Assembly: GCA_963422645.2 (NCBI GenBank)
Contig: CAXXVO010000014.1
Coordinates: 32,001-96,000 of the forward strand
DNA length: 64,000 nucleotides
Reading direction: 5' to 3'
Origin: Alphaproteobacteria bacterium
GTDB taxonomy: Bacteria > Pseudomonadota > Alphaproteobacteria > UBA828
Shown here: positions 1-64,000 of the stretch, piece by piece
Position numbering within the stretch: the first letter of the stretch is position 1
Layout: each line of letters begins with the position of its first letter
Notes under the pieces: model-generated
Seen by the model: the letters and a program-made list of their open reading frames with translations, nothing else
Told to the model about the DNA's origin: nothing
Databases searched by the model: none
Translations under genes and position numbers: made by a program

Positions 1-1
1 C

Positions 2-142
2 GGCGGCGTGATCCTGGGCGTGGCCCAGGCCATCGGCGCCAAGTTCCACCCCGGTGGGCAGATCCTCGCGGGGCATGTCGCGTTCCTGATCGTGCTCGTG
101 CTCCGGCCCAACGGGCTATTTCCGCGCACGAGGGACCGGTGA
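2..142 (+). CDS. Branched-chain amino acid ABC transporter permease (LivH-like), 3' end only
   Basis: Frame from nt 2 reads GGVILGVAQAIG...FLIVLVLRPNGLF..., a typical LivH C-terminus; its TGA overlaps the GTG of the next gene. Confidence 0.8.
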   Translation, partial: GGVILGVAQAIGAKFHPGGQILAGHVAFLIVLVLRPNGLFPRTRDR

Positions 143-1209
143 GCGAAGGCACGGCCGCTTACAGGGTCGAGCGCGGCACGCGCGCGAGCCGCTACGGCGC
201 GCTGGTCGCGATACTCGGCCTCGCGGTCCTGATCTCGCTCCCCTTCTGGGGCGGTCGCGCGGACATGCGGACGATCGTCGAGATCGCCTACTACCTCGCC
301 CTCGCGCAGCTCTGGAATCTGCTCGCGGGCTACGCCGGGCTGGTCTCGGTCGGCCAGCAGGCGTTCCTGGGGCTCGGCGGCTACGCGCTCTTCGTGTTCG
401 CGATGAACGCGGGTGTTCACCCCATCGCGGCGATCCCGCTTGCGGGCATCGCAGCCGCGCTCTTCGCCGTTCCGACGGCGTTTATCGTGTTCCGCCTGCG
501 GGGCGCCTATTTCGCCATCGGCACCTGGGTCGTGGCCGAGGTTTACATGCTCTCCTTCGCGCAGGTCTCGGCGCTCGGCGGCGGCTCCGGCATGAGCCTG
601 CCTGCGGCGGTGGTGAAGGGCATCGCCGCAGGCCGCATGTGGCGGGAAACGACCATCTACTGGACCGGGCTCGCGATTGCCGTCGGGGCCATCGCGCTGG
701 TCTACCTGCTGCTGCGCTCACGCCACGGCCTCGCGCTGACCGCGATCCGGGATTCGGAGGAGGCGTCCGGCAGCCTCGGCGTCGACAACTTCCGCACCAA
801 GATCTGGGTCTATATCGTCGCCGCCTTCGGTACCGGCATGGTCGGCGCGCTGGTCTTCCTCACCAAGCTCCGTATCTCGCCGGAGGCCGGCTTCAACGTG
901 ATCGACTGGACCGCCAACGTCATCTTCATCGTCGTGATCGGCGGGATCGGCACCATCGAGGGGCCGATCATCGGGGTCATCATCTTCTTCGCGCTGCGCG
1001 AGCTGCTCGCGGACTTCGGCAGTTGGTACCTGATCGTGCTGGGTGCCGCTGCGGTGCTGATGATGCTGCGCGCACCGCAGGGTGTCTGGGGCCTGGTCGC
1101 CGAGCGCTTCGATATCCGCTTCTTCCCGGTGCAGCGCCGCCTCGTTTTCGATCCCGCGTCCTTCAGCTTCGTCGCGGACGCCCGGGAGGAGAACGACCGC
1201 AACCCGTGA
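139..1209 (+). CDS. Branched-chain amino acid ABC transporter permease (LivM-like)
   Basis: WNLLAGYAGLVSVGQQAF, RLRGAYFAI, AIRDSE and GGIGTIEGP motifs; hydrophobic. Confidence 0.92.
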   Translation: MSEGTAAYRVERGTRASRYGALVAILGLAVLISLPFWGGRADMRTIVEIAYYLALAQLWNLLAGYAGLVSVGQQAFLGLGGYALFVFAMNAGVHPIAAIPLAGIAAALFAVPTAFIVFRLRGAYFAIGTWVVAEVYMLSFAQVSALGGGSGMSLPAAVVKGIAAGRMWRETTIYWTGLAIAVGAIALVYLLLRSRHGLALTAIRDSEEASGSLGVDNFRTKIWVYIVAAFGTGMVGALVFLTKLRISPEAGFNVIDWTANVIFIVVIGGIGTIEGPIIGVIIFFALRELLADFGSWYLIVLGAAAVLMMLRAPQGVWGLVAERFDIRFFPVQRRLVFDPASFSFVADAREENDRNP

Positions 1210-1243
1210 TCCTTCGGGCGGGTGTGACTCGGTCTGTCTGCGC

Positions 1244-2059
1244 CTACTTCACTGCGCCGAGGGCGAGGCCGCGGATCATGTGCCGCTGAATCACGAACAC
1301 CACGATCAGCATCGGCACGAGCTGGATCACCACCGCCGCAGAGAGCGGACCCCAGAGCACGTTGTAGAGGTCGATCATCTTGGCGATCTGCACCGGGATC
1401 GTGACGGCCTTGTAGCTCGTGAGATAGAGCGCGAAGAGGAACTCGTTCCACGCGAAGACGAAGGTGAAGACCGCGGTGACCGCGATGCCCGAGGTCGCCA
1501 TCGGCAGCATGATGCGCCAGATGATCGAGAACCAGCCGAGGCCGTCGAGCCGCGCCGCCTCCTCGACCTCGCGCGGCAGGTCGAGCAGGAAGCCGCGCAT
1601 CAGCCACACCGCGAAGGGCAGGCCGTAGGCCACGTAGACGATGATCATGCCGAGGTGGCTGTCGGTGAGCCCGGTCCACTGCGCCATCAGGAAGTAGGGC
1701 AGCGCAATGACCACGCCGGGCATGAAGCGGAGCGAGAGGATCAGCAGCGACATTCCGTCGGCGCCCCGCATCTTCATCCGCGCGAGCGCGTAGGCCGAGA
1801 TCAGCGCCAGGAACAACGTTATGATTGTGGAGACAATGACGATGATCGCGCTGTTGAGGATGGCCTGCGCGAAATCGAAGCGCTCGAACGTCGTGTGGTA
1901 GTGCTCCAGCGTCGGATCGAAGGCGAATCGCGGCTTCGGGGCGTTGATCACGTTGGTCGGCTTGACCGAGGTCATCGCGATCCAATAGAGCGGCGCGAGG
2001 TAGACCGCGACCACGACCACCGCGCCGATATCCAGGAATCTTCTAAGCGGCGTGCGCAT
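1244..2059 (-). CDS. Carbohydrate ABC transporter permease (MalG-like)
   Basis: EAA loop LPREVEEAARLDG; FAWNEFLFAL. Confidence 0.93.
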   Translation of the reverse strand: MRTPLRRFLDIGAVVVVAVYLAPLYWIAMTSVKPTNVINAPKPRFAFDPTLEHYHTTFERFDFAQAILNSAIIVIVSTIITLFLALISAYALARMKMRGADGMSLLILSLRFMPGVVIALPYFLMAQWTGLTDSHLGMIIVYVAYGLPFAVWLMRGFLLDLPREVEEAARLDGLGWFSIIWRIMLPMATSGIAVTAVFTFVFAWNEFLFALYLTSYKAVTIPVQIAKMIDLYNVLWGPLSAAVVIQLVPMLIVVFVIQRHMIRGLALGAVK

Positions 2060-3003
2060 CAGGCGCCCATCTTCTGCCGCGTCGCCTTCTCCTGGCGATG
2101 CAGGACCCGCAGGAAGCTGATCACCACGATGTTGATGGCTATCACCATGAGCACGCCGTAGGCCGCCATGACGCCGAGCCGGCCGGCGTGGAAGATCGAG
2201 TAGATGTTCATGCTGGCGAGCAGCGTGGACGAGCCGGGCCCGCCCCGCGTGATGATGAGGATCACGTCGAAGATGCGGATCTCATCGACCAGCCTCAGCA
2301 GCAGCACCACCGTCACCACGGGCCAGATCAGCGGCAGCACGATGCGGCGCAAATAGGTGAGGCCGCGCACGCGGTCGAGCCGCGCGGCCTCGACCACCTC
2401 GGGGGAGATTCCCTGCATGCCCGCGAGCAGGATGAGCGTGACGAAGGGCGTCCACTGCCAGATGTCGACGATCATCACCGAGAGCAGCGCCGTGTCCGGG
2501 TGGGTGTGCCACAGGCTCTTCTCGAGGCCCACGCCCTGGAGCAGGTAGTTGAGCAGGCCGCCGATGGGCTCGAACATCGCCCGCCAGGAGAGCCCGAGCG
2601 CCACCGGCGTGATGAACACCGGGATGACGATGAGGGTTCTCAGAATGCCGATACCGCGCATCGACGTGTCGAGCAGCATGGCGAGGAAGAGGCCCAGGAT
2701 GAGCTGGACCGGCACCGTGATGGCGCACCAGATGCCGGCGAGCCGGAGCGTCCTCCAGAACGTGTCGTCGTTGAAGAAGAGGAACTCGAAATTGCGCGGG
2801 CCGACCCAGCGTGCCGCCAACGGGTTGAACAGGTTGTCGCTGCGGAACGCCGTGGCCAGCGTCCAGCCAAGGGGATAGACCGCGAGCCCGATCAGGATGA
2901 GGAGAGTCGGAAGGACGAGGAGATACGCGATCCGGTTCTCGCTCAACTGTAGAAAAGGCTGGCGGCGCACCCTGGGGGTGCCCGCCAGCCCTGGTACCGT
3001 CAT
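2059..3003 (-). CDS. Carbohydrate ABC transporter permease (MalF-like)
   Basis: DIWQWTPF, EAARLD and TRGGPG motifs. Confidence 0.93.
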   Translation of the reverse strand: MTVPGLAGTPRVRRQPFLQLSENRIAYLLVLPTLLILIGLAVYPLGWTLATAFRSDNLFNPLAARWVGPRNFEFLFFNDDTFWRTLRLAGIWCAITVPVQLILGLFLAMLLDTSMRGIGILRTLIVIPVFITPVALGLSWRAMFEPIGGLLNYLLQGVGLEKSLWHTHPDTALLSVMIVDIWQWTPFVTLILLAGMQGISPEVVEAARLDRVRGLTYLRRIVLPLIWPVVTVVLLLRLVDEIRIFDVILIITRGGPGSSTLLASMNIYSIFHAGRLGVMAAYGVLMVIAINIVVISFLRVLHRQEKATRQKMGA

Positions 3004-3012
3004 GCAGAACGC

Positions 3013-4434
3013 TTAGTCGTAGTAGCCGTTATCCGCCATGATCTGGCGCTGCGCCGCGTCGATGTCTACGAGCGCCTCTTCCATGCCCTTCTCGCCCGCG
3101 ATCACCGCGGCGACGTCGTTGCCGAGCGTGTCGGCGAGCGTGAAGGTCGGCGGCACCCAGACGAAGCCCGGCGTGCAGATCGGGATCGATTTGGCAAGCG
3201 CATCGAAGTAGGGCTGCTTGTCCGCGTACTTGTTCAGCAGCGAAGTCCGCGCCGGCTGCCCGGCCGCGTTGACGAAGTCCTCGCCAATGCGGGTGTCGAC
3301 ATAATCGCCCGAGCTCATGTGCTTGACCCACTCGAACGCGGCCCGATGGTCGTCGCCGAAGCTATTGACGTAGAAGCCGAAGCCGCCCATCAGTGGTTCC
3401 TGCTTGCTCTCCGGTGTTTCGCCCCCGGGCACGACATCCGAGCGGAAGTGCGCGTGGTGATCCGTGAAGTTCGAATCCTGCAGCACCGAGGTGCCCCACT
3501 CCATCGGCGCGAACACGGCGGAGCCCTTGGCGAGCACCGAGTTCGCCTCCTCGTCTGTCGCGTTCAACGTGATCGGGTGGCGATACTCCATCAGCTTGAG
3601 CAGCATCGAGAACGCCTTATGGCCGATCTCGGTGTTAAACTGCGGCTCCCAGTTCTCGTCGAACCAGACGCCGCCGTAGGAGCGGACCATCTGGTAGAGC
3701 TCCAGGCCGGCGAAGAGGCCGCGGCGCCCGGTCGTGACGAAGCCGTAGATGTCGTTGTCAGGATCGTGCAGGGCCTTGCAGACCTCGATGGTCTCTTCCC
3801 AGGTTGTCGGAACCTGGGTGATGCCCGCCTCGTCGAACTTGTCCTGGCGGTAGTACATCAGCTTCGTGTTGCTATCGAAGGCGATGGACGCGTGGTGGCC
3901 CTCCGGCGTCTGCGGGAAGTTGTAGCCCACGGTAACGTTGGCCGGGACGTCGGCGTGGTAGTCGTCCAGCCAGCCCTGGTCCTCGGCGAGCCACTCGTCG
4001 AGGTTGAGCGGCGTGCCGATGGTGCCGATCGACGACACCACGTTGTGGTCGTTGATGGCGCAGTTGTAGGAGTCCGACTTGGACGCCGCGTAGATCTGCA
4101 TCTTGGTGTAGGCCTCGCCCACCGGCTCCGCGATGATCTTCACGTTGACGTTGGGGAAGCGCTCCTTGAAGGTCCCGACCACGGCTTCGAGCGGCAGGCC
4201 CCAGCGCTGGCCGGCGAAGGTGTAGGCCACCACGTCGCCCTTGAGGCTGTCGTCGGTGTACCAGCCCGGCCCGTTGGTGTCGGACGCGCGCGCCCACTTG
4301 GGCGCGATGCCGACGCCGGCAGCCGCAGCCATGGCTGCCGATAGCTGGAGCATCTGACGGCGCGTCATCTTCGCCCGCATGTCGCGAGCGTGCTCCATTG
4401 ACTGTTTGTAAAGAGTCTCTCTGTCTGTACCCAT
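3013..4434 (-). CDS. Carbohydrate ABC transporter solute-binding protein, Tat-exported
   Basis: ATG 4434 follows a GGGGAGG RBS; twin-arginine signal TRRQML; YYRQDKF and PTTWEE motifs. Confidence 0.9.
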   Translation of the reverse strand: MGTDRETLYKQSMEHARDMRAKMTRRQMLQLSAAMAAAAGVGIAPKWARASDTNGPGWYTDDSLKGDVVAYTFAGQRWGLPLEAVVGTFKERFPNVNVKIIAEPVGEAYTKMQIYAASKSDSYNCAINDHNVVSSIGTIGTPLNLDEWLAEDQGWLDDYHADVPANVTVGYNFPQTPEGHHASIAFDSNTKLMYYRQDKFDEAGITQVPTTWEETIEVCKALHDPDNDIYGFVTTGRRGLFAGLELYQMVRSYGGVWFDENWEPQFNTEIGHKAFSMLLKLMEYRHPITLNATDEEANSVLAKGSAVFAPMEWGTSVLQDSNFTDHHAHFRSDVVPGGETPESKQEPLMGGFGFYVNSFGDDHRAAFEWVKHMSSGDYVDTRIGEDFVNAAGQPARTSLLNKYADKQPYFDALAKSIPICTPGFVWVPPTFTLADTLGNDVAAVIAGEKGMEEALVDIDAAQRQIMADNGYYD

Positions 4435-4546
4435 GTGAACCTCCCCTGAGTTTTGTATTTTACGGCGATGACTATAGCGCCGCTCCGTGGCGGGTGTATA
4501 CGCTGACGAAGCCCTAGACTCGGCGGCCAAGCAGCGGAGAGCCCCC

Positions 4547-5890
4547 ATGTCCTACTGGATCAGCCAGAGCGTCGATGGTGCGCCCTTGCCCAAGGCGGTT
4601 CGCGCCGAAGGCGTCTACGTCTACGGCGAGGACGGCAAGCGCTACATCGACAGCACCGGCGGGCCGGGGTTGTTCTCGCTCGGCCACGGACATCCCGAGG
4701 TGACGGCGGCGATCAAGGACCAGTTCGATCAGCTGGCCTACGGCTTCAGCATGACCTTCACGACGGACGTGGTGGAGGAGCTCTCCGAGACCATCGTGAC
4801 CGCCGCCGGCGCGGATCATTTCGGCGGCGTCTTCTATTCGTCGAGCGGGTCCGAGGCCAACGAGCACGCGCTTAAGGCCGCGCGGCAATATCACCTGGCG
4901 CGCGGCGAGCCCGAGCGGACCCACTTCATCGGCCGCAGGCTCTCCTGGCACGGGGCGACGCTCGGCGTGCTCGACGTCGGCCATCACGTCTGGCGGCGGA
5001 GCCTCTACGAGAGCGAACTCGGCCGCGCGACCCATGTCTCCGCGCCGATGCTCTACCGCCCGCCCGAGGGCGTGGCATCGGAGGACCTCGCGCAGCACTA
5101 CGCGGACGAGCTCGACGCCGAGATCAGGCGCGTAGGCCCCTCGCGCGTCGCGGCCTTCATCTTCGAGCCAGTCGGCGGCGGCACCGGCGGCATCCTGCCG
5201 CCGCCCGCCGGCTACGCCCAGGCCATGCGCGCGGCCTGCGACCACCACGGCGTGCTCATGATCGCGGACGAGATCTTCTGCGGCGTGGGCCGCACCGGCA
5301 AATGGCGGGCGCTGGAGCACGAGGACGTGCAGCCCGACATCATGACCATCGCCAAGGGGCTCTCCGGCGGCTACATGCCGCTCAGCGCCTGCGTGCTCTC
5401 GCGCCAGGTGCGCGAGGCGATCGACGGTGCCTACGGCAATCTCGAAGCGGCCCGCACCTATTCCGGCCACACCGCCGCCTGCGCGGCAGGGCGTGCCGTG
5501 CTGGGCATCATCGAGCGCGACGGGCTGGTGGAGAAGGTCGCGACCGACGGCATCTACCTCAAGGAGCGGCTGGACCGGGCCTTGGGCCAGAACGACGCGG
5601 TCGGCGATATCCGGGGCTGCGGCCTCATGTGGGGGATCGAGCTGGTCAAAGACCGCGACACCAAAGAGCCGTTCGATCCCGCGCTCCAGGTGTGGAGGCG
5701 CTACCGGGACGCGGCGCTGGAGAACGGCATGCTCAGCTATCAGGGCGGGGCCATCATCGACGGCAAGCGCGGCGATTACGCTCTCGTCGCCCCGGCCTAC
5801 ACGGCGACGCGGGACGAACTCGACGAGATCGTCGACAGGGTCGCCCTCTCGATCCGCCAGGCCGTGCAATCAGCGCGCGACGCTGCGTGA
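4547..5890 (+). CDS. Class III PLP-dependent aminotransferase
   Basis: SGSEANE, SWHG, FIFEPV, IADEIFCGVGRTG and AKGLSGG motifs; GGAGAG RBS before ATG 4547. Confidence 0.92.
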   Translation: MSYWISQSVDGAPLPKAVRAEGVYVYGEDGKRYIDSTGGPGLFSLGHGHPEVTAAIKDQFDQLAYGFSMTFTTDVVEELSETIVTAAGADHFGGVFYSSSGSEANEHALKAARQYHLARGEPERTHFIGRRLSWHGATLGVLDVGHHVWRRSLYESELGRATHVSAPMLYRPPEGVASEDLAQHYADELDAEIRRVGPSRVAAFIFEPVGGGTGGILPPPAGYAQAMRAACDHHGVLMIADEIFCGVGRTGKWRALEHEDVQPDIMTIAKGLSGGYMPLSACVLSRQVREAIDGAYGNLEAARTYSGHTAACAAGRAVLGIIERDGLVEKVATDGIYLKERLDRALGQNDAVGDIRGCGLMWGIELVKDRDTKEPFDPALQVWRRYRDAALENGMLSYQGGAIIDGKRGDYALVAPAYTATRDELDEIVDRVALSIRQAVQSARDAA

Positions 5891-5949
5891 TCAGACGAAT
5901 TGACCCGCTGGTTCCCTCGTGCGCGCACCGGTGAGGCGAGGGGGCTTCC

Positions 5950-7122
5950 TCAGGCGACCTGGAACTGCTCGACGGCATCTTCGTTGAGCGAGATGCCGAG
6001 CCCCGGCTCGGTGGGCGCCGGGATGACACCGTCGACGAAGGTGAACTCTTCGACCGTCAAGTCGCTGCGCAACCGCGAGTCCGCGAGCTGCGGGGGCAGG
6101 AACTCGATGAAGGGGCAGTTGCCGGCGACGATGGCAAGATGCAGGGAGGCGGCGATGCCGATGGCGGACTTCCAGCAATGGGGCACGACGATGACGCCGC
6201 GATCGCGCGCCTGCTCGGCAACGCGACGGGCCTCGGTGAGACCGCCGACGCGGCCGACATCGGGCTGGATCACGTCGACCCCGCCGCGGTCCATTGCCTC
6301 CAGGCACTCGAAGCGGGTGTTGAGCCACTCGCCGACGGCGACGCGCATCGGCGAGGCGGCGCAAAGCTTGCCATAGCCCTCCAGGTCGTCGGTGGGCAGC
6401 GGCGTCTCGATGAAATAGATGTCGGCGTCAGCAAACATCTCGATCGCGCGCAGGGCGGCTCTCCAGTCCGGCCAGCAGTAGGCGACATCGACGGCAAGAA
6501 TCATCTCCGGTCCCACGGCCTCGCGACAGGCGTGCACCACGTCGGCAATCGCGCGGTCGTCTTCGATCTGGATCGCATTGTGGGAGTAGGGGCCCTTGAT
6601 GCAGACCTCGAGCTTTGCAGCGCGGAAGCCGAGCTCCTTCGCCCCCTTGGCGCGTGCCACGAGGGACTCCGTGTAGGCGTCGAGGTCGTCGCCCTCGGGC
6701 AGGAGCGAGGCGTAGGGCACGGCATGGGGCTGGCGCTTGCCGCCCAGGACCTCCCAGACCGGCTTGCCCTCGGCCTTGGCGCGCAGATCCCAGAGCGCCA
6801 TGTCGAGGGCGCCGATGGCGCAGATGCCGAGGCCGCGGCGTCCGGTCATGGCAGAACCGGTATAGAGCCGCTCCCAGATGCCCTCGACATCGCGCGGGTC
6901 GGCACCCATCAGCATTTCCTTCAGGCCCAGTCCCATGCAGTGGGTGCCCGGCGCCTCGATGGTCGCCTTGGCAGCCCAGGGATTGGTGTCGGTTTCGCCG
7001 ATGCCGACCAGACCCTCGTCGGTATGGATCTTGACGACCAAGTCGTCCTGGGCCGAGCTGCAAGCCTCGGCGTCAAAATCGGGCACCAGCAGAACCAGGC
7101 ATTCGATATCGGTGATCTTCAT
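5950..7122 (-). CDS. Mandelate racemase/muconate lactonizing enzyme (enolase superfamily) protein, possible acid-sugar dehydratase
   Basis: ALDMALWDL, KxE (AKLEV), metal ligands in VDV/FIETP/VGE, QPDVGRVGGLT, PHCW. Confidence 0.9.
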   Translation of the reverse strand: MKITDIECLVLLVPDFDAEACSSAQDDLVVKIHTDEGLVGIGETDTNPWAAKATIEAPGTHCMGLGLKEMLMGADPRDVEGIWERLYTGSAMTGRRGLGICAIGALDMALWDLRAKAEGKPVWEVLGGKRQPHAVPYASLLPEGDDLDAYTESLVARAKGAKELGFRAAKLEVCIKGPYSHNAIQIEDDRAIADVVHACREAVGPEMILAVDVAYCWPDWRAALRAIEMFADADIYFIETPLPTDDLEGYGKLCAASPMRVAVGEWLNTRFECLEAMDRGGVDVIQPDVGRVGGLTEARRVAEQARDRGVIVVPHCWKSAIGIAASLHLAIVAGNCPFIEFLPPQLADSRLRSDLTVEEFTFVDGVIPAPTEPGLGISLNEDAVEQFQVA

Positions 7123-7365
7123 GGTTGTCTCTTCGTTTCATTGGGATGGGACGCAGATGCCTGACTCTGGAACCGTGTCGACTGCCGTGCCTCTTCGAGC
7201 CGGCGATGGCAGCGCATACGGTTGGCGAGACGGGACAGACCCTTCTTATCGCACACCGCGCCAACCGGCCAAGTCCGCTTGACGCACGGTGCGCGCGGCC
7301 GTTTGGCGCGGCATAGTGGCGAAGCGGCGCCTGCAGTCCGCGATGTGCAACAGGTGAGACGCATC

Positions 7366-8282
7366 ATGGGGACGATGATCGGACTTAAGGGCCTCACCTG
7401 GGACCACCGCCGGGCCATCGATCCGATGATCGCGGCGGCGAAGGCCTTCGCCGAGCAGCGACCTGACGTGGACATCGCCTGGGACGTGCAGCCGCTTTCG
7501 GGCTTCGAGTTCCGGCCGATCGATGACATCGTCCGGGACTACGACCTGCTCGTCTTCGATCATCCTCATGTCGGTCATGCCGCTGAGGCGGGCCTGTTGC
7601 GTCCTCTCGATCACCTGTTGCCGCGCGACACGTTCATCGGCCCGTCGCTTGCGACCTATCGCTGGCAGGAGGCGCTGTGGGCGGTGCCGATCGATGCCGC
7701 CTGCCAGACCGCGTGCTACCGGCCCGATCTGCTGCCCGAGGGACCGCCCGCAACCTGGTCGGAGATGATGGCGATGGCAGGCAGACGCCGGCTCGCCTGC
7801 GGCCTCAAGGGCGTTCACGCCTTCATGTGTTTTCTCACCCTGGCCGCCAATCTGGGCGATCCCTCCAAGCAGGAGAAGGCGGGACCGCTGGTCAGGTGCG
7901 AGACGGCAGCGACGGTGCTCGCCATGCTGCGAGAGCTCGCCGCCGCCTGCCCGCCGGAGGCGCTCGACTGGAACTCCATCGCGCTGCAGGATGCCATGCG
8001 CGCGCGCGACGACCTCGCCTATTGCCCCTTGGTTTATGGCTTCGCGACCTATGCCGAAGCCGACCGCGTGCCGCAGCTGGCCTATGCCGATATCCCGGAT
8101 GCAGGCGGCCTGGGTCCGGTCGGCTCGACCATTGGCGGCGCGGGCCTCGGCGTCTCAGCCGAGACGCGCGAGGCGGATGCCGCCGAAGCCTTTGCCGCCT
8201 TCATGGCCGAGGGTGCAATCCAATGCGGCATCGTCGCGCGCTGTCACGGACAGCCCGCCCACCGTGACGCCTGGGACGACCC
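7366..8282 (+). pseudogene. Solute-binding-protein-like gene, 5' part, interrupted by the Mu-like element
   Basis: LKGLTWDH...DLLVFDHPHVG...PIDAACQ; the frame continues in register at 13329 after the insertion. Confidence 0.88.
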
Positions 8283-8288
8283 TGTAGC

Positions 8289-8332
8289 CGGCCAGAAGTC
8301 TTTGCGAATCGCGGCCAGAAGTCTTTGCGAAT
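8289..8332 (+). repeat. Left-end tandem putative transposase-binding sites
   Basis: CGGCCAGAAGTCTTTGCGAAT at 8289-8309 and 8312-8332 (23-bp period). Confidence 0.85.
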
Positions 8333-8451
8333 GGCCTGGAAAACAGGCTGATTTTCGGGGCTGATTCGGGCTGGAAAAACGGCCTCTGCATCGGCCATGC
8401 ACGGGCCGTTCAGGGGCGCGGAATTCGGTGTGCACGGCCCCTGCAAGGGTT

Positions 8452-8972
8452 CTATTCCGCCTTCTCCTCCGCCTCGGGCGCGGGGGGCTGGGCGGGCCCG
8501 GCTTCGGGCGGGCGCCAGTGTCTGTCGTCGGCTGCGTCGAAGCGCTCGAGCGCGCCCGCGTCCATGGTTTCGATGCGCTTGCGGAGCGCGCGGCAGAGCC
8601 GGCGCAGGCGGTCGCGTTCGGCGTCCTGCTCCTCGGTGGCGGCGCCGCGCAGCCGCCGTCTGGCCTCGTGCTCCCAGCTCCTCGCCCCGTAGGCCTTCCG
8701 GATGCGGCGGGTTGCCTCCCGGTCGACCCCTTGCGCCCTTTCTTGCCGGAGGTCTTCGGCGGCGGCGCGCTCGCCCGCTTCGGCGATCATGGCCCATGCC
8801 GGCTTGGGGCTGGCGTCCGGGTCGGGGCCGTAGTCCGGCAGGCCGGGGATCGGGTTCCAGCCGTAGGCCTTCCATGTCGCCTCGTCGAACATCGTGTCGA
8901 TGCCGCCGGGGAAGGAGCCCGGCAGGAAGCCGTGGGCATGAGCCGGCGGATCGCGTCCTGGATGTCGATCAC
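8452..8972 (-). pseudogene. Small phage tail-associated protein (XkdW-like), frameshifted near 8934-8936
   Basis: GTG-start MIDIQDAIRRLMP (GGAGG RBS) joins HGFLPGSFPGGIDTMFDEATWK... if one C is added to ATGCCCACGGC. The family call is tentative. Confidence 0.6.
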
Positions 8973-8976
8973 CGTG

Positions 8977-9600
8977 TCATCCTCCGTCGGGCCGGGCGAG
9001 GGACGAGAACCTCTCTCCGTTCGACTGCGCCCACCATCGCACGAGCGAGCGGCGGATGCCGGCGGTGGCGGGTGCGACCCTGTGCCACCAGTCTGCGGGG
9101 AAGAGGACGAGCGATCCCGGCGGCGGGTCGATCCGTACGGGGCGGCGTTTCCGGCCCGGGTCCTGGAAGACCATGTCGCCGCCGGCTGCGGCGCGTTCGA
9201 CGATGAGGCTTGCGGAGACGGTCCGGTCGAGGGTGTCGGGAACTCCCCGCCCTGCGTACTGGTCGACGTGCCAGAGGCAGGCCTGTCCTGCGAAGTAACA
9301 GTTGCAGACGGCGGGCGAGGGCGTGTCCGCGCATGCGTTCAGCACCTCGCGGGCGTAGTTGCGGGCGAGGGCGTCCAGGGCGTCGGTGCAGTCTGCCGGG
9401 AGCATCCCGTCGGGCAGCCATGCCTCGTAGCAGTCGTCCGCGCCGGGGCCCCGGCGCGCGAGCGCGAGCCCGTTGACGGCTCGCTCGACCTCGGCCATTG
9501 CTCGAGGGCCGATGGCTGCGCGGACGACGCGAATGGGGGGGGTGGAACCCTCTCCGGGCTCGACCGGGGTTGATTCGCGGGGGTCTCTCACGCCGGGCAC
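8977..9600 (-). CDS. 2OG-Fe(II) oxygenase (prolyl-hydroxylase/PKHD-like)
   Basis: WHVD (HxD), GGDMVF, GSLVLFP, WHRVAP (distal His) and GIRRSLV (2OG-binding Arg). Confidence 0.85.
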   Translation of the reverse strand: MPGVRDPRESTPVEPGEGSTPPIRVVRAAIGPRAMAEVERAVNGLALARRGPGADDCYEAWLPDGMLPADCTDALDALARNYAREVLNACADTPSPAVCNCYFAGQACLWHVDQYAGRGVPDTLDRTVSASLIVERAAAGGDMVFQDPGRKRRPVRIDPPPGSLVLFPADWWHRVAPATAGIRRSLVRWWAQSNGERFSSLARPDGG

Positions 9601-9614
9601 CGCCGTCGAATCTC

Positions 9615-11885
<2,271 letters not shown>

Positions 11886-12116
11886 GCCGCCGCGCTCGCC
11901 CAGACCGCAGGCGCCGCGGCGCTGGCCATCGAGCGCGGCCTGCTCTCGGACGCCACCGCGCTCCGCGTCATCGCCGCCGTCGCCGGGCGCCTCGGCGTCG
12001 AGATCGACGCCGACGCCGAACTCGAGGCGGCGCGCGAAGACGCCGCCGGACGGGCCGAAGAAGACGCCTTCCGCGAGCCCCCGCAGGACGAGGACGCCGA
12101 CGACGGCGAGGCGTAG
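11886..12116 (+). pseudogene. C-terminal fragment of a putative phage portal protein
   Basis: AAALAQTAGAAALAIERGLLSDATALRVIAAVAGRLGVEIDADAEL...*; stops 3 nt before the head morphogenesis gene; no start. Confidence 0.55.
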
Positions 12117-12119
12117 CAC

Positions 12120-13058
12120 GTGGCTACCGACCGTCAGCGCGAGCGCAGGCTCAAGGGCGAGCGATCCCGCCGCGCCCGCGCCCTGCCCCGCATCCAGAAG
12201 GACACCGCCGCCGAGGTCGGCCGCATCCTCGGGCGCGCCGAGCGCGACATCCGGGCCACCCTCGCCGGCGCGCCCTCCGATTACCAGGCATGGGCGCTGC
12301 CATCCCTCCAGGCCTCCGTCCGGGACGCCCTCGACAGCCTCGGCGCAGACGCCGGGCAGGCCATGGCCGAGGGCGCAACCCGCGCCTGGGACGCCGGCAT
12401 CGATACCATGGACGCCCCCGTCGACGCCGCCATGCGCCTCGATGCCCCCGACTTCCGCATCGCCGCCGTCCTGCCCGAGGTCGACACCCGCCAGCTCCTC
12501 GCCATGCGATCCTTCCTCACCGACAGGATGAAGGACGTCTCCACGACGCTTGCCGAGCGCGTCAATACCGAACTCGGCCTCGCCATGACCGGCTCGGTCC
12601 CCGTCGGCGAGACCACCGGCCGCGTCGCCGCCATCCTCAAGAGCGGCGGCAGGTCCCGCGCCCTGACAATCGTGCGGACCGAGCTCGGCCGCGCATACTC
12701 CATGGCCGGACAGCAGCGCATGGAGCAGGCCGCCGGGATCCTGCCGGGGCTGAGGAAGCAGTGGCGACGCTCCGGAAAGCTCAGAAGCCGCATCGCCCAC
12801 GACGCCGTCGACGGACAGACCAGGGAAGCCGCCAGGCCCTTCGACGTCGGCGGCGCTTCGCTCATGTACCCCCGCGATCCCGCCGGACCCGCCGCCGAGA
12901 CGATCAACTGCGGATGCCAGTCGCTGCCATGGATGGAAAGCTGGGAGGTCGAGAACCCCGGGCGAAAGCCGTTCTCCGACGAGGAGATCGCACGCGACCC
13001 GCGGCGCGCCGATCTCGAAGGGAAGGAGGCCGGCGCGGGGACAACGCCGGCATCGTAG
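12120..13058 (+). CDS. Phage head morphogenesis / minor head protein (Mu gpF / SPP1 gp7 family)
   Basis: RALTIVRTE, KQWRRSG...RIAHDAVDGQ, PFDVGG..LMYPRDPAGPAAETINCGC motifs. Confidence 0.88.
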   Translation: MATDRQRERRLKGERSRRARALPRIQKDTAAEVGRILGRAERDIRATLAGAPSDYQAWALPSLQASVRDALDSLGADAGQAMAEGATRAWDAGIDTMDAPVDAAMRLDAPDFRIAAVLPEVDTRQLLAMRSFLTDRMKDVSTTLAERVNTELGLAMTGSVPVGETTGRVAAILKSGGRSRALTIVRTELGRAYSMAGQQRMEQAAGILPGLRKQWRRSGKLRSRIAHDAVDGQTREAARPFDVGGASLMYPRDPAGPAAETINCGCQSLPWMESWEVENPGRKPFSDEEIARDPRRADLEGKEAGAGTTPAS

Positions 13059-13201
13059 ACCGGGCGAGGCGAAGCCCCGCGCCGCACCCCGATTTACCGG
13101 CGAATCCGCACCCCCGGAACCGCCCCGATTTACAGGCCTTTCAGCACCCCTGAAACGCCCCGAAAATCACCGTTTCCAGCCAATTCACGGCCCTTTCCGG
13201 G

Positions 13202-13321
13202 CCGGATTCGCAAAGACTTTCGTCCGGCCCGCCAGACCCCGGAAACGCCGCCAACCCCTTGACCGTCCGCCCTCTTCCGCCTTCTTCCCGGCATCTTCCG
13301 GATTCGCAATGACTTTCGTCC
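13202..13321 (-). repeat. Right-end putative transposase-binding sites
   Basis: CCGGATTCGCAAAGACTTTCGTCC (13202-13225) and CCGGATTCGCAATGACTTTCGTCC (13298-13321); the reverse complement matches the left-end core AAGTCTTTGCGAAT. Confidence 0.85.
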
Positions 13322-13328
13322 CCCTACA

Positions 13329-13517
13329 GACCCTGAGATCGATGCCCGGTTCGGCGGTTTCTTTACGGCGACGCGGCGCACCATCGAGGCAAGCGCGATC
13401 CGGCCGCGCCATGCCGGCTACATGACGCTCCAGGCTGCGGCCGGACCGCTGATCGAAGGCCACCTGCGCGGCGAAATCCCCGAGGCCACGGTGCTCGCCG
13501 GCCTCGGCATCGCGTGA
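13329..13517 (+). pseudogene. Solute-binding-protein-like gene, 3' part after the insertion
   Basis: DPEIDARFGGFFTATRRTIEASAIRPRHAGYMTLQ...GLGIA*; in frame with ...AWD of the 5' part once one GACCC copy is removed. Confidence 0.88.
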
Positions 13518-13525
13518 GAGTGAGT

Positions 13526-14386
13526 TCAGGGGGCCGCCAGCCGATTGTCGCGCGACATCTCCTGGAGCGTGTAGAGCGAGGCCTCCTTGGCAGCGTAGAG
13601 CGGAACCGGGAAGCGCCTGAATGTGAAGCGCGCTTCGTCGGCGCGACGACCTCTGACCAGACGCGTGAACGCCTCGGTTTCGTTGGTCCGGTTGTCTATA
13701 TGCAGGGGAAAACAGTCGGCCGCGCGATAGCCGATGATGAGCGTGCGGCGCGGCCTGCCCGAGCTGTTATGCACCGAAGCATGGGGTGTCATTGCGTGCT
13801 GAAAGATCGCCGTACCCGCTTTGCCCGGAAGGTTCCGGGCGCGCGTCTCGTCAATCGGCTCCGTGATGCGGCCCTGGAACACGCCCTCTGTGGTGTGGTC
13901 CATCAGGTCGGCCCGGTGCAGGCCCGGCAGGACCCTCAGGCAGCCGTTCTCCTCGTCGGCAGCGTCGAGATAGAGCAGGACCGCGAGCGCGTCGTGGTTG
14001 GTGACCGGAAAGTAGGCGACGTCCTGGTGCCAATCGACGACGGAGCCGAGCTCGGCCGGCTTCATGTTGAGCTTGCTGTAGTGAAGCAACAGGTTGGCGC
14101 CGATCAGCTGCTCGACCGCATCGAGCAACTCCGCCGATTCGGCAAAGTCCCGGAACACCGGATAGTACGCGCACGGCTCGTACATGCGCCGGATCCTGTT
14201 TCCGGCGGGATCCTGGTTCGGCTCCATCTCCACCCGTTCGGAGTCGAAGTCGGCGGCCGTCGACGCCGCGGTGAGGCGATCGGCTTCGGCGCGGAATGCG
14301 TCGATCCACTTCGGTGCCAGAAAGTCGGGCACCGTAAGGATGCCGTCCTCGTTGTAGCGACCAACCTGATCGTCGGTGAGTCTCAT
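13526..14386 (-). CDS. Phytanoyl-CoA dioxygenase (PhyH) family 2OG-Fe(II) oxygenase
   Basis: KLNMKP, WHQD, ENGCLRVLPG, HAS..N.S..PRR motifs. Confidence 0.92.
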   Translation of the reverse strand: MRLTDDQVGRYNEDGILTVPDFLAPKWIDAFRAEADRLTAASTAADFDSERVEMEPNQDPAGNRIRRMYEPCAYYPVFRDFAESAELLDAVEQLIGANLLLHYSKLNMKPAELGSVVDWHQDVAYFPVTNHDALAVLLYLDAADEENGCLRVLPGLHRADLMDHTTEGVFQGRITEPIDETRARNLPGKAGTAIFQHAMTPHASVHNSSGRPRRTLIIGYRAADCFPLHIDNRTNETEAFTRLVRGRRADEARFTFRRFPVPLYAAKEASLYTLQEMSRDNRLAAP

Positions 14387-14414
14387 GGCTTCGAACCTAC
14401 CTCCCCGGTGCCCC

Positions 14415-15269
14415 TCAGAGCCTGGGATAGCGCACCGGCAGTCCCGGCACGTCCACCCGTGCGGTGTGCACCGACCAGCCGCACAGGCTGGCGATGATCA
14501 GCGTCTTCATGTCCTTGCCCCCGAAGGCGACGTTGGTTGGCGCCACGAGCTCCAGCTGCTCCCAGTCGTCGATGAGAGTGATGAGTTCGCCGCCCGGTGT
14601 CAGCATGTAGATGATGCTGGGCGTGTAAAGCGAGATGTAGAGGTTGCCGTCGATGTCGAGCGCAACACCGTCGGGGACCTGCCGGGGCAGCTCGACCAGC
14701 ACCGTGCGCTCGCCCGCCGAACCGTCGGCCCGGATTTCCACCCTGGAAACGAGCGGCGGCGACGATTCAACCACATAGAGCGCCCGTCCATCCTCCGAGA
14801 GGCACATGCCGTTGGTGAAGCCGTTCGCCGAACGGTCCCAGATCTCCGCATCGCCGCCCGGACGCACGCGCCAGATGAAACCGTTCCTGGCGCGGAAGTC
14901 GCCGGAATCGGAGACGAAGAGATTGCCGTGATCGTCGAACACGGGATAGTTCGGCACCCGCATCGGCTGGTCTGCGTTGCCGCTGGCGTACACCGAGACC
15001 TCGCCACCGGGCGTGATCCTGTGGACTCGCGCGAGGCTCTCGTCGCAGGCATAGACGTTGCCATCGGCATCGTGCGCCATGCCCAGGACAAAGCCGCCCT
15101 CGACCAGGGCCGCCTGCTCGAAACTGCCGTCGTCAAGCCCCATGCGGTAGAGCTGGCCAATCTCGCCGCCCGCGTAGACCATGCCGTCCGGCCCCCAGGA
15201 GACGGCCTCGGGGTGATCCAGGTGATGCCCCAGATTGGTTAAGGTCAGCCTGTTCGTCTCGTCGGCCAC
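14415..15269 (-). CDS. SMP-30/gluconolactonase family protein
   Basis: HPEAV, PNYPVFD, FTNG, VPDGVALD, PTNVAFGG; GTG 15269 follows a GGAGAG RBS. Confidence 0.9.
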   Translation of the reverse strand: MADETNRLTLTNLGHHLDHPEAVSWGPDGMVYAGGEIGQLYRMGLDDGSFEQAALVEGGFVLGMAHDADGNVYACDESLARVHRITPGGEVSVYASGNADQPMRVPNYPVFDDHGNLFVSDSGDFRARNGFIWRVRPGGDAEIWDRSANGFTNGMCLSEDGRALYVVESSPPLVSRVEIRADGSAGERTVLVELPRQVPDGVALDIDGNLYISLYTPSIIYMLTPGGELITLIDDWEQLELVAPTNVAFGGKDMKTLIIASLCGWSVHTARVDVPGLPVRYPRL

Positions 15270-15373
15270 GGTCGCTCTCCTCCAGGATCGCCGGCAATGG
15301 CGTGCTGACCGGCGCTTCCCGGCGCCGGTCACTCTTCCGGAACTGTCCGCTCCAGACTACCCTTCCCATCGCT

Positions 15374-15400
15374 ATCTTGGATAGTTACGCTACTCAAGAT
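15374..15400. promoter_or_regulatory. Imperfect palindrome, putative operator between divergent operons
   Basis: ATCTTG-GA-TAG-TTACG-CTA-CT-CAAGAT in an AT-rich intergenic region. Confidence 0.45.
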
Positions 15401-15503
15401 CAAGCGGCGGCATTCCGCAATAACAAGGGAATGTGCGAGGGAGAATGAGGGTCGCCGGCATCGCGACGGGTATGGCGGCCTGGATCACCGCTGGAATGTG
15501 CTA

Positions 15504-16280
15504 ATGGGCTTGCTCGCGGAAAACGTCGCGATCGTCACTGGCGCGGGTCAAGGGCTCGGCAGAGCAGTCTCCCTGGAGTTCAGCGACGAAGGCAGCACGG
15601 TCGCGCTGCTCGAGCGCAATCCCGAAACGCTCCACAAGGTTGCCACGGAGATCCAGGAGAAGGGCGGCGTGTGCGAGCCCTACGAGCTCGACATCACCGA
15701 CTACGACGCCTACCGCTCGGTCGTCGCCGACGTCATCGCGAGGTTCGGCAAGATCGACGCCATCGTGAACAATGCCGCGGTCACGCTGACCTACAGCACG
15801 ATTTTGGAGGACACGCTGGAGGACTGGCGCCGCACTATCGCCATCAACCTGGAGGCGGTCTACATGGGCTCCAAGCTCGTGGCGCCTCACATGGCGGAGC
15901 GGGGCAGCGGGCGCATCATCTCGATCGCTTCGGTTCAGGGTTTCGCCGCCAGCGGCGAGGTCGGACCCTACAACGCGGCCAAGGGCGGCATCATCGCGCT
16001 CACCAAGTCGATGGCGGTGGAGCTCGGCCCCAGCAATATTCTCGTTAATGCCGTGGCGCCGGGGTTCATGCGGACGCCCATGTCGATCATCGACGGCGTC
16101 GACGAGACCGAGGCGCCGGAATTTCTCGAGTGGTATGTGGAAAAGAAGAGGATACCGCTGCAGCGCACCGGCTATCCCGAAGACATGGCGGGCACGGTCG
16201 TCTTCCTCGCATCGAAGTACTGCCGCTACATGACGGGCCAGGTGCTCGTCGTCGATGGCGGCCTGACGAGCACGTTCTAG
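15504..16280 (+). CDS. Short-chain dehydrogenase/reductase
   Basis: TGAGQGLG, NNAA, YNAAKGG, VNAVAPG, VDGG. Confidence 0.95.
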   Translation: MGLLAENVAIVTGAGQGLGRAVSLEFSDEGSTVALLERNPETLHKVATEIQEKGGVCEPYELDITDYDAYRSVVADVIARFGKIDAIVNNAAVTLTYSTILEDTLEDWRRTIAINLEAVYMGSKLVAPHMAERGSGRIISIASVQGFAASGEVGPYNAAKGGIIALTKSMAVELGPSNILVNAVAPGFMRTPMSIIDGVDETEAPEFLEWYVEKKRIPLQRTGYPEDMAGTVVFLASKYCRYMTGQVLVVDGGLTSTF

Positions 16281-16356
16281 TCTCCCTGCCGGGTTACGAC
16301 GCACCGGCAGGGAAGGGTATCTTAGCTACAATGACAAACAGGAAGGACACAGCGAC

Positions 16357-17700
16357 ATGACGAGAGACAAAGGAAGGCATTATCCGATCACTCGCCGCGG
16401 GCTCTTGCAGGGATCGGCCGCGCTCGGCGCCGGGGCAGCGCTTGGCGGTCTCATGCCATCGCTGTCGCGCGCACAGGACGCGTCGCTCACGATGTGGTGG
16501 TGGGGCGAGCAGGAATTGCCCGGACTGAAGGCCTTCGTGGACGATTCGGTCGCCAACTACACAGGGGCGACCGTCAACACCATGCTGCAAGATACTGCAG
16601 TCGTCATCTCGCAGTTCCAGACCGCTGCAGCGGCTGGCGAGGCGCCCGACATGCAGTACTTCTGGAACGGCATCTATCACATGGAGAGCGTCTGGTTCGG
16701 CTATGCCCAGCCGGTCAACGGGCTGGTCAGCGATGACTTGCTCAAGGCCACGAACCCGACGTTGCTCAGCAACTACGACGGCAACGTCTATCGCGTCGGG
16801 TGGTACCCGATTCCGATGGTCTGGTACTACAACAAAGAGCTGTTCAACAAAGCCGGCCTCAATGCCGATTCGCCGCCCTTGACCTGGGACGAGCTCCTCG
16901 ATGCCTGCGACAAGCTGAAGTCGGCCGGTATCGCGCCGATCGGCGGCGGTATCCAGGACGGCTACTGGGGCGAGTGGTATCTGGGTCACGCGCTGCCGCA
17001 GAATCTGGATAGCACCGGAGAGGCGCTCGATCTCTTTATCGGCGATCGCAGCTTCCGCGACCCCAAGTACCACGAGCACTGGACGCGCCTGCAGGAGCTC
17101 CGCGACCTAGGTTTCCTCAACAAGGACATGTCGTCGCTGGAGCTCTATCCCGGCATCGACCTGATCGTGGCGGGCGAGCTGGCCATGGGCGAATCCATCG
17201 GAACGCGCCTGCCGGCCGACAGCACGGCCACCGGCGGCCAGATCGGCTGCATGGTGATGCCGGTCTACGGCACCGGCAAGATGGCGGGCATCCCGATCCT
17301 CGACGTGCAGGGCATCGGCATTTCCACCGACTCCGAGAACCCGCAGGCGGCCGCTGCGTTCCTCGAGTACCTGCACACGCCGGAGCGGCTGCAGGCGTTC
17401 TGGGATGCCACCGGCTGGATCCCGTCGAACACCAACTTCGACGACAGCATCATCGCGGACGAAACGGTGCGCACCATGTGGCAGAACTGGGGCCTCTCCG
17501 CGAACATTCCCTATGTCGCCAACCTAACGCCGGGCCAGTTCTACGAGCAGGCGCTGATCCCGGCGGGCCAGCAGGTCGTCGAAGGCACGTTGACCGGCGA
17601 GGAGGCGGGCGATCTCGCAGCCCGTGTGGTCGAGGAGTGGCGTTCGTTCAATCCGGACCTGGTCGAGAAGTATCAGAAATGGGCGATGGACCTGACATAG
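16357..17700 (+). CDS. Carbohydrate ABC transporter solute-binding protein, Tat-exported
   Basis: TRRGLL signal; YYNKELFNKAGL and PLTWDEL. Confidence 0.92.
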   Translation: MTRDKGRHYPITRRGLLQGSAALGAGAALGGLMPSLSRAQDASLTMWWWGEQELPGLKAFVDDSVANYTGATVNTMLQDTAVVISQFQTAAAAGEAPDMQYFWNGIYHMESVWFGYAQPVNGLVSDDLLKATNPTLLSNYDGNVYRVGWYPIPMVWYYNKELFNKAGLNADSPPLTWDELLDACDKLKSAGIAPIGGGIQDGYWGEWYLGHALPQNLDSTGEALDLFIGDRSFRDPKYHEHWTRLQELRDLGFLNKDMSSLELYPGIDLIVAGELAMGESIGTRLPADSTATGGQIGCMVMPVYGTGKMAGIPILDVQGIGISTDSENPQAAAAFLEYLHTPERLQAFWDATGWIPSNTNFDDSIIADETVRTMWQNWGLSANIPYVANLTPGQFYEQALIPAGQQVVEGTLTGEEAGDLAARVVEEWRSFNPDLVEKYQKWAMDLT

Positions 17701-17792
17701 GTCCATTGCCAGTCGTGCCGGGGGCGTGCGCTGCGCGCTCCCGGCGCGTTCGCCCTGCCTGAGTACGGTCAGCCGATAGGGGCTACGGCGCT

Positions 17793-18674
17793 TTGCACTC
17801 TTCCCGCAGGCTGACCCCCTTTCTGTTCGTCCTGCCGCTTCTGGCGCTGCTCGCCTTCGTCTTCGGTTATCCGCTTGTCCGCATCTTCGAGTTCAGCTTC
17901 AAGATGGTGCGCGGGATCGACGGTCCGTGGATCGGCGTGCGCAACTACGAGCTCGTGTTGGGCCAGCCGCTCTTCTGGGAGACGGTCACCCACAACCTGA
18001 TGCTTCTGATCGCGATCCCGGTGATGGTGGTCCTGGCGCTCCTCATCTCGATCGTGCTCTATGAGCGCGTGCACGGCTGGAAGATTTACCGTGTCATTCT
18101 CTTCCTGCCTTTCGTCCTGGCGGTCCCCATTATCGCCATCGTGCTCAAGAAGATGTTCCAGTTCTCGGGCCCAGTGAACCAGGTCCTGCACTGGCTCAGC
18201 CTCGACTTCTTGGTGCTCGACTGGATCGGCTCCACCGATGTTGCATTGTGGACCGTGATCCTGGTCATCATCTGGCGCGAGTCCGCGCTCGGCATCATCC
18301 TCTTTCTCGCGCGGCTGCTCAGCCTCGATGAATCCCTGTTGGAGGCGGCCAGGATCGAAGGCGCCAATTGGTGGCAGCGCGTCTGGTACGTGATCCTGCC
18401 CCAGATGAAAGGCGTCATCGAATTCTTCGTCGTCGTCAGCATCATCACCATGCTGGCGGCGGTCTTCGCCTACATCTACATGATCGGCGGCGGGCGCGGC
18501 GGACCGGGCACCTCGACCTGGGTCCTCGAGCTCTACATCTTCAATGCGCTGATTCGCACCAGCCTGCCCGGCATTGCGTCTGCGGTCGCGGTCATGGTGT
18601 TCGTGGTCTCGATTCTGCTCATCTTCCCCCTGTTCGCTGCACGGCGGAGGGCACGTGAAGACGAAATGGATTGA
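17793..18674 (+). CDS. Carbohydrate ABC transporter permease
   Basis: EAARIEGA loop; GGPG; start codon uncertain (TTG). Confidence 0.9.
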   Translation: MHSSRRLTPFLFVLPLLALLAFVFGYPLVRIFEFSFKMVRGIDGPWIGVRNYELVLGQPLFWETVTHNLMLLIAIPVMVVLALLISIVLYERVHGWKIYRVILFLPFVLAVPIIAIVLKKMFQFSGPVNQVLHWLSLDFLVLDWIGSTDVALWTVILVIIWRESALGIILFLARLLSLDESLLEAARIEGANWWQRVWYVILPQMKGVIEFFVVVSIITMLAAVFAYIYMIGGGRGGPGTSTWVLELYIFNALIRTSLPGIASAVAVMVFVVSILLIFPLFAARRRAREDEMD

Positions 18675-18701
18675 GCGGGAGCGGCAGGCGGGAGCCGGGC
18701 C

Positions 18702-19517
18702 ATGACGCCCGGTCGCGCCCTCCAGCAAGGCATCCTGTTCACCGCCGCGTTCATCGCACTCGTGCCGACGATCTACATGATCTCGACCGCGCTGAAGTCG
18801 CAGGAAGAGTATGTCCTCGACAAGATCGGCTTCCCGGCCGAGCCTGTGCTCGATCACTTCAAGTCCGCACTCATCGACAGCCCCTTCCTGTTGTGGATGG
18901 CGAACAGCGTGACGCTGGTCGTGGGCGCCGTCGGCCTGAGCACGATCGTCTCCTGTCTCGGTGCTTACGCCATCGCGCGGATGCGGTTCGCCGGCAAAGA
19001 CACGCTGTTTGCCGCCAGCACCTCGCTCATGGCGGTGCCGCCGGTGGTCATGATCGTGCCGCTCTTCGTGCTCTACACCCAGCTCGACCTGATCAGCACC
19101 TTCCATGGCGCGATCCTGATCTATGCCGGCCTGATCACGCCGTTTTCCGTCTACCTGCTGACCACCTTCTTCCGCACCTTGCCCAGGGAGCTCTTCGAAT
19201 CCGCGCGCATCGACGGCGCCCGCGATTTCGGCATCCTGTGGCGGATTGTTGTGCCACTGTCGCTGCCGGCGCTGCTGACGCTCGTCGTGGTCAACTCCCT
19301 CTTCGTCTGGAACGATCTGCTGATCGCCATCATCTTCCTGCAGGACGATTCGAGCCGGACCCTGATGGCTGGCCTCAGCGTCTTCCAGGGCCGCTACAAC
19401 AACCAGATTCCGCTCACCATGGCAGGCATGGTGATTGCCAGCGCGCCCATGGTGATGCTCTACATTGCGTTTCAGAGGTACTTCGTCCGCGGCCTCATGG
19501 CCGGCACTCTCAAGTAG
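18702..19517 (+). CDS. Carbohydrate ABC transporter permease
   Basis: LPRELFESARIDGA; VWNDLL. Confidence 0.92.
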   Translation: MTPGRALQQGILFTAAFIALVPTIYMISTALKSQEEYVLDKIGFPAEPVLDHFKSALIDSPFLLWMANSVTLVVGAVGLSTIVSCLGAYAIARMRFAGKDTLFAASTSLMAVPPVVMIVPLFVLYTQLDLISTFHGAILIYAGLITPFSVYLLTTFFRTLPRELFESARIDGARDFGILWRIVVPLSLPALLTLVVVNSLFVWNDLLIAIIFLQDDSSRTLMAGLSVFQGRYNNQIPLTMAGMVIASAPMVMLYIAFQRYFVRGLMAGTLK

Positions 19518-19528
19518 CGGATGCGCTT

Positions 19529-20542
19529 ATGACCGGAACAGGGCAGGACGACCCGGTGGTGCTCGAAGGCGGCTCGCTCTCGGTCGTCGTCGACCCGCTG
19601 ATCGGCGGCACCATTCTCTCCGTCACCCACAAGGGCTTGGGCGCAGCGGTTCTGGGCCGGGCGCCCTGGGATGCGCTGCGCGTGCCCTACGTCTCGACAA
19701 CGCCGGCGGACGAGCTCGGCTGGCTCACGCACTATGGCGGCGGCTGGCCGCTCCTGTTTCCCAACGGCGGCGCCGGCTGCACCTTCGAGGGCGTGCAGCA
19801 CGGCTTCCATGGCGAGGCGTCGCGCGCCCCCTGGCGGGCCGAGACAGGCGACGGCGCCCTTCGCCTTGTCCGCCGGTTCTTCACCGTGCCGGTGACGATG
19901 GAACGCACGATTGCAATCGAGGACGACGTGCTCGTCGTCGACGAGACCGTCCGCATGGAGGGCGCCCGGCCGGCGCGGGTGCTGTGGAATCACCACCCCA
20001 CCTTCGGGGCGGATCTTCTGGCAGACGACTTCACGATCGAGACGTCGGCCGGCTCCGTCACGGTCGACGATGCCTACGATCCGGCAGCCAATCCGCTGCG
20101 ACCGGGCGCCACCGGGACGTGGCCCACCGTGCCCGGCAAGGCGGGACCCTATGACTTGAGCCGGCCCAAGGCGCCGGCCGCGTCAGTCGCTTACCTGAGC
20201 GACTTCGACCGTCCATGGGTCTCACTGCGTCGGCTCGACGGCATGATCGGCGCCGCACTGTCATGGGACTCCGCTCTCTTTCCATACGCCTGGCTATGGC
20301 TCGAGCTCGCCGGCAACCGCGAGGCGCCCTGGCATGGCCGGGCCCACCTGATCGGCGTCGAGCCCAGCACCTCCTGGCCCGCGACCGGCCTCGCCGACAT
20401 TGACCGGCGCGGTGGGCCGCTGCTGACTCTCGAGCCCGGGGACGTCATCAGCACGACGCTTCGTCTCCACGTGTTTCAGCCGCAAGGCCCGGTCCGGGGC
20501 GTGGACGCCGGGGGCCGGGCCATGTTCGATCGGGACCAGTGA
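19529..20542 (+). CDS. Galactose mutarotase-like (aldose 1-epimerase fold) protein
   Basis: GGWPLLFPN, HGE, WNHHP, FPYAWLW, IGVEP motifs. Confidence 0.75.
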   Translation: MTGTGQDDPVVLEGGSLSVVVDPLIGGTILSVTHKGLGAAVLGRAPWDALRVPYVSTTPADELGWLTHYGGGWPLLFPNGGAGCTFEGVQHGFHGEASRAPWRAETGDGALRLVRRFFTVPVTMERTIAIEDDVLVVDETVRMEGARPARVLWNHHPTFGADLLADDFTIETSAGSVTVDDAYDPAANPLRPGATGTWPTVPGKAGPYDLSRPKAPAASVAYLSDFDRPWVSLRRLDGMIGAALSWDSALFPYAWLWLELAGNREAPWHGRAHLIGVEPSTSWPATGLADIDRRGGPLLTLEPGDVISTTLRLHVFQPQGPVRGVDAGGRAMFDRDQ

Positions 20543-21654
20543 TGAAGATCGCCGACCTTTCCGCCTTCGTGCTCCGGCTGCCGCATGTCACCGATGCCTG
20601 CGACGGCAGTCAGGACACCTGTCTCATTCGCATCACCACGGAATCGGGCCTGATCGGCTGGGGCGAGGTCGATTCCTGTCCGACCGTCGTGAAGGCGGTG
20701 ATCGATGCACCGCTCTCGCACCAGATCTGCAACGGGCTCGGCAACATCCTGAAGGGCCGCGACGCAGACGATATCGAGGGGTGCATGCGCGCGATGTACG
20801 ACGGCGCCAACTATTACGGGCGCGTCGGCGTTGGCGCCCACGCCATGGCCGGGGTCAACATCGCGCTCTGGGACATTGCCGGCAAGGCCGCGGGCAAGCC
20901 GGTCCGCGCGCTTCTGGGGTCCGCCGGCCCGACACGCTTCAGGGCCTATTGTTCGATTCTCTTCGGCGATACGCCGGCCGAGACCCGCGACCTCGCCCGT
21001 CGCCATGCCGACATGGGCTTCACCGCCATCAAGTTCGGCTGGGGGCCGATGGGTCAGGACGAAAAGGCCGATATCGCGCTCGTGCGCGAGGCCCGGCGCG
21101 GGGCCGGCGACGACGTCGACATCCTGATCGATGCAGGTCAGGTGTGGGACTGGCAGACGGCGCTCACGCGCGCCCGCCAGTTCGAGGAGTTCCGTCCCTT
21201 CCTTCTCGAAGAGCCGCTGCAGCCGGAGGACATCGATGGCTACCGCCGGTTGACCGCCGAAAGCCCGATCCCGATCGCGACCGGGGAGGCGGAGTCGGAG
21301 CTGGAGGCCTTCCAGCGCCTGGTCAGCGACGGCGGGCTAGACTGGATCCAGCCCGATCCGGGCCGCTGCGGCATTTCTACGTTCGTCGCCGCCGGCCGCT
21401 ATGCCGGCGAGCACGGGGCCAGGGTCGCCAACCACAGCTTCAAGAGCGGCATCACCATCGCAGCGTCTCTTCATGCACTCGCCGCCGTGCCCAGCGGCGA
21501 GATCTTCGAATACTGCATGTCGGAATCGCCGCTGCGCCACGAGGTCACCAGGGAGTCCTTCGATCTCGTCGACGGCTTCGTCGCCGTGCCCGACGAGCCC
21601 GGTCTCGGCGTCACCATCAACCCGAAGACCCTGGAGACCTACCGCGTCGCCTAG
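20539..21654 (+). CDS. Mandelate racemase/muconate lactonizing enzyme family protein
   Basis: VNIALWDIAGK, IKFGW, IDAG, LEEP, TGE, QPD. Confidence 0.9.
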   Translation: MMKIADLSAFVLRLPHVTDACDGSQDTCLIRITTESGLIGWGEVDSCPTVVKAVIDAPLSHQICNGLGNILKGRDADDIEGCMRAMYDGANYYGRVGVGAHAMAGVNIALWDIAGKAAGKPVRALLGSAGPTRFRAYCSILFGDTPAETRDLARRHADMGFTAIKFGWGPMGQDEKADIALVREARRGAGDDVDILIDAGQVWDWQTALTRARQFEEFRPFLLEEPLQPEDIDGYRRLTAESPIPIATGEAESELEAFQRLVSDGGLDWIQPDPGRCGISTFVAAGRYAGEHGARVANHSFKSGITIAASLHALAAVPSGEIFEYCMSESPLRHEVTRESFDLVDGFVAVPDEPGLGVTINPKTLETYRVA

Positions 21655-21665
21655 CCGGGGGCGGC

Positions 21666-22787
21666 TCAGGCCGCGACCCGGCACACCGTCTCGTTGCCGC
21701 GCCCGGTGATGACCCGGCGCCAGCCGGCAAGCGCCCGGTCGAGGTCGGGATCGCCGGTATCGACGTGAAGCGTGCCCTCACGCAGCGACGCGATCTTCTC
21801 GGGCGTCGCCGCGACGAGCAGCCGGTCGAGACCCACCGCCCGCACCACGCGCGCGCCGATCTGCTGGTTGCCTCGGCCGAGAAAGTGCCCCTGACCGCCG
21901 ATGGGCGTGACCACGATGGCGCCGGGGCGGCTCTCCGCCAGCGCGCGCAGAATGTCCTCCTGGCTCGCGTCGGCGCCGATCACCGCCCCGTCCCGCACCA
22001 GGTCGACGCCGAGCAGGGTCTTGGGCAGGCTGAGCGTGTCGGCGACCGCGCGCGTGGTGGTGCCGGGACCCAGGATGTAGAGCCGCCCAGCCTCGATCCG
22101 GCCCGCAATTTCGACGGCGATCCCGCGTAGCACCTCGCGGTCGCTGCTGACCCCGCCCGCCTTCACGCTCTGGGTCAGGTCGGGGGCGTAGGGAACCGGC
22201 ATGTAGCCGTAAAGCCTTGCCGAGACGGCGCCGGCGCGGAACGCTTCCTCGTCGATATCCATCACCTCGCGCGGCCGCGCATCGATCTCCTGGGCCAGCG
22301 CCCTGAGCGCGAGGTCCGCGGCGGCGCGGGGGCTGGTGGCGTAGACCGCCGAGTGCATCTTCACGCCTGCCGGCACGCCGATCACCGGCACCCGGTCGCC
22401 CAGGACGGCCGCCATGTCGCGGGCGGTGCCGTCGCCGCCGGCGAAGACGATGAGCCGCGCGCCGGCGGCCGCCATCGCCTCGGCCGCAGCACGCGTGTCC
22501 GCCGCGCCGGTCTCGCCGGCGTCCGGGGCGCCCACGACGGTCGGGCGCAGGCCCGCGTCGCGCGCGATCCGCTCCCCCATCGCGCCAGGGGCCGCGAGGA
22601 GTTCGAGCCCGGGCTGGGCGGCGGCGAGCGCATCCAGCACCACGGCCGCGCGTGCGCCCGCCCGCGGCACAGCGCCCCGGGCGCGCGCCTCGCTCAGAAT
22701 TGCCGCCGTGTCCGTGCCCTTGAGCCCGACGCTGCCGCCCATGCCGGCGATCGGGTTGACGATCAGGCCGAGTGCTGGCCCGGCCAT
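21666..22787 (-). CDS. ATP-NAD kinase / AcoX-like family protein
   Basis: GLIVNPIAGMGGSVGLKGTD, FAGGDGTARD, GVPAGVKMHS, GRGNQQ. Confidence 0.88.
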   Translation of the reverse strand: MAGPALGLIVNPIAGMGGSVGLKGTDTAAILSEARARGAVPRAGARAAVVLDALAAAQPGLELLAAPGAMGERIARDAGLRPTVVGAPDAGETGAADTRAAAEAMAAAGARLIVFAGGDGTARDMAAVLGDRVPVIGVPAGVKMHSAVYATSPRAAADLALRALAQEIDARPREVMDIDEEAFRAGAVSARLYGYMPVPYAPDLTQSVKAGGVSSDREVLRGIAVEIAGRIEAGRLYILGPGTTTRAVADTLSLPKTLLGVDLVRDGAVIGADASQEDILRALAESRPGAIVVTPIGGQGHFLGRGNQQIGARVVRAVGLDRLLVAATPEKIASLREGTLHVDTGDPDLDRALAGWRRVITGRGNETVCRVAA

Positions 22788-22797
22788 GGCCCGCCGC

Positions 22798-24396
22798 TCA
22801 GCTGTAGCCGCCGCCGTGGCCGCCCAGGCCGCGCTTGACGTTGGCCCAGTTGCCCCGCTTGCGCCGGTAGGCGCGCGATGTGAAGGCCCAGCAGTCCGGG
22901 TCCTCCGGCACGTCGCCGTCGATCGGCCGGATGGCGGCACTGTGCGGGGCCGCCGTCACATGCTCCGGCGTGGTGCGGGCCTCCTCGGCGATTCGGCGCA
23001 GCGCGCCGAGCACGTGATCCATCTCCGCGATGGTGAGCGATTCGCCCGGCTCCAGGGTGAAGGGCTGCGGCACCAGCATCGGCACATGGCTCTCCATGTA
23101 ATGCTGCACGCCGAAATCGACCATCCGGTTCAACACGTCGTGGCTGGCGACGCCGGTCTCCTCGTAGAGCGGCTCCCAGCTGTAGCGGACCTGCTCCAGC
23201 TTGGGGTACGTGTTCTTGGGCCACGGGATCGTCGTGCCCTCGATCTGCCTGATCTTGTGCAGCATGTAGTTGTTGTTGAGCACCGCGGTCTCGGCGACGG
23301 CGCGCAGGCCTTCGGCGCCCAGGCTGCGGACCCAGGCATAGGCCTTGAGCACCGCGTGCACGTTGCCGATGAAGGCCCGGATCTTCTCGATCCCCTCTCC
23401 CGGATCGTGGTCGAGGCCGTAGCGCTCCCCGTCGTAGGTGACGATGGGGCGCGGCAGGAAGCGCTCCAGATGCTCCTTCACGCCGACCGCGGCGCAGCCC
23501 AGGCCGAGCGCGCCGTGCGGCGCGGAGAAGGTCTTGTGCAGGTTGAACTGGCACATGTCGAAGCCGGTATCGCCCGCGCGTACGATCCCCAGCAGCGGAT
23601 TGCCGTTGGCCTGGTCGTAGGCGCAGAGCCCGCCCGCCTCGTGCACGATGTCCACGAACGCGCGGATGTGCGGGTTGTACTGCCCGGTATCCTCAGGATT
23701 CGTCAGCATCAGGCCGGCGGTGCGCTCCGAGACCGCGGCCTTGAGCGCATCGACCTCGGCGAAACCCAGCTCGCCCGGCATGAGCGTGATGACCTTGAAC
23801 CCTGCCACCGCCGGCGTCGCCGCATCGGCGGGGTGCGAGAAGGCGGTGGTGATGATCTCGTCCCGTTTGCCGCCCTCGCCGCGTGAGGCATGATAGGCGC
23901 GGATCAGGCAGGCGTTGGTGTAGATGCCCTGCGCCCCGCTCGCCGGCTGGAAGGTGAAGGCATCCATGCCGGCGATCTCGCACATCATGCGATTGAAGCG
24001 GTAGAGGATCTCCAGCGTACCCTGCAGCGTCTCCGGGTCCTGCAGGGGGTGGACATCGGCGAAGGCCGGCAGGCGCGCGACATACTCGTGCATCTTGGGG
24101 CTGTATTTCATGGTGCAGGTGCCCATCATGTCGACGGTCACGTCGAAGCCCATGGCCATCTGCGAGAGCCTTAGGAAATGCCGGAGCACGCGATGCTGCG
24201 GCAGTTCCGGCAGCGCCGGCGGCGCCGCACGCCGCACCCCATCGGGCAGCGCAGAAGCGACATCGCCGACGGCCTCGGCGATGGCGTCGTCCACCGTGGG
24301 CGGCAGCAGGCCGCGCCCGCCGTCGCCCGGGATTTCGTCAATCAGAGGCTCGTCCCAGTGCGCGGCGTGGAAGCCGCTCCCCACGCGGTCTGTCAT
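22798..24396 (-). CDS. gcvPB: Glycine decarboxylase P-protein subunit 2-like (divergent)
   Basis: GTCTMKY, HPLQ, QPASGAQG, LMLTNP, NLHKTF (PLP Lys). Confidence 0.85.
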   Translation of the reverse strand: MTDRVGSGFHAAHWDEPLIDEIPGDGGRGLLPPTVDDAIAEAVGDVASALPDGVRRAAPPALPELPQHRVLRHFLRLSQMAMGFDVTVDMMGTCTMKYSPKMHEYVARLPAFADVHPLQDPETLQGTLEILYRFNRMMCEIAGMDAFTFQPASGAQGIYTNACLIRAYHASRGEGGKRDEIITTAFSHPADAATPAVAGFKVITLMPGELGFAEVDALKAAVSERTAGLMLTNPEDTGQYNPHIRAFVDIVHEAGGLCAYDQANGNPLLGIVRAGDTGFDMCQFNLHKTFSAPHGALGLGCAAVGVKEHLERFLPRPIVTYDGERYGLDHDPGEGIEKIRAFIGNVHAVLKAYAWVRSLGAEGLRAVAETAVLNNNYMLHKIRQIEGTTIPWPKNTYPKLEQVRYSWEPLYEETGVASHDVLNRMVDFGVQHYMESHVPMLVPQPFTLEPGESLTIAEMDHVLGALRRIAEEARTTPEHVTAAPHSAAIRPIDGDVPEDPDCWAFTSRAYRRKRGNWANVKRGLGGHGGGYS

Positions 24397-25790
24397 CGGA
24401 CCGCCTCCCCGAGCGCGGAGACCAGTCTTTCGATCTCGGCCGCTCCGTGCAGCTCGGTCACGCAATAGAGAGCCGACCGCCCAAGCGCCGGGAATTCGCC
24501 GCTCAGGTCCTTGCCGCCGTGAATCTCCGCCTCAAGCAGCGCCGCGTTGATGGCGGCGACCGTCTTGCCCGTGCCGGAGAAATCGACCACGAACTCCTTG
24601 AAGAACGCCTGCCCCAGGTGCGGCACCGCGACGCCGGGGAGCGCCGCGATCCGCTCCGCCGCATAGCAGGCGCGCTGCATGATGCCGCGGCCGAGCTCGG
24701 CCATGCCCTTCGGCCCCATCAGCGAGAGATAGACCGCAACCCCGATGCCCCAAATCCACTGGGTCGTGCCGGCGTAGTCGGTGGCATCGTGGCGGGTGTC
24801 GTAGGAGGTGCGCTCCATGGTGGACCAGGCGAAGCCAAAGCCGTCCTCTCCCCCCGCCGCCGGCGCAATGCTGAACAGGATCGAGGGGTATTCCGCGACG
24901 AAACGCGCCTCGTCGCGGCTCGCGATGAAGCCGCCGTTGCCGCCACCCGCATACATGTGGATGCCGAGCGGCTGCAGGTCACCCACCACCAGGTCGGCGC
25001 CGTAATCGGCTGGCGCCGCGAGCACGCCGAGGGAGATCGGGTCGACGCCGGCAATCAGCATGGCACCGGCCTCGTGGGCGATGTCGGCGATCGCCTGGGC
25101 CTGGGTCTCGATCAGGCCGAGATAACCCGGACTCTCCATCACCACAGCGGCGGTCTCGGCCGAGACCTTGGCGCGGAGGTCGGCGAGGTCCATCAGCCCG
25201 GTCGCGGGATCGTGGGCGACGGTCTTTATCGTCGCGAAGGGCTTGGTGAAGCCCTGGAGCTGCGAGCGCCGGTCGGCGCTCATGGTCTCCGGCACCAGCA
25301 CGACGCGCCGGCCGGTGATACGGCAGGCCATCGTCGCGGCGCTGCCGGTTGCGGCGCCGGCGTCGTAGGTGGGGGTCGAGACCACCTCCATGCCCACCAG
25401 CTCGCCGATCAGGCTCTGAAACTCGAAGAGCGCCTGGTTCTTGCCGTGGTCAGAGTAGGTGCCGCCGCCGTAGGCCGTGAGAAACTCGCCGCGATGGACG
25501 ATCTCGTCCACGATCGCCGGCACATAGTGCTGGGCGCAGCCGGCGCCGCAGAAGTTGAGCCACGACCCGGTGCAGGGCTGGTTGCGGGCGACGATCTCCT
25601 CGAGGTGCTTCCGCAGGTCCTGCTCGCCCGGCAGCGCCGGAGGCAGGTCGAGCGGCCCCTTCACCCTGAGCGCCTCCGGAATCGCCGCGTAAAGCTCCTC
25701 CACGTCGCCCGCGCCGATGGCATCCAGCAGCTTGCGCCGCGGCTCCGGTGCCGCATTCGGCACGTAGGGATGTGTGAACCCGTCGCCCAT
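24393..25790 (-). CDS. gcvPA: Glycine decarboxylase P-protein subunit 1-like (divergent)
   Basis: HPY.PN, FCGAG..HYVPA, EFLTAY, FEFQSLI, PADYGAD, FFKEFVV, YCVTE; overlaps gcvPB by 4 bp. Confidence 0.85.
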   Translation of the reverse strand: MGDGFTHPYVPNAAPEPRRKLLDAIGAGDVEELYAAIPEALRVKGPLDLPPALPGEQDLRKHLEEIVARNQPCTGSWLNFCGAGCAQHYVPAIVDEIVHRGEFLTAYGGGTYSDHGKNQALFEFQSLIGELVGMEVVSTPTYDAGAATGSAATMACRITGRRVVLVPETMSADRRSQLQGFTKPFATIKTVAHDPATGLMDLADLRAKVSAETAAVVMESPGYLGLIETQAQAIADIAHEAGAMLIAGVDPISLGVLAAPADYGADLVVGDLQPLGIHMYAGGGNGGFIASRDEARFVAEYPSILFSIAPAAGGEDGFGFAWSTMERTSYDTRHDATDYAGTTQWIWGIGVAVYLSLMGPKGMAELGRGIMQRACYAAERIAALPGVAVPHLGQAFFKEFVVDFSGTGKTVAAINAALLEAEIHGGKDLSGEFPALGRSALYCVTELHGAAEIERLVSALGEAVR

Positions 25791-26016
25791 GTCTCGCCTC
25801 CCCTCCTGATCCCGGCCAGTCTATCCCGCCGCCAAAGGCGCTCCAACGGCGCCCGGCCCGCTTTGATTGTCTGGCTACGCCCGTGCAGTGTTCCCCGCCG
25901 AAGCGGATCGGGAGCCCGCCATGGCGATCTCGAACGCGACGCTCGGCGATGTCGCGGCCGGGCTGGTGCCGGATGAGGCCGGGCAAGCCTACGTGAACTG
26001 GTAAGGACCGACGCCG

Positions 26017-27006
26017 ATGCCCACCGCCTCCCGCCCTGTCGGAGTCTTCATCCTCGGCGACGTCGCGCCACGGGATCTCGTCGGGCTCAGCCGGCAGGTG
26101 GAGCGCTGCGGTTTCTCCGACCTCTGGTTCGCCGAGGACTACTTCATGCTCTCGGGCTTCGCGAGTGCAGGCATCGCGCTGCAGGCGACGGATGCGATCG
26201 ACGTCGGCATCGGCGCGGTCTCCAACCGGGTGCGGCATCCCGCCGTCACCGCGATGGAAGCGTCGACGCTGGCCAACGCCTATCCCGGCCGATTCGCCCT
26301 CGGCATCGGCCACGGCGTGCCGGCCTGGGTCGCGCAGATGCACCTCACGCCGAAATCGGTGCTGGGCTCGATAGGCGAGGCGATCGGCGACGTGAAGCGT
26401 CTGCTCGCGGGCGAGAGCCTGACGCAGCAAGGCGCCTACTACGGCTACGACAAGGTCGCGCTGACCCATCCGGCGCCCGACCTCAAGGTGCTGGCCGCCG
26501 TGGTCGGGCCGCGATCGGTCGACCTCTGTGCCGAGATCGCGGACGGCATGGTGGTCTCCGTGCTCGCGGGGCCGCGCTACGTCGCAGCGGTGCGGGAGCG
26601 GATCGCGGCGGTCCGCCATGCGCACGGACTTTCCGATGACTTCGAGATCGTGGTCTACGCGCTCGCCTGCGTGGGCGAGGATCGCATCGCGGCCTACGCC
26701 AAGGTCCGCCCCGTAACCGCCTTCTATCTGGAGGCTATGGGTCTGACGCTGATCACCGGCGTCTACGACGCCAACGAGACCCTGGCCGCGATGATCGAGG
26801 CGGGCGGCGCCGCAGCGATCGAATCCGACATGCCTGACGATTGGCTGGACTGGCTGGTGGTCGCCGGCCGCCCGGACGATTGCCGCGCCGGCATCGAGGC
26901 GCTCTTCGAGGCCGGCGCCACCCGGGTCGTGCTCTGCGTCGTACCCTCGGAAGAGCTGCCGACGCAGCTGGAGATTCTCGGGAGCGAGGTCTTGCCGGGA
27001 CTTTAG
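26017..27006 (+). CDS. LLM-class (luciferase-like) flavin/F420-dependent oxidoreductase
   Basis: LWFAEDY, RHPAVTAME, GRFALGIG, AVVGP...EIADG. Confidence 0.88.
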   Translation: MPTASRPVGVFILGDVAPRDLVGLSRQVERCGFSDLWFAEDYFMLSGFASAGIALQATDAIDVGIGAVSNRVRHPAVTAMEASTLANAYPGRFALGIGHGVPAWVAQMHLTPKSVLGSIGEAIGDVKRLLAGESLTQQGAYYGYDKVALTHPAPDLKVLAAVVGPRSVDLCAEIADGMVVSVLAGPRYVAAVRERIAAVRHAHGLSDDFEIVVYALACVGEDRIAAYAKVRPVTAFYLEAMGLTLITGVYDANETLAAMIEAGGAAAIESDMPDDWLDWLVVAGRPDDCRAGIEALFEAGATRVVLCVVPSEELPTQLEILGSEVLPGL

Positions 27007-28187
27007 CCGCTCTCGGCGCCGTCGAGCACCGCGAGCGCTGCCTCGACCCCGGCCCCCACGTCGGCCTTTCCGCCCAGCGACGCGATGGCGCCGCCGAGCG
27101 CGGTCACGGCCACGGTCGCGAAGATCGGCCGCGCCACCGGCCCCATGTGGCCGATCCGCACCAGCTTGCCCAGCAGCGAGCCGCGCCCGGCGGAGAAGAC
27201 CACGCCGTAGAGCCGACGCGCCGCCTGCCGAATCGCTGCGTCCTCCAGCCCCTCCGGCACCCGCACAGTGGTTGCCGTGTCGGCGCAGATGGCTTCGCGT
27301 GCGGGCCAGAGCTTGAGGCCCATGGCGCGAACGCCCGCGCGGCAGGCGCGCGCCGTCAGCGCATGGCGTGCCCACACCGCCTCCGGTCCCTCGTCGAGAT
27401 AGTTCTGGACCGCGGCGTCCAGCGCGTGAACCTCGGAGACGGAGGGCGTGTACGGAAAGAGCACGTCGGCCCGCCAGGCATCCCGCCAGTCCTTGAGACT
27501 CAGCACCGAGTCCGCCGGTGCGGCGGGATTGGCGTCGATCTTCGCCCAGGCGCGCTCGCTGACATGGACGATGGAGAGGCCGGTGCTGCCACCGAGGCAC
27601 TTGTTGGGGCCGGTCACGAAGATGTCGGCGTGGATATCCTCGGGGTGAACGTCCATTCCGCCGAAGGAGGAGACCGCATCCACGATGGTCAGCACGTCGT
27701 GGTCACGGCAGATCGCGCCAATCTCGCGCACCGGGTTGACCGTCCCCGACGGCGTGTCGTGATGGCAGACGGAGAGGATGCGGATATCCGGCCGGGCCTT
27801 CAGCATCTTGGTCACCGCGTCCGGATCGATGGCGTCGTCATAGGGCGCCACGATCTCGACCAGTTCCCGGCAATGGCGCGCCGCCCAGAGCCCGAAGCCC
27901 TTGCCGTATTCGCCGGAGGCAAGATTCAGCACCACGTCATTGGCGCCGATCAGAGCGGCGGCGGCGGCTTCCAGCCCGAGCACGGGCTCGCCCATCAGGA
28001 TCACCGGCGGCAGCGCGGTGCGCAGCGACTCGGCGGTCTTGCGGACGGTCGATTCGTAGAATTGCTGGAAGGAGGGGTCGAAATCGTAGGTGACGGGCCG
28101 CGAAAGCGCCCGCAGGACAACGGGGTACGCGTCGACCGGCCCTGCGCTGAGCGTGATGATCGGAGGATCGTCGTCGAAATTCCGCAT
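27003..28187 (-). CDS. ppaT: Pyridoxamine-pyruvate transaminase (class V aminotransferase)
   Basis: ITLSAGPV, GEPVLGLEAAAA, VCHHDTPSGT, DAVSSFGGM, VTGPNKCLG and RIGHMGP closely match Mesorhizobium PPAT as I recall it. Confidence 0.8.
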   Translation of the reverse strand: MRNFDDDPPIITLSAGPVDAYPVVLRALSRPVTYDFDPSFQQFYESTVRKTAESLRTALPPVILMGEPVLGLEAAAAALIGANDVVLNLASGEYGKGFGLWAARHCRELVEIVAPYDDAIDPDAVTKMLKARPDIRILSVCHHDTPSGTVNPVREIGAICRDHDVLTIVDAVSSFGGMDVHPEDIHADIFVTGPNKCLGGSTGLSIVHVSERAWAKIDANPAAPADSVLSLKDWRDAWRADVLFPYTPSVSEVHALDAAVQNYLDEGPEAVWARHALTARACRAGVRAMGLKLWPAREAICADTATTVRVPEGLEDAAIRQAARRLYGVVFSAGRGSLLGKLVRIGHMGPVARPIFATVAVTALGGAIASLGGKADVGAGVEAALAVLDGAESG

Positions 28188-28432
28188 TTTCGAGGCTGGC
28201 TCAAGGGCTTGGACGAAAAGCCAGAATACATCGCCAGACCGCCTTCCCCAAGGCGGTGCAAGGTGCAATTATAGCGCCCGAGGCTGGCCCATTTCGCGCT
28301 CACGCACCCGTGGCGGCGGCCCATAACAGGTCGATTGACGCGTATGTCCTTTGTAGTACTTTTGTCATGCTGGTCTCGTGAGATTAGGGTCGCGCGACGG
28401 GCTGAACGGTGACTCACCAGAGAGAGGGAGCC

Positions 28433-30346
28433 ATGCCGGAGACGCCGCATCTGGACCGCGTGAAGAGCCCCGGAGATCTACGCAACCTTTCGGTCAAGGA
28501 ACTCAAGAAAGTTGCCGGGGAGCTTCGTGCCGAAACCGTCGACGCCGTCTCGGTCACTGGCGGCCATCTGGGCGCAGGCCTTGGCGTCGTCGAGCTGACG
28601 GTCGCCCTCCACCATGTGTTCGACACCCCCCGCGATCGCCTGATCTGGGATGTGGGTCACCAGTCCTACCCGCACAAGATCATCACCGGGCGGCGCGACC
28701 AGATCCGCACCATCCGCCAGCCGGGCGGGCTCTACGGCTTCACCAAGCGGACCGAGAGCGAGTACGACCCCTTCGGCGCGGCGCATTCGTCCACCTCGAT
28801 TTCCGCCGGCCTCGGTATGGCGGTAGCGAGCAGCCTCAAGGGCGAAGCGCGCAACGTCATCTGCGTCATCGGCGACGGCGCCATGTCGGGCGGCATGGCC
28901 TACGAGGCGATGAACAACGCAGGCTCGATGCCGCCCCGCCTCATCGTCATCCTCAACGACAACGAGATGTCGATCGCGCCGGCGGTGGGCGCGCTCAACG
29001 CGTACCTCTCACGGCTGCTCTCCAGCCACCAGTTCCGCAGCCTGCGCGAGCTCGGCAAGCAGTGGGCGCGCAGGCTGCCCAAGGCGATGGGCGACGCGGC
29101 GATGCGGGCCGAGGAGTACTCCCGCGGCATGGTCACTGGCGGCACCCTCTTCGAGGAGCTGGGCTTCTTCTATATCGGGCCGATCGACGGCCACAATCTC
29201 GACCATCTGGTCCCGGTGCTGCGCAACGTGCGCAAGGACGAGACGCCGGGGCCCGTGCTGCTCCACGTCGTCACCAGCAAGGGCAAGGGCTACGAGCCCG
29301 CCGAGAATGCGCCGGACCGCGGCCACGCGCTCGGCAAGTTCGACGTGGTGACGGGTGAGCAGAAGAAGGGCAAGCCCAAGGCGCCGAGCTACACCAACGT
29401 CTTCGCCCAGAGCCTGATCAAGGAGGCGGACCGCGACGAGAAGATCGTGGCGCTGACCGCCGCCATGCCGTCCGGCACCGGGCTCGACAAGTTCGCCAAG
29501 GCGCATCCCGACCGCTGCTTCGACGTCGGCATTGCCGAGCAGCACTGCGTCACCTTCGCGGCGGGGCTCGCAACGGAGGGATTGAAACCCTTCGCCGCGA
29601 TCTACTCGACCTTTCTCCAGCGTGCCTACGACCAGATTGTGCACGACGTGGCGATTCAGAAGTTGCCGGTCCGCTTCGCCATCGACCGCGCGGGCTTGGT
29701 GGGCGCCGACGGCCCCACCCATGCGGGCAGCTTCGATGTCACCTATCTCTCGACGCTGCCGGGCTTCGTCGTCATGGCCGCGGCGGACGAGGCCGAGCTC
29801 GTCCACATGGTGCACACGGCGGCGAGGATCGACGACCGCCCCAGCGCCTTCCGCTATCCGCGCGGCGAGGGTGTCGGCGTGCCGCTGCCGGAGACGCCCA
29901 AGATGCTGGAGATCGGCAAGGGGCGGATCGTGCGCGAAGGCACGGCGATCGCGATCATCTCCCTCGGCGCCCGCTTGCAGGAAGCGCTGAGCGCGGCAGA
30001 TGAGCTGCAGACGCGGGGGCTTTCGACCACCGTCGCCGATGCCCGCTTCGCCAAGCCGTTGGACGAGGACCTGATCCGCCGGCTCGCGCGGGAGCACGAG
30101 GTGGTGATCACCATCGAGGAAGGCTCGATCGGCGGTTTCGGCGCGCATGTCATGCAGTTCCTGGCCACGACGGGCTACCTCGACGGCGGCCTCAAGATCC
30201 GGCCGATGCTCCTGCCCGACCGTTTCGTCGCCCACGGCACGCCCGCCGGCATGTACGAGGACGCGGGGCTCACCGCGCGCGACATCGTCGACACGGCGCT
30301 CGGCGCGCTGGGCAGCAACTCGGCCACCCTGCCGCAACGCGCCTGA
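28433..30346 (+). CDS. dxs: 1-deoxy-D-xylulose-5-phosphate synthase
   Basis: [21 protein letters not shown]...[21 protein letters not shown]. Confidence 0.98.
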
Positions 30347-30351
30347 CGCCC

Positions 30352-32343
30352 ATGCAGGTTGCGCGCGCCGGGCCAGACCGGCGGAGTGAAACCATCGTCC
30401 GCCAGCCGTCGGACAGTCAGGACGGCCCCCTTCCCGCCCCCGACATCGAGCAGGTCATCGAGGACGCCGCCGCCGGCCTGCGCGGCCTGCAGCACGACGA
30501 CGGCCACTGGCTGTTCGAGCTCGAGGCCGATGCGACCATCCCGGCGGAGTACGTCCTTCTCAACCACTTCCTCGACGAGATAGACGACGAGACCGAGGCG
30601 CGTCTCGGCGCCTACATCCGCGCCCGTCAGGCCGATCACGGCGGCTGGCCCCTCTTCCCCGGCGGGGTGTTCGACATTAGCTGCACCGTCAAGGCCTACT
30701 ACGCCCTCAAGCTGATCGGAGACGACCCTGACGCGCCGCACATGGTGCGGGCGCGCAAGGCCGTGCTCGCCGCCGGCGGTGCTGCTCGGTGCAACGTATT
30801 CACGCGGATCAGCCTCGCGCTCTTCGGCCAGGTGCCGTGGCGCGCCGCACCGGCGATGCCGGTGGAGATCATGAACCTGCCCAGGTGGTTCCCCTTCCAT
30901 CTGGACAAGGTCTCCTACTGGTCGCGTACCACCATCGTGCCGCTCACGATCCTGCTCGCGCTGAAGCCCCGCGCACGCAACCCGCGGGGCATCGGGATCG
31001 CCGAGCTGTTCACCACCCCGCCGGAACGGGAATGGCACTATTTCCCACGAGAAACCGCGACGCAGTGGTGCTTCCTGACCCTCGACCGCGTGCTCTCGGT
31101 GGGCGAGAGGGCGATACCGGGCGGGGTGCGGCGGCGCGCGATCGACAAGGCGCTCGACTGGTGCATGACGCGCCTCAACGGCGAGGACGGCTTGGGCGCG
31201 ATCTTCCCGCCGATGGCCAACGTGGTCATGGCCTTCGATGCGCTGGGCTATGGACCCGCTCATCCGCCCCGCCGCACGGCTCGTCGGGCGGTCGACCTCC
31301 TGCTGACCGAGCCCGCGAACGGCAGCCAATATTGCCAGCCTTGCGTCTCGCCGGTCTGGGACACTGGCCTCGCCGCGCTGAGCCTCTTGGAATGCGACAG
31401 TGAGGACGACCGTCGTGCAGCGGACGACTCCCTCCCCTGGCTCGCCGACCTCCAGATCCTCGATGTCGCGGGCGACTGGGCTGCGATGCGGCCGGACGCC
31501 CCGCCGGGGGGCTGGGCCTTCCAGTACCGCAACGATTACTACCCCGACGTGGACGACACCGCGGTCGTCGCCATGGCGCTCCACCGCGCCGATCCCGAGG
31601 CGCACCGCGAGGCACTCGAGCGGGCGGCTGACTGGATCGTCGCCATGCAGAACGAGAACGGCGGCTGGGGCGCCTTCGACGCCGAGAACGAGAACTACTC
31701 GCTCAACCACATTCCCTTCGCCGACCACGGCGCCCTGCTCGACCCCGCAACCGCAGACGTCAGCGCGCGCTGCGTGAGCTTCCTCTGTCAGATCGGGTAT
31801 TCCAGGCAGCACGCCGCCGTCGCCAAGGGCCTCGCCTATCTCCGCGCCGAGCAGGAGGAGAACGGCTCCTGGTTCGGCCGCTGGGGCACCAACTACGTCT
31901 ACGGCACCTGGTCGGTGCTCTGCGCCTTGAACGCTGCCGGCGAGGCCCCGGCTTCGCCCGCCATCCGCAAGGCGGTCGCCTGGCTCGAAGCCAAGCAGCG
32001 CGCCGACGGCGGCTGGGGCGAGACCGGCGACAGCTATTACGCCGAGCGAATCGAGCGCGCGTTCGACGTCGTCTCCACCCCGACGCAGACCGCGTGGGCG
32101 GTGCTCGCGCTCATGGCCGCTGGCGAAGTGCGGAGCGACGCGGTGCGGCGCGGCATCGACTATCTCTGCCGCGCCGAGCGTCAGGGCGCGAAGTGGCTGG
32201 AGGACGACTACACCGCCGTCGGCTTCCCGCGCGTCTTCTACCTCCGCTACCACGGCTACAGCGCCTACTTCCCGCTCTGGGCGCTGGCGCGGTACCGCTC
32301 CCTCGTGCGCGGCAACGACCACCGCCCGCGCCACGGCATGTAA
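30352..32343 (+). CDS. shc: Squalene-hopene cyclase
   Basis: YPDVDDTA catalytic motif, QW repeats, WFGRWGTNY, GFPRVFYL. Confidence 0.98.
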   Translation: MQVARAGPDRRSETIVRQPSDSQDGPLPAPDIEQVIEDAAAGLRGLQHDDGHWLFELEADATIPAEYVLLNHFLDEIDDETEARLGAYIRARQADHGGWPLFPGGVFDISCTVKAYYALKLIGDDPDAPHMVRARKAVLAAGGAARCNVFTRISLALFGQVPWRAAPAMPVEIMNLPRWFPFHLDKVSYWSRTTIVPLTILLALKPRARNPRGIGIAELFTTPPEREWHYFPRETATQWCFLTLDRVLSVGERAIPGGVRRRAIDKALDWCMTRLNGEDGLGAIFPPMANVVMAFDALGYGPAHPPRRTARRAVDLLLTEPANGSQYCQPCVSPVWDTGLAALSLLECDSEDDRRAADDSLPWLADLQILDVAGDWAAMRPDAPPGGWAFQYRNDYYPDVDDTAVVAMALHRADPEAHREALERAADWIVAMQNENGGWGAFDAENENYSLNHIPFADHGALLDPATADVSARCVSFLCQIGYSRQHAAVAKGLAYLRAEQEENGSWFGRWGTNYVYGTWSVLCALNAAGEAPASPAIRKAVAWLEAKQRADGGWGETGDSYYAERIERAFDVVSTPTQTAWAVLALMAAGEVRSDAVRRGIDYLCRAERQGAKWLEDDYTAVGFPRVFYLRYHGYSAYFPLWALARYRSLVRGNDHRPRHGM

Positions 32344-33101
32344 CCAAATCGAGGGCGGGGCGCGTCATGGCTGACCGGTCCCGCGTCGGCATTGTCACGG
32401 GCCTCGTGGCCGAGGCCGAGACCCTGCCCGAGGGCGACTTCTGGATCGCGGTCTCGGGCGCGAGCCCTGAGCGCGCGGCTCAGGCGGTCGATGCGATGGT
32501 CGCGGGCGGCGTGCGGCTGCTGGTGAGCTACGGCTTCGCCGCCGGGCTTGATCCGCGCCTCGGCCCGGGAGACCTTGTGCTGCCCGAGGCCGTCATCGTC
32601 CACGAAGGGGAGGTCGAGGAACCCCATCGCGGCGGCGTGCGCGACCAGCTCCAGCGGCTCACCTCCTTCAAGCGGGACAGCGACTCCGAGCCGCCGCCTG
32701 CGCCCACGGACGAAGACCTCATGATGGCGGATGCGGCCGTGCGGGAGGCGCTGGGTCGGGAGCTGGAAGAGCCGGATGCGGGTGGCATCGTCGCCGGCGT
32801 CGACCGCCCGCTGACGAACGGCAGCCAGAAGCTCTCCCTTCTCGCTCAGACCCGCGCCAGGGTTGCGGACATGGAGAGCCACGTGGTCGCGCGGGCCGCG
32901 GTGGCCGCCGGGGTGCCCTTCGTCGCGATCCGGGTCGTGAGCGACCCGAGCAACCGCGCCCTCCCGCGCGCCGCCCTCGCCGGGCTTACCGATGAGGGCC
33001 GCGTCGATGGCCGCGCGGTCGCAGGCACGCTGCTGCGGCGCCCGTGGGAGTGCATCGACATGCTGACGCTCGCGCTCGACGGAGCGCAGGCGATGCGCCG
33101 G

Positions 33102-34274
<1,173 letters not shown>

Positions 34275-34280
34275 CGGACC

Positions 34281-35258
34281 CTACTCGGCGGGCGCCGCGC
34301 TGGCGGCAGGTTCCTGCGCCTTGCCGTTGCCGCTTGCCTCGACCAGCTCGGCCGGCAGCTTGAAGCGCACCCGCTCCTTGATCCCGTCCTGGATTTGCAG
34401 CTCGACCGCGTTGATCTCCCGCAGCCGGGCGACCAGATCCTGCACCAGCTCTTCGGGCGCCGATGCGCCGGCGGTCACGCCCACGCGGCGCACGCCGTCG
34501 AACCACGTCGGGTCGAGGTCGCGGGCGTCGTCGATCAGGTGGGTCGGCACACCCATCTCCTCGCCGATCTCGCGCAGCCGGTTGGAGTTGGAGCTGTTGC
34601 GCGCGCCCACCACGAGGATCAGCTCCACGTCTTCCGCGAGCTTGCGCACCGAGGCTTGCCGGTTCTGGGTCGCGTAGCAGATGTCCTTCACGTCGGGGCC
34701 GGAGATGCTCGGGAAGCGTGAGGTCAGCGCCTCGATCACGTCGCGGGTGTCGTCGACGCTGAGCGTGGTCTGGGTGACGTAGGCGACCTTGTCGGGATTG
34801 GCCACTTCGAGCTTCGCGACGTCGGCCGGCGTGGCGACGATATGCACCCCGTTCTTCACGCGGCCGCTGGTGCCCTCGACCTCGGGATGCCCGTCGTGGC
34901 CGATCAGGATGATCTCGCGGCCCTCGCGCTCGTAGCGCCTGGCCTCGATGTGCACCTTGGCCACCAGTGGGCAGGTCGCATCGATCACCGGCAGGTTCCG
35001 GTTCGCGGCCTCGCTCTCCACCTTCTCGGACACACCATGGGCGCTGAAGATGGTGACCGCGCCTTCGGGCACCTCGTCGATCTCCTCGACGAAGACCGCG
35101 CCCTTCTTGCGCAGGTCGTCCACCACCCGCTTGTTGTGCACGATCTCGTGGCGGACGTAGACCGGCGGGCCGAAGACCTCGAGCGCACGCTCAACGATCT
35201 CGATCGCCCGCTCGACGCCGGCGCAGAAGCCCCGGGGCTCCGCCAGGATGACCTGCAT
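34281..35258 (-). CDS. ispH: 4-hydroxy-3-methylbut-2-enyl diphosphate reductase
   Basis: [39 protein letters not shown]. Confidence 0.98.
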
Positions 35259-35551
35259 GCTACCGTTGTCGCCCAAGTTAGGCCCTCGCTCAATCATGGA
35301 GGTGCTCCGGGCGGGGCCGTCGACTCCACACCCAGAGCTACCACTACACCCTATCGCAGACCCGCGATTCCGACAACACGCACCTTCCCCGCCGGCAGGC
35401 GGGTAGCGGCCTGCTCGCGTCCCCGTCAGGCAGCCTGCGCTCCGCGCGCGTCCCGCCCGACATGCGCAGGCCGCACGAGGGCGGGAAGCGAGATCCGGCG
35501 GTGAGGCGGGGGCCGGCAGCACCGGGAGACCTTCTGTCTGCCCCGGTCGCT

Positions 35552-36952
35552 TCAGGTGGAATGCTTGCGCGAAGTGTCGGCGCTCGAGCCCGCAGGCTGA
35601 CGGGCAATCCTTTCACGAACCTTCGCCAGCACCGCGGAGGGCGGGCGGGCCGGTGTCCAGTCAGGACGATCGGCGGCGGAGGTGGTGGCGTCGATCCCGA
35701 GCTTGCCGACGACGCCGTCCTTCTCCAGCGGCTCGGCCCGGTCCGCCTGAACGCCCGGCACGACGATCAGGTCGCGTTCGGGCCGCATGCGGGTCGCCAG
35801 CGCATGCTCCACGGCAACGGGGTCCCACGGGTCGACGTCGCCATCGACCACCGTGACTTGTTTCACAAGACTGACCGCGGCCCAGACGGCGAAGATCGCT
35901 CTGCGCGCCGCTCCCTCGCGGGCACCGTCGAGGTTCACGACGGCATGCAGCCGGCCCGCGCCACCCGCCGTCACAGCCACCTCGCGCACCGATGGCAGAA
36001 CCCGATGCAGCGATCGGCGCAGCCCGGCCGCGATCGCCTCCGCACCGAGCAGAATGTGTTCGCCCGCATAGCCTGGAAGCACGCACTGGAAAATGGCGTC
36101 GCTGCGCCGGGTCATGTGCGAGAAGGTCACGACATAACCCGCGCCATAACGCTCGTACATGCCGTGAAATTCGCTGACCGGACCTTCCTCGACGGTCTCG
36201 TCGGGATCGAGCACGCCTTCCAGGACGATCTCGCAGTGCGCCGGCACGGGAAGATCGATGCCCCGGCCCGGCACCACCTCGACGGGCTCGCCGAGCAGAG
36301 CGCCGGCGACTTCAAGCTCATCGTCCCCGAGTCCCAGATAGAAGCAGGCCGCGAGCATGACCGCCGGATGATTGCCCAGTGTCACGGCGATCTCCAGCCG
36401 CTCGCCGCGCGCCTGTGCGGCGCGCGCCAGGACGGCGAGATGATGGTTCGGTGCAATGCCGATGAACGCGCGGTTCCCGCCGAGGGGCTTCAGTCGTGCG
36501 ATCGAGAGATTCCCGTGGCCCGTGACGGTGTCCTTCGCAATGATCGCACCTGCGGTGATGTAGGGTCCGGTCTCGTGCTCGAAGAAGGTGGGGATCGGCA
36601 GGGCGGCCAGGTCCGGGTTCGGCACGACAACCTCCTGGCACGGGGCATCGCCGGCAACGACCCGCGGTGCGAGCGGGCTCTGCACGGCATCGACGAGCCG
36701 GGCCTGCAACCGATCGGTTTCGACGCCCGCCGCCCGCGCCGCCTGCGCCCGTGTCGTCAGGTGATTGCCGGTCACGGCCATGGCGTGCCCGGCGACGTTC
36801 TCGAACACTACCGGGCCTCGTCCATCGAGAAGCGACAGCCAGGCAGCGATTTCGTAGACCGGATCGACTCTCTCCGCGATCCGGGTCAACGCACCGGACT
36901 CCTCCGCCATGGCGAGGAATGCGCGCATGGATTGCCGGTGGTGCGTCGTCAT
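35552..36952 (-). CDS. UbiD family prFMN-dependent decarboxylase
   Basis: [49 protein letters not shown]. Confidence 0.92.
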
Positions 36953-38433
36953 GCTGCACCTCCTTGTCCGGCGCGGTCGTCGGCGAAGATGCGCGCCGTC
37001 AGATCGCCCGCGAGGCGCTGCATCTCGGGGCCCAGAACCCGGTCGGCGTGCACCGGCGGCACGCGGCTGCGGACCAGAGACAGGAGGTCGGCGAGCCGCT
37101 TCGGCACCCGCTCCCGGTTCAGGACATGGAGCGCCTGCGAGGCTGCGACGGCCAGAACCGCAAGCGCCGAGTCGAGCGATTGACCTGCCGCCATGCACTT
37201 CGGCCAGGCGAGAAACGCGGGCGCGCCCACATCGTCCTGCCCGAAGACGCTCGCGTCTGCGGCCGGAATGAAGGTCCGTGTGGCGGCGGCGCGCGCCTCT
37301 TCGAGGAAGCCCGCAATCGCCATCGGCAGGTATCCGACGGCGCCGTGACCGTCGGTCTCGCCCGCGCCGCGCCCCACCAGCAGGAAATCGGGAAATCCGG
37401 AGACGCGCCCGTTCATCAGTCCGGCGCAGAGACGCAGGCATATCAGACAGAGGTCCGCCCAGGCGCCGGTAATGCCGTCCATGGCCGGTGCGGCAACCGA
37501 ATTGTGAAAGCCGCCGGTGCTCAGGCAGCGTCCGTGCGCGTGGGTCTCGTCGGGCGCGAGATAGACCGGATTGTGGGTCACCGCCGACAGGCTCTGCGCC
37601 GCGAGCCCCTGCGCGAAGCCGATCGCCGCATGAGCCTGCGCCAGCACGTGGGGCACGATCCGGTAGCTCACCGGCCCCTGGTGGGGACGCGGCTCACCGC
37701 AGTCGGTCATGCCGTCGAGCAGGGCCGCCAGACGCGCGAAGGCCCGCCGGTCGTGCGCGCCGCCCAGCAGCCCGCCCAGAACCGCCTCGTAGTGCTCGGC
37801 CGGGGCGTTGAATGCCACGATCGCCAGCGCCAACACCTCCTCGGCCACCGCGATCCGCCGCTCGGCGCTCAACACCGCATCGGCCAGGATCGCGGCTGCG
37901 GCGGGGGATCCGTTGATCAGCGCACCGCGCTCTCCGGCCTGCAGCTCGAACCGCTCCGACAACGCGGCGAACAGCGTGTAGAGGACCAGGATTTCGCCCG
38001 GCCCGCCCTGACCCTGCCTCGGCACGCAGGGAATAGGGCCGTGGTTCAACATCCCGACAAGCGCCTCAACCAGCCGTGGCGTCGCCATCCCATGGCCGCC
38101 CAGCAGATTGGCGAACCGCGCAAGGACCATGGCGCGCGCGACGCGATGCGGGTAGGGCTCGCCGAACGCGACGGCCGCGGCCAGCGGTTTCAGGCTGGCG
38201 AGGCGCCGCCGATCCTCCTCGTCGAGTGTCCGCCCGACCATCTCGCCATGCCCCCTGTTCACGCCATACACCGACGCATTCGGGTCTTTGTCGAGGTAGC
38301 GCATGAAGGCGGCACGAGACGCTGCGATCCCGCTCAGAGCCGCAGCATCGATGGCCACCGGCTCGCCCTTCCAGGCGACGGCCAGCACCGCCTCGGGCGT
38401 GATGTCGAAACGCGAAGCCAGGACCACCGTCAT
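36949..38433 (-). CDS. Aromatic amino acid ammonia-lyase superfamily protein lacking the ASG (MIO) motif
   Basis: VYGVNRGHG, ALING, QGPVSYR, THNP, GGFH and GQDDV match the HAL/PAL fold; the MIO loop reads GQGGPGE instead of GSVGASGD. Confidence 0.85.
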   Translation of the reverse strand: MTVVLASRFDITPEAVLAVAWKGEPVAIDAAALSGIAASRAAFMRYLDKDPNASVYGVNRGHGEMVGRTLDEEDRRRLASLKPLAAAVAFGEPYPHRVARAMVLARFANLLGGHGMATPRLVEALVGMLNHGPIPCVPRQGQGGPGEILVLYTLFAALSERFELQAGERGALINGSPAAAAILADAVLSAERRIAVAEEVLALAIVAFNAPAEHYEAVLGGLLGGAHDRRAFARLAALLDGMTDCGEPRPHQGPVSYRIVPHVLAQAHAAIGFAQGLAAQSLSAVTHNPVYLAPDETHAHGRCLSTGGFHNSVAAPAMDGITGAWADLCLICLRLCAGLMNGRVSGFPDFLLVGRGAGETDGHGAVGYLPMAIAGFLEEARAAATRTFIPAADASVFGQDDVGAPAFLAWPKCMAAGQSLDSALAVLAVAASQALHVLNRERVPKRLADLLSLVRSRVPPVHADRVLGPEMQRLAGDLTARIFADDRAGQGGAA

Positions 38434-38813
38434 GGCGCACGCCGTCCGCCCCGCTCAGGTGTGCCTCGGGACGGCCCGGCGCTGCCGGCGAATTCGAGAG
38501 CATCGCCGTCGTGCATGGGATCACCTCGCAGGGGCTCGATGAACGATGAACCGCCCGTGCGCAGAAGTCGAGACGGTAGCCGGTGCGGCGGACGGTGCCG
38601 TGCCTCTCTGGGGGCCATTTCAAGGCCGATCCACAGGGCGCAAGCGATATCGGCGGAAGCAGATCACCGCTTCGAGATCATCGACGCGACTTGGGTGGGC
38701 CCGGACAGGTTACTTGTGGCCTGCGATCGGAAGCGCCTGTCCAGCAACCGCAGAGCCGGGATCGCGACGTGCTAATGTTCGAAGGTGAAGAGGCCGTCCG
38801 GCAGTCCCCGATA

Positions 38814-39935
38814 ATGACGATGCGCACGAGCACGAACTATCTGAACGAGCAGGCGTGGCGCTACTTCTGGCACCCGGTGTGCACGGTCGCGGAACTGCGC
38901 GCTGCGGCGGCAAATGGGAAGCGGCCGCTTGCCGTAACCCTGCTCGGCGAGAGGCTGGCGGTGGCGGAAATCGGCGGCCGCGTCGCAGCGCTCGACGACC
39001 GTTGCATCCACCGCTCGACCAAGCTCTCGGTGGGGCGCACCGAATCCGGAGGACTGCGCTGCGCGTATCACGGATGGCTCTACGGAGCGGACGGGCGGTG
39101 CCGGGAGATTCCCTCGATGCCCGACCACTCGATTCCCGACGACTGCAAGGTCAGGGCCCACGACGCGGCCATCGAATACGACCTGGTCTGGGTGCGGCTC
39201 GATTCCTCGCTCGATACCCGAGTCCCCGGTTGTCCCGCGTTCGGCGATGCCGCATTTCGCTCCGTGGCGGGCGAGCCCTACACGTGGCCGACGTCGGCGG
39301 CGCGGCGGCTGGAGAACTTCGTCGACCTCGCACACTTTCCCTTCGTGCACGACGGCTCGCTCGGGGACCGGCGCCAGACGCGCGTTCCCATCGCCAGGGT
39401 CGATCGGCTCAACCGGGAGCTGCGCTTTCAATTCATGCCGTCGTCGGAGATGCAGCTTCCCGGCGTCGCCCTCATGGCGCCCACCGACTATCGCCTCTGG
39501 GTGCCGTTTACCGTCAATCTCGAGTTCTTCTTCCCCGACGGCGAGCGCAACCAGCTCTGGATGTCCGCCTCCCCAGTCGAGTCCGGCATGTGCCGCAGCT
39601 TCTGGTTCACCAGCCGTACTGCGGATCGGGACGGACCGGACCAACCGCACCTCGACTTCCAGGCTCTGGTGCTGAGCGAAGACCTGCCGGTGATCGAGGC
39701 GCAGGAGCCGCCCGAGATTCCTGCCCCCGCCGAGGAGTATTCCGTGCGCACCGACAAGGTCTCCGTCGCCTATCGCAGGTGGCTCAAGGAGTTGTCGAGA
39801 GCCGCGGAGATAAGCGCGGACGCGCTGGCCCGCTGCCTCGATTCGGTGCGCATCGAATCCGACCGGGCCTTCGACGACATGCCGTCTCCCGCTTCGGCGG
39901 CGGGCGACGGCGCTTCCGCTTCGGCGGCGGAGTAA
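38814..39935 (+). CDS. Rieske non-heme iron oxygenase alpha subunit, methylxanthine N-demethylase (NdmB)-like
   Basis: DRCIHR...CAYHGW Rieske motif; ENFVDLAHFPFVH iron site; FWHPVCT and YDLVWVRLD resemble NdmB as I recall it. The start could be 38775 or 38820. Confidence 0.85.
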   Translation: MTMRTSTNYLNEQAWRYFWHPVCTVAELRAAAANGKRPLAVTLLGERLAVAEIGGRVAALDDRCIHRSTKLSVGRTESGGLRCAYHGWLYGADGRCREIPSMPDHSIPDDCKVRAHDAAIEYDLVWVRLDSSLDTRVPGCPAFGDAAFRSVAGEPYTWPTSAARRLENFVDLAHFPFVHDGSLGDRRQTRVPIARVDRLNRELRFQFMPSSEMQLPGVALMAPTDYRLWVPFTVNLEFFFPDGERNQLWMSASPVESGMCRSFWFTSRTADRDGPDQPHLDFQALVLSEDLPVIEAQEPPEIPAPAEEYSVRTDKVSVAYRRWLKELSRAAEISADALARCLDSVRIESDRAFDDMPSPASAAGDGASASAAE

Positions 39936-39994
39936 GGCTGGGACGGCTGCCTCGCGAGGTCACGATCGAGCGCACGGAAGGGAGCCAAGGGCAG

Positions 39995-40315
39995 ATGGGG
40001 AGCGTCGTCTATCACGTTGTGGGCGAAAGAGCCCATCTCCGCGAGGGCGAGGTCAAGCAAGTTGCCGTCGAGGGAAGGGAATTCGCGCTCTACAGAATCG
40101 GCGGCGAGTTCTTCGCCACCGACGATACCTGCACGCATGCCCACGGCTCCCTGAGCGAGGGATACGTAGAAGGCGAGGAAATCGAGTGTCCGCTTCACGG
40201 CGCCTGCTTCAACATCCGCACCGGCGAAGCAACCTGCCCGCCGGCGACGGAGGCCCTCGCCACCTACGAGGTGAGAGTCGAAGGCGAGGATATCCTGGTC
40301 GGCATTCGCGCCTGA
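39995..40315 (+). CDS. Rieske-type ferredoxin
   Basis: DTCTHA...LSEG...IECPLHGACF. Confidence 0.93.
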   Translation: MGSVVYHVVGERAHLREGEVKQVAVEGREFALYRIGGEFFATDDTCTHAHGSLSEGYVEGEEIECPLHGACFNIRTGEATCPPATEALATYEVRVEGEDILVGIRA

Positions 40316-40384
40316 GCGTCGCCACGGGCAGGCTCCGCGGCGCGGTACGCCCGCAACAAGAATTTTCTTACGAGAGGACCGACA

Positions 40385-41515
40385 ATGGCAGGCCGGTTAG
40401 AGCGAACGATCGAAGCCGATGTTCAGTCCGGCCTTTACGACGGAGCCGCGACGATCGTTGCCGTCGGCGGCGAGATCGCGTTCGACGAGACGATCGGATA
40501 CGCCGATCGCCCCAATGAGACGCCGCTCCGCCGTGACAGCGTCTTCCCGGTGTTCTCGATTTCGAAGGCGCTCACCGCCGTTGCCCTGCTGCAGCGCATC
40601 GAGCGCGGCGAGGCCAGACTCGATACACCGGTCTGCGAAGTGATTCCCGAGTTTGGGGTCAAGGGGAAGGCGCGCGCCACGCTCGGGCAGCTTCTCTGTC
40701 ACACGGCGGGGGTGGCCCCCGGCTTTCCGGCCGTCCCCGCAGACAAGCAAGGCGATCTCGAGGCGGTCGTTGCCGCCGTCTGCGATACGCCTGCGGTCTC
40801 GGTGCCGGAAGAGGAGGCGAGTTATTCGCAGATCATGGCACACGCGGTGGCGGCGGCGTGTGTCCGGAGGCTGGACGGGAGCGGGCTTCGCTTTCGCGAT
40901 ATCGTGATACGCGACATTTGTGCGCCGCTCGGTATGACGGACACGTGCCTCGGAATGCGTGCGGATCTCGCGTCCCGCGGCATTGTCCCCCGTTGCACGG
41001 ATCGCAGCCCCGGGTTGTTCGATCCGGACGCCCTCGTCGCGGCGGCGCAGGACATCATGAACCCGGCGCTCGATCACGAGATGCCTGCTGCCGGCTTCGT
41101 CTCGACGCTGAACGACATTTACGCATTTGCAGAGGCGCTCCGGTGCGGAGGAGGGCGAGGCGAAGCGCGCATGCTCTCCCCTGCCATGGTCGCATTCGCG
41201 ACCAGAGTTCATACGGGGACCATGGTCAACACCCAGTGGCATTTCGCGCGCGAGATGAAGGGCTGGCCCGCGTTCCCTGCCAATCTCGGTCTCGGTTTCT
41301 TCATCCGTGGCGAGGGCATGATCCCCACCTATTTCGGGCATCTGTCGAGCCCGGAAACATTCGGCGCCTTCGGTGCCGGTTCGACCAACATGTGGGTCGA
41401 CCCGACGCGTGACATGGTCATGGTCTGCCTTACGACCGGCATTCTGGAAGAGACGAACAGCGCCGCTCGCTTTCAGCGCATCTCGGACGTCGCAATCGCG
41501 GAATTCTATCGCTGA
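40385..41515 (+). CDS. Serine hydrolase, beta-lactamase class C/esterase family
   Basis: FSISK (SxxK), LLCHTAG, PLGMTDT, WVDP. Confidence 0.9.
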   Translation: MAGRLERTIEADVQSGLYDGAATIVAVGGEIAFDETIGYADRPNETPLRRDSVFPVFSISKALTAVALLQRIERGEARLDTPVCEVIPEFGVKGKARATLGQLLCHTAGVAPGFPAVPADKQGDLEAVVAAVCDTPAVSVPEEEASYSQIMAHAVAAACVRRLDGSGLRFRDIVIRDICAPLGMTDTCLGMRADLASRGIVPRCTDRSPGLFDPDALVAAAQDIMNPALDHEMPAAGFVSTLNDIYAFAEALRCGGGRGEARMLSPAMVAFATRVHTGTMVNTQWHFAREMKGWPAFPANLGLGFFIRGEGMIPTYFGHLSSPETFGAFGAGSTNMWVDPTRDMVMVCLTTGILEETNSAARFQRISDVAIAEFYR

Positions 41516-41685
41516 TGCACTCGGAGCGGTGTGAGACAAGCGAGGCGCCGCAATCGAATGGGGCCCTCGAATTGGGGCCGACGACACGGCCGGCCCATGC
41601 AGCCTGGGCGCAACAGCGAGCCTCGTGACTCGGCGCGTTCTCTCGGAATCAACACCGTCGCCCCGAGTGTCGTTCCGCTCCCTCG

Positions 41686-42849
41686 TTAGCGGTCGGTGCG
41701 ATAGAAGGCGACCGCGTCTTCGTTAAGCTCGATGCCGAGGCCAGGACCCGTCGGCAAGGGCATGCGGCCGTTCTCGATCTTGGGCTCCGGTCCCACGAGA
41801 TCGCGGCGCAGCGGCGAATCGAAGACGACCGGCGAAATGTATTCGAAGAGCGGCGTCTGCGGACATGCGGCCTGCAGGTGACGGCCGCAGGCGGAGGTTA
41901 TGCCGGTCTTCCAGCCGTGCGGAATCACGTCGGCGCCGTAGAGCTCCGCGAGCTCGCAGATGCGCCTGAGCTCGGTCAGGCCGCCGGCGCGATCGATGGC
42001 CGACTGGATGACGTGCACCTTGCCGACCTCGAGCCACTCGCGCGCTTCGAAGCGCGTCGCGCCGAATTCGGCACCGCCGATCCGGATCGGGCTGTTCGCG
42101 GCAAGCCGCGCGTGGCCCAGCAGATCGTCGTGCTGCAGCGGCGCCTCGGCGAAGTAGATATCGCAATCGGCGACCCGGTCGAGCACCCAGCGCGCGTCGG
42201 CCCAGCTCCTCCAGCGGTAGCCGAAGTCGAGCGCCATGGTGATCCCGTCGCCCAGCATGCGCCGGCCGATCTTGATCTGCTCGACCAGCTCGGCGTCGCT
42301 GACAAGGTCGCCGAACAGGACCTCCATCTTGACCGCGTCGAACCCGGTGGCGAGGGCGGTGTCGAACTGCTGCTCGATGACCGCCATCAGCTCCCCGATC
42401 GAGCGATCGTGCGGCATGCCGGGAAAGATCGTGCAATAGGGCCGCAGATCGTCGCGCCTCGCGCCGCCCAGGAGCTTGTAGGCCGGCAGGCCGAGCTGCT
42501 TGCCCGCAAGATCGTGGAGCGCGATGTCGACCGCAGAGAGCGCGTGGATGCCAAGACCCCGCCGACCGGGAAAGATCGTGCCTTCGTAGAGCTTCTCCCA
42601 GAGCGCTACCGTCTCCACCGGATCGGCGCCGATCAGCACCTCGGCGGCGTTGCGGCTCCACAGGTGCTGGGTCGGCATCTCCAGGAACGCCTTGACGGCA
42701 TGGGCGGGCGCGTCGCATTCGCCGATCCCGCTCAGGCCGTTCTCGTCGGTCAGGCGGACTACGACCGTCTCGGTCGTGCCGTCCAAGTCCTCGGGCTTGG
42801 CGTCGCGATTGGCGAGCGGGATGACGTCGATCGACGCAATGGGAGTCAT
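41686..42849 (-). CDS. Mandelate racemase/muconate lactonizing enzyme family protein
   Basis: GRRGLG, VDIALHDLAGK, VKMEV, LDFG, AEAP, GAE, PHGWK. Confidence 0.9.
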   Translation of the reverse strand: MTPIASIDVIPLANRDAKPEDLDGTTETVVVRLTDENGLSGIGECDAPAHAVKAFLEMPTQHLWSRNAAEVLIGADPVETVALWEKLYEGTIFPGRRGLGIHALSAVDIALHDLAGKQLGLPAYKLLGGARRDDLRPYCTIFPGMPHDRSIGELMAVIEQQFDTALATGFDAVKMEVLFGDLVSDAELVEQIKIGRRMLGDGITMALDFGYRWRSWADARWVLDRVADCDIYFAEAPLQHDDLLGHARLAANSPIRIGGAEFGATRFEAREWLEVGKVHVIQSAIDRAGGLTELRRICELAELYGADVIPHGWKTGITSACGRHLQAACPQTPLFEYISPVVFDSPLRRDLVGPEPKIENGRMPLPTGPGLGIELNEDAVAFYRTDR

Positions 42850-42971
42850 GAAATCACGCCTTCGCTTGAGTGGCGGGCCCCGCCTTGCCGCGCGGAACGC
42901 CCTCGTCCCGGCGGCGGCAGGATGCAGGCCGGGCCCCTGCCGAAAGAACGAGAACAACCTGGTCCGAACCT

Positions 42972-43119
42972 ACGCGCGCGATCATCCCGGTGAAAGGGCA
43001 TCGCGCGTGCCGGCAGCCGCCCCCGACTCCGTCGTGTTGACCCTCGTGGCCGCTCTGGATACCGTCCGAGCGGAACTCGGGACTGATTTCCAGAGTATCG
43101 GAGGGCACGTCGGGGTGCC
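42972..43119. ncRNA. Candidate structured RNA (two hairpins) in a divergent intergenic region
   Basis: Nested complementary pairs CGCGCGAT/ATCGCGCG, CCCCGAC/GTCGGGG, CCCTC/GAGGG, CTCTGGA/TCCAGAG and GTCCGAG/CTCGGGAC. Confidence 0.35.
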
Positions 43120-43165
43120 GTCCGCCGGTTGATTGGACTGCCCCGCTTCGCAAGCAGCGAGACCC

Positions 43166-44263
<1,098 letters not shown>

Positions 44264-44363
44264 GCGCGCCGCTCGTCCTGCACTGCCGACGAGACCTCTC
44301 CCTTGAGCCTGGACTGGGCTTCCCGCAGGATGGCGCGGCCCTGCCGGGGCGGGGAGTAGGGGA

Positions 44364-45374
44364 ATGAAGGAACTTTCCTGGGGCGTGCTCGGCGCCTCGT
44401 TCTTCGCCATCGAGCACATGATTCCGGCGCTGCAGCAGACCGCCGGCCTCCGCGTCCACGGGATCGCGAGCCGCGAGCTCGCCAAGGCGGAGGCGGTGGC
44501 CGAGCAGTTCGGCCTGGCTCAGGCCTATGGCGATTACGAGGCCATGTTGGCTGATCCCGCCATCGACGTGGTCTTCAACCCGCTGCCCAACCACCTCCAC
44601 GTGCCCTGGACGGCGAAGGCGGCGCGCGCCGGCAAGCACGTGCTCTGCGAGAAGCCCATCGCGCTCGACGCGGACGAGGCGGCGCAGCTCATTGCCGTCC
44701 GCGACGAGACCGGCGTACAGATTCAGGAGGCCTACGTCGTCATCCATCACCCGCAGTGGAAGCGGGTGCGGGAGCTGGTACGCGCGGGCCGCATCGGCCG
44801 CCTGCGGGCGATCCAGGGCTGGTTCAGCTATTGGCTGGATGACCCCGGGAACATCCGCAACAAGCGGGAGATGGGCGGCGGCGGGCTGTTCGACGTCGGC
44901 GTCTATCCGCTGCTCACCGGGCGCTACGTCTTCGAGGCCGACCCGATTCGCGCCTTCGCCGCGATCGAGCGGCATCCCGAATGGGACGTGGACGTGCTGA
45001 GCCACGCGGTGCTGCAGTTCCCCTCCGGCATCTTGACCTTCACCTGCGGTACGCTGCTCGCCGTGCACCAGCACATGGCGATCCAGGGCACCGAGGGGCG
45101 GATCGAGCTGCCCGACCCCTTCGCCCAGTCGCCGACCCGCGAGGCCCGAATCTCGATCCTCGGCCCACGCGAAATCTGGGAGCCGCTCAACGAGGAGGTC
45201 GAGACCCTGGAGCGGGTCAACCAGTACGTGCGGCAGGCCGAGGCGTTCTGCGCGGCGGTGCGGGGCGAGGCGCCGCTGGTGTTTCCGCTTGAGGAGTCGG
45301 TCAGGATGATGCGGGCGCTGGATGCGCTCGCGCGCTCGGGCGAGAGCGGCCGGTGGGAGGAGGTCGGCGCCTGA
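44364..45374 (+). CDS. Gfo/Idh/MocA family oxidoreductase
   Basis: AGKHVLCEKP; GGGLFDVGVY. Confidence 0.93.
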   Translation: MKELSWGVLGASFFAIEHMIPALQQTAGLRVHGIASRELAKAEAVAEQFGLAQAYGDYEAMLADPAIDVVFNPLPNHLHVPWTAKAARAGKHVLCEKPIALDADEAAQLIAVRDETGVQIQEAYVVIHHPQWKRVRELVRAGRIGRLRAIQGWFSYWLDDPGNIRNKREMGGGGLFDVGVYPLLTGRYVFEADPIRAFAAIERHPEWDVDVLSHAVLQFPSGILTFTCGTLLAVHQHMAIQGTEGRIELPDPFAQSPTREARISILGPREIWEPLNEEVETLERVNQYVRQAEAFCAAVRGEAPLVFPLEESVRMMRALDALARSGESGRWEEVGA

Positions 45375-45441
45375 GCGCCGGTGCTGCGGGCTGCGCGCGC
45401 TGCTATAACGAGCCGGATCAGACTTGGGCAGGGAAGGGGAC

Positions 45442-47421
45442 ATGACCACGGCACCGAGCGAGGCGCTCACGCTCTATGGCACCGAGCAGGAGAGGCCGGA
45501 AGCGCGGACTCTCACCGCCGGCGCGCTCACGGCCGAGCTCGAGGCCGGCAAGCTGCGCTGGATCCGCTACGGCGGCACCGAAGCACTGCGCGGGCTTGCC
45601 TTCGTCGTGCGCGGCGGGGGGTGGGAGACCTATGCGCCGCAAATCGCCAATCTGGAGATCGAGGAACAGGGCGGCGGCTTTCGCGTGGGCTACGACGGGC
45701 GCATCGACTCTCCTGACGGCGCGCTCAGCTACCGGGCCGACATCGTGGCGGAGAACGAGCGGAGCCTGGTCTTCACGGTGGAATTCGAGCCCGAGACCGA
45801 GTTCAGGACCGGCCGGACGGGCTTCGTCGTACTGCACCCGGTGGAGGGTGTGGCGGGCGAGGCCTGCACCATCACCCACAGTGACGGCACCGTGGATGAG
45901 ACCGCGTTCCCCGGCCTGATCATGCCGCTTCAGCCCTTCTTCGACATCGCCGCCATGCGCCATCGGGTCTCGCCGGGGGTCTGGCTTACCTGCCGCTTCG
46001 AAGGCGCCGACCCGTGGGAGACCGAGGACCAACGCAACTGGACCGACGCCTCCTACAAGACCTACTACCGCCCGCTCGCGCTGCCCTTCCCCTACACGCT
46101 GGCGGCCGGCGAGCGGCTGCGGCAGGTCGCGACGCTCAGCATCGAGGGGGGCTCTGCAGCCGTCGCGACGGGGGCCGGGGATGACGGCGCGGTCGAGATC
46201 GCCCTCGGCGGCGCGACCGGGACGCAGATGCCGGAGATCGGGCTCGGCGTCGGCAACTTCGAGCGCGACCACCTCGACCACGGGCTCGACCTGCTCAAGG
46301 CTCTCGGACCTGGGCACCTCGTCTGCGAATGCGACCCGCGCGACGCTCATGCGGCAGACGCGCTCGCCGCCGGCCGGGGCCTGGCCGAGGCCCTCGATGC
46401 CGAGGTCGTGCTGGAGATCGCGGTGCCCTGCGAGCAGCCCGTGGCCGACGAGCTCGCGCAGGCTGCCGAGATTGCGGGCGGCGCCGGGCTCGTGCCGGAC
46501 GCCATCGTGCCGGAGCAGGCACGGCTCCTGAAGTTCACCCTGGAGAAGATTCCGGCCCTCGGCATCCCCGACTTCGACGAGGTCTACGGCGCGGCGAGCG
46601 CGGCCTTCCCCAGCGTGCGGCTCGGCGGCGGTGTCTTCACCAACTTCACCGAGCTCAACCGCAATTGCGCCACGCCCGACCTGTTCGACTTCCTCACGCA
46701 TGCCACCTGCGCCGTGGTGCACGAGCCGGACGATCTCTCGGTGATGGAGACGTTGCAGACGCTGCCGGACATCGTCGCCTCGGCCAAGGCGTGGGCCGGC
46801 GGCAAGCCCTACCGGATCGCGCCGAGCGCCATCGGCATGCGCTTCAATCCCTACGGGCCGGACGTCCACCACAACAGCGACAACGGGCGCTACTCCTTCA
46901 ACCGCCAGGACCCGCGCCACCGCGCCCTGCTCGGCGCCGCGTTCACGCTCGGCTATGCCGCGCGGGTGGCGCCGCTCGGCCTGGAAGCGCTGGCGATCGG
47001 CCAACCTTCCGGCGCGCTCGGCATGGTCTATCGCAGGACCGCGCACCCGCAGCCCTGGTTCGACGATCTCGATGGTCCGGCGGTGCCGCCGCTCTATCAC
47101 ATCGTGGCGTCGCTCGCGGCGGCGAAGGGTGCGGCGGTCCGCGCGGTGACCAGCGGCGATGCGACCCGCGTGCTGGGCCTCGCTTACGAAAAAGGGAGCG
47201 GCACCCTGCTCTGGCTCGCCAACCTCACGCCGGCGCCCCAGACTGTGACAGTCTCGGGCCTCTCGGGCGGCTCGGCCACCATCGGCCGGCTGGATTCGAG
47301 CAACTTCGTGGATGCGGTGACCGACCCCGCGGGCTTCGCCGCAAGCCCGGGCCGGCCGGGCGATCCCAGCCGCCTCCAATTGGCGCCGTTCGCGGTCTCG
47401 CGTATCGAGATCGGCGCTTAG
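45442..47421 (+). CDS. D-apionate lactonase-like protein
   Basis: LYGT..LTAGAL, GFVVLHP, PLQPFFD, ETEDQRNWTDASYKTY, GGGVFTNFTELNR and DPRH motifs, as I recall them for the ApnL family. Confidence 0.75.
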   Translation: MTTAPSEALTLYGTEQERPEARTLTAGALTAELEAGKLRWIRYGGTEALRGLAFVVRGGGWETYAPQIANLEIEEQGGGFRVGYDGRIDSPDGALSYRADIVAENERSLVFTVEFEPETEFRTGRTGFVVLHPVEGVAGEACTITHSDGTVDETAFPGLIMPLQPFFDIAAMRHRVSPGVWLTCRFEGADPWETEDQRNWTDASYKTYYRPLALPFPYTLAAGERLRQVATLSIEGGSAAVATGAGDDGAVEIALGGATGTQMPEIGLGVGNFERDHLDHGLDLLKALGPGHLVCECDPRDAHAADALAAGRGLAEALDAEVVLEIAVPCEQPVADELAQAAEIAGGAGLVPDAIVPEQARLLKFTLEKIPALGIPDFDEVYGAASAAFPSVRLGGGVFTNFTELNRNCATPDLFDFLTHATCAVVHEPDDLSVMETLQTLPDIVASAKAWAGGKPYRIAPSAIGMRFNPYGPDVHHNSDNGRYSFNRQDPRHRALLGAAFTLGYAARVAPLGLEALAIGQPSGALGMVYRRTAHPQPWFDDLDGPAVPPLYHIVASLAAAKGAAVRAVTSGDATRVLGLAYEKGSGTLLWLANLTPAPQTVTVSGLSGGSATIGRLDSSNFVDAVTDPAGFAASPGRPGDPSRLQLAPFAVSRIEIGA

Positions 47422-47461
47422 CCGACAGAGCATTCCGACGGATCGAGACGGGTAGGAGAAC

Positions 47462-48262
47462 ATGACAGAATTCGCCCTCAAGGAGATGTCCCGCCACGGC
47501 CGGCTCAAGGTCGGCACTTTTTTGGTGGAGTTCAGCACACCGGGGATCGGCCAGATCCTGAAGGCCGCCGGCTGCGAGTTCGTGCTGCTCGACATGGAGC
47601 ATTCCGGCTTCGGCTTCGACACGATCAAGCAGGTGCTGCGCTACATGCAGGCGGGCGATATGCCGACGATCGTGCGCGTGCCCTCCCGCGAATACCACCA
47701 CGCGGCGCGCGCCATGGACATGGGGGCCGAGGGCATCATGCTGCCGATGGTGGGCTCGCCAAAGGTGGCGCGGGAGCTGCTGAGCTACGTCAAGTACGCG
47801 CCCGACGGCGAGCGCGGCGTCGCGCTGCAAATCGCGCACGACCGCTACGCGCCGGGCGACGTGAAGCAGAAGCTGCGGAACGCCAACAGGCGCTGCACCT
47901 TCGTTGCCCTGATCGAGACCGGCGAGGGGGTCGAGAACGTCGATGACATCGCGGCGATCGAGGACGTCGACGTGGTCTGGATCGGCCACTTCGACCTCTC
48001 GGTCTCCATGGGCATCGCCGGCCAATTCGACCACCCGGATTTTGTCGCGGCGGTGGCGCGGATCGCGGGTGCCGCGAAGAAGCACAACAAGTCACTCGGC
48101 CGGCTGGTGCCCAACGTCGAGACCGGCGTGGCGCTCTACAAGGAAGGGTTCGACTTCATCTGCTATTCGGGCGACGTCTGGCTGCTGCAACAGTCCATGC
48201 GTGAAGGTGCGGAGGGCTTGCGCGCCCAATGCAAGCGCGGCCGGCGGCGGCCCAAGAGATAA
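47462..48262 (+). CDS. HpcH/HpaI class II aldolase
   Basis: LDMEHS, VRVP, KYAPDGERG, IETGEG, IGHFDLS. Confidence 0.92.
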   Translation: MTEFALKEMSRHGRLKVGTFLVEFSTPGIGQILKAAGCEFVLLDMEHSGFGFDTIKQVLRYMQAGDMPTIVRVPSREYHHAARAMDMGAEGIMLPMVGSPKVARELLSYVKYAPDGERGVALQIAHDRYAPGDVKQKLRNANRRCTFVALIETGEGVENVDDIAAIEDVDVVWIGHFDLSVSMGIAGQFDHPDFVAAVARIAGAAKKHNKSLGRLVPNVETGVALYKEGFDFICYSGDVWLLQQSMREGAEGLRAQCKRGRRRPKR

Positions 48263-48278
48263 GGGAGATCGACAGGTT

Positions 48279-49331
48279 ATGGCCGAGAAATTCAAAATCG
48301 CACTGAGCGCGGACTATCTCACGCCGGAGGGCGAGCCGCTCTTCCCGATGTTCGATCGCGGGCCGCTCGACGACGATCCGGACATCGAGTGGAGCTACCT
48401 GAAGAACAGCGACGGGCCGGTGGACGCGGCGGAGCTCGCCGGGCACGACGCGCTGATCCTGCTGGCCCAGCGCTTCGAGCGTTCCAGCGTGCCGAGCGAC
48501 GGCAGGCTCGCCATGGTTGCGCGCTTCGGCGTCGGCTACGACAGCGTGGACGTGCAGGCCTGCACCGACAACGACATCTGCCTGGTCATCACGCCGGACG
48601 GTGTGCGCCGGCCGGTCGCGGTCGCCATCATCGCGTTGATCCTCGCGGTCACCGGCAAGCTCCTGATCAAGCACCAGCTGACCATCGAGGGCCCGGCCGG
48701 CTTCGCCCGCAGGTCCGGGTACATGGGGGTGGGCATCGTCGGCAAGACCCTGGGCTCGGTCGGCATCGGCAACATCGGGGCCGAGATGTTCCGCATGGCC
48801 GCCCCCTTCGACATGAACTTCATGGCCTGCGACCCCTACGCCGACCCGGCGGTGGCGGAAGAGCTGGGGGTGCAGATGGTCGATCTCGACACGCTCTGCC
48901 GGGAGTCGGACATTCTGACCGTCAACTGCCCCTTGAGCGACGCAACCCACCACATCGTCGATGAGCGGCTGATCGGAATGATGAAGCCCACGGCCTATCT
49001 GGTGAACACCTCGCGCGGCGGCACGGTGGACCAGAAGGCGCTGACCGTGGCGTTGCAGGAAGGGCGGATCGCCGGCGCCGGGCTCGACGTGCTCGACCCC
49101 GAGCCGCCGGACCCGGACGACCCCATCCTCAAGCTCGACAACGTGGTCTTCTCGCCGCACGCGCTGGCCTGGACCGACCAGTGCTTCGCCGGCCTCGGCG
49201 CGGGCGACGTCATCGCCTGTCAGGCGCTGAAGCGTGGGGAGCCGCCGAAGGCCATCGTCAACCGCGAGATTCTCGACAACGCGGCCTGGCGGGCCAAGCT
49301 CGCGCGCTACGCCGAGATTTTCGGCGGCTGA
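48279..49331 (+). CDS. D-isomer-specific 2-hydroxyacid dehydrogenase
   Basis: GVGYDSVD, GIGNIG, VNTSRG, LDV..PEP, SPH. Confidence 0.93.
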   Translation: MAEKFKIALSADYLTPEGEPLFPMFDRGPLDDDPDIEWSYLKNSDGPVDAAELAGHDALILLAQRFERSSVPSDGRLAMVARFGVGYDSVDVQACTDNDICLVITPDGVRRPVAVAIIALILAVTGKLLIKHQLTIEGPAGFARRSGYMGVGIVGKTLGSVGIGNIGAEMFRMAAPFDMNFMACDPYADPAVAEELGVQMVDLDTLCRESDILTVNCPLSDATHHIVDERLIGMMKPTAYLVNTSRGGTVDQKALTVALQEGRIAGAGLDVLDPEPPDPDDPILKLDNVVFSPHALAWTDQCFAGLGAGDVIACQALKRGEPPKAIVNREILDNAAWRAKLARYAEIFGG

Positions 49332-49351
49332 TCCTCAGCCGCCAAGCGCTT

Positions 49352-49385
49352 ATCCCTCGAATCCCGCCCAATCCCGGCGAATCCC
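49352..49385 (+). repeat. Four phased ATCCC direct repeats upstream of the acyl-CoA dehydrogenase operon
   Basis: ATCCC at 49352, 49361, 49371 and 49381. Confidence 0.5.
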
Positions 49386-49467
49386 GCACAAAATTAGTGC
49401 CCGCACGATCCCACAGGGCTCTCAGCAGGCCGCGCGACCGGCGCGCTATGGGAAGTCGCCGCACGCC

Positions 49468-50625
49468 GTGACCGGATTCGATTTTCCGCCGCCGGCGATG
49501 CCGCCCGGCACCGATGCGCTGCGCGACGAGGTTCGCGCGTTCCTCGCGGAATCGCGAGAAACCCAGGGCTGGCGGCCCGATTCCGACTTCGGCTCGGACT
49601 GGTCGTCCTCCTTCAGCCGTGCGCTCGGCGCGCGGGGCTGGATCGGCATGTGCTGGCCCAGGCGTTACGGCGGGCACGAGCGCTCAGCGCTCGAGCGCTA
49701 CGTCGTGATCGAGGAGCTGCTGGCGGCCGGCGCGCCAGTCTACGCCCACTGGGTGGCGGACCGGCAGAGCGGCCCGCTGCTGCTGCGCTTCGGCAGCGAG
49801 GAAGAGCGCCAGACGATCCTGCCCCGGATCGCAGCCGGGAAATGCTACTTCGCCATCGGCATGAGCGAGCCCGATTCCGGCTCCGATCTCGCCTCGGTCC
49901 GCACCCGCGCGGAGCGGACGGCGGAGGGCTGGCGCATCGACGGCACCAAGGTGTGGACCAGCAACGCCCACCGCTCGCAATACATGATCGCGCTCTGCCG
50001 CACGGGGCCCGCCGGCGAGAGCCGCCACGAAGGCCTCAGCCAGTTCCTGATCGACCTCGAAGCCGACGGCGTGCGGGTGAGCCCCATCGTCAACCTCGCC
50101 GGTAAGCACGACTTCAACGAATGCGTCTTCGAGGATGTTGTGATTCCGGCCGACAGGCTGATCGGGCAGGAGGGCGACGGCTGGCGTCAGGTCACCGGCG
50201 AGCTTGCGCTGGAGCGGAGCGGGCCCGAGCGCATCCTCAGCACCTTCCACCTCTTTGCTGGGCTGGTCACGGCGGCGGGGCCGGATCCCGAGCCTCGGCT
50301 CGCCGAAGCGATCGGGCGGCTCACGGCGGAGCTTTATGCGCTCCGCGCCATGTCCCTCGCCGTTGCCGGTCAACTGGAGAAGGGAGAGCTCCCGGAGGTC
50401 GAGGCCGCCATCGTCAAGGACATGGGTACCCGCTTCGAGGCCGAGGTTGCGGAGACGCTGCGCCGCGCCGTGCCGCTGGAGCCGGTCGCGGGGGGAAGCG
50501 CCAACGCGCCGTCGCTCGCTTCCGCGCTGGGCTCTTCAGTGCTGGGGCTGCCCTCGTTCTCGCTGCGCGGCGGCACCAACGAGGTCCTGCGCTCGATCAT
50601 CGCCCGCGGCCTGGGTGTCAGGTGA
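49468..50625 (+). CDS. Acyl-CoA dehydrogenase family protein
   Basis: GMSEPDSGSDLAS, GTKVWTS, ERS, GGTNEV; start GTG uncertain. Confidence 0.93.
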   Translation: MTGFDFPPPAMPPGTDALRDEVRAFLAESRETQGWRPDSDFGSDWSSSFSRALGARGWIGMCWPRRYGGHERSALERYVVIEELLAAGAPVYAHWVADRQSGPLLLRFGSEEERQTILPRIAAGKCYFAIGMSEPDSGSDLASVRTRAERTAEGWRIDGTKVWTSNAHRSQYMIALCRTGPAGESRHEGLSQFLIDLEADGVRVSPIVNLAGKHDFNECVFEDVVIPADRLIGQEGDGWRQVTGELALERSGPERILSTFHLFAGLVTAAGPDPEPRLAEAIGRLTAELYALRAMSLAVAGQLEKGELPEVEAAIVKDMGTRFEAEVAETLRRAVPLEPVAGGSANAPSLASALGSSVLGLPSFSLRGGTNEVLRSIIARGLGVR

Positions 50626-50632
50626 GGGCGCG

Positions 50633-51700
50633 ATGAGCGACGAGACGACGCGCCTGATCGAGCAGACCGCCGACGACCTGTTTGCGGCGGAGAGCGCGGG
50701 CGCTCGCGCGGCGCTCGCGGAAGGCTCCTGGCCGGAACAGCTCTGGCAGACCTTCGCCGAGACCGGGCTCGCACAGGCGGCGTTGCCCGAGGAGGCCGAA
50801 GGCGCCGGGCTCGCGGCCGGGCTCGCGGTGCTGCGCGCGGCAGGGCGCCATGCCGCGCCGATCCCGGCTGCCGAGACAATGGTGGGGGCTCTACTCTGTC
50901 ATGCGGCGGGAATCGAGGCGCCGGACGGCCCGTTGACCCTCCACGCGCTGCCGGATGGAGCGGGTGCCGGCGCCGCCGCTGCCCTCCCGCGAGTCCCGTG
51001 GGCGCGCTTCGTCTCCGCCGTCGTGTTCGTCGCTCCAGGCGAGGGGCTGGCCTCGTGCAAGCCGGTCGATATCAGCGAGGGCGCCAACCTGGCCGGTGAG
51101 CCGCGCGACGACGTCACGCTTGCCGGCCCGCCGGACCGCTTCGCCGCCTTGCCGCCGGAGGTGGACGGCTTCGCGTTGATGGCTGTCGCGCGCGCTGCTC
51201 AGCTGCGGGGAGCGATGGAACGCGTGCTCGCCATGAGCGTAGGCTACGCGCACGACCGTGTGCAGTTTGGCCGGCCGTTGGCGCGCTTCCAGGCGATTCA
51301 GCATTACTTGGCCGAAATCGCCGGCGAGGCGGCCGCCACCGGGGCCGCGGTGGATGCGGCTGCGGAGGCGGGCACCCCCTTCGCCTTCGCCGCCGCCAAG
51401 GCGCGGGCGAGCCAGGCGGCAGGCACGGTCGCCCGCCTCGCGCATCAGGTGCACGGCGCCATCGGCTACACCGCGGAGCACGACCTGCATATCTGGACCA
51501 AGCGGCTCTGGGCCTGGCGCGACGAGTACGGCAACGAGGCCCACTGGTGGCAGGTGCTCGGCGCCGAGACCGCGCGGGGTGGTGGCGCTGCGCTCTGGCC
51601 GACGATGGTCGCTGCCTCCGGCAGCGCGGTAGCAGAAGCCTCCGGCAACGCGGCAGCAGAAAAAGGAGGTAACTACCCAGGTACCCCAATCCTGAGTTGA
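50633..51700 (+). CDS. Acyl-CoA dehydrogenase family protein (second subunit); last codons supplied by the IS
   Basis: RVQFGRPL..FQAIQH, HQVHGAIG; the C-terminal GNYPGTPILS is read from the IS left end. Confidence 0.9.
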   Translation: MSDETTRLIEQTADDLFAAESAGARAALAEGSWPEQLWQTFAETGLAQAALPEEAEGAGLAAGLAVLRAAGRHAAPIPAAETMVGALLCHAAGIEAPDGPLTLHALPDGAGAGAAAALPRVPWARFVSAVVFVAPGEGLASCKPVDISEGANLAGEPRDDVTLAGPPDRFAALPPEVDGFALMAVARAAQLRGAMERVLAMSVGYAHDRVQFGRPLARFQAIQHYLAEIAGEAAATGAAVDAAAEAGTPFAFAAAKARASQAAGTVARLAHQVHGAIGYTAEHDLHIWTKRLWAWRDEYGNEAHWWQVLGAETARGGGAALWPTMVAASGSAVAEASGNAAAEKGGNYPGTPILS

Positions 51701-51753
51701 GGACGGTGATTATGGCGGCGGCCGCGGCCTGGTTCTGCCACCGCGATTGGTTC

Positions 51754-51782
51754 TTGACCTCATAGAGTTGCGGGACTATGGA
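51754..51782 (+). promoter_or_regulatory. Putative sigma70 promoter for the MTase-transposase pair
   Basis: TTGACC-17 nt-TATGGA inside the IS, upstream of ATG 51811. Confidence 0.35.
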
Positions 51783-51810
51783 CTGCTCTCTCGCGTGACG
51801 GGAGCGGTCC

Positions 51811-52476
51811 ATGGGGTATTTCGGCTCGAAGGCGACAGCAGGTCTGTGCCAAGCGCTGATTGCGCTGATGCCGCCGCACTCCGTCTACATCGAAAGCCAC
51901 CTTGGGGGCGGGGCGCTGATGAAGCGCAAGCCGCCGGCCGTGCGTTCGATCGGCATCGACCGCGATGCGCAGGCGCTCGAGGCCTTCGTCTGCGACTACC
52001 CGGTCGATCTGGTTCACGGCTGTGCCCATGACTTCCTGGCCTCGTTCCCGTTCCTGGGCCCGGAGCTGGTTTACAGCGATCCGCCCTATCTGCACGCGAC
52101 CCGCCGCTCGGCGCAGCGCTACCGCTTCGAGTACGAGGAGGCCGGCCACGTCGCGCTTCTCGCGCTGCTCAAGGCTCTGCCCTGCCAGGTCATGATCTCG
52201 GGCCATCCGTCGGCGCTCTATGACGAGGTGCTGGCGGGATGGCGCCGGCTGGCGCTGCAGGTCACGACCCAGGGTCTGGTGCGAACCGAGGTCGTCTGGT
52301 TCAACTACGCCCCCGACCGGATGCATTGGGCCAGCCACGCAGGCCGGAACTTCACCGACCGCCAGCGCATCAAGCGCAAGGCAGCCAACTGGGGCCGGCG
52401 CTACCAGGCCTTGCCGCCGGGCGAACGCCTCGCCGTGCTCGCCGCCATGATGGCCGTCGAGGCCGAAGACACGTGA
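51811..52476 (+). CDS. DNA adenine methyltransferase (Dam/D12-like, compact)
   Basis: YFGSK (motif X), YIESHLGGG (motif I), IGIDRD, VYSDPPY (motif IV), MISG, RTEVVWFNY. Confidence 0.9.
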   Translation: MGYFGSKATAGLCQALIALMPPHSVYIESHLGGGALMKRKPPAVRSIGIDRDAQALEAFVCDYPVDLVHGCAHDFLASFPFLGPELVYSDPPYLHATRRSAQRYRFEYEEAGHVALLALLKALPCQVMISGHPSALYDEVLAGWRRLALQVTTQGLVRTEVVWFNYAPDRMHWASHAGRNFTDRQRIKRKAANWGRRYQALPPGERLAVLAAMMAVEAEDT

Positions 52477-54011
52477 CGGTGTCGCACTGGCACGAAGACC
52501 TCGCCGCCCGTAACGAGGCCTTCTGCTGCCTGAAGGAGCTTCTCGAGCCATCATCCCTCGCAACCACTGTCGTCGTTGCCGTCCGGGAATGGGGGCAGGG
52601 GCTGCTGCGATCAGCCACCGCGCTCGCCCGGGAAAATGCCGCACTCGAGCAGGAGAACGCGGCCCTGCGCGAGCGCATCGCCGAACTCGAGCGCAGCGCG
52701 GCCCTCAACAGCACCACAAGCAGCAAGCCCCCCGCCAGCGACGGGCTCAAGAAGAAAAGCGGAGCCCAGAGGCGCACCCAAAGCCAGCGCGGAAAGTCCG
52801 GCGGGCCCAGTGGCGGCCAGCCCGGCCACAAGGGAACCACCCTCGCGCGGAGCGACAGCCCGGACCGTGTCGTCGATCACCACCCCTCCACCTGTTCCGG
52901 CTGTGGCGTCGAGCTCTCGGACGCCGACCGGCAAGGCGCGCCCGCCTGTCGGCAGGTCTTCGACGTACCCGAGCCGCAGCCTCTCGAGGTCACCGAACAC
53001 CGCGCCCATCGCTGCCTCTGCGGCGCATGCGGCACGCTGACACGAGCCGCCTTCCCGCCGGGCGTCACCGCCCCGGTCCAGTACGGCCCTCGCATCACCG
53101 CTTGGGTGAGTTACCTGCTGTACGCCCAGTTCGTGCCCGAGAAGCGTCTGGCCGAACTCATGAGCGACATCTTCGCGGTGTCCATCTCCACTGCCACGAT
53201 CGCCGCCATGGGCCGGCGCACAGCGCAGCGCTTCGAGGGCTTCCTCGACCATGTCGCCGATCTGATCCGCACGCAGGCGCCGGTCAAGCACCTCGACGAG
53301 ACCGGCCTGCGTATCGCCGCCCGTACCCGCTGGCTCCATGTGCTGTGCACCCCGTTGCTCACCGTCCTGCGCATCGGCGAGGGACGCGGCGATGTCGAAA
53401 AGAACCTGAAAGGCATCCTCGTCCACGACGACTTCGCCCCCTACTTCACCATCAAGGGCGTCCGCCACGGCGCCTGCAACGCACATCACCTGCGCGAACT
53501 CCAGGCCCTGATCGACATCGAGAAGGAGGAATGGGCGGCGAGCATGCACCGCCTGCTTCAGCGCGCGCGCAGGGCCGCCCGCTTCGCCCGTGAGAAAGAC
53601 CGTCAAGTCCCCGCCTCCCTGGTGGCCCGCATCTCAAGGGCATGGGACCGTATCCTCGAAGAAGCCATCGCCTTCCATGAGGCCCAACCGCCGCTCCAGA
53701 TCGCAAAGCGAGGGCGAAAGAAACGCCGCATCGGCCACAACCTCGCGCGCCGCCTTCAAAAGCATAAGGAGGGCTGCCTGCGCTTCCTCACCGACCTGCG
53801 CACGCCGTTCACGAATAACGAGGCGGAGCGTGACATCCGTATGAACAAAGTGCATGAGAAGATCTCAGGCGGCTTCCGCTCCCTGCAAGGCGCCTGCAAC
53901 TTCGCCGGAATGCGCAGCGTCATCGTCACCGCTCGAAAGCAAGGCTGGAACATCCTGCAAATCCTGGCGCACCCGGAACCGATGCAGCTGATCCCTATAC
54001 TGCGCTCCTGA
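52473..54011 (+). CDS. IS66-family DDE transposase (single-ORF type)
   Basis: Coiled coil, NSTTSSKPPASD, GGQPGHKG, CxxC zinc fingers, DETG, CNAHHLREL, TNNEAERDIR; its GTG overlaps the MTase TGA. Confidence 0.95.
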   Translation: MTVSHWHEDLAARNEAFCCLKELLEPSSLATTVVVAVREWGQGLLRSATALARENAALEQENAALRERIAELERSAALNSTTSSKPPASDGLKKKSGAQRRTQSQRGKSGGPSGGQPGHKGTTLARSDSPDRVVDHHPSTCSGCGVELSDADRQGAPACRQVFDVPEPQPLEVTEHRAHRCLCGACGTLTRAAFPPGVTAPVQYGPRITAWVSYLLYAQFVPEKRLAELMSDIFAVSISTATIAAMGRRTAQRFEGFLDHVADLIRTQAPVKHLDETGLRIAARTRWLHVLCTPLLTVLRIGEGRGDVEKNLKGILVHDDFAPYFTIKGVRHGACNAHHLRELQALIDIEKEEWAASMHRLLQRARRAARFAREKDRQVPASLVARISRAWDRILEEAIAFHEAQPPLQIAKRGRKKRRIGHNLARRLQKHKEGCLRFLTDLRTPFTNNEAERDIRMNKVHEKISGGFRSLQGACNFAGMRSVIVTARKQGWNILQILAHPEPMQLIPILRS

Positions 54012-54191
54012 ACTTCTCCGGCTCATCCTGAGTATCGCTGTCCTCTCATCTTGTTCGCGACGCGGCGTTCATCATCCTCTCGCGCTCAAGAGAGTAGGCA
54101 CCCCCGCGGCGTGGGGGCGTTGACGCAAAAGGAACTGGCTTGTTCCATAAGAGAGAGGGGGTACCTGGGCAGTTACAAAAGGAGACCGCCC

Positions 54192-54983
54192 GTGAGCGAC
54201 GAGATCCGCCTGGAGGTCGCGGAGCGTGTCGCGACGATCACGCTCAACCGGCCGCACAGGCGCAACGCCTTCACCCGCTCCATGATCGATGCCTGGGCCG
54301 CGGCGCTTGCGGACTGTCGCGACCGCGCGGATGTGCACGTGGTGGTGGTGACCGGGGCCGGCAAGGCCTTTTGCAGCGGCGGCGACATCAAGGAGCTGAT
54401 GGGGGAGGGGCTGGAGCAGGCGCCGGCCGAGCAGCGCGCGACGATCGGCGAGCACGTGCATCGCATCCCGCTCACCCTCGCCGACATGGACAAGCCGGTG
54501 ATCGCGGCGATCAATGGTGCCGCCATCGGCGCCGGCCTCGACCTCGCGCTCGCGATGGACCTGCGCTTCGCTGCGGCCTCGGCCAAGTTTGCCGAGACCT
54601 ACGTCAAGGTCGGGCTCGCACCGGGCGCCGGCGGTGCGCACTGGCTGCCGCGGCTGGTGGGCCAGGCCAAGGCGCTGGAGCTGCTGTGGACGGGCGTGGC
54701 CATCGACGCGGTGGAAGCCGAGCGCATCGGTCTCGTCAACCGGGCCTGCGCAGACGACGAGCTGATGCCGCAAACCATGGAGCTCGCGCGCCGCCTGGCG
54801 GACGGACCGACTTTGGCCATCCGCGCCATCAAGCGGCTGGTGCGCGACGGCATCGGCGGCGATCTGCGCGCCGGGTTGGACAGGGCCTCTGCCACCTACG
54901 GCGTGCTCGGCGCTACCGAGGATCACCGCGAGGCGGTGAGGGCCTTCATCGAGAAGCGCACGCCGCGCTTCCAGGGGCGGTAG
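54192..54983 (+). CDS. Enoyl-CoA hydratase/isomerase
   Basis: LNRP..RNA, FCSGGDI, NGAAIGAG, AFIEKR.P.F.GR. Confidence 0.94.
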   Translation: MSDEIRLEVAERVATITLNRPHRRNAFTRSMIDAWAAALADCRDRADVHVVVVTGAGKAFCSGGDIKELMGEGLEQAPAEQRATIGEHVHRIPLTLADMDKPVIAAINGAAIGAGLDLALAMDLRFAAASAKFAETYVKVGLAPGAGGAHWLPRLVGQAKALELLWTGVAIDAVEAERIGLVNRACADDELMPQTMELARRLADGPTLAIRAIKRLVRDGIGGDLRAGLDRASATYGVLGATEDHREAVRAFIEKRTPRFQGR

Positions 54984-58091
<3,108 letters not shown>

Positions 58092-58179
58092 TTCGGCGGT
58101 CGAACGCTCGGCGTCCGGTCGTTTAGGCCGGCACTGCTGTCTTGACAGCGGCCGGCGCCGGCGTTGATGTCGTACTGCC

Positions 58180-58521
58180 ATGGCCGAGCGATTCGCGCGC
58201 GTTCGCTACCGGACGATCATCGTGCTGCTCACCTGCGCGCTGGGCCTGCTCTATGTCGGCTACCAGAGCGTGCAGGGCGAGCGCGGGCTGCTCGGGTGGA
58301 TCGAGCGCTCTGCCGAGGCCGAGCGGACCCGCGCCGAGGTGGCCGCGCTCGCCGAGGAGCGGCGCAAGCTGGAGCGCCGCGTCTCTCAGCTTAGGGCCGA
58401 GAGTCTGGACCTCGACCTGCTCGACCAGGAGGCCCGCCGCACGCTCAACCTGGGCCACCCGGATGAGGAGGTGCTGTTCCACGACGGGCCGGCGCAACCC
58501 GCGCCTGCTCCCGGCGAGTAG
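58180..58521 (+). CDS. ftsB: Septum formation initiator (FtsB/DivIC)
   Basis: TM helix, GERGL, coiled coil, LDLDLLDQEAR; directly follows eno. Confidence 0.88.
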   Translation: MAERFARVRYRTIIVLLTCALGLLYVGYQSVQGERGLLGWIERSAEAERTRAEVAALAEERRKLERRVSQLRAESLDLDLLDQEARRTLNLGHPDEEVLFHDGPAQPAPAPGE

Positions 58522-58672
58522 CGCGCCCTCGACTGAGAGCCTGAAGTGCTTGCCATGGCAAGCACTAATCGCCTTGCCCTTGTCAGTCCGCCGCGTTTGA
58601 CCTAGCGTGCCTTGAAGTTCCGCGCCAGCCGATTACGTGACGGGTGGAGCGGGCGTCGGACGCGAGGAAGAG

Positions 58673-59692
58673 ATGGCGACTGCCAGGAAACGGGCCCGGA
58701 GCGGGACGGCACCCGCTCGCGAGGCCGCGATGGAGCCGGAGACGCTGCATCGCGCGTTCCGCGACATGCTGCTGCTCCGCCGCTTTGAGGAGAAGGCCAG
58801 CCAGCTCTACGGCATGGGGCTGATCGGGGGCTTCTGCCACCTCTATATCGGGCAGGAGGCGGTGGTCACGGGCATTCAGTACGCGCTCGGGCCGGGCGAT
58901 TCGGTCATCACGGGCTATCGCTGCCACGCCCACATGCTGATCGCCGGCGTGCCTCCCAGGGAGGTCATGGCGGAGCTCACCGGGCGCGCCGCCGGTGCGT
59001 CCAAGGGCAAGGGCGGCTCGATGCACCTCTTCGCGCCCGAGAGCGGTTTTTACGGCGGCCACGGCATCGTCGGCGCCCAGGTGCCGCTCGGCGTCGGCCT
59101 CGGCTTCGCCCACAAGTACCGTTCCTCGGACCGGGTCTCCGTCACCTATTTCGGCGACGGTGCGGCCAATCAGGGCCAGGTGTTCGAGGCCTTCAACATG
59201 GCGGCGCTCTGGCAGCTCCCGGTCCTCTTCGTAATCGAAAACAACCAGTACGCCATGGGGACCTCGGTCGAGCGCTCCGCAGCGGTATCGGAGTTGCACG
59301 AGCGCGGCGCGGCCTTCGGTATTCCCGGCGGGCGGGTCGACGGCATGGACGTGGCGGCCGTGTATCAGGCGGCCGAGGAGGCGGTCGCTGGCCTGCGGGC
59401 GGGCAACGGGCCGCTGCTGCTCGAAATGATGACCTACCGCTACCGCGGCCACTCGATGTCCGATCCGGCCAAGTACCGAAGCCGCGATGAGGTCAGCAAG
59501 GTCCGCAAGGAGCGCGATGCGATCGAGCAGGCGCGTCAGGCCCTGATCGAAGGCGGCCACGCCGACGAGGACGCGCTCAAGGAGATCGACCGGGAGATCA
59601 AGGCCATCGTCAACGACGCCGCCGATTTCGCTCAAGGCGCGCCTGAGCCCGCTCCGGTTTCGCTCGAGGCCGATGTCGTGGCCCGCGTCTGA
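58673..59692 (+). CDS. pdhA: Pyruvate dehydrogenase E1 alpha
   Basis: [32 protein letters not shown]. Confidence 0.97.
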
Positions 59693-59723
59693 CGCTTACG
59701 CTTACACGGAAGACCCGCGACTC

Positions 59724-60707
59724 ATGGCACTGCAGACCGTTCGAGAGGCGCTTCGCGACGCGATGGCGGAGGAGATGCGGGCCGACCCCGATGTCTTCCT
59801 CATGGGCGAGGAGGTGGCGGAGTATCAGGGCGCCTACAAGGTAAGCCAAGGCCTGCTCGACGAGTTCGGTGCGGCCCGTGTGATCGACACGCCCATCACC
59901 GAAGCCGGATTCGCCGGCATCGGCGTCGGCGCCGCCATGGGCGGACTCAAGCCTATCGTCGAGTTCATGACCTTCAACTTCGCCATGCAGGCGATGGACC
60001 ATCTGATCAACTCGGCCGCGAAAACGCTCTACATGTCGGGCGGCCTGCTGCCGGTGCCGGTGGTGTTCCGCGGGCCCAACGGCGCCGCCGCACGGGTCGC
60101 AGCCCAGCACTCCCAGTGCTATGCGAGCTGGTTCGCCCATGTGCCGGGCTGGCGGGTGATCGCGCCCTATTCGGCGGCCGACGCCAAGGGGCTGCTGAAG
60201 GCCGCCATCCGCGACCCCAACCCGGTGGTGTTTCTCGAGAACGAGCTGCTCTACGGCCAGAGCTTCGAAGTGCCAGAGGGCAACGATCACCTGGTGCCCA
60301 TCGGCAAGGCCACCGTCGCGCGCACCGGCAGCGATGTTACCGTCGCCGCCTTCTCGATCATGGTGGGACGCGCGCTGGAGGCCGCTGAGACTCTCTCCGC
60401 GGAGGGCATCGAAGCCGAGATCATCGACCTGCGCTCGCTCCGTCCGCTCGACGGTGCGGCGGTGCTGGCCTCGGTGGAGAAGACCAACCGCCTGGTCACG
60501 GTGGAGGAAGGCTGGCCCTTCGCCGGCATCGGCGCCGAGGTCGCCGCTCTGGTCATGGAGCAGGCGTTCGACATGCTCGATGCGCCGGTCGCGCGTGTCT
60601 CGGGCGCCGACGCGCCGATGCCTTACGCCGCTAATCTGGAAGCTGCGACCCTTCCGGGCGCGAAAGACATCGCCGACGCCGTCCGCCGCGTCTGCTACAG
60701 AAGTTAG
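59724..60707 (+). CDS. pdhB: Pyruvate dehydrogenase E1 beta
   Basis: [32 protein letters not shown]. Confidence 0.97.
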
Positions 60708-60716
60708 GGAGGCACC

Positions 60717-62063
60717 ATGCCGATCCAGATCCTCATGCCGGCCCTCTCGCCGACGATGACCGAGGGCAACGTCGCGAGCTGGCTCAAGAACGAGGGGGAC
60801 TCCGTCCAGGCCGGCGATATTCTGTGCGAGATCGAGACCGACAAGGCGACCATGGAGGTGGAGGCGACCGACGAAGGCACACTTGCCAGGATCGTCGCTC
60901 CCGCCGGCTCCGAAGGGGTGCCGGTGAACGCGGTCATCGGGCTGATCCTGGAGGAGGGCGAGGACACATCCGCGCTCGAGGGCGCGGAGGCTGCCGCCCC
61001 CGCTGCAGCTGCACTCGCAGCCCCGGCGGCTGAGGCCGCAACCGAATCCGCGCCGGCGGCAAGTGCAGCGGCTGCGCCGGCGGTGCCGGCACCGTCGCCC
61101 GGCGGCAACGGCGCCACGCCGCCCGCGCCCGGGCGCGATCCCGGCGCACGCATCTTCGTGAGCCCGCTGGCGCGCCGCATGGCCAAGCAGGCCGGCCTCG
61201 CGCTGGAGGCAATCGCCGGCACCGGCCCGAACGGGCGCATCGTCAAGGTCGATGTCGAGGCGGCCATCGCCGCCGCCGCGGCCGCGCCGGCCGCTGCTGC
61301 GGCACCCGCCCCTGCGGCGGCCGCAGCCCCCGCCGCTGCCCCGGCCCCGGTGGTCGCTCCCGCGGCCCCTGCCGCCGCGTACCAGGACACGCCGGCGAGC
61401 ACCATGCGCAAGGTCATCGCGCAACGGCTACAGGAGGCGAAGCGCGAGGTCCCGCACTTCTATCTGACCATCGATTGCGCAGTCGATGCGCTGCTGGAGA
61501 CCCGCGCGCAGCTCAACGAACGCTCCGACGCCTACAGCCTCTCGGTCAACGACTTCGTGATCCGTGCCGCGGCGCTCGCGCTGCGCAAGGTCCCGGCCGC
61601 CAATGCGTCGTGGGTCGACGGTGCGCTCCGCCAATACACGAGCGCCGATGTCTCGGTGGCCGTGGCCATCGAGGATGGGCTGGTGACGCCCATCGTGCGC
61701 AACGCCGACGCCAAGGGGCTGGCCGAGATTTCCGCCGAGGTGAAGGAGCTCGCCGGGCGCGCCCGGGCCAAGCCCATGGGGCTCGCGCCGCAGGAGTATC
61801 AGGGCGGCACCTTCAGCGTCTCCAATCTCGGCATGTACGGCATCAAGGAGTTCGCGGCGATCATCAACCCGCCACAATCCATGATCCTCGCCGTCGGCAC
61901 CGCCGAGCAGCGGCCGGTGGTCAAGGACGGCGCGCTTGCCGTCGCGACCATGATGTCGTGCACGCTCTCGGTCGATCACCGGGTGGTCGACGGCGCGCTC
62001 GGCGCCCAATTCCTGCAGGCGTTCAAGGGCCTGATCGAAGACCCGCTCACCATGCTTCTCTAG
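60717..62063 (+). CDS. pdhC: Dihydrolipoamide acetyltransferase E2
   Basis: MPALSPTM, ETDKATME lipoyl site, SPLARR, DHRVVDGA. Confidence 0.97.
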   Translation: MPIQILMPALSPTMTEGNVASWLKNEGDSVQAGDILCEIETDKATMEVEATDEGTLARIVAPAGSEGVPVNAVIGLILEEGEDTSALEGAEAAAPAAAALAAPAAEAATESAPAASAAAAPAVPAPSPGGNGATPPAPGRDPGARIFVSPLARRMAKQAGLALEAIAGTGPNGRIVKVDVEAAIAAAAAAPAAAAAPAPAAAAAPAAAPAPVVAPAAPAAAYQDTPASTMRKVIAQRLQEAKREVPHFYLTIDCAVDALLETRAQLNERSDAYSLSVNDFVIRAAALALRKVPAANASWVDGALRQYTSADVSVAVAIEDGLVTPIVRNADAKGLAEISAEVKELAGRARAKPMGLAPQEYQGGTFSVSNLGMYGIKEFAAIINPPQSMILAVGTAEQRPVVKDGALAVATMMSCTLSVDHRVVDGALGAQFLQAFKGLIEDPLTMLL

Positions 62064-62112
62064 CGGGAGCCGGCCTCGCCGGCCCCTCACCCATACCAGA
62101 CCGGAGGACATC

Positions 62113-63516
62113 ATGGCCGATCCGTCCTTTGACGTTGTCATCGTCGGCAGCGGCCCCGGCGGCTATGTCGCTGCGATCCGCGCCAGCCAGCTCGGCCTGA
62201 AGACTGCCGTGGTCGAGCGCGAGCACCTCGGCGGCATCTGCCTCAACTGGGGCTGCATCCCGACCAAGGCGCTGCTCCGGGTCTCGGAACTGCGCCACAC
62301 CCTCGACCGGCTCGGCGATTTCGGCATCAGCGTGGGCGAGGTCTCGGTCGATATCGAGAAAGTCGTCGCCCGTTCGCGCAAGGTCGCCGATCAGCTCTCC
62401 CACGGCGTCGCTTACCTGATGAAGAAGAACGGCATCACGGTCATCGAAGGCCACGCCCGGCTCGCAGGCGCCGGCGCCCTTGAGGTCACGAAGGAGGACG
62501 GGGAGGCCGAGGCGATCCGCGCCGCGCACATCATCCTCGCCACCGGAGCGCGGGCGCGGGTGCTGCCGGGTTTGGAGCCAGACGGTGAGACGATCTGGAC
62601 CTACAAGGAAGCGATGGTTCCTGCCGCGCACCCGGCATCGCTGCTGGTGATCGGCGCCGGCGCCATCGGCATGGAGTTCGCGAGCTTCTACGCCGACCTC
62701 GGCAGCGCCGTCACCGTGGTCGAGATCCTGCCGCGCGTGCTGCCCGTGGAGGACGAGGAAATCTCGGCTGCCGCCCTCAAGGCCTTCGAAGCCCAAGGCA
62801 TGACCATCCACACCGGCGCGCGGGTGAACAGCCTCGCGGCGAAGGGCGGCGTGGTGCAGGCCGCCATCGAGACTGCAGACGGCAAGACCGAGAACGTCAC
62901 GTTCAACCGCGCGATTCTCGCCGCCGGCATCGTCGGCAACGTCGAGGACATCGGGCTGGAGGGCACCGGCGTCGTGGTCGAGAAGGGCCATATCCAGACC
63001 GACCCCTGGATGGCGACGGGCGAGCCCGGTGTCTACGCAATCGGCGATGTAACAGGTCCGCCCTGGCTCGCCCACAAGGCCAGTCACGAGGGCGTGCTCT
63101 GCGTGGAGAAGATTGCGGGCGTGGAAGGCGTGCACCCGCTGGACACCAGCCGCGTGCCGGCCTGCACTTACTGCCGGCCCCAGGTCGCCTCGGTCGGGCT
63201 TAGCGAAGCCGCCGCGAAGGAGGCAGGGCACGCGGTCAGGGTCGGGCGCTTCCCCTTCATCGGCAACGGCAAGGCGATCGCCCTCGGCGAGCCCGAAGGC
63301 ATGGTCAAGACCGTGTTCGACGAGGCGACCGGAGAGCTGCTCGGCGCCCACATGATCGGCACCGAGGTGACCGAGCTGATCCAGGGCTACACGGTCGCCC
63401 GCGCGCTGGAGTGCACCGAGGCCGACCTTGTCGAGACGATCTTCCCGCACCCCACATTATCCGAGGCGATGCACGAATCGGTGCTTGACGCCTATGGGCG
63501 CGTCATCCACATCTAG
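62113..63516 (+). CDS. lpdA: Dihydrolipoamide dehydrogenase
   Basis: GSGPGGY, GGICLNWGCIPTK, HPTLSE. Confidence 0.98.
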   Translation: MADPSFDVVIVGSGPGGYVAAIRASQLGLKTAVVEREHLGGICLNWGCIPTKALLRVSELRHTLDRLGDFGISVGEVSVDIEKVVARSRKVADQLSHGVAYLMKKNGITVIEGHARLAGAGALEVTKEDGEAEAIRAAHIILATGARARVLPGLEPDGETIWTYKEAMVPAAHPASLLVIGAGAIGMEFASFYADLGSAVTVVEILPRVLPVEDEEISAAALKAFEAQGMTIHTGARVNSLAAKGGVVQAAIETADGKTENVTFNRAILAAGIVGNVEDIGLEGTGVVVEKGHIQTDPWMATGEPGVYAIGDVTGPPWLAHKASHEGVLCVEKIAGVEGVHPLDTSRVPACTYCRPQVASVGLSEAAAKEAGHAVRVGRFPFIGNGKAIALGEPEGMVKTVFDEATGELLGAHMIGTEVTELIQGYTVARALECTEADLVETIFPHPTLSEAMHESVLDAYGRVIHI

Positions 63517-63537
63517 GCGGTAACCGGGGAGTTGCTC

Positions 63538-64000
63538 ATGCCTGAGTCGCAGGTCACACCGCTGAAGTCGCGTAGCGACCGCGAACCCAAGCCGCGCTGG
63601 CTCCGGGTCAAGGCGCCGACCTCGCCCGAATACAACGCGACGCGAAAGCTGATGCGCACGCACCGGCTGAACACCGTGTGCGAGGAGGCCGCCTGCCCCA
63701 ATATCGGCGAGTGCTGGGCCAAGGGCCACGCGACGGTGATGATCCTGGGCTCGGTCTGCACCCGCGCCTGCGCCTTCTGTAACATCGCGACCGGCCGGCC
63801 CGATCAGCTCGATCCGCACGAGCCCGACGAACTCGCGCAGGCGGTCGGTGCGCTCGGCCTCGACCACGTCGTCATTACCTCGGTCGACCGCGACGATCTC
63901 GACGACGGCGGCGCCTTCCAGTTCGTGCGCTGTATCGAGCGGCTGCGCGAGACCGCGCCCGAGACCACCATCGAGGTGCTGACGCCGGACTTCCGCAACA
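63538..64000 (+). CDS. lipA: Lipoyl synthase, 5' part (runs off the window)
   Basis: [42 protein letters not shown]. Confidence 0.97.

Follow-up and report, generated by a model that had tools for sequence, protein, structure and literature searches.

The locus described here raises the question of whether a HAL/PAL-fold protein lacking the MIO motif can still be a working lyase, and with which of its neighbours it acts. The protein is encoded in the window, by which we mean the whole 64,000-nucleotide stretch of alphaproteobacterial DNA that was analysed, directly before a gene for a UbiD-family decarboxylase. Genes for a Rieske oxygenase, a ferredoxin and a serine hydrolase are transcribed divergently from this pair, and the intergenic region shared by the two units is ~380 bp (Table 1). 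The earlier note had pointed out the catalytic Tyr loop, the Ser-less motif, the overlap with the UbiD gene and the divergent genes, all of which are present, and had combined the five genes into one catabolic route.

Table 1. Coordinates of the lyase-UbiD pair and the neighbouring genes in the window.
Feature	Position	Strand	Length	Domains and other characteristics
hpnH and ispH (downstream neighbours; region 33102..35522)	33102-34274 and 34281 to ~35258	-		Radical_SAM + DUF3463; LYTB
UbiD-family (prFMN-dependent) decarboxylase, HmfF-like subfamily	35552-36952	-	466 aa	UbiD_N/UbiD/UbiD_C
ATGA overlap of lyase stop and UbiD start	36949-36952	-	4 bp	minus strand reads GCATGA
HAL/PAL-fold lyase without MIO motif	36949-38433	-	494 aa	PF00221, E=5.5e-57
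NdmA/NdmB-like Rieske non-haem-iron oxygenase	38814-39935 (long ORF 38583-39935)	+		Rieske + VanA_C
Rieske-type [2Fe-2S] ferredoxin	39998-40315	+		PF00355, E=5e-21; NF007422, 113.4 bits (cut-off 113)
Beta-lactamase-fold serine hydrolase (class C/esterase-like)	40385-41515	+		PF00144, E=7.6e-53

The lyase has kept the catalytic Tyr loop VYGVNRG (Tyr56), and its residues 141-147 read GQGGPGE at the site of GxxGASGD. Comparison of the aligned sequences of MIO-bearing HALs (GSVGASGDLAPL), ergothionase-like proteins and the lyase revealed that Pro-Gly replaces Ala-Ser-Gly, which leaves the loop one residue shorter and without a Ser, and that N174, Q252 and R258 are also retained. HAL residues Y280, H83 and E414 correspond to Val, Ala and Asp, respectively. 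The imidazole nitrogens are bound by a His and a Glu in HAL, histidine-betaine lyase and ergothionase; across the lyase clade, these two positions are occupied by Ala and Asp/Asn. An AF2 model (pLDDT 84.6) predicts a full-length HAL fold, with TM scores of 0.80-0.86 against HAL, TAM and ergothionase structures. The best PDB match by sequence is the HAL 6v6h (E=7e-21), the match to ergothionase 6s7j is marginal (E=1.3e-4), and the NCBIfam HAL models give 152-162 bits versus cut-offs of 524-539.

The GQGGPGE motif is not a product of chance: 20 orthologues, the most distant of them 53% identical, all have G141, G143, G144, G146, E147, I148 and L149, and almost all have Q142. The active site is likewise invariant in the orthologues at Tyr56, N174, Q252, R258 and many further positions. 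Relatives of the lyase were found in 177 species genomes, and more than 120 homologues with at least 53% identity are among the matches listed. Being conserved and under purifying selection (dN/dS 0.13-0.26), the lyase is therefore not degenerate, a doubt that the earlier note had raised against its own proposal. Its sequence predicts a catalytically competent enzyme. In a phylogenetic tree, the lyase falls into a monophyletic GQGG[P/A]GE clade that is not nested among the ergothionase-like proteins; the nearest outgroup, of those included, is a true HAL. Judged from its sequences, this clade appears to be a distinct, previously undescribed group of HAL-fold enzymes unable to form MIO.

The UbiD protein exceeds the cut-off of TIGR00148 (286 versus 244.85 bits), and its best PDB match is HmfF (6h6v, 270 bits), followed by AnInD (7p9q, 163 bits). 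HmfF is a 2,5-furandicarboxylate decarboxylase and AnInD is an indole-3-carboxylate decarboxylase. R153, E245 and E261 align with AnInD R155, E250 and E266 and are invariant in eight relatives; the E(D)-R-E network is intact. The gene has a dN/dS of 0.20-0.28, and its product is 55-63% identical to Burkholderiales homologues, one of which is a Cupriavidus basilensis record. By similarity, the enzyme is closest to ring-carboxylate decarboxylases and not to acrylic-acid Fdc1. The window's genome has a single UbiX homologue (C13:244496-245038), and 28 of 80 UbiD-related loci encode UbiX next to the UbiD gene.

The coupling of the two genes is genuine. An HmfF-like UbiD gene is located within 9 kb of the lyase gene in 24 of 80 lyase loci, which belong to four separate clades of the lyase tree, and the junction is also tight (0-36 bp) in L001-L008, L013, L019, L023, L066, L067 and L070. 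Seen from the other side, a lyase gene is present in 17 of 80 UbiD-centred loci. No UbiD gene is near the remaining 56 lyase genes, and none of the five tested genomes with a stand-alone lyase contains an HmfF-like UbiD, so the lyase does not need UbiD. In the window, 293 bp separate the UbiD stop from the probable ispH start; hpnH and ispH are housekeeping hopanoid/isoprenoid genes that lie outside the module. This flank is common to L001 only, and the other relatives that are 86-91% identical are flanked differently. Unrelated housekeeping genes flank the pair in the closest relatives, and throughout the window clade it is found among such genes and not among transporters or regulators. The gene arrangement thus observed suggests that the lyase and UbiD constitute a self-contained, translationally coupled two-gene module.

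Other genomes provide a functional context for this module. ErtA-E are, in that order, ergothionase, thiourocanate hydratase, thiohydantoin desulfurase, hydantoin-5-propionate amidohydrolase and N-carbamoyl-L-glutamate amidohydrolase, with ErtD and ErtE converting hydantoin-5-propionate to glutamate. Among 80 UbiD loci, ErtD is encoded in 40, ErtB in 36, ErtE in 35 and ErtC in 33, and in the UbiD tree the Ert-associated loci fall into no fewer than five clades. The carriers of the UbiD subfamily in Ert clusters, often together with the lyase, are Alpha- and Betaproteobacteria. Culturable carriers of the pair include Rhizobium freirei and cluster-bearing Mesorhizobium and Rhodobacterales. The lyase, UbiD, UbiX, ErtD and ErtE occur together in L016, L020, L022, L026, L059, L061 and L072/L109, and several genomes contain all five in one cluster without ErtB/ErtC. 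In L016, ErtD scores 783.5 bits (cut-off 600) and ErtE 578.9 (cut-off 520). In L064, an arm encodes UbiD, ABC transporter proteins, an S-methyl-type ErtC-like protein (36% to ErtC), a GST, an S-methyl-type ErtB-like protein (51% to ErtB) and UbiX, with the lyase at its end; an arm of this type was typed with NCBIfam in L154. In five genomes with a lyase-UbiD-ErtD(E) cluster, no thiourocanate hydratase match was above the cut-off, and the top matches (667-706 bits) are within the HutU range.

The loci that join the pair with UbiX, ErtD and ErtE lend indirect support to the earlier guess of a hercynine/ergothioneine-type substrate. ErtB, ErtC and urocanase were undetectable by tblastn in the window's own genome, and therefore the Ert link rests on other genomes. 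The window's genome has an ErtD-like/ErtE-like pair elsewhere (509 bits, under the cut-off of 600), and no ErtB-E genes are next to the lyase-UbiD pair in the window. The UbiD tree also has 38 rows in which UbiD is in an Ert cluster without a lyase of the GQGG[P/A]GE clade. Because ErtB-E yield glutamate, decarboxylation of thiourocanate would be incompatible with these enzymes, and the reading given below does not account for the action of UbiD within Ert clusters; in literature searches, no report of a UbiD enzyme taking part in ergothioneine utilisation turned up.

The reading that we prefer, to which we give about an even chance, is that the lyase and UbiD act as a module on a heteroaromatic betaine, ergothioneine-related or otherwise, in two steps, elimination and decarboxylation. 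We infer its leaving group, order of steps and substrate as follows. By analogy with ergothionase and histidine-betaine lyase, the lyase would most likely act on the betaine of a heteroaromatic amino acid: Tyr56 would serve as the base, and a quaternary or tertiary (methylated) ammonium, a good leaving group, would depart from the alpha-carbon, so that an amine and an alpha,beta-unsaturated acid result. With prFMN made by the single UbiX, the HmfF-like UbiD would decarboxylate this acid or, within the same pathway, a congener carrying a ring carboxylate. The substrate family is probably related to ergothioneine or thio-imidazole compounds, because the UbiD subfamily, often with the lyase, is built into ErtD/ErtE-ending clusters elsewhere.

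It is conceivable, though rather unlikely, that the two enzymes have separate targets within one family of nutrients, or share no more than their expression, and that no product is handed over. UbiD would then, like HmfF, decarboxylate a five-membered heteroaromatic acid with its carboxylate on the ring, and the lyase would separately cleave a betaine or amine. The similarity of UbiD to HmfF and to the Burkholderiales homologues fits this idea, as do the genomes in which the lyase stands alone, which are the majority, and the Ert clusters that have UbiD and no lyase. However, the stop/start overlap and the tight junctions are preserved in several clades, and the adjacency recurs in four clades of the lyase tree.

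We consider it improbable that the pair is biosynthetic and converts an amino acid into a vinyl-(hetero)arene that serves as a building block or signal, as in the bagremycin and ferroverdin pathways. The scores of the BagA/FevW, BagN/FevL and BagM/FevK models, which are among the weak NCBIfam matches, are far under the cut-offs (31 versus 1000; 102 versus 1000), and an enzyme without MIO would not be expected to eliminate ammonia from a plain aromatic amino acid. Although those pathways are a precedent for a lyase followed by UbiD, and the housekeeping surroundings in the window clade would suit such a role, no tailoring or assembly genes are conserved near the pair, and its neighbours in other lineages are catabolic (ErtD/E, transporters, LysR). 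The absence of MIO and of the two imidazole-binding residues, together with a translational coupling that is typical of subunits, could also point to a HAL-like protein without lyase chemistry, namely a binding or regulatory protein, an accessory subunit of UbiD, or a hydratase or isomerase using the Tyr base. This is very unlikely in view of the full-length HAL fold, the invariant active-site positions named above and the frequent occurrence of the lyase as a stand-alone gene in genomes without an HmfF-like UbiD.

The divergent operon remains to be placed. The best PDB matches of the oxygenase are NdmB (6icl, 284 bits) and NdmA (6icp, 283 bits), in line with the original NdmA/B-like description, and its start is probably near 38814, because in relatives the stretch before residue ~60 of the long ORF is interrupted by a stop. 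The ferredoxin gene comes after the Rieske gene in L215, L216, L217 and L219, and the serine hydrolase gene, whose product has only weak NCBIfam matches, all far under the cut-offs, accompanies it only in L215 and L219. None of the three genes was found beside the lyase in any of the 80 lyase loci, including those of four 86-91% identical relatives (L002, L003, L008 and L013) for which 5.9-9 kb of upstream DNA was available. Among 18 genus relatives, three have a lyase-UbiD orthologue and five a Rieske orthologue; G007, G009, G012 and G014 have the Rieske gene without the lyase, G006 and G015 have the pair without the Rieske gene, and only G010 has both units, which are adjacent. Within the genus the two operons are distributed independently, and the Rieske operon is a separate unit, probably with no functional tie to the lyase-UbiD module. 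Hence, despite the arrangement shared by the window and G010, an NdmA/B-like oxygenase and a chemistry that is coherent on paper, the proposed five-gene route, in which an N-methylated heteroaromatic amino acid would undergo elimination, decarboxylation and N-demethylation of the ring, is scarcely credible, the phyletic pattern being close to refuting it. The earlier note had itself named a lack of co-occurrence of the two operons elsewhere as grounds for rejecting this route.

The lyase of the favoured two-gene module was compared with the ergothionase/histidine-betaine trimethylammonia-lyases of T. denticola (6S7J) and Shewanella (SO_3057, SO_3299 and Swoo_3913). Two preprints describe MIO-less relatives as trimethylammonia-lyases and explain this by the ease with which trimethylamine leaves (bioRxiv 10.64898/2026.04.22.720169; 10.1101/2025.08.13.670108). 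Like ergothionase, the lyase has a HAL fold (TM 0.82-0.84 to 6s7j for the AF2 model), no Ala-Ser-Gly, a loop one residue shorter, the catalytic Tyr and the Gln/Arg carboxylate binders, and its gene lies next to those of ErtD/ErtE in some genomes. Unlike the ergothionase-like proteins, it has the LING(S/A)P Asn motif of HAL, has neither the His nor the Glu for binding of the imidazole nitrogens and forms its own clade; it is also cytoplasmic and coupled to UbiD instead of thiourocanate hydratase or a flavocytochrome. With HutH and the MIO enzymes (PAL, TAL and aminomutases) it shares PF00221, and HAL is its best PDB match, but it has no MIO triad and stays below the cut-offs of the HAL models.

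UbiD resembles HmfF and AnInD in sequence and in its E(D)-R-E network, but no hmf genes are near it; instead, the MIO-less lyase, Ert genes or both accompany it. The Rieske protein matches the methylxanthine N-demethylases NdmA/NdmB over the whole catalytic core and in its domain architecture, but its gene is paired with those of a Rieske ferredoxin and a beta-lactamase-fold hydrolase, and beyond this lineage it has no link with the lyase-UbiD pair in the loci and genomes compared. In bagremycin and ferroverdin biosynthesis, a tyrosine ammonia-lyase yields an acrylic acid that a UbiD/UbiX decarboxylase then takes up. The pair is proposed to follow the same logic, a HAL-family lyase and then a prFMN decarboxylase, but the bagremycin/ferroverdin lyase is MIO-dependent, acts on tyrosine and belongs to a biosynthetic cluster. 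The likeness to the ErtA-E pathway lies in gene content: related genomes cluster the lyase and UbiD with ErtD/ErtE, and UbiD also clusters with ErtB/ErtC and their S-methyl variants.

The lyase and UbiD genes lie head to tail on the minus strand, directly upstream of a group of isoprenoid/hopanoid genes, and are divergent from the operon encoding the Rieske oxygenase. The sequence description in the earlier note, including the domains, the coordinates, the GQGGPGE motif and the 4-bp overlap of the two genes, was confirmed in every respect. An Rfam scan of the window gave no matches, and a promoter and terminator scan of positions 33000-42000 gave no sites. Three enolase-superfamily (MR/MLE) dehydratase-like genes are present in the window, each near sugar-type ABC transporter components, SMP-30/gluconolactonase, SDR or GFO/IDH/MocA genes, which suggests that the window contains several acid-sugar utilisation units.

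Features of the lyase-UbiD region and other genes of the window (window positions)
Feature	Position	Strand	Remarks
MR/MLE dehydratase-like gene	5950-7122
MR/MLE dehydratase-like gene	20539-21654
dxs	28409-30346
Squalene-hopene cyclase	30352-32343
hpnH	33102-34274	-
ispH	34281 to about 35258	-	3' of UbiD on the same strand, 293-bp gap
UbiD-family protein, 466 aa	35552-36952	-	UbiD_N, UbiD and UbiD_C domains
ATGA common to lyase stop and UbiD start		-	minus strand reads GCATGA
HAL/PAL-fold lyase, 494 aa	36949-38433	-	PF00221, E=5.5e-57
Rieske/VanA_C oxygenase	ORF 38583-39935, probable start 38814	+	Rieske [2Fe-2S] and VanA-type catalytic domains
Rieske ferredoxin, 105 aa	39998-40315	+
Beta-lactamase-fold hydrolase	40385-41515	+
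MR/MLE dehydratase-like gene	41686-42957

We aligned the window lyase and six relatives of its clade with two MIO-bearing HutH proteins, one further true HAL and four ergothionase-like proteins from ergothioneine clusters. Both HutH proteins and the further HAL carry GSVGASGDLAPL; the ergothionase-like proteins read GSVGE-AD, GSVGA-AD, GTVGE-GD and GSIGC-AD, and the window lyase and its six relatives read GQGG(P/A)-GE, with two residues where Ala-Ser-Gly stands and no Ser. When GQGG-PG-E is set against GSVG-ASG-D, the loop is one residue shorter, as holds for all seven clade members aligned and for the 20 sequences of a separate alignment of orthologues. The catalytic Tyr56, located in a (V/I)YG(V/I) loop, is invariant in both alignments, and the clade retains the Asn of LING(S/A)P as well as the Gln and Arg by which HAL holds the carboxylate of its substrate. 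Of the other HAL positions, Y280 is replaced by Val, H83 by Ala86/87 and E414 by Asp400 (Asn in some members). The His position is kept in three of the four aligned ergothionase-like proteins (those of loci L119, L130 and L103), and the Glu in all four. One preprint (bioRxiv 10.1101/2025.08.13.670108) describes this His and Glu as binding imidazole N-tau and N-pi (H83/E414 in HAL, His117/Glu467 in Swoo_3913), and another (bioRxiv 10.64898/2026.04.22.720169) ascribes thiolate binding to Lys384 of the Treponema denticola ergothionase. Because the His and Glu positions are changed, the ring pocket of the lyase differs from that of all characterised relatives.

Although it is MIO-less, the lyase is not degenerate. 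G141, G143, G144, G146, E147, I148 and L149 of the motif, together with Tyr56, are invariant in 20 orthologues down to 53% identity, and dN/dS against five orthologues is 0.13-0.26. The AlphaFold model (pLDDT 84.6, pTM 0.88) superimposes equally well on structures of HAL, tyrosine aminomutase and ergothionase, with TM scores of 0.80-0.86, so that Foldseek cannot discriminate among them. Sequence searches of the PDB matched HAL (6v6h, E=7e-21) and, marginally, ergothionase (6s7j, E=1.3e-4).

A word-indexed search returned at least 120 homologues of the lyase at 53% identity or more; those listed mostly lack a name or are annotated as "histidine ammonia-lyase" or "aromatic amino acid lyase". In a scan of one genome per species, relatives were encoded at 177 loci in Alpha- and Gammaproteobacteria, and the best 80 of these, whose sources include Rhodospirillales MAGs, Dongia, Inquilinus, Mesorhizobium, Rhizobium, Rhodobacterales and Steroidobacteraceae, were retained for neighbourhood counts. 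We built a tree of 79 of the 80 (one truncated row was taken out), to which the window protein, a paralogue encoded in its genome and seven outgroups were added, leaving out five near-duplicate outgroups. A single clade, with SH-aLRT support of 100% and a very long stem branch, unites the GQGGxGE proteins. A branch of 100% support sets it apart from six ergothionase-like outgroups that come from Ert clusters, so that the lyase does not fall within the ergothionase group. The nearest outgroup is a true HAL, the exact sister group being unsure because of long-branch effects.

The paralogue, a GQGGAGE-type lyase 43% identical to the window protein, is encoded at G000:C8:150451-151878 in the window genome (L090:9428-10882, minus strand). 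Just upstream of it are SoxB/SoxA/SoxG-like genes of the heterotetrameric sarcosine-oxidase type, a hydantoinase_A-like gene is close by, and transposases lie around the locus. This paralogue type was found in 15 of the 18 genus relatives, and Sox-like neighbours in one of eight relatives with 1.5-kb flanks.

The UbiD protein scores 286.1 bits with TIGR00148, against a cut-off of 244.85. Among characterised enzymes, HmfF is a furandicarboxylate decarboxylase, AnInD an indole-3-carboxylate decarboxylase and Fdc1 an acrylic-acid decarboxylase. The best solved relatives are 6h6v/6h6x (270 bits), followed by AnInD (163 bits) and Fdc1 enzymes (60-79 bits); PMC8988006 names 6h6v/6h6x as HmfF. This order places the UbiD closer to decarboxylases of five-membered heteroaromatic ring acids than to cinnamate-type enzymes. 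The likeness to HmfF amounts to these 270 bits, and no hmf-type neighbours are present at the annotated loci. Residues R153, E245 and E261 align with R155, E250 and E266 of AnInD and are invariant in an alignment with eight relatives; PMC8988006 describes the roles of these residues in the E(D)-R-E ionic network, which includes the catalytic Glu. With a dN/dS of 0.20-0.28, the gene is under purifying selection. The window genome has one UbiX homologue, on another contig (C13:244496-245038), and a separate canonical UbiD.

We then examined whether lyase and UbiD genes occur together in other genomes. Gene calls at the related loci are based on a GC3 heuristic, and the counts that follow take in the best 80 loci for each gene, out of 177 for the lyase and 370 for UbiD, with at most 9-10 kb of flank; many loci are MAG contigs, and related genomes are non-independent observations. 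The coupling of lyase and UbiD is real: in 24 of the 80 loci a UbiD gene of 48-91% identity is present no more than 9 kb from the lyase, and the lyases of these loci belong to four clades of their tree, namely the window clade (nine loci and the window), Rhodobacterales (five), a Dongiaceae-type clade (five) and a Rhizobiales group (five). In the window clade and the Dongiaceae-type clade the two genes are arranged head to tail with junctions of 0-36 bp. UbiX is adjacent in 10 of the 80 lyase loci and 28 of the 80 UbiD loci, and is not adjacent in the window. At the remaining 56 lyase loci there is no UbiD gene nearby. Furthermore, in five genomes (Mesorhizobium, Inquilinus, Dongia, a Steroidobacteraceae-type MAG and Rhizobium) the lyase stands alone among housekeeping genes (tig, secA, accA, purC), and these genomes yielded no HmfF-like UbiD at E<=1e-20 and a single match of any kind, of 32% identity. 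The coupling is thus not obligatory. In the closest relatives, the pair is flanked by unrelated housekeeping genes. Altogether, we have very high confidence that the lyase-UbiD pair is a functional module.

Other genes accompany the pair in some relatives. An ornithine-cyclodeaminase (OCD)/mu-crystallin gene lies directly upstream of the lyase in a 90%-identical relative (L002, 7430-8395), and the same family (f16) is found after UbiX in 11 Bradyrhizobium-type loci (e.g., L174:19296-20336). In L004 (7928-8953), L006, L015 and L147, which belong to a subclade of marine-type Rhodospirillaceae MAGs, the gene directly upstream of lyase-UbiD, on the same strand, codes for a DUF6687 protein (341 aa, PF20392, E=1.9e-73); L007 contains a shorter, interrupted match, and the window's genome lacks the gene.

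The earlier note had combined lyase, UbiD, Rieske oxygenase, ferredoxin and serine hydrolase into one five-gene route. The likeness of the Rieske protein to NdmA/B holds, as it has Rieske and VanA-type domains and its best solved relatives are NdmB (6icl, 284 bits) and NdmA (6icp, 283 bits). The route as such does not hold. The Rieske, ferredoxin and hydrolase genes of the window were detected at none of the 80 lyase loci (tblastn, E<=1e-10; some loci are short), and four relatives of 86-91% identity that have 5.9-9 kb of sequence upstream of the lyase carry other genes there (OCD-like, 2OG oxygenase, luciferase-like monooxygenase, and SDR with a TPP enzyme). Among 18 genus genomes, a lyase-UbiD orthologue (89-92% identity) is present in three (G006, G010, G015) and a Rieske orthologue (81-91% identity) in five (G007, G009, G010, G012, G014), the ferredoxin lying alongside in four of these five and the hydrolase in two. 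The two divergent units co-occur in G010 only, where they are adjacent and divergent as in the window. We therefore conclude with high confidence that the lyase-UbiD pair is independent of the Rieske operon, and recognising this keeps a false five-gene pathway out of annotation. The stretch 38583-38813 separates the GTG with which the long Rieske ORF opens from the probable start, 231 nt further on. Since in genus relatives a stop precedes about residue 60 of this ORF, the start is probably at 38814, and translation probably does not include the 77 N-terminal residues.

Loci of Rhodobacterales and Rhizobiales combine lyase and UbiD with UbiX and another two genes, which in L016 exceed the NCBIfam equivalog cut-offs for ErtD, the hydantoin-5-propionate amidohydrolase (783.5 vs 600), and ErtE, the N-carbamoyl-L-glutamate amidohydrolase (578.9 vs 520). 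A LysR gene is also present, and L095 adds TctABC and a two-component system. The Dongiaceae-type clade has as partners an ErtD-like amidohydrolase, which at 558 bits stays below the cut-off, together with an Asp/Glu/hydantoin racemase and a CN-hydrolase. In the best 80 of 370 UbiD loci (55-91% identity), many of them from related Bradyrhizobium and Xanthobacteraceae genomes, we found ErtD in 40, ErtB (thiourocanate hydratase) in 36, ErtE in 35, ErtC (thiohydantoin desulfurase) in 33 and a GQGGxGE lyase in 17, and an ergothionase-like gene in none at the thresholds used. Ert-linked UbiDs occupy at least five clades of the UbiD tree, interleaved with lyase-linked ones. A search started from ErtD gave 44 loci, with ErtB in 26, ErtC in 25 and the window-type UbiD subfamily in 11. 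Twelve of the 44 have a HAL-family gene (L119 protein as query), 11 of these without Ala-Ser-Gly, and none of the 44 has UbiD and an ergothionase-like gene together within 10 kb. In Sphingomonas zeicaulis, two MIO-less HAL-like genes are located about 5-8 kb past the locus edge.

The Bradyrhizobium-type clusters have the order ErtD, ErtE, thiohydantoin desulfurase, thiourocanate hydratase, two LysR genes and UbiD, followed by a Liv/Urt-type ABC transporter, S-methyl thiohydantoin desulfurase (NF058532), a GST-like gene, S-methyl thiourocanate hydratase (NF058531), UbiX and an OCD-like gene. Superclusters of about 18 kb in Bradyrhizobium and Xanthobacteraceae (L149-L199, e.g., L154:2473-20347) contain both the thiourocanate and the S-methyl-thiourocanate hydratase/desulfurase sets along with ErtD/E, the Liv/Urt-type transporter, the GST-like and OCD-like genes and an HmfF-like UbiD with UbiX, and no ergothionase-like lyase is present within 10 kb of them; B. 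jicamae carries two MIO-bearing HutH-type genes just past the supercluster. In Roseiarcus (L064) a GQGGxGE lyase follows UbiX, in the same arm as the S-methyl genes. In five genomes that have a lyase-UbiD-ErtD(E) cluster, no thiourocanate hydratase passes the 930-bit cut-off, and the best matches (667-706 bits) are at the level of ordinary urocanases. The UbiD subfamily is not restricted to Ert contexts, given the conserved cell-division and cell-wall setting in Solirubrobacterales: there (L186, L191 and others), UbiD-UbiX pairs with UbiDs 58-62% identical to that of the window neighbour FHA proteins, a PP2C phosphatase, FtsW, a PknB-like kinase and Ddl, with no Ert genes and no lyase.

No ErtB, ErtC, ErtD or ErtE above NCBIfam cut-offs is encoded within the 64-kb window, and ErtB, ErtC and urocanase were not detected by tblastn in the window genome, which is 99.6% complete with 8.5% contamination. 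Its sole ErtD-like/ErtE-like pair (G000:C10:417579-420546, L089) has an ErtD-like score of 509 bits against the cut-off of 600. This pair, an ErtE-like M20 hydrolase and an ErtD-like amidohydrolase, is situated on another contig between DDE and IS66 transposase genes and adjoins luciferase-like monooxygenases and a truncated Rieske alpha-subunit-like ORF. As these Ert genes were not found and the pair is flanked by unrelated housekeeping genes in its closest relatives, only the two-gene module is shown for the window organism, and the pathway context comes from other lineages.

According to two preprints (10.64898/2026.04.22.720169, 10.1101/2025.08.13.670108), primary amines need activation by MIO before they can leave, and MIO-less family members cleave trimethylammonium betaines because trimethylamine leaves readily. 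In the mechanism that we propose, Tyr56 would take the beta-proton and the lyase would expel a methylated ammonium group to give an unsaturated acid. Glu147, which is invariant and lies where MIO formerly stood, may be the counter-ion of the cationic leaving group. The prFMN-dependent UbiD would then decarboxylate the unsaturated acid or a ring-carboxylated relative. A lyase acting before a UbiD has a precedent in the bagremycin/ferroverdin pathway, and model names of this pathway are among the NCBIfam matches of the lyase and UbiD proteins. We give this overall reading, an elimination/decarboxylation module, an even chance.

A link of the module to ergothioneine-family compounds we consider plausible, at slightly below even chances. 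Two features do not fit readily: decarboxylation of thiourocanate would conflict with the ErtB-E steps, which lead to glutamate, and the lyase pocket is devoid of the imidazole-binding His and Glu. A more far-reaching proposal is that the GQGG[P/A]GE proteins make up a third functional class of MIO-less HAL-fold lyases, so far unrecognised, and with the HmfF-like UbiD constitute a new entry branch of ergothioneine-family (thio-, S-methyl- or seleno-imidazole betaine) catabolism, one that leads to hydantoin-5-propionate and ErtD/ErtE and bypasses both thiourocanate hydratase and thiohydantoin desulfurase. We regard it as unlikely. In open-access PMC and bioRxiv literature, we found nothing tying a UbiD enzyme or the lyase clade to the metabolism of ergothioneine, thiourocanate or hydantoin-5-propionate. 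If true, the proposal would reveal an undescribed UbiD role in sulfur-containing histidine-betaine metabolism.

Other candidates were rejected. Allantoin or pyrimidine catabolism does not account for the amidohydrolase and M20 neighbours, as the allantoinase and dihydropyrimidinase models score below their cut-offs and ErtD/ErtE above. The archaeal UbiD-type anhydromevalonate-phosphate decarboxylase had prompted the idea of a hopanoid or isoprenoid role through the adjacency of ispH and hpnH, but this flank is common to L001 only and the other relatives of 86-91% identity are flanked differently. Glutamate, the ErtE product, is chemically implausible as the lyase substrate, its beta-proton not being activated and MIO being absent.

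MIO-less HAL-fold lyases were recognised recently, first ergothionase and then the histidine-betaine lyases, and trimethylamine release from betaines, in the diet and in the environment, is under their control. The present clade is widespread (177 species-level genomes), and its substrate pocket is different. The recurrent UbiD coupling and the presence of this UbiD subfamily in Ert clusters point to an unexplained step in ergothioneine-like breakdown. To our knowledge, few UbiD-family members have known roles, and a physiological substrate class would be added to the family.

Compared with the MIO enzymes (HAL, PAL, TAL and TAM), the window lyase shares the PF00221 fold but lacks the Ala-Ser-Gly triad, elsewhere Thr- or Cys-Ser-Gly, from which MIO forms. 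A HAL fold without this triad is also what characterises ergothionase and the histidine-betaine lyases, although these have the imidazole-binding His and Glu, both of which are missing from the window clade. The UbiD retains the E(D)-R-E network and the three-domain architecture of its family. The lyase clade and its link to UbiD add to the known MIO-less lyases and to the known lyase and UbiD pairs.

Follow-up and report, generated by a model that had tools for sequence, protein, structure and literature searches.

An IS66-family insertion sequence in this alphaproteobacterial DNA probably carries an acquired, portable autorepressor cassette that governs the expression of its transposase, a reading that we hold with moderate confidence. 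The case is built on the anatomy and copy number of the element, on a cassette that is conserved and has been exchanged between transposase families, and on the homology of its protein to the plasmid protein Upf31. The element (2508 bp) occupies positions 51669-54176 of the window, that is, of the whole stretch of 64,000 nucleotides that was analysed, and consists of two coupled genes between 19-bp inverted repeats (Table 1).

Table 1. Features of the IS66-family element and its predicted control region (window coordinates).
Feature	Position	Strand	Remarks
Left target-site duplication AAAAGGAG	51661-51668		same 8-mer abuts both ends
Left terminal inverted repeat GTAACTACCCAGGTACCCC	51669-51687	+	19 nt; complementarity 18/19 (95%)
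Predicted promoter with embedded candidate operator	51754-51782	+	gapless alignment of 43 upstream segments
Predicted -35 TTGACC	51754-51759	+	promoter alignment
Candidate half-site CATAG	51761-51765	+	followed by 10-nt spacer
Candidate half-site CTATG	51776-51780	+	overlaps predicted -10
Predicted -10 TATGGA	51777-51782	+	overlaps right half-site
Possible 5'-UTR hairpin over Shine-Dalgarno GGGAG (51800-51804)	51783-51807	+	weak
Upf31-like Dam-fold protein gene, 221 aa	51811-52476	+	motif I HLGGGA, motif IV DPPY, basic C-terminal domain
GTGA overlap, transposase GTG on upstream TGA stop	52473-52476	+	translational coupling
IS66-family transposase, 512 aa (DUF6444, zf-IS66, DDE_Tnp_IS66)	52473-54011	+	GTG start; profile matches
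Right terminal inverted repeat, reverse complement GTAACTGCCCAGGTACCCC	54158-54176	-	pairs with left repeat
Right target-site duplication AAAAGGAG	54177-54184		direct repeat of left 8-mer

The anatomy agrees with the first-pass annotation, which had described inverted repeats and an 8-bp duplication enclosing two genes, a 221-aa reading frame with motif I and DPPY and an IS66 transposase, joined by a GTGA overlap. Reading frames, profile matches and the sequence of the junction bear all of this out. It had also reported that no restriction enzyme is present, and we found none between the repeats; beyond the two reading frames, this interval holds no gene matched to a family. A cognate endonuclease for a restriction-modification system was likewise not found inside the element, the PADLOC matches being to MTase_II models only. 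The host genome contains 36 full-length copies with at least 99.7% identity, and a perfect 8-bp duplication flanks 22 of them. The 221-aa frame is intact in all 36 copies, the transposase in 34, and both together in 34; the element was also found in public sequencing runs from 13 studies. It is thus a real, active insertion sequence, and its organisation is far beyond chance, given 36 near-identical full-length copies with duplications and intact reading frames.

That the two genes are together by accident, as a pseudogene remnant or an artefact of repeat assembly, is very improbable. Many of the source genomes of related loci are metagenome bins, some contigs are short (L011, L042, L044, L045), and a search for longer proteins found 29, in about 20 of which the domain is joined to IS66- or ISAs1-type domains. 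Nearly all of these are singletons (one cluster has two member sequences), and we rejected them as natural fusions and take them for sequencing or frameshift errors. The copy and selection data nevertheless contradict the accidental reading: besides the intact frame in every copy, the gene has a dN/dS of 0.12-0.21, which indicates purifying selection, and several copies lie on complete chromosomes and long contigs.

The transposase scores 289.7 bits against NF033517 (cut-off 180), 141.6 bits against PF03050 and 40.3 bits against DUF6444, while its 23.8 bits against zf-IS66 fall under the cut-off of 27.3. An IS66 DDE transposase, inverted repeats starting with GTAA, an 8-bp duplication and the lack of tnpA and tnpB place it in the single-ORF (ISBst12-like) branch of IS66, and the GTAACT terminus is common to related IS66 elements. 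The classical three-gene operon (tnpA-tnpB-tnpC) is not present, TnpA and TnpB both being absent between the ends. This absence had been correctly noted in the annotation, but the methylase-like gene, which it described as lying at their usual position, does not stand in for tnpA and tnpB, because the single-gene branch never has them. A sister IS in the host genome is a case in point: it is 1888 bp long, has 68 full copies, contains one gene and no methylase-like gene, and ends in GTAACTGCCCAGGT, nearly identical to the ends of our element, with an 8-bp duplication. As this cassette-free relative is the commoner of the two, the cassette is dispensable for proliferation, and any benefit that it brings is putative. 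A second cassette-bearing element accounts for 24 full-length gene matches, and the three related elements together reach about 130 copies in the genome (36 and 68 full-length copies plus 24 gene matches).

The product of the 221-aa gene appears to be a compact Dam-fold member of the Upf31 family that lacks the DNA-recognition insert of Dam. It aligns with Upf31.0 of the IncP-1 plasmid pB3 over 222 aa (of 221 and 224) with 45% identity (E = 8e-66), an alignment that covers HLGGG, DPPY and the basic C-terminal patch, and with the gene region of pBP136 with 46.7% identity (tblastn). Full-length homology including the C-terminal domain, together with a promoter of its own containing an inverted-repeat operator, points to Upf31-family membership. 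Membership of the Dam/D12 family is less clear-cut: motif I and DPPY are present, but the curated threshold is missed, with 22.1 bits (1e-4) against TIGR00571 and a cut-off of 114.85, and the recognition insert of about 90 residues is missing in the sequence alignment (some 17 residues against about 105 positions in Dam models). The aligned blocks are residues 2-68 with Dam-like positions 23-92, and residues 85-150 with TIGR00571 positions 175-245. The protein had no Pfam match at E <= 0.01, and a few relatives have a precomputed PF02086 match; it does match phrog_56 (2e-17) and PADLOC MTase_II (5.6e-22). Among solved structures, a sequence search returned only a marginal match to DpnM, at the DPPY region. 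Across 20 diverse sequences there is no variation at G32, G34, D90, P91 or P92, and conservation of Y93 is at least 90%. Database searches retrieved 3706 related proteins and, separately, 5660 clusters.

Upstream of the gene, the predicted promoter has the layout TTGACA, CATAG, 10 bases, CTATGG, which matches the arrangement of Upf31. In a set of 43 segments from IS66, IS701-type, ISAs1-like and plasmid contexts, the TTGAC, TAG and CTA columns are 90-100% conserved, and the complete series of -35, half-site, N10 and half-site/-10 is present in all 40 distinct IS-linked segments and in 3 of 5 plasmid homologues. The half-sites are complementary in 92% of cells, and three of the five half-site pairs change on both sides (ATCG/CGAT in IncP-1, for example), a covariation whose score was matched by 4 of 500 shuffles and is modest, being based on few events. 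Conservation of the right half-site may in part simply reflect its function as a -10 element, in which it places an adenine at -11. Measured centre to centre, the half-sites are separated by 16 bp, an uncommon distance in a simple dimeric operator. A simple sigma-70 scan did not call the promoter of the element, because its rule demands T at the final -10 position. A host regulon for the operator was considered and dropped: about 79 of the 87 matches to the operator pattern in the genome fall in these IS promoters themselves, which amounts to one operator per element. We also set aside the 5'-UTR hairpin except as a weak feature, since in the element (-12.2 kcal/mol, z = -0.64) it is indistinguishable from shuffles, and it does no better than these in two of the four sequences compared; some relatives have the stem (z -2.0 and -1.3), while L054 does not.

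The cassette, comprising promoter, operator and gene, is an integral part of the elements that carry it, as the first-pass annotation had proposed for the coupled gene. A transposase gene or its remnant lies directly downstream in 77 of 80 related loci, distributed over IS66 clade A (28), IS66 clade B (40), the IS701 family (7) and ISAs1-like elements (2). In all four transposase lineages the cassette gene precedes the transposase gene on one strand and either overlaps it by 4 nt or is separated from it by a few codons, and the units repeated within genomes span both genes. The GTGA junction recurs in 22 of the 28 IS66 clade A loci (L011-L021, L023-L033), and ATGA, TTGA or GTGA overlaps are found in the IS701-type loci L079 and L090 and the ISAs1-like loci L055 and L081. 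A stop-codon read-through fusion in IS66 clade B was rejected: 11 of 17 loci are in frame, the rest are in frames 1 or 2, all with a clear M(A/S)SVNKQSL start.

Judged by the gene tree, the cassette has been swapped between transposase families, including two deep IS66 clades, IS701 and ISAs1-like elements. IS-linked proteins form a clade separate from plasmid Upf31 (SH-aLRT 99), and within it a 19-row clade (SH-aLRT 96) mixes 12 IS66-A, 5 IS701 and 2 IS66-B cassettes. Elements whose ends differ widely have proteins of the same clade. The two genes do not strictly co-diverge, a point that had been put forward as a check, because the cassette has moved between transposase families. The unit that moved can be delimited, as DNA homology between our element and the IS701-type elements is limited to element positions 86-811, starting 57 bp before the ATG and running through the stop codon; in all five cases that could be resolved, 5-bp CTNAG duplications flank the IS701-type elements. 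The cassette is a discrete unit that has been recruited recurrently. Two further candidate carriers were discarded: ISSp1 (IS1380 family), beside the homologue on a Sphingobium plasmid, is a separate 1.65-kb unit inserted independently next to a plasmid backbone gene, and the IS1634 in L060 lies 285 nt downstream, beyond the unit common to L046. The literature searched describes no methylase-like gene in IS66 or IS701 elements.

The function that we propose for the cassette is modelled on Upf31. According to the available text of that study, the pBP136 allele, assayed in an R751/pBP136 hybrid, autorepresses a 68-bp promoter about 50-fold, through a likely operator of inverted CAGCATCG repeats and in a manner that requires the C-terminal domain (bioRxiv 10.1101/2024.02.05.579024). 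By analogy with this homologue, and from the common promoter layout, the Dam-fold protein, probably a dimer held by its basic C-terminal domain, would bind the CATAG-N10-CTATG operator overlapping the -10 and shut off the operon that encodes both repressor and transposase. The transposase gene would have no expression signals of its own and would depend on the cassette promoter for transcription and on GTGA coupling for translation. If the repressor acts in trans, each copy would repress all others and transposase output would drop with rising copy number, while a copy entering a naive cell would give a burst of expression until repressor accumulates. As a counterpoint, autorepression is here extrapolated from a 45%-identical homologue in a different genetic setting.

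The annotation had called the gene a DNA adenine methyltransferase. An active N6-adenine methyltransferase, either restricted to the operator as in the IS10/Dam switch or acting genome-wide, could time transposase expression to replication or entry, or alter the host methylome and restriction sensitivity. We regard this as rather unlikely. The catalytic residues are conserved and retained in Upf31, and near-invariant motif I and DPPY across the IS clade would be unexpected if catalysis were dispensable; the phrog_56, MTase_II and TIGR00571 matches, the adenine at -11 and the 134 of 196 plasmid records with relatives that are conjugative plasmids also fit an enzyme. However, the protein lacks the Dam recognition insert and a Pfam match and stays far below the Dam cut-off, the GGTACC motif and the IS ends differ among elements of one protein clade, and the sole tested homologue, Upf31, gave no methylation signal by SMRT sequencing or Dam-type digests in the portion of the report available; there the SMRT test used the gene on an expression vector, and the presence of the operator in that DNA is unstated (bioRxiv 10.1101/2024.02.05.579024).

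The annotation had also raised the idea of a self-methylating element. GGTACC is indeed present in both inverted repeats, with exactly two occurrences in the element, one per repeat; but it is absent from the ends of the related elements compared, and, since the ends are inverted copies of each other, a palindrome in one recurs automatically in the other and counts as a single event. We therefore dropped it as a methylation target, whereas the idea that the element regulates its own promoter survives. Given the strict conservation of the catalytic motifs, operator-restricted methylation is conceivable: the protein might methylate the -11 adenine and provide a heritable epigenetic off-switch captured by several unrelated IS families, a doubtful version to which we give slightly less credence. 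If true, an unmethylated element, incoming or just replicated, would fire once before all copies are silenced.

It could also be argued that the gene is a plain passenger that aids the host or plasmid, for example by ParB/KorB interference of the kind suggested for Upf31, with the transposase simply profiting from the cassette promoter and the protein having no role in transposition. Such transporter elements are a recognised category, exemplified in the available text by IS220, of the IS1380 family, with its passenger methyltransferase (PMC11891212), and Upf31 shifts plasmid and host transcription, its main phenotype being assigned there to a predicted interaction with KorB (bioRxiv 10.1101/2024.02.05.579024). 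The commoner cassette-free sister IS and the two loci with a cassette but no adjoining transposase (L046 and L060) would agree with cargo. We nonetheless think it improbable, since neutral cargo poorly explains independent recruitment in an identical arrangement, invariably upstream, on the same strand and tightly joined, in four transposase lineages. With the cassette in that position, transposase expression comes under its control whatever else the protein does.

Autorepression, as we prefer to read the cassette, would have wider consequences. The usual picture of an insertion sequence is a transposase accompanied, at most, by helpers particular to its family, while here one small cassette has apparently been adopted repeatedly by unrelated transposase families and conjugative plasmids, pointing to a transferable, common solution for restraining transposase expression. 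The proposal offers a testable function for thousands of proteins labelled "DNA adenine methylase", a label that may be wrong, and takes the one experimental study of Upf31 beyond a single plasmid group, to mobile elements in several phyla. The cassette could also be a simple system for learning how a methyltransferase fold turns into a sequence-specific repressor, and may help to explain IS blooms such as that of the host genome.

Several known systems resemble the element in part. ISDge4, of the ISBst12 group, is reported in the available text with ends GTAACTGCTCAGCA, an 8-bp repeat and a GTAACT-type terminus (PMC12898284). Members of that group have the IS66 DDE transposase, the single transposase ORF without tnpA and tnpB, the GTAACT ends and the 8-bp duplication, but those described contain the transposase only, while our element is about 600 bp longer and has the Upf31-like cassette upstream. 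IS220, as far as its available description goes, is alike in having an extra methyltransferase-type gene within the IS ends. Upf31 itself (IncP-1beta plasmids pBP136, pB3 and R751) has the same length, HLGGG, DPPY and basic C-terminal domain, and a promoter in which the -35 is followed by an inverted repeat spanning the -10. It differs in that it belongs to the plasmid backbone and has no transposase joined to it; its reported half-sites are not the CATAG of our element, and KorB, its predicted contact, is not encoded by the IS.

Control of transposition at the promoter has precedents. In IS10 and IS50, the host Dam enzyme methylates GATC in the transposase promoter and in the ends (also summarised in PMC9296519). 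The predicted site of our Dam-fold protein likewise overlaps the -10 of the transposase promoter, and a similar outcome, expression restricted to newly replicated or newly arrived DNA, is conceivable; there, however, a host enzyme is at work and its methylation is established, whereas our element encodes its own protein, devoid of the Dam recognition insert, and methylation is only putative. The small upstream gene proposed to encode a trans-acting repressor recalls other elements. InsA of IS1 and OrfA of the IS3 family are products of small upstream genes that bind near the promoter and limit transposase synthesis; they are family-specific helix-turn-helix proteins, often fused to the transposase by frameshifting, whereas the putative repressor described here has a methyltransferase fold and is common to unrelated families.

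The 512-aa product of the window element is an IS66-family transposase, which matches NF033517 at 289.7 bits (cut-off 180) together with PF03050 and DUF6444. The anatomy that the first-pass annotation had described, with terminal inverted repeats, an 8-bp duplication and two ORFs overlapping at GTGA, is borne out in the sequence. Further copies of the element, sought by blastn in the host genome (5.9 Mb, 23 contigs, about 67% G+C), are present: 105 pieces were found at ≥90% identity, and full-length copies number 36, with an identity of at least 99.7%. Perfect 8-bp duplications flank 22 of these 36, and the remaining ones look like the result of rearrangement between copies. The 221-aa ORF is intact in all 36 full-length copies and the transposase in 34. 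Duplicated targets are A+T-rich, with about 38% G+C (66 of 176 bases, counted by hand). Considering the copy number, the duplications and the intact ORFs, the window element is a real insertion sequence that has been active recently.

Locations of the features discussed (window coordinates unless a contig, C, of the window's own genome, G000, or a locus carrying a relative of the 221-aa gene, L, is named)
Feature	Location	Remarks
Inverted repeats	51669-51687 and 54158-54176	18/19 complementary
Direct repeat AAAAGGAG	51661-51668 and 54177-54184	outside both inverted repeats
Predicted promoter/operator	51754-51782	TTGACC-T-CATAG-N10-CTATGGA, upstream of 221-aa gene
221-aa ORF	51811-52476	between inverted repeats
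512-aa ORF	GTG 52473 to 54011	GTGA common to 221-aa ORF
24-nt tandem duplication	51614-51661	GCCTCCGGCA(G/A)CGCGG(T/C)AGCAGAA; two copies, 92% alike
Insertion site at crotonase-like gene	51661-51668, 54177-54195	GTG at 54193
Sister IS, examples	G000 C8:42319-43671, C18:247826-249178, C6:299873-301225	
Window element beside sister IS	C16:41032-43539 + 43752-45104; C16:124526-127033 + 127246-128599; C15:151698-154205 + 154342-155695	
Broken copies, examples	C5:164953-167028 + 169608-169987; C5:530237-532312 + 536989-537426; C18:2912-4987 + 7500-7937	
277-aa Dam-like gene	L096 1477-2310 (G000:C8:99633-100385)	second copy L097
Unnamed 426-429-aa protein	L055:5669-6946, L081:5660-6946	74% identical to each other
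Tandem operator-like repeats	L091 3916-3990 (Xanthomonas), L094 2400-2483 (Photobacterium)	plasmid homologues

In the window, the element sits in the Shine-Dalgarno region of a downstream crotonase-like gene. The duplication AAAAGGAG rebuilds a ribosome-binding site before that gene, which may make the insertion all but neutral. The acyl-CoA-dehydrogenase-like ORF upstream carries a 24-nt tandem duplication at its 3' end, just before the insertion site. The element contains no GANTC site in its 2508 bp (genome average 1.83 per kb, about 4.6 expected) and 13 GATC sites, slightly below the genome average.

It had been noted that the tnpA/tnpB accessory genes of classical IS66 are missing and that the extra gene lies in their usual position. 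The absence stands, but it is not peculiar to this element. A sister IS in the same genome (1888 bp, ends GTAACTGCCCAGGT, 8-bp duplications, 68 full copies) has a single transposase gene, 59.7% identical to the window transposase over residues 51-501, and no cassette, by which we mean the promoter, inverted-repeat operator and extra gene. The closest transposases found on plasmids (Bacillus, Deinococcus, Geobacillus and cyanobacteria) are encoded by solitary genes labelled "IS66 family transposase" that contain DUF6444. A paper on Deinococcus describes ISBst12 as the single-ORF group of IS66, to which ISDge4, with an 8-bp repeat and ends GTAACTGCTCAGCA, belongs (PMC12898284). The window element is a member of this single-ORF branch, and therefore the extra gene has been added to it rather than substituted for tnpA/tnpB. 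Similarly, the palindrome GGTACC does occur in both ends of the window element, but it is absent from the sister IS and from the ends of more distant elements with the extra gene. A second IS with the cassette (protein 85-88% and transposase about 76% identical) is matched at full length 24 times in the host genome, and the three elements add up to about 130 copies in 5.9 Mb.

Window-element copies repeatedly adjoin or break the left end of the sister IS. At such sites the first 19 bp of the sister IS are gone and a whole window element stands in their stead, which points either to insertion targeted at the end or to recombination between terminal repeats that are nearly identical. Several copies are broken at one and the same point by 2.5-4.7 kb of other DNA, with element positions 2071-2076 on both sides (6-bp overlap); either another element inserts there repeatedly or a composite variant has spread.

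A Pfam search with the 221-aa protein gave zero matches. The weak Dam-type matches that it does give surround DPPY: TIGR00571 (22 bits against a cut-off of 114.85), phage DNA methyltransferase families, PADLOC MTase_II and, marginally, DpnM. Its N-terminal 68 residues align with positions 23-92 of the host Dam-like protein and its residues 85-150 with positions 175-245 of the Dam model. The protein therefore lacks about 90 residues, namely those that make up the recognition insert in alpha-class Dam structures. Distinct from it is a 277-aa Dam-like gene, present twice in the host genome, whose recognition insert is of full size and which scores 95 bits, still under the TIGR00571 cut-off. Relatives of the 221-aa protein are numerous (3706 in one search, 5660 clusters at 50% identity in another), and 20 diverse relatives show little or no variation in motif I, DPP(Y) and a basic C-terminal stretch. 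Against four relatives, dN/dS was 0.12-0.21 for the 221-aa gene and 0.24-0.25 for the transposase.

Scanning one genome per species yielded 362 relatives. For the best 80 of the 362 loci, the gene directly 3' of the cassette gene on the same strand was scored; metagenome bins make up many of the source records, and the phylum labels of four loci, all short contigs, are unreliable. Among these best 80, the neighbour was an IS66 transposase of the window-like clade A at 28 loci and of clade B at 40 (only 27-34% identical to clade A, NF033517-positive, a few being remnants). The association of the extra gene with IS66 transposases thus recurs outside the window element. IS701-family transposases occupied 7 loci of the 80 (NF049999 at 307 bits in L040, weaker in L090) and an unnamed 426-429-aa protein another 2, both gammaproteobacterial records. 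The latter matches DDE_Tnp_1_assoc and DDE_Tnp_1 near or below threshold, an architecture typical of ISAs1, and represents a poorly modelled transposase lineage also found with the cassette. The other three loci were two copies of one solo cassette (L046, L060) and a contig end (L073).

Several lines show that the cassette gene lies inside the mobile unit. Repeated units within genomes span both genes; clade B elements have ends GTAACTACTC(A/G)CCCCC and 8-bp duplications, and IS701-type elements have other ends and 5-bp CTNAG duplications in all five resolved cases; gene and transposase meet in GTGA, ATGA or TTGA overlaps or in few-codon gaps. A quick maximum-likelihood tree, built from 58 proteins, places the IS-linked proteins in a single clade (SH-aLRT 99) that leaves out 7 of the 8 outgroup proteins and takes in the long-branch outgroup P0144. 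A 19-member clade (SH-aLRT 96), made up entirely of alphaproteobacterial records, combines 12 IS66-A, 5 IS701 and 2 IS66-B cassettes. Consequently, strict co-divergence of extra gene and transposase does not hold, and families have exchanged the cassette. Its spread among relatives is patchy, with matches in 4 of 40 other genomes versus 72 matches in the host genome.

The promoter layout predicted in the window precedes every IS-linked relative whose upstream sequence is long enough (39 distinct segments in addition to that of the window). When 43 segments are aligned without gaps, conservation of the TTGAC, TAG and CTA columns is 90-100%, and of 215 half-site cells 92.1% are complementary, compared with 16-56% for slid controls. 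Three of five half-site pairs changed on both sides (GTAG/CTAC in three IS; ATCG/CGAT in IncP-1), and the covariation score was matched by 4 of 500 shuffles, which provides modest but consistent support for paired half-sites. Homology between the window element and IS701-type carriers is limited by blastn to element positions 86-811, from 57 bp upstream of the ATG through the stop codon, so promoter, operator and gene move as a unit.

Plasmid relatives of the 221-aa protein were found by tblastn in 196 records, all below 60% identity and 134 of them conjugative, including upf31.0 of IncP-1 plasmids and the pBP136 gene. Upf31.0 of pB3 is 45% identical over the whole length and shares HLGGG, DPPY and, in the C-terminal domain, the basic RxRIKRK...W patch. 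The promoter layout is present in 3 of 5 plasmid homologues examined. Two tandem copies of an operator-like ATAG-N10-CTAT repeat stand before the gene in Xanthomonas and Photobacterium plasmids, recalling the conserved inverted repeats that have been described in groups on IncP-1beta plasmids. According to Elg et al. (bioRxiv 10.1101/2024.02.05.579024), which makes no mention of transposons, Upf31 of pBP136 models as a Dam homologue, and in methylation-free E. coli Upf31 gave neither a Dam-type digestion pattern nor a SMRT kinetic signal. Repression of the 68-bp upf31 promoter by a full-length R751/pBP136 hybrid Upf31 brought XylE units down from 4.76 to 0.09; Upf31 needs its C-terminal dimerisation domain (residues 173-225), and two inverted CAGCATCG repeats probably serve as its operator (same source), with which TTGACAGCATCG-N10-CGATGCTGG of pB3 agrees.

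On the most parsimonious interpretation, the IS has brought its transposase under the control of an acquired, self-repressing promoter. First the Dam-fold protein would be made, the transposase would then be made by coupling, and the Dam-fold protein would finally shut the promoter in trans at every copy. This interpretation explains the fixed gene order, the tight junction and the conserved operator, the exchange between transposase families with differing ends and chemistry, and the presence of the cassette on conjugative plasmids. By analogy with its homologue Upf31, the 221-aa protein would act as the repressor. Pure repression leaves the invariant catalytic motifs unexplained. The main alternative is methylation confined to the operator, marks that a genome-wide SMRT motif search could miss; we consider it unlikely and favour the self-repressing promoter. 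The initial proposal of an IS whose methyltransferase regulates the element holds in part: the element is real and is an IS with a probably regulatory accessory gene, and the interpretation placed on it is partly supported.

In summary, the window element is of clear interest to mobile-element researchers. Our literature search found no report of the extra gene in IS66 or IS701 elements, and insertion sequences with passenger methyltransferases are a known general category (PMC11891212).
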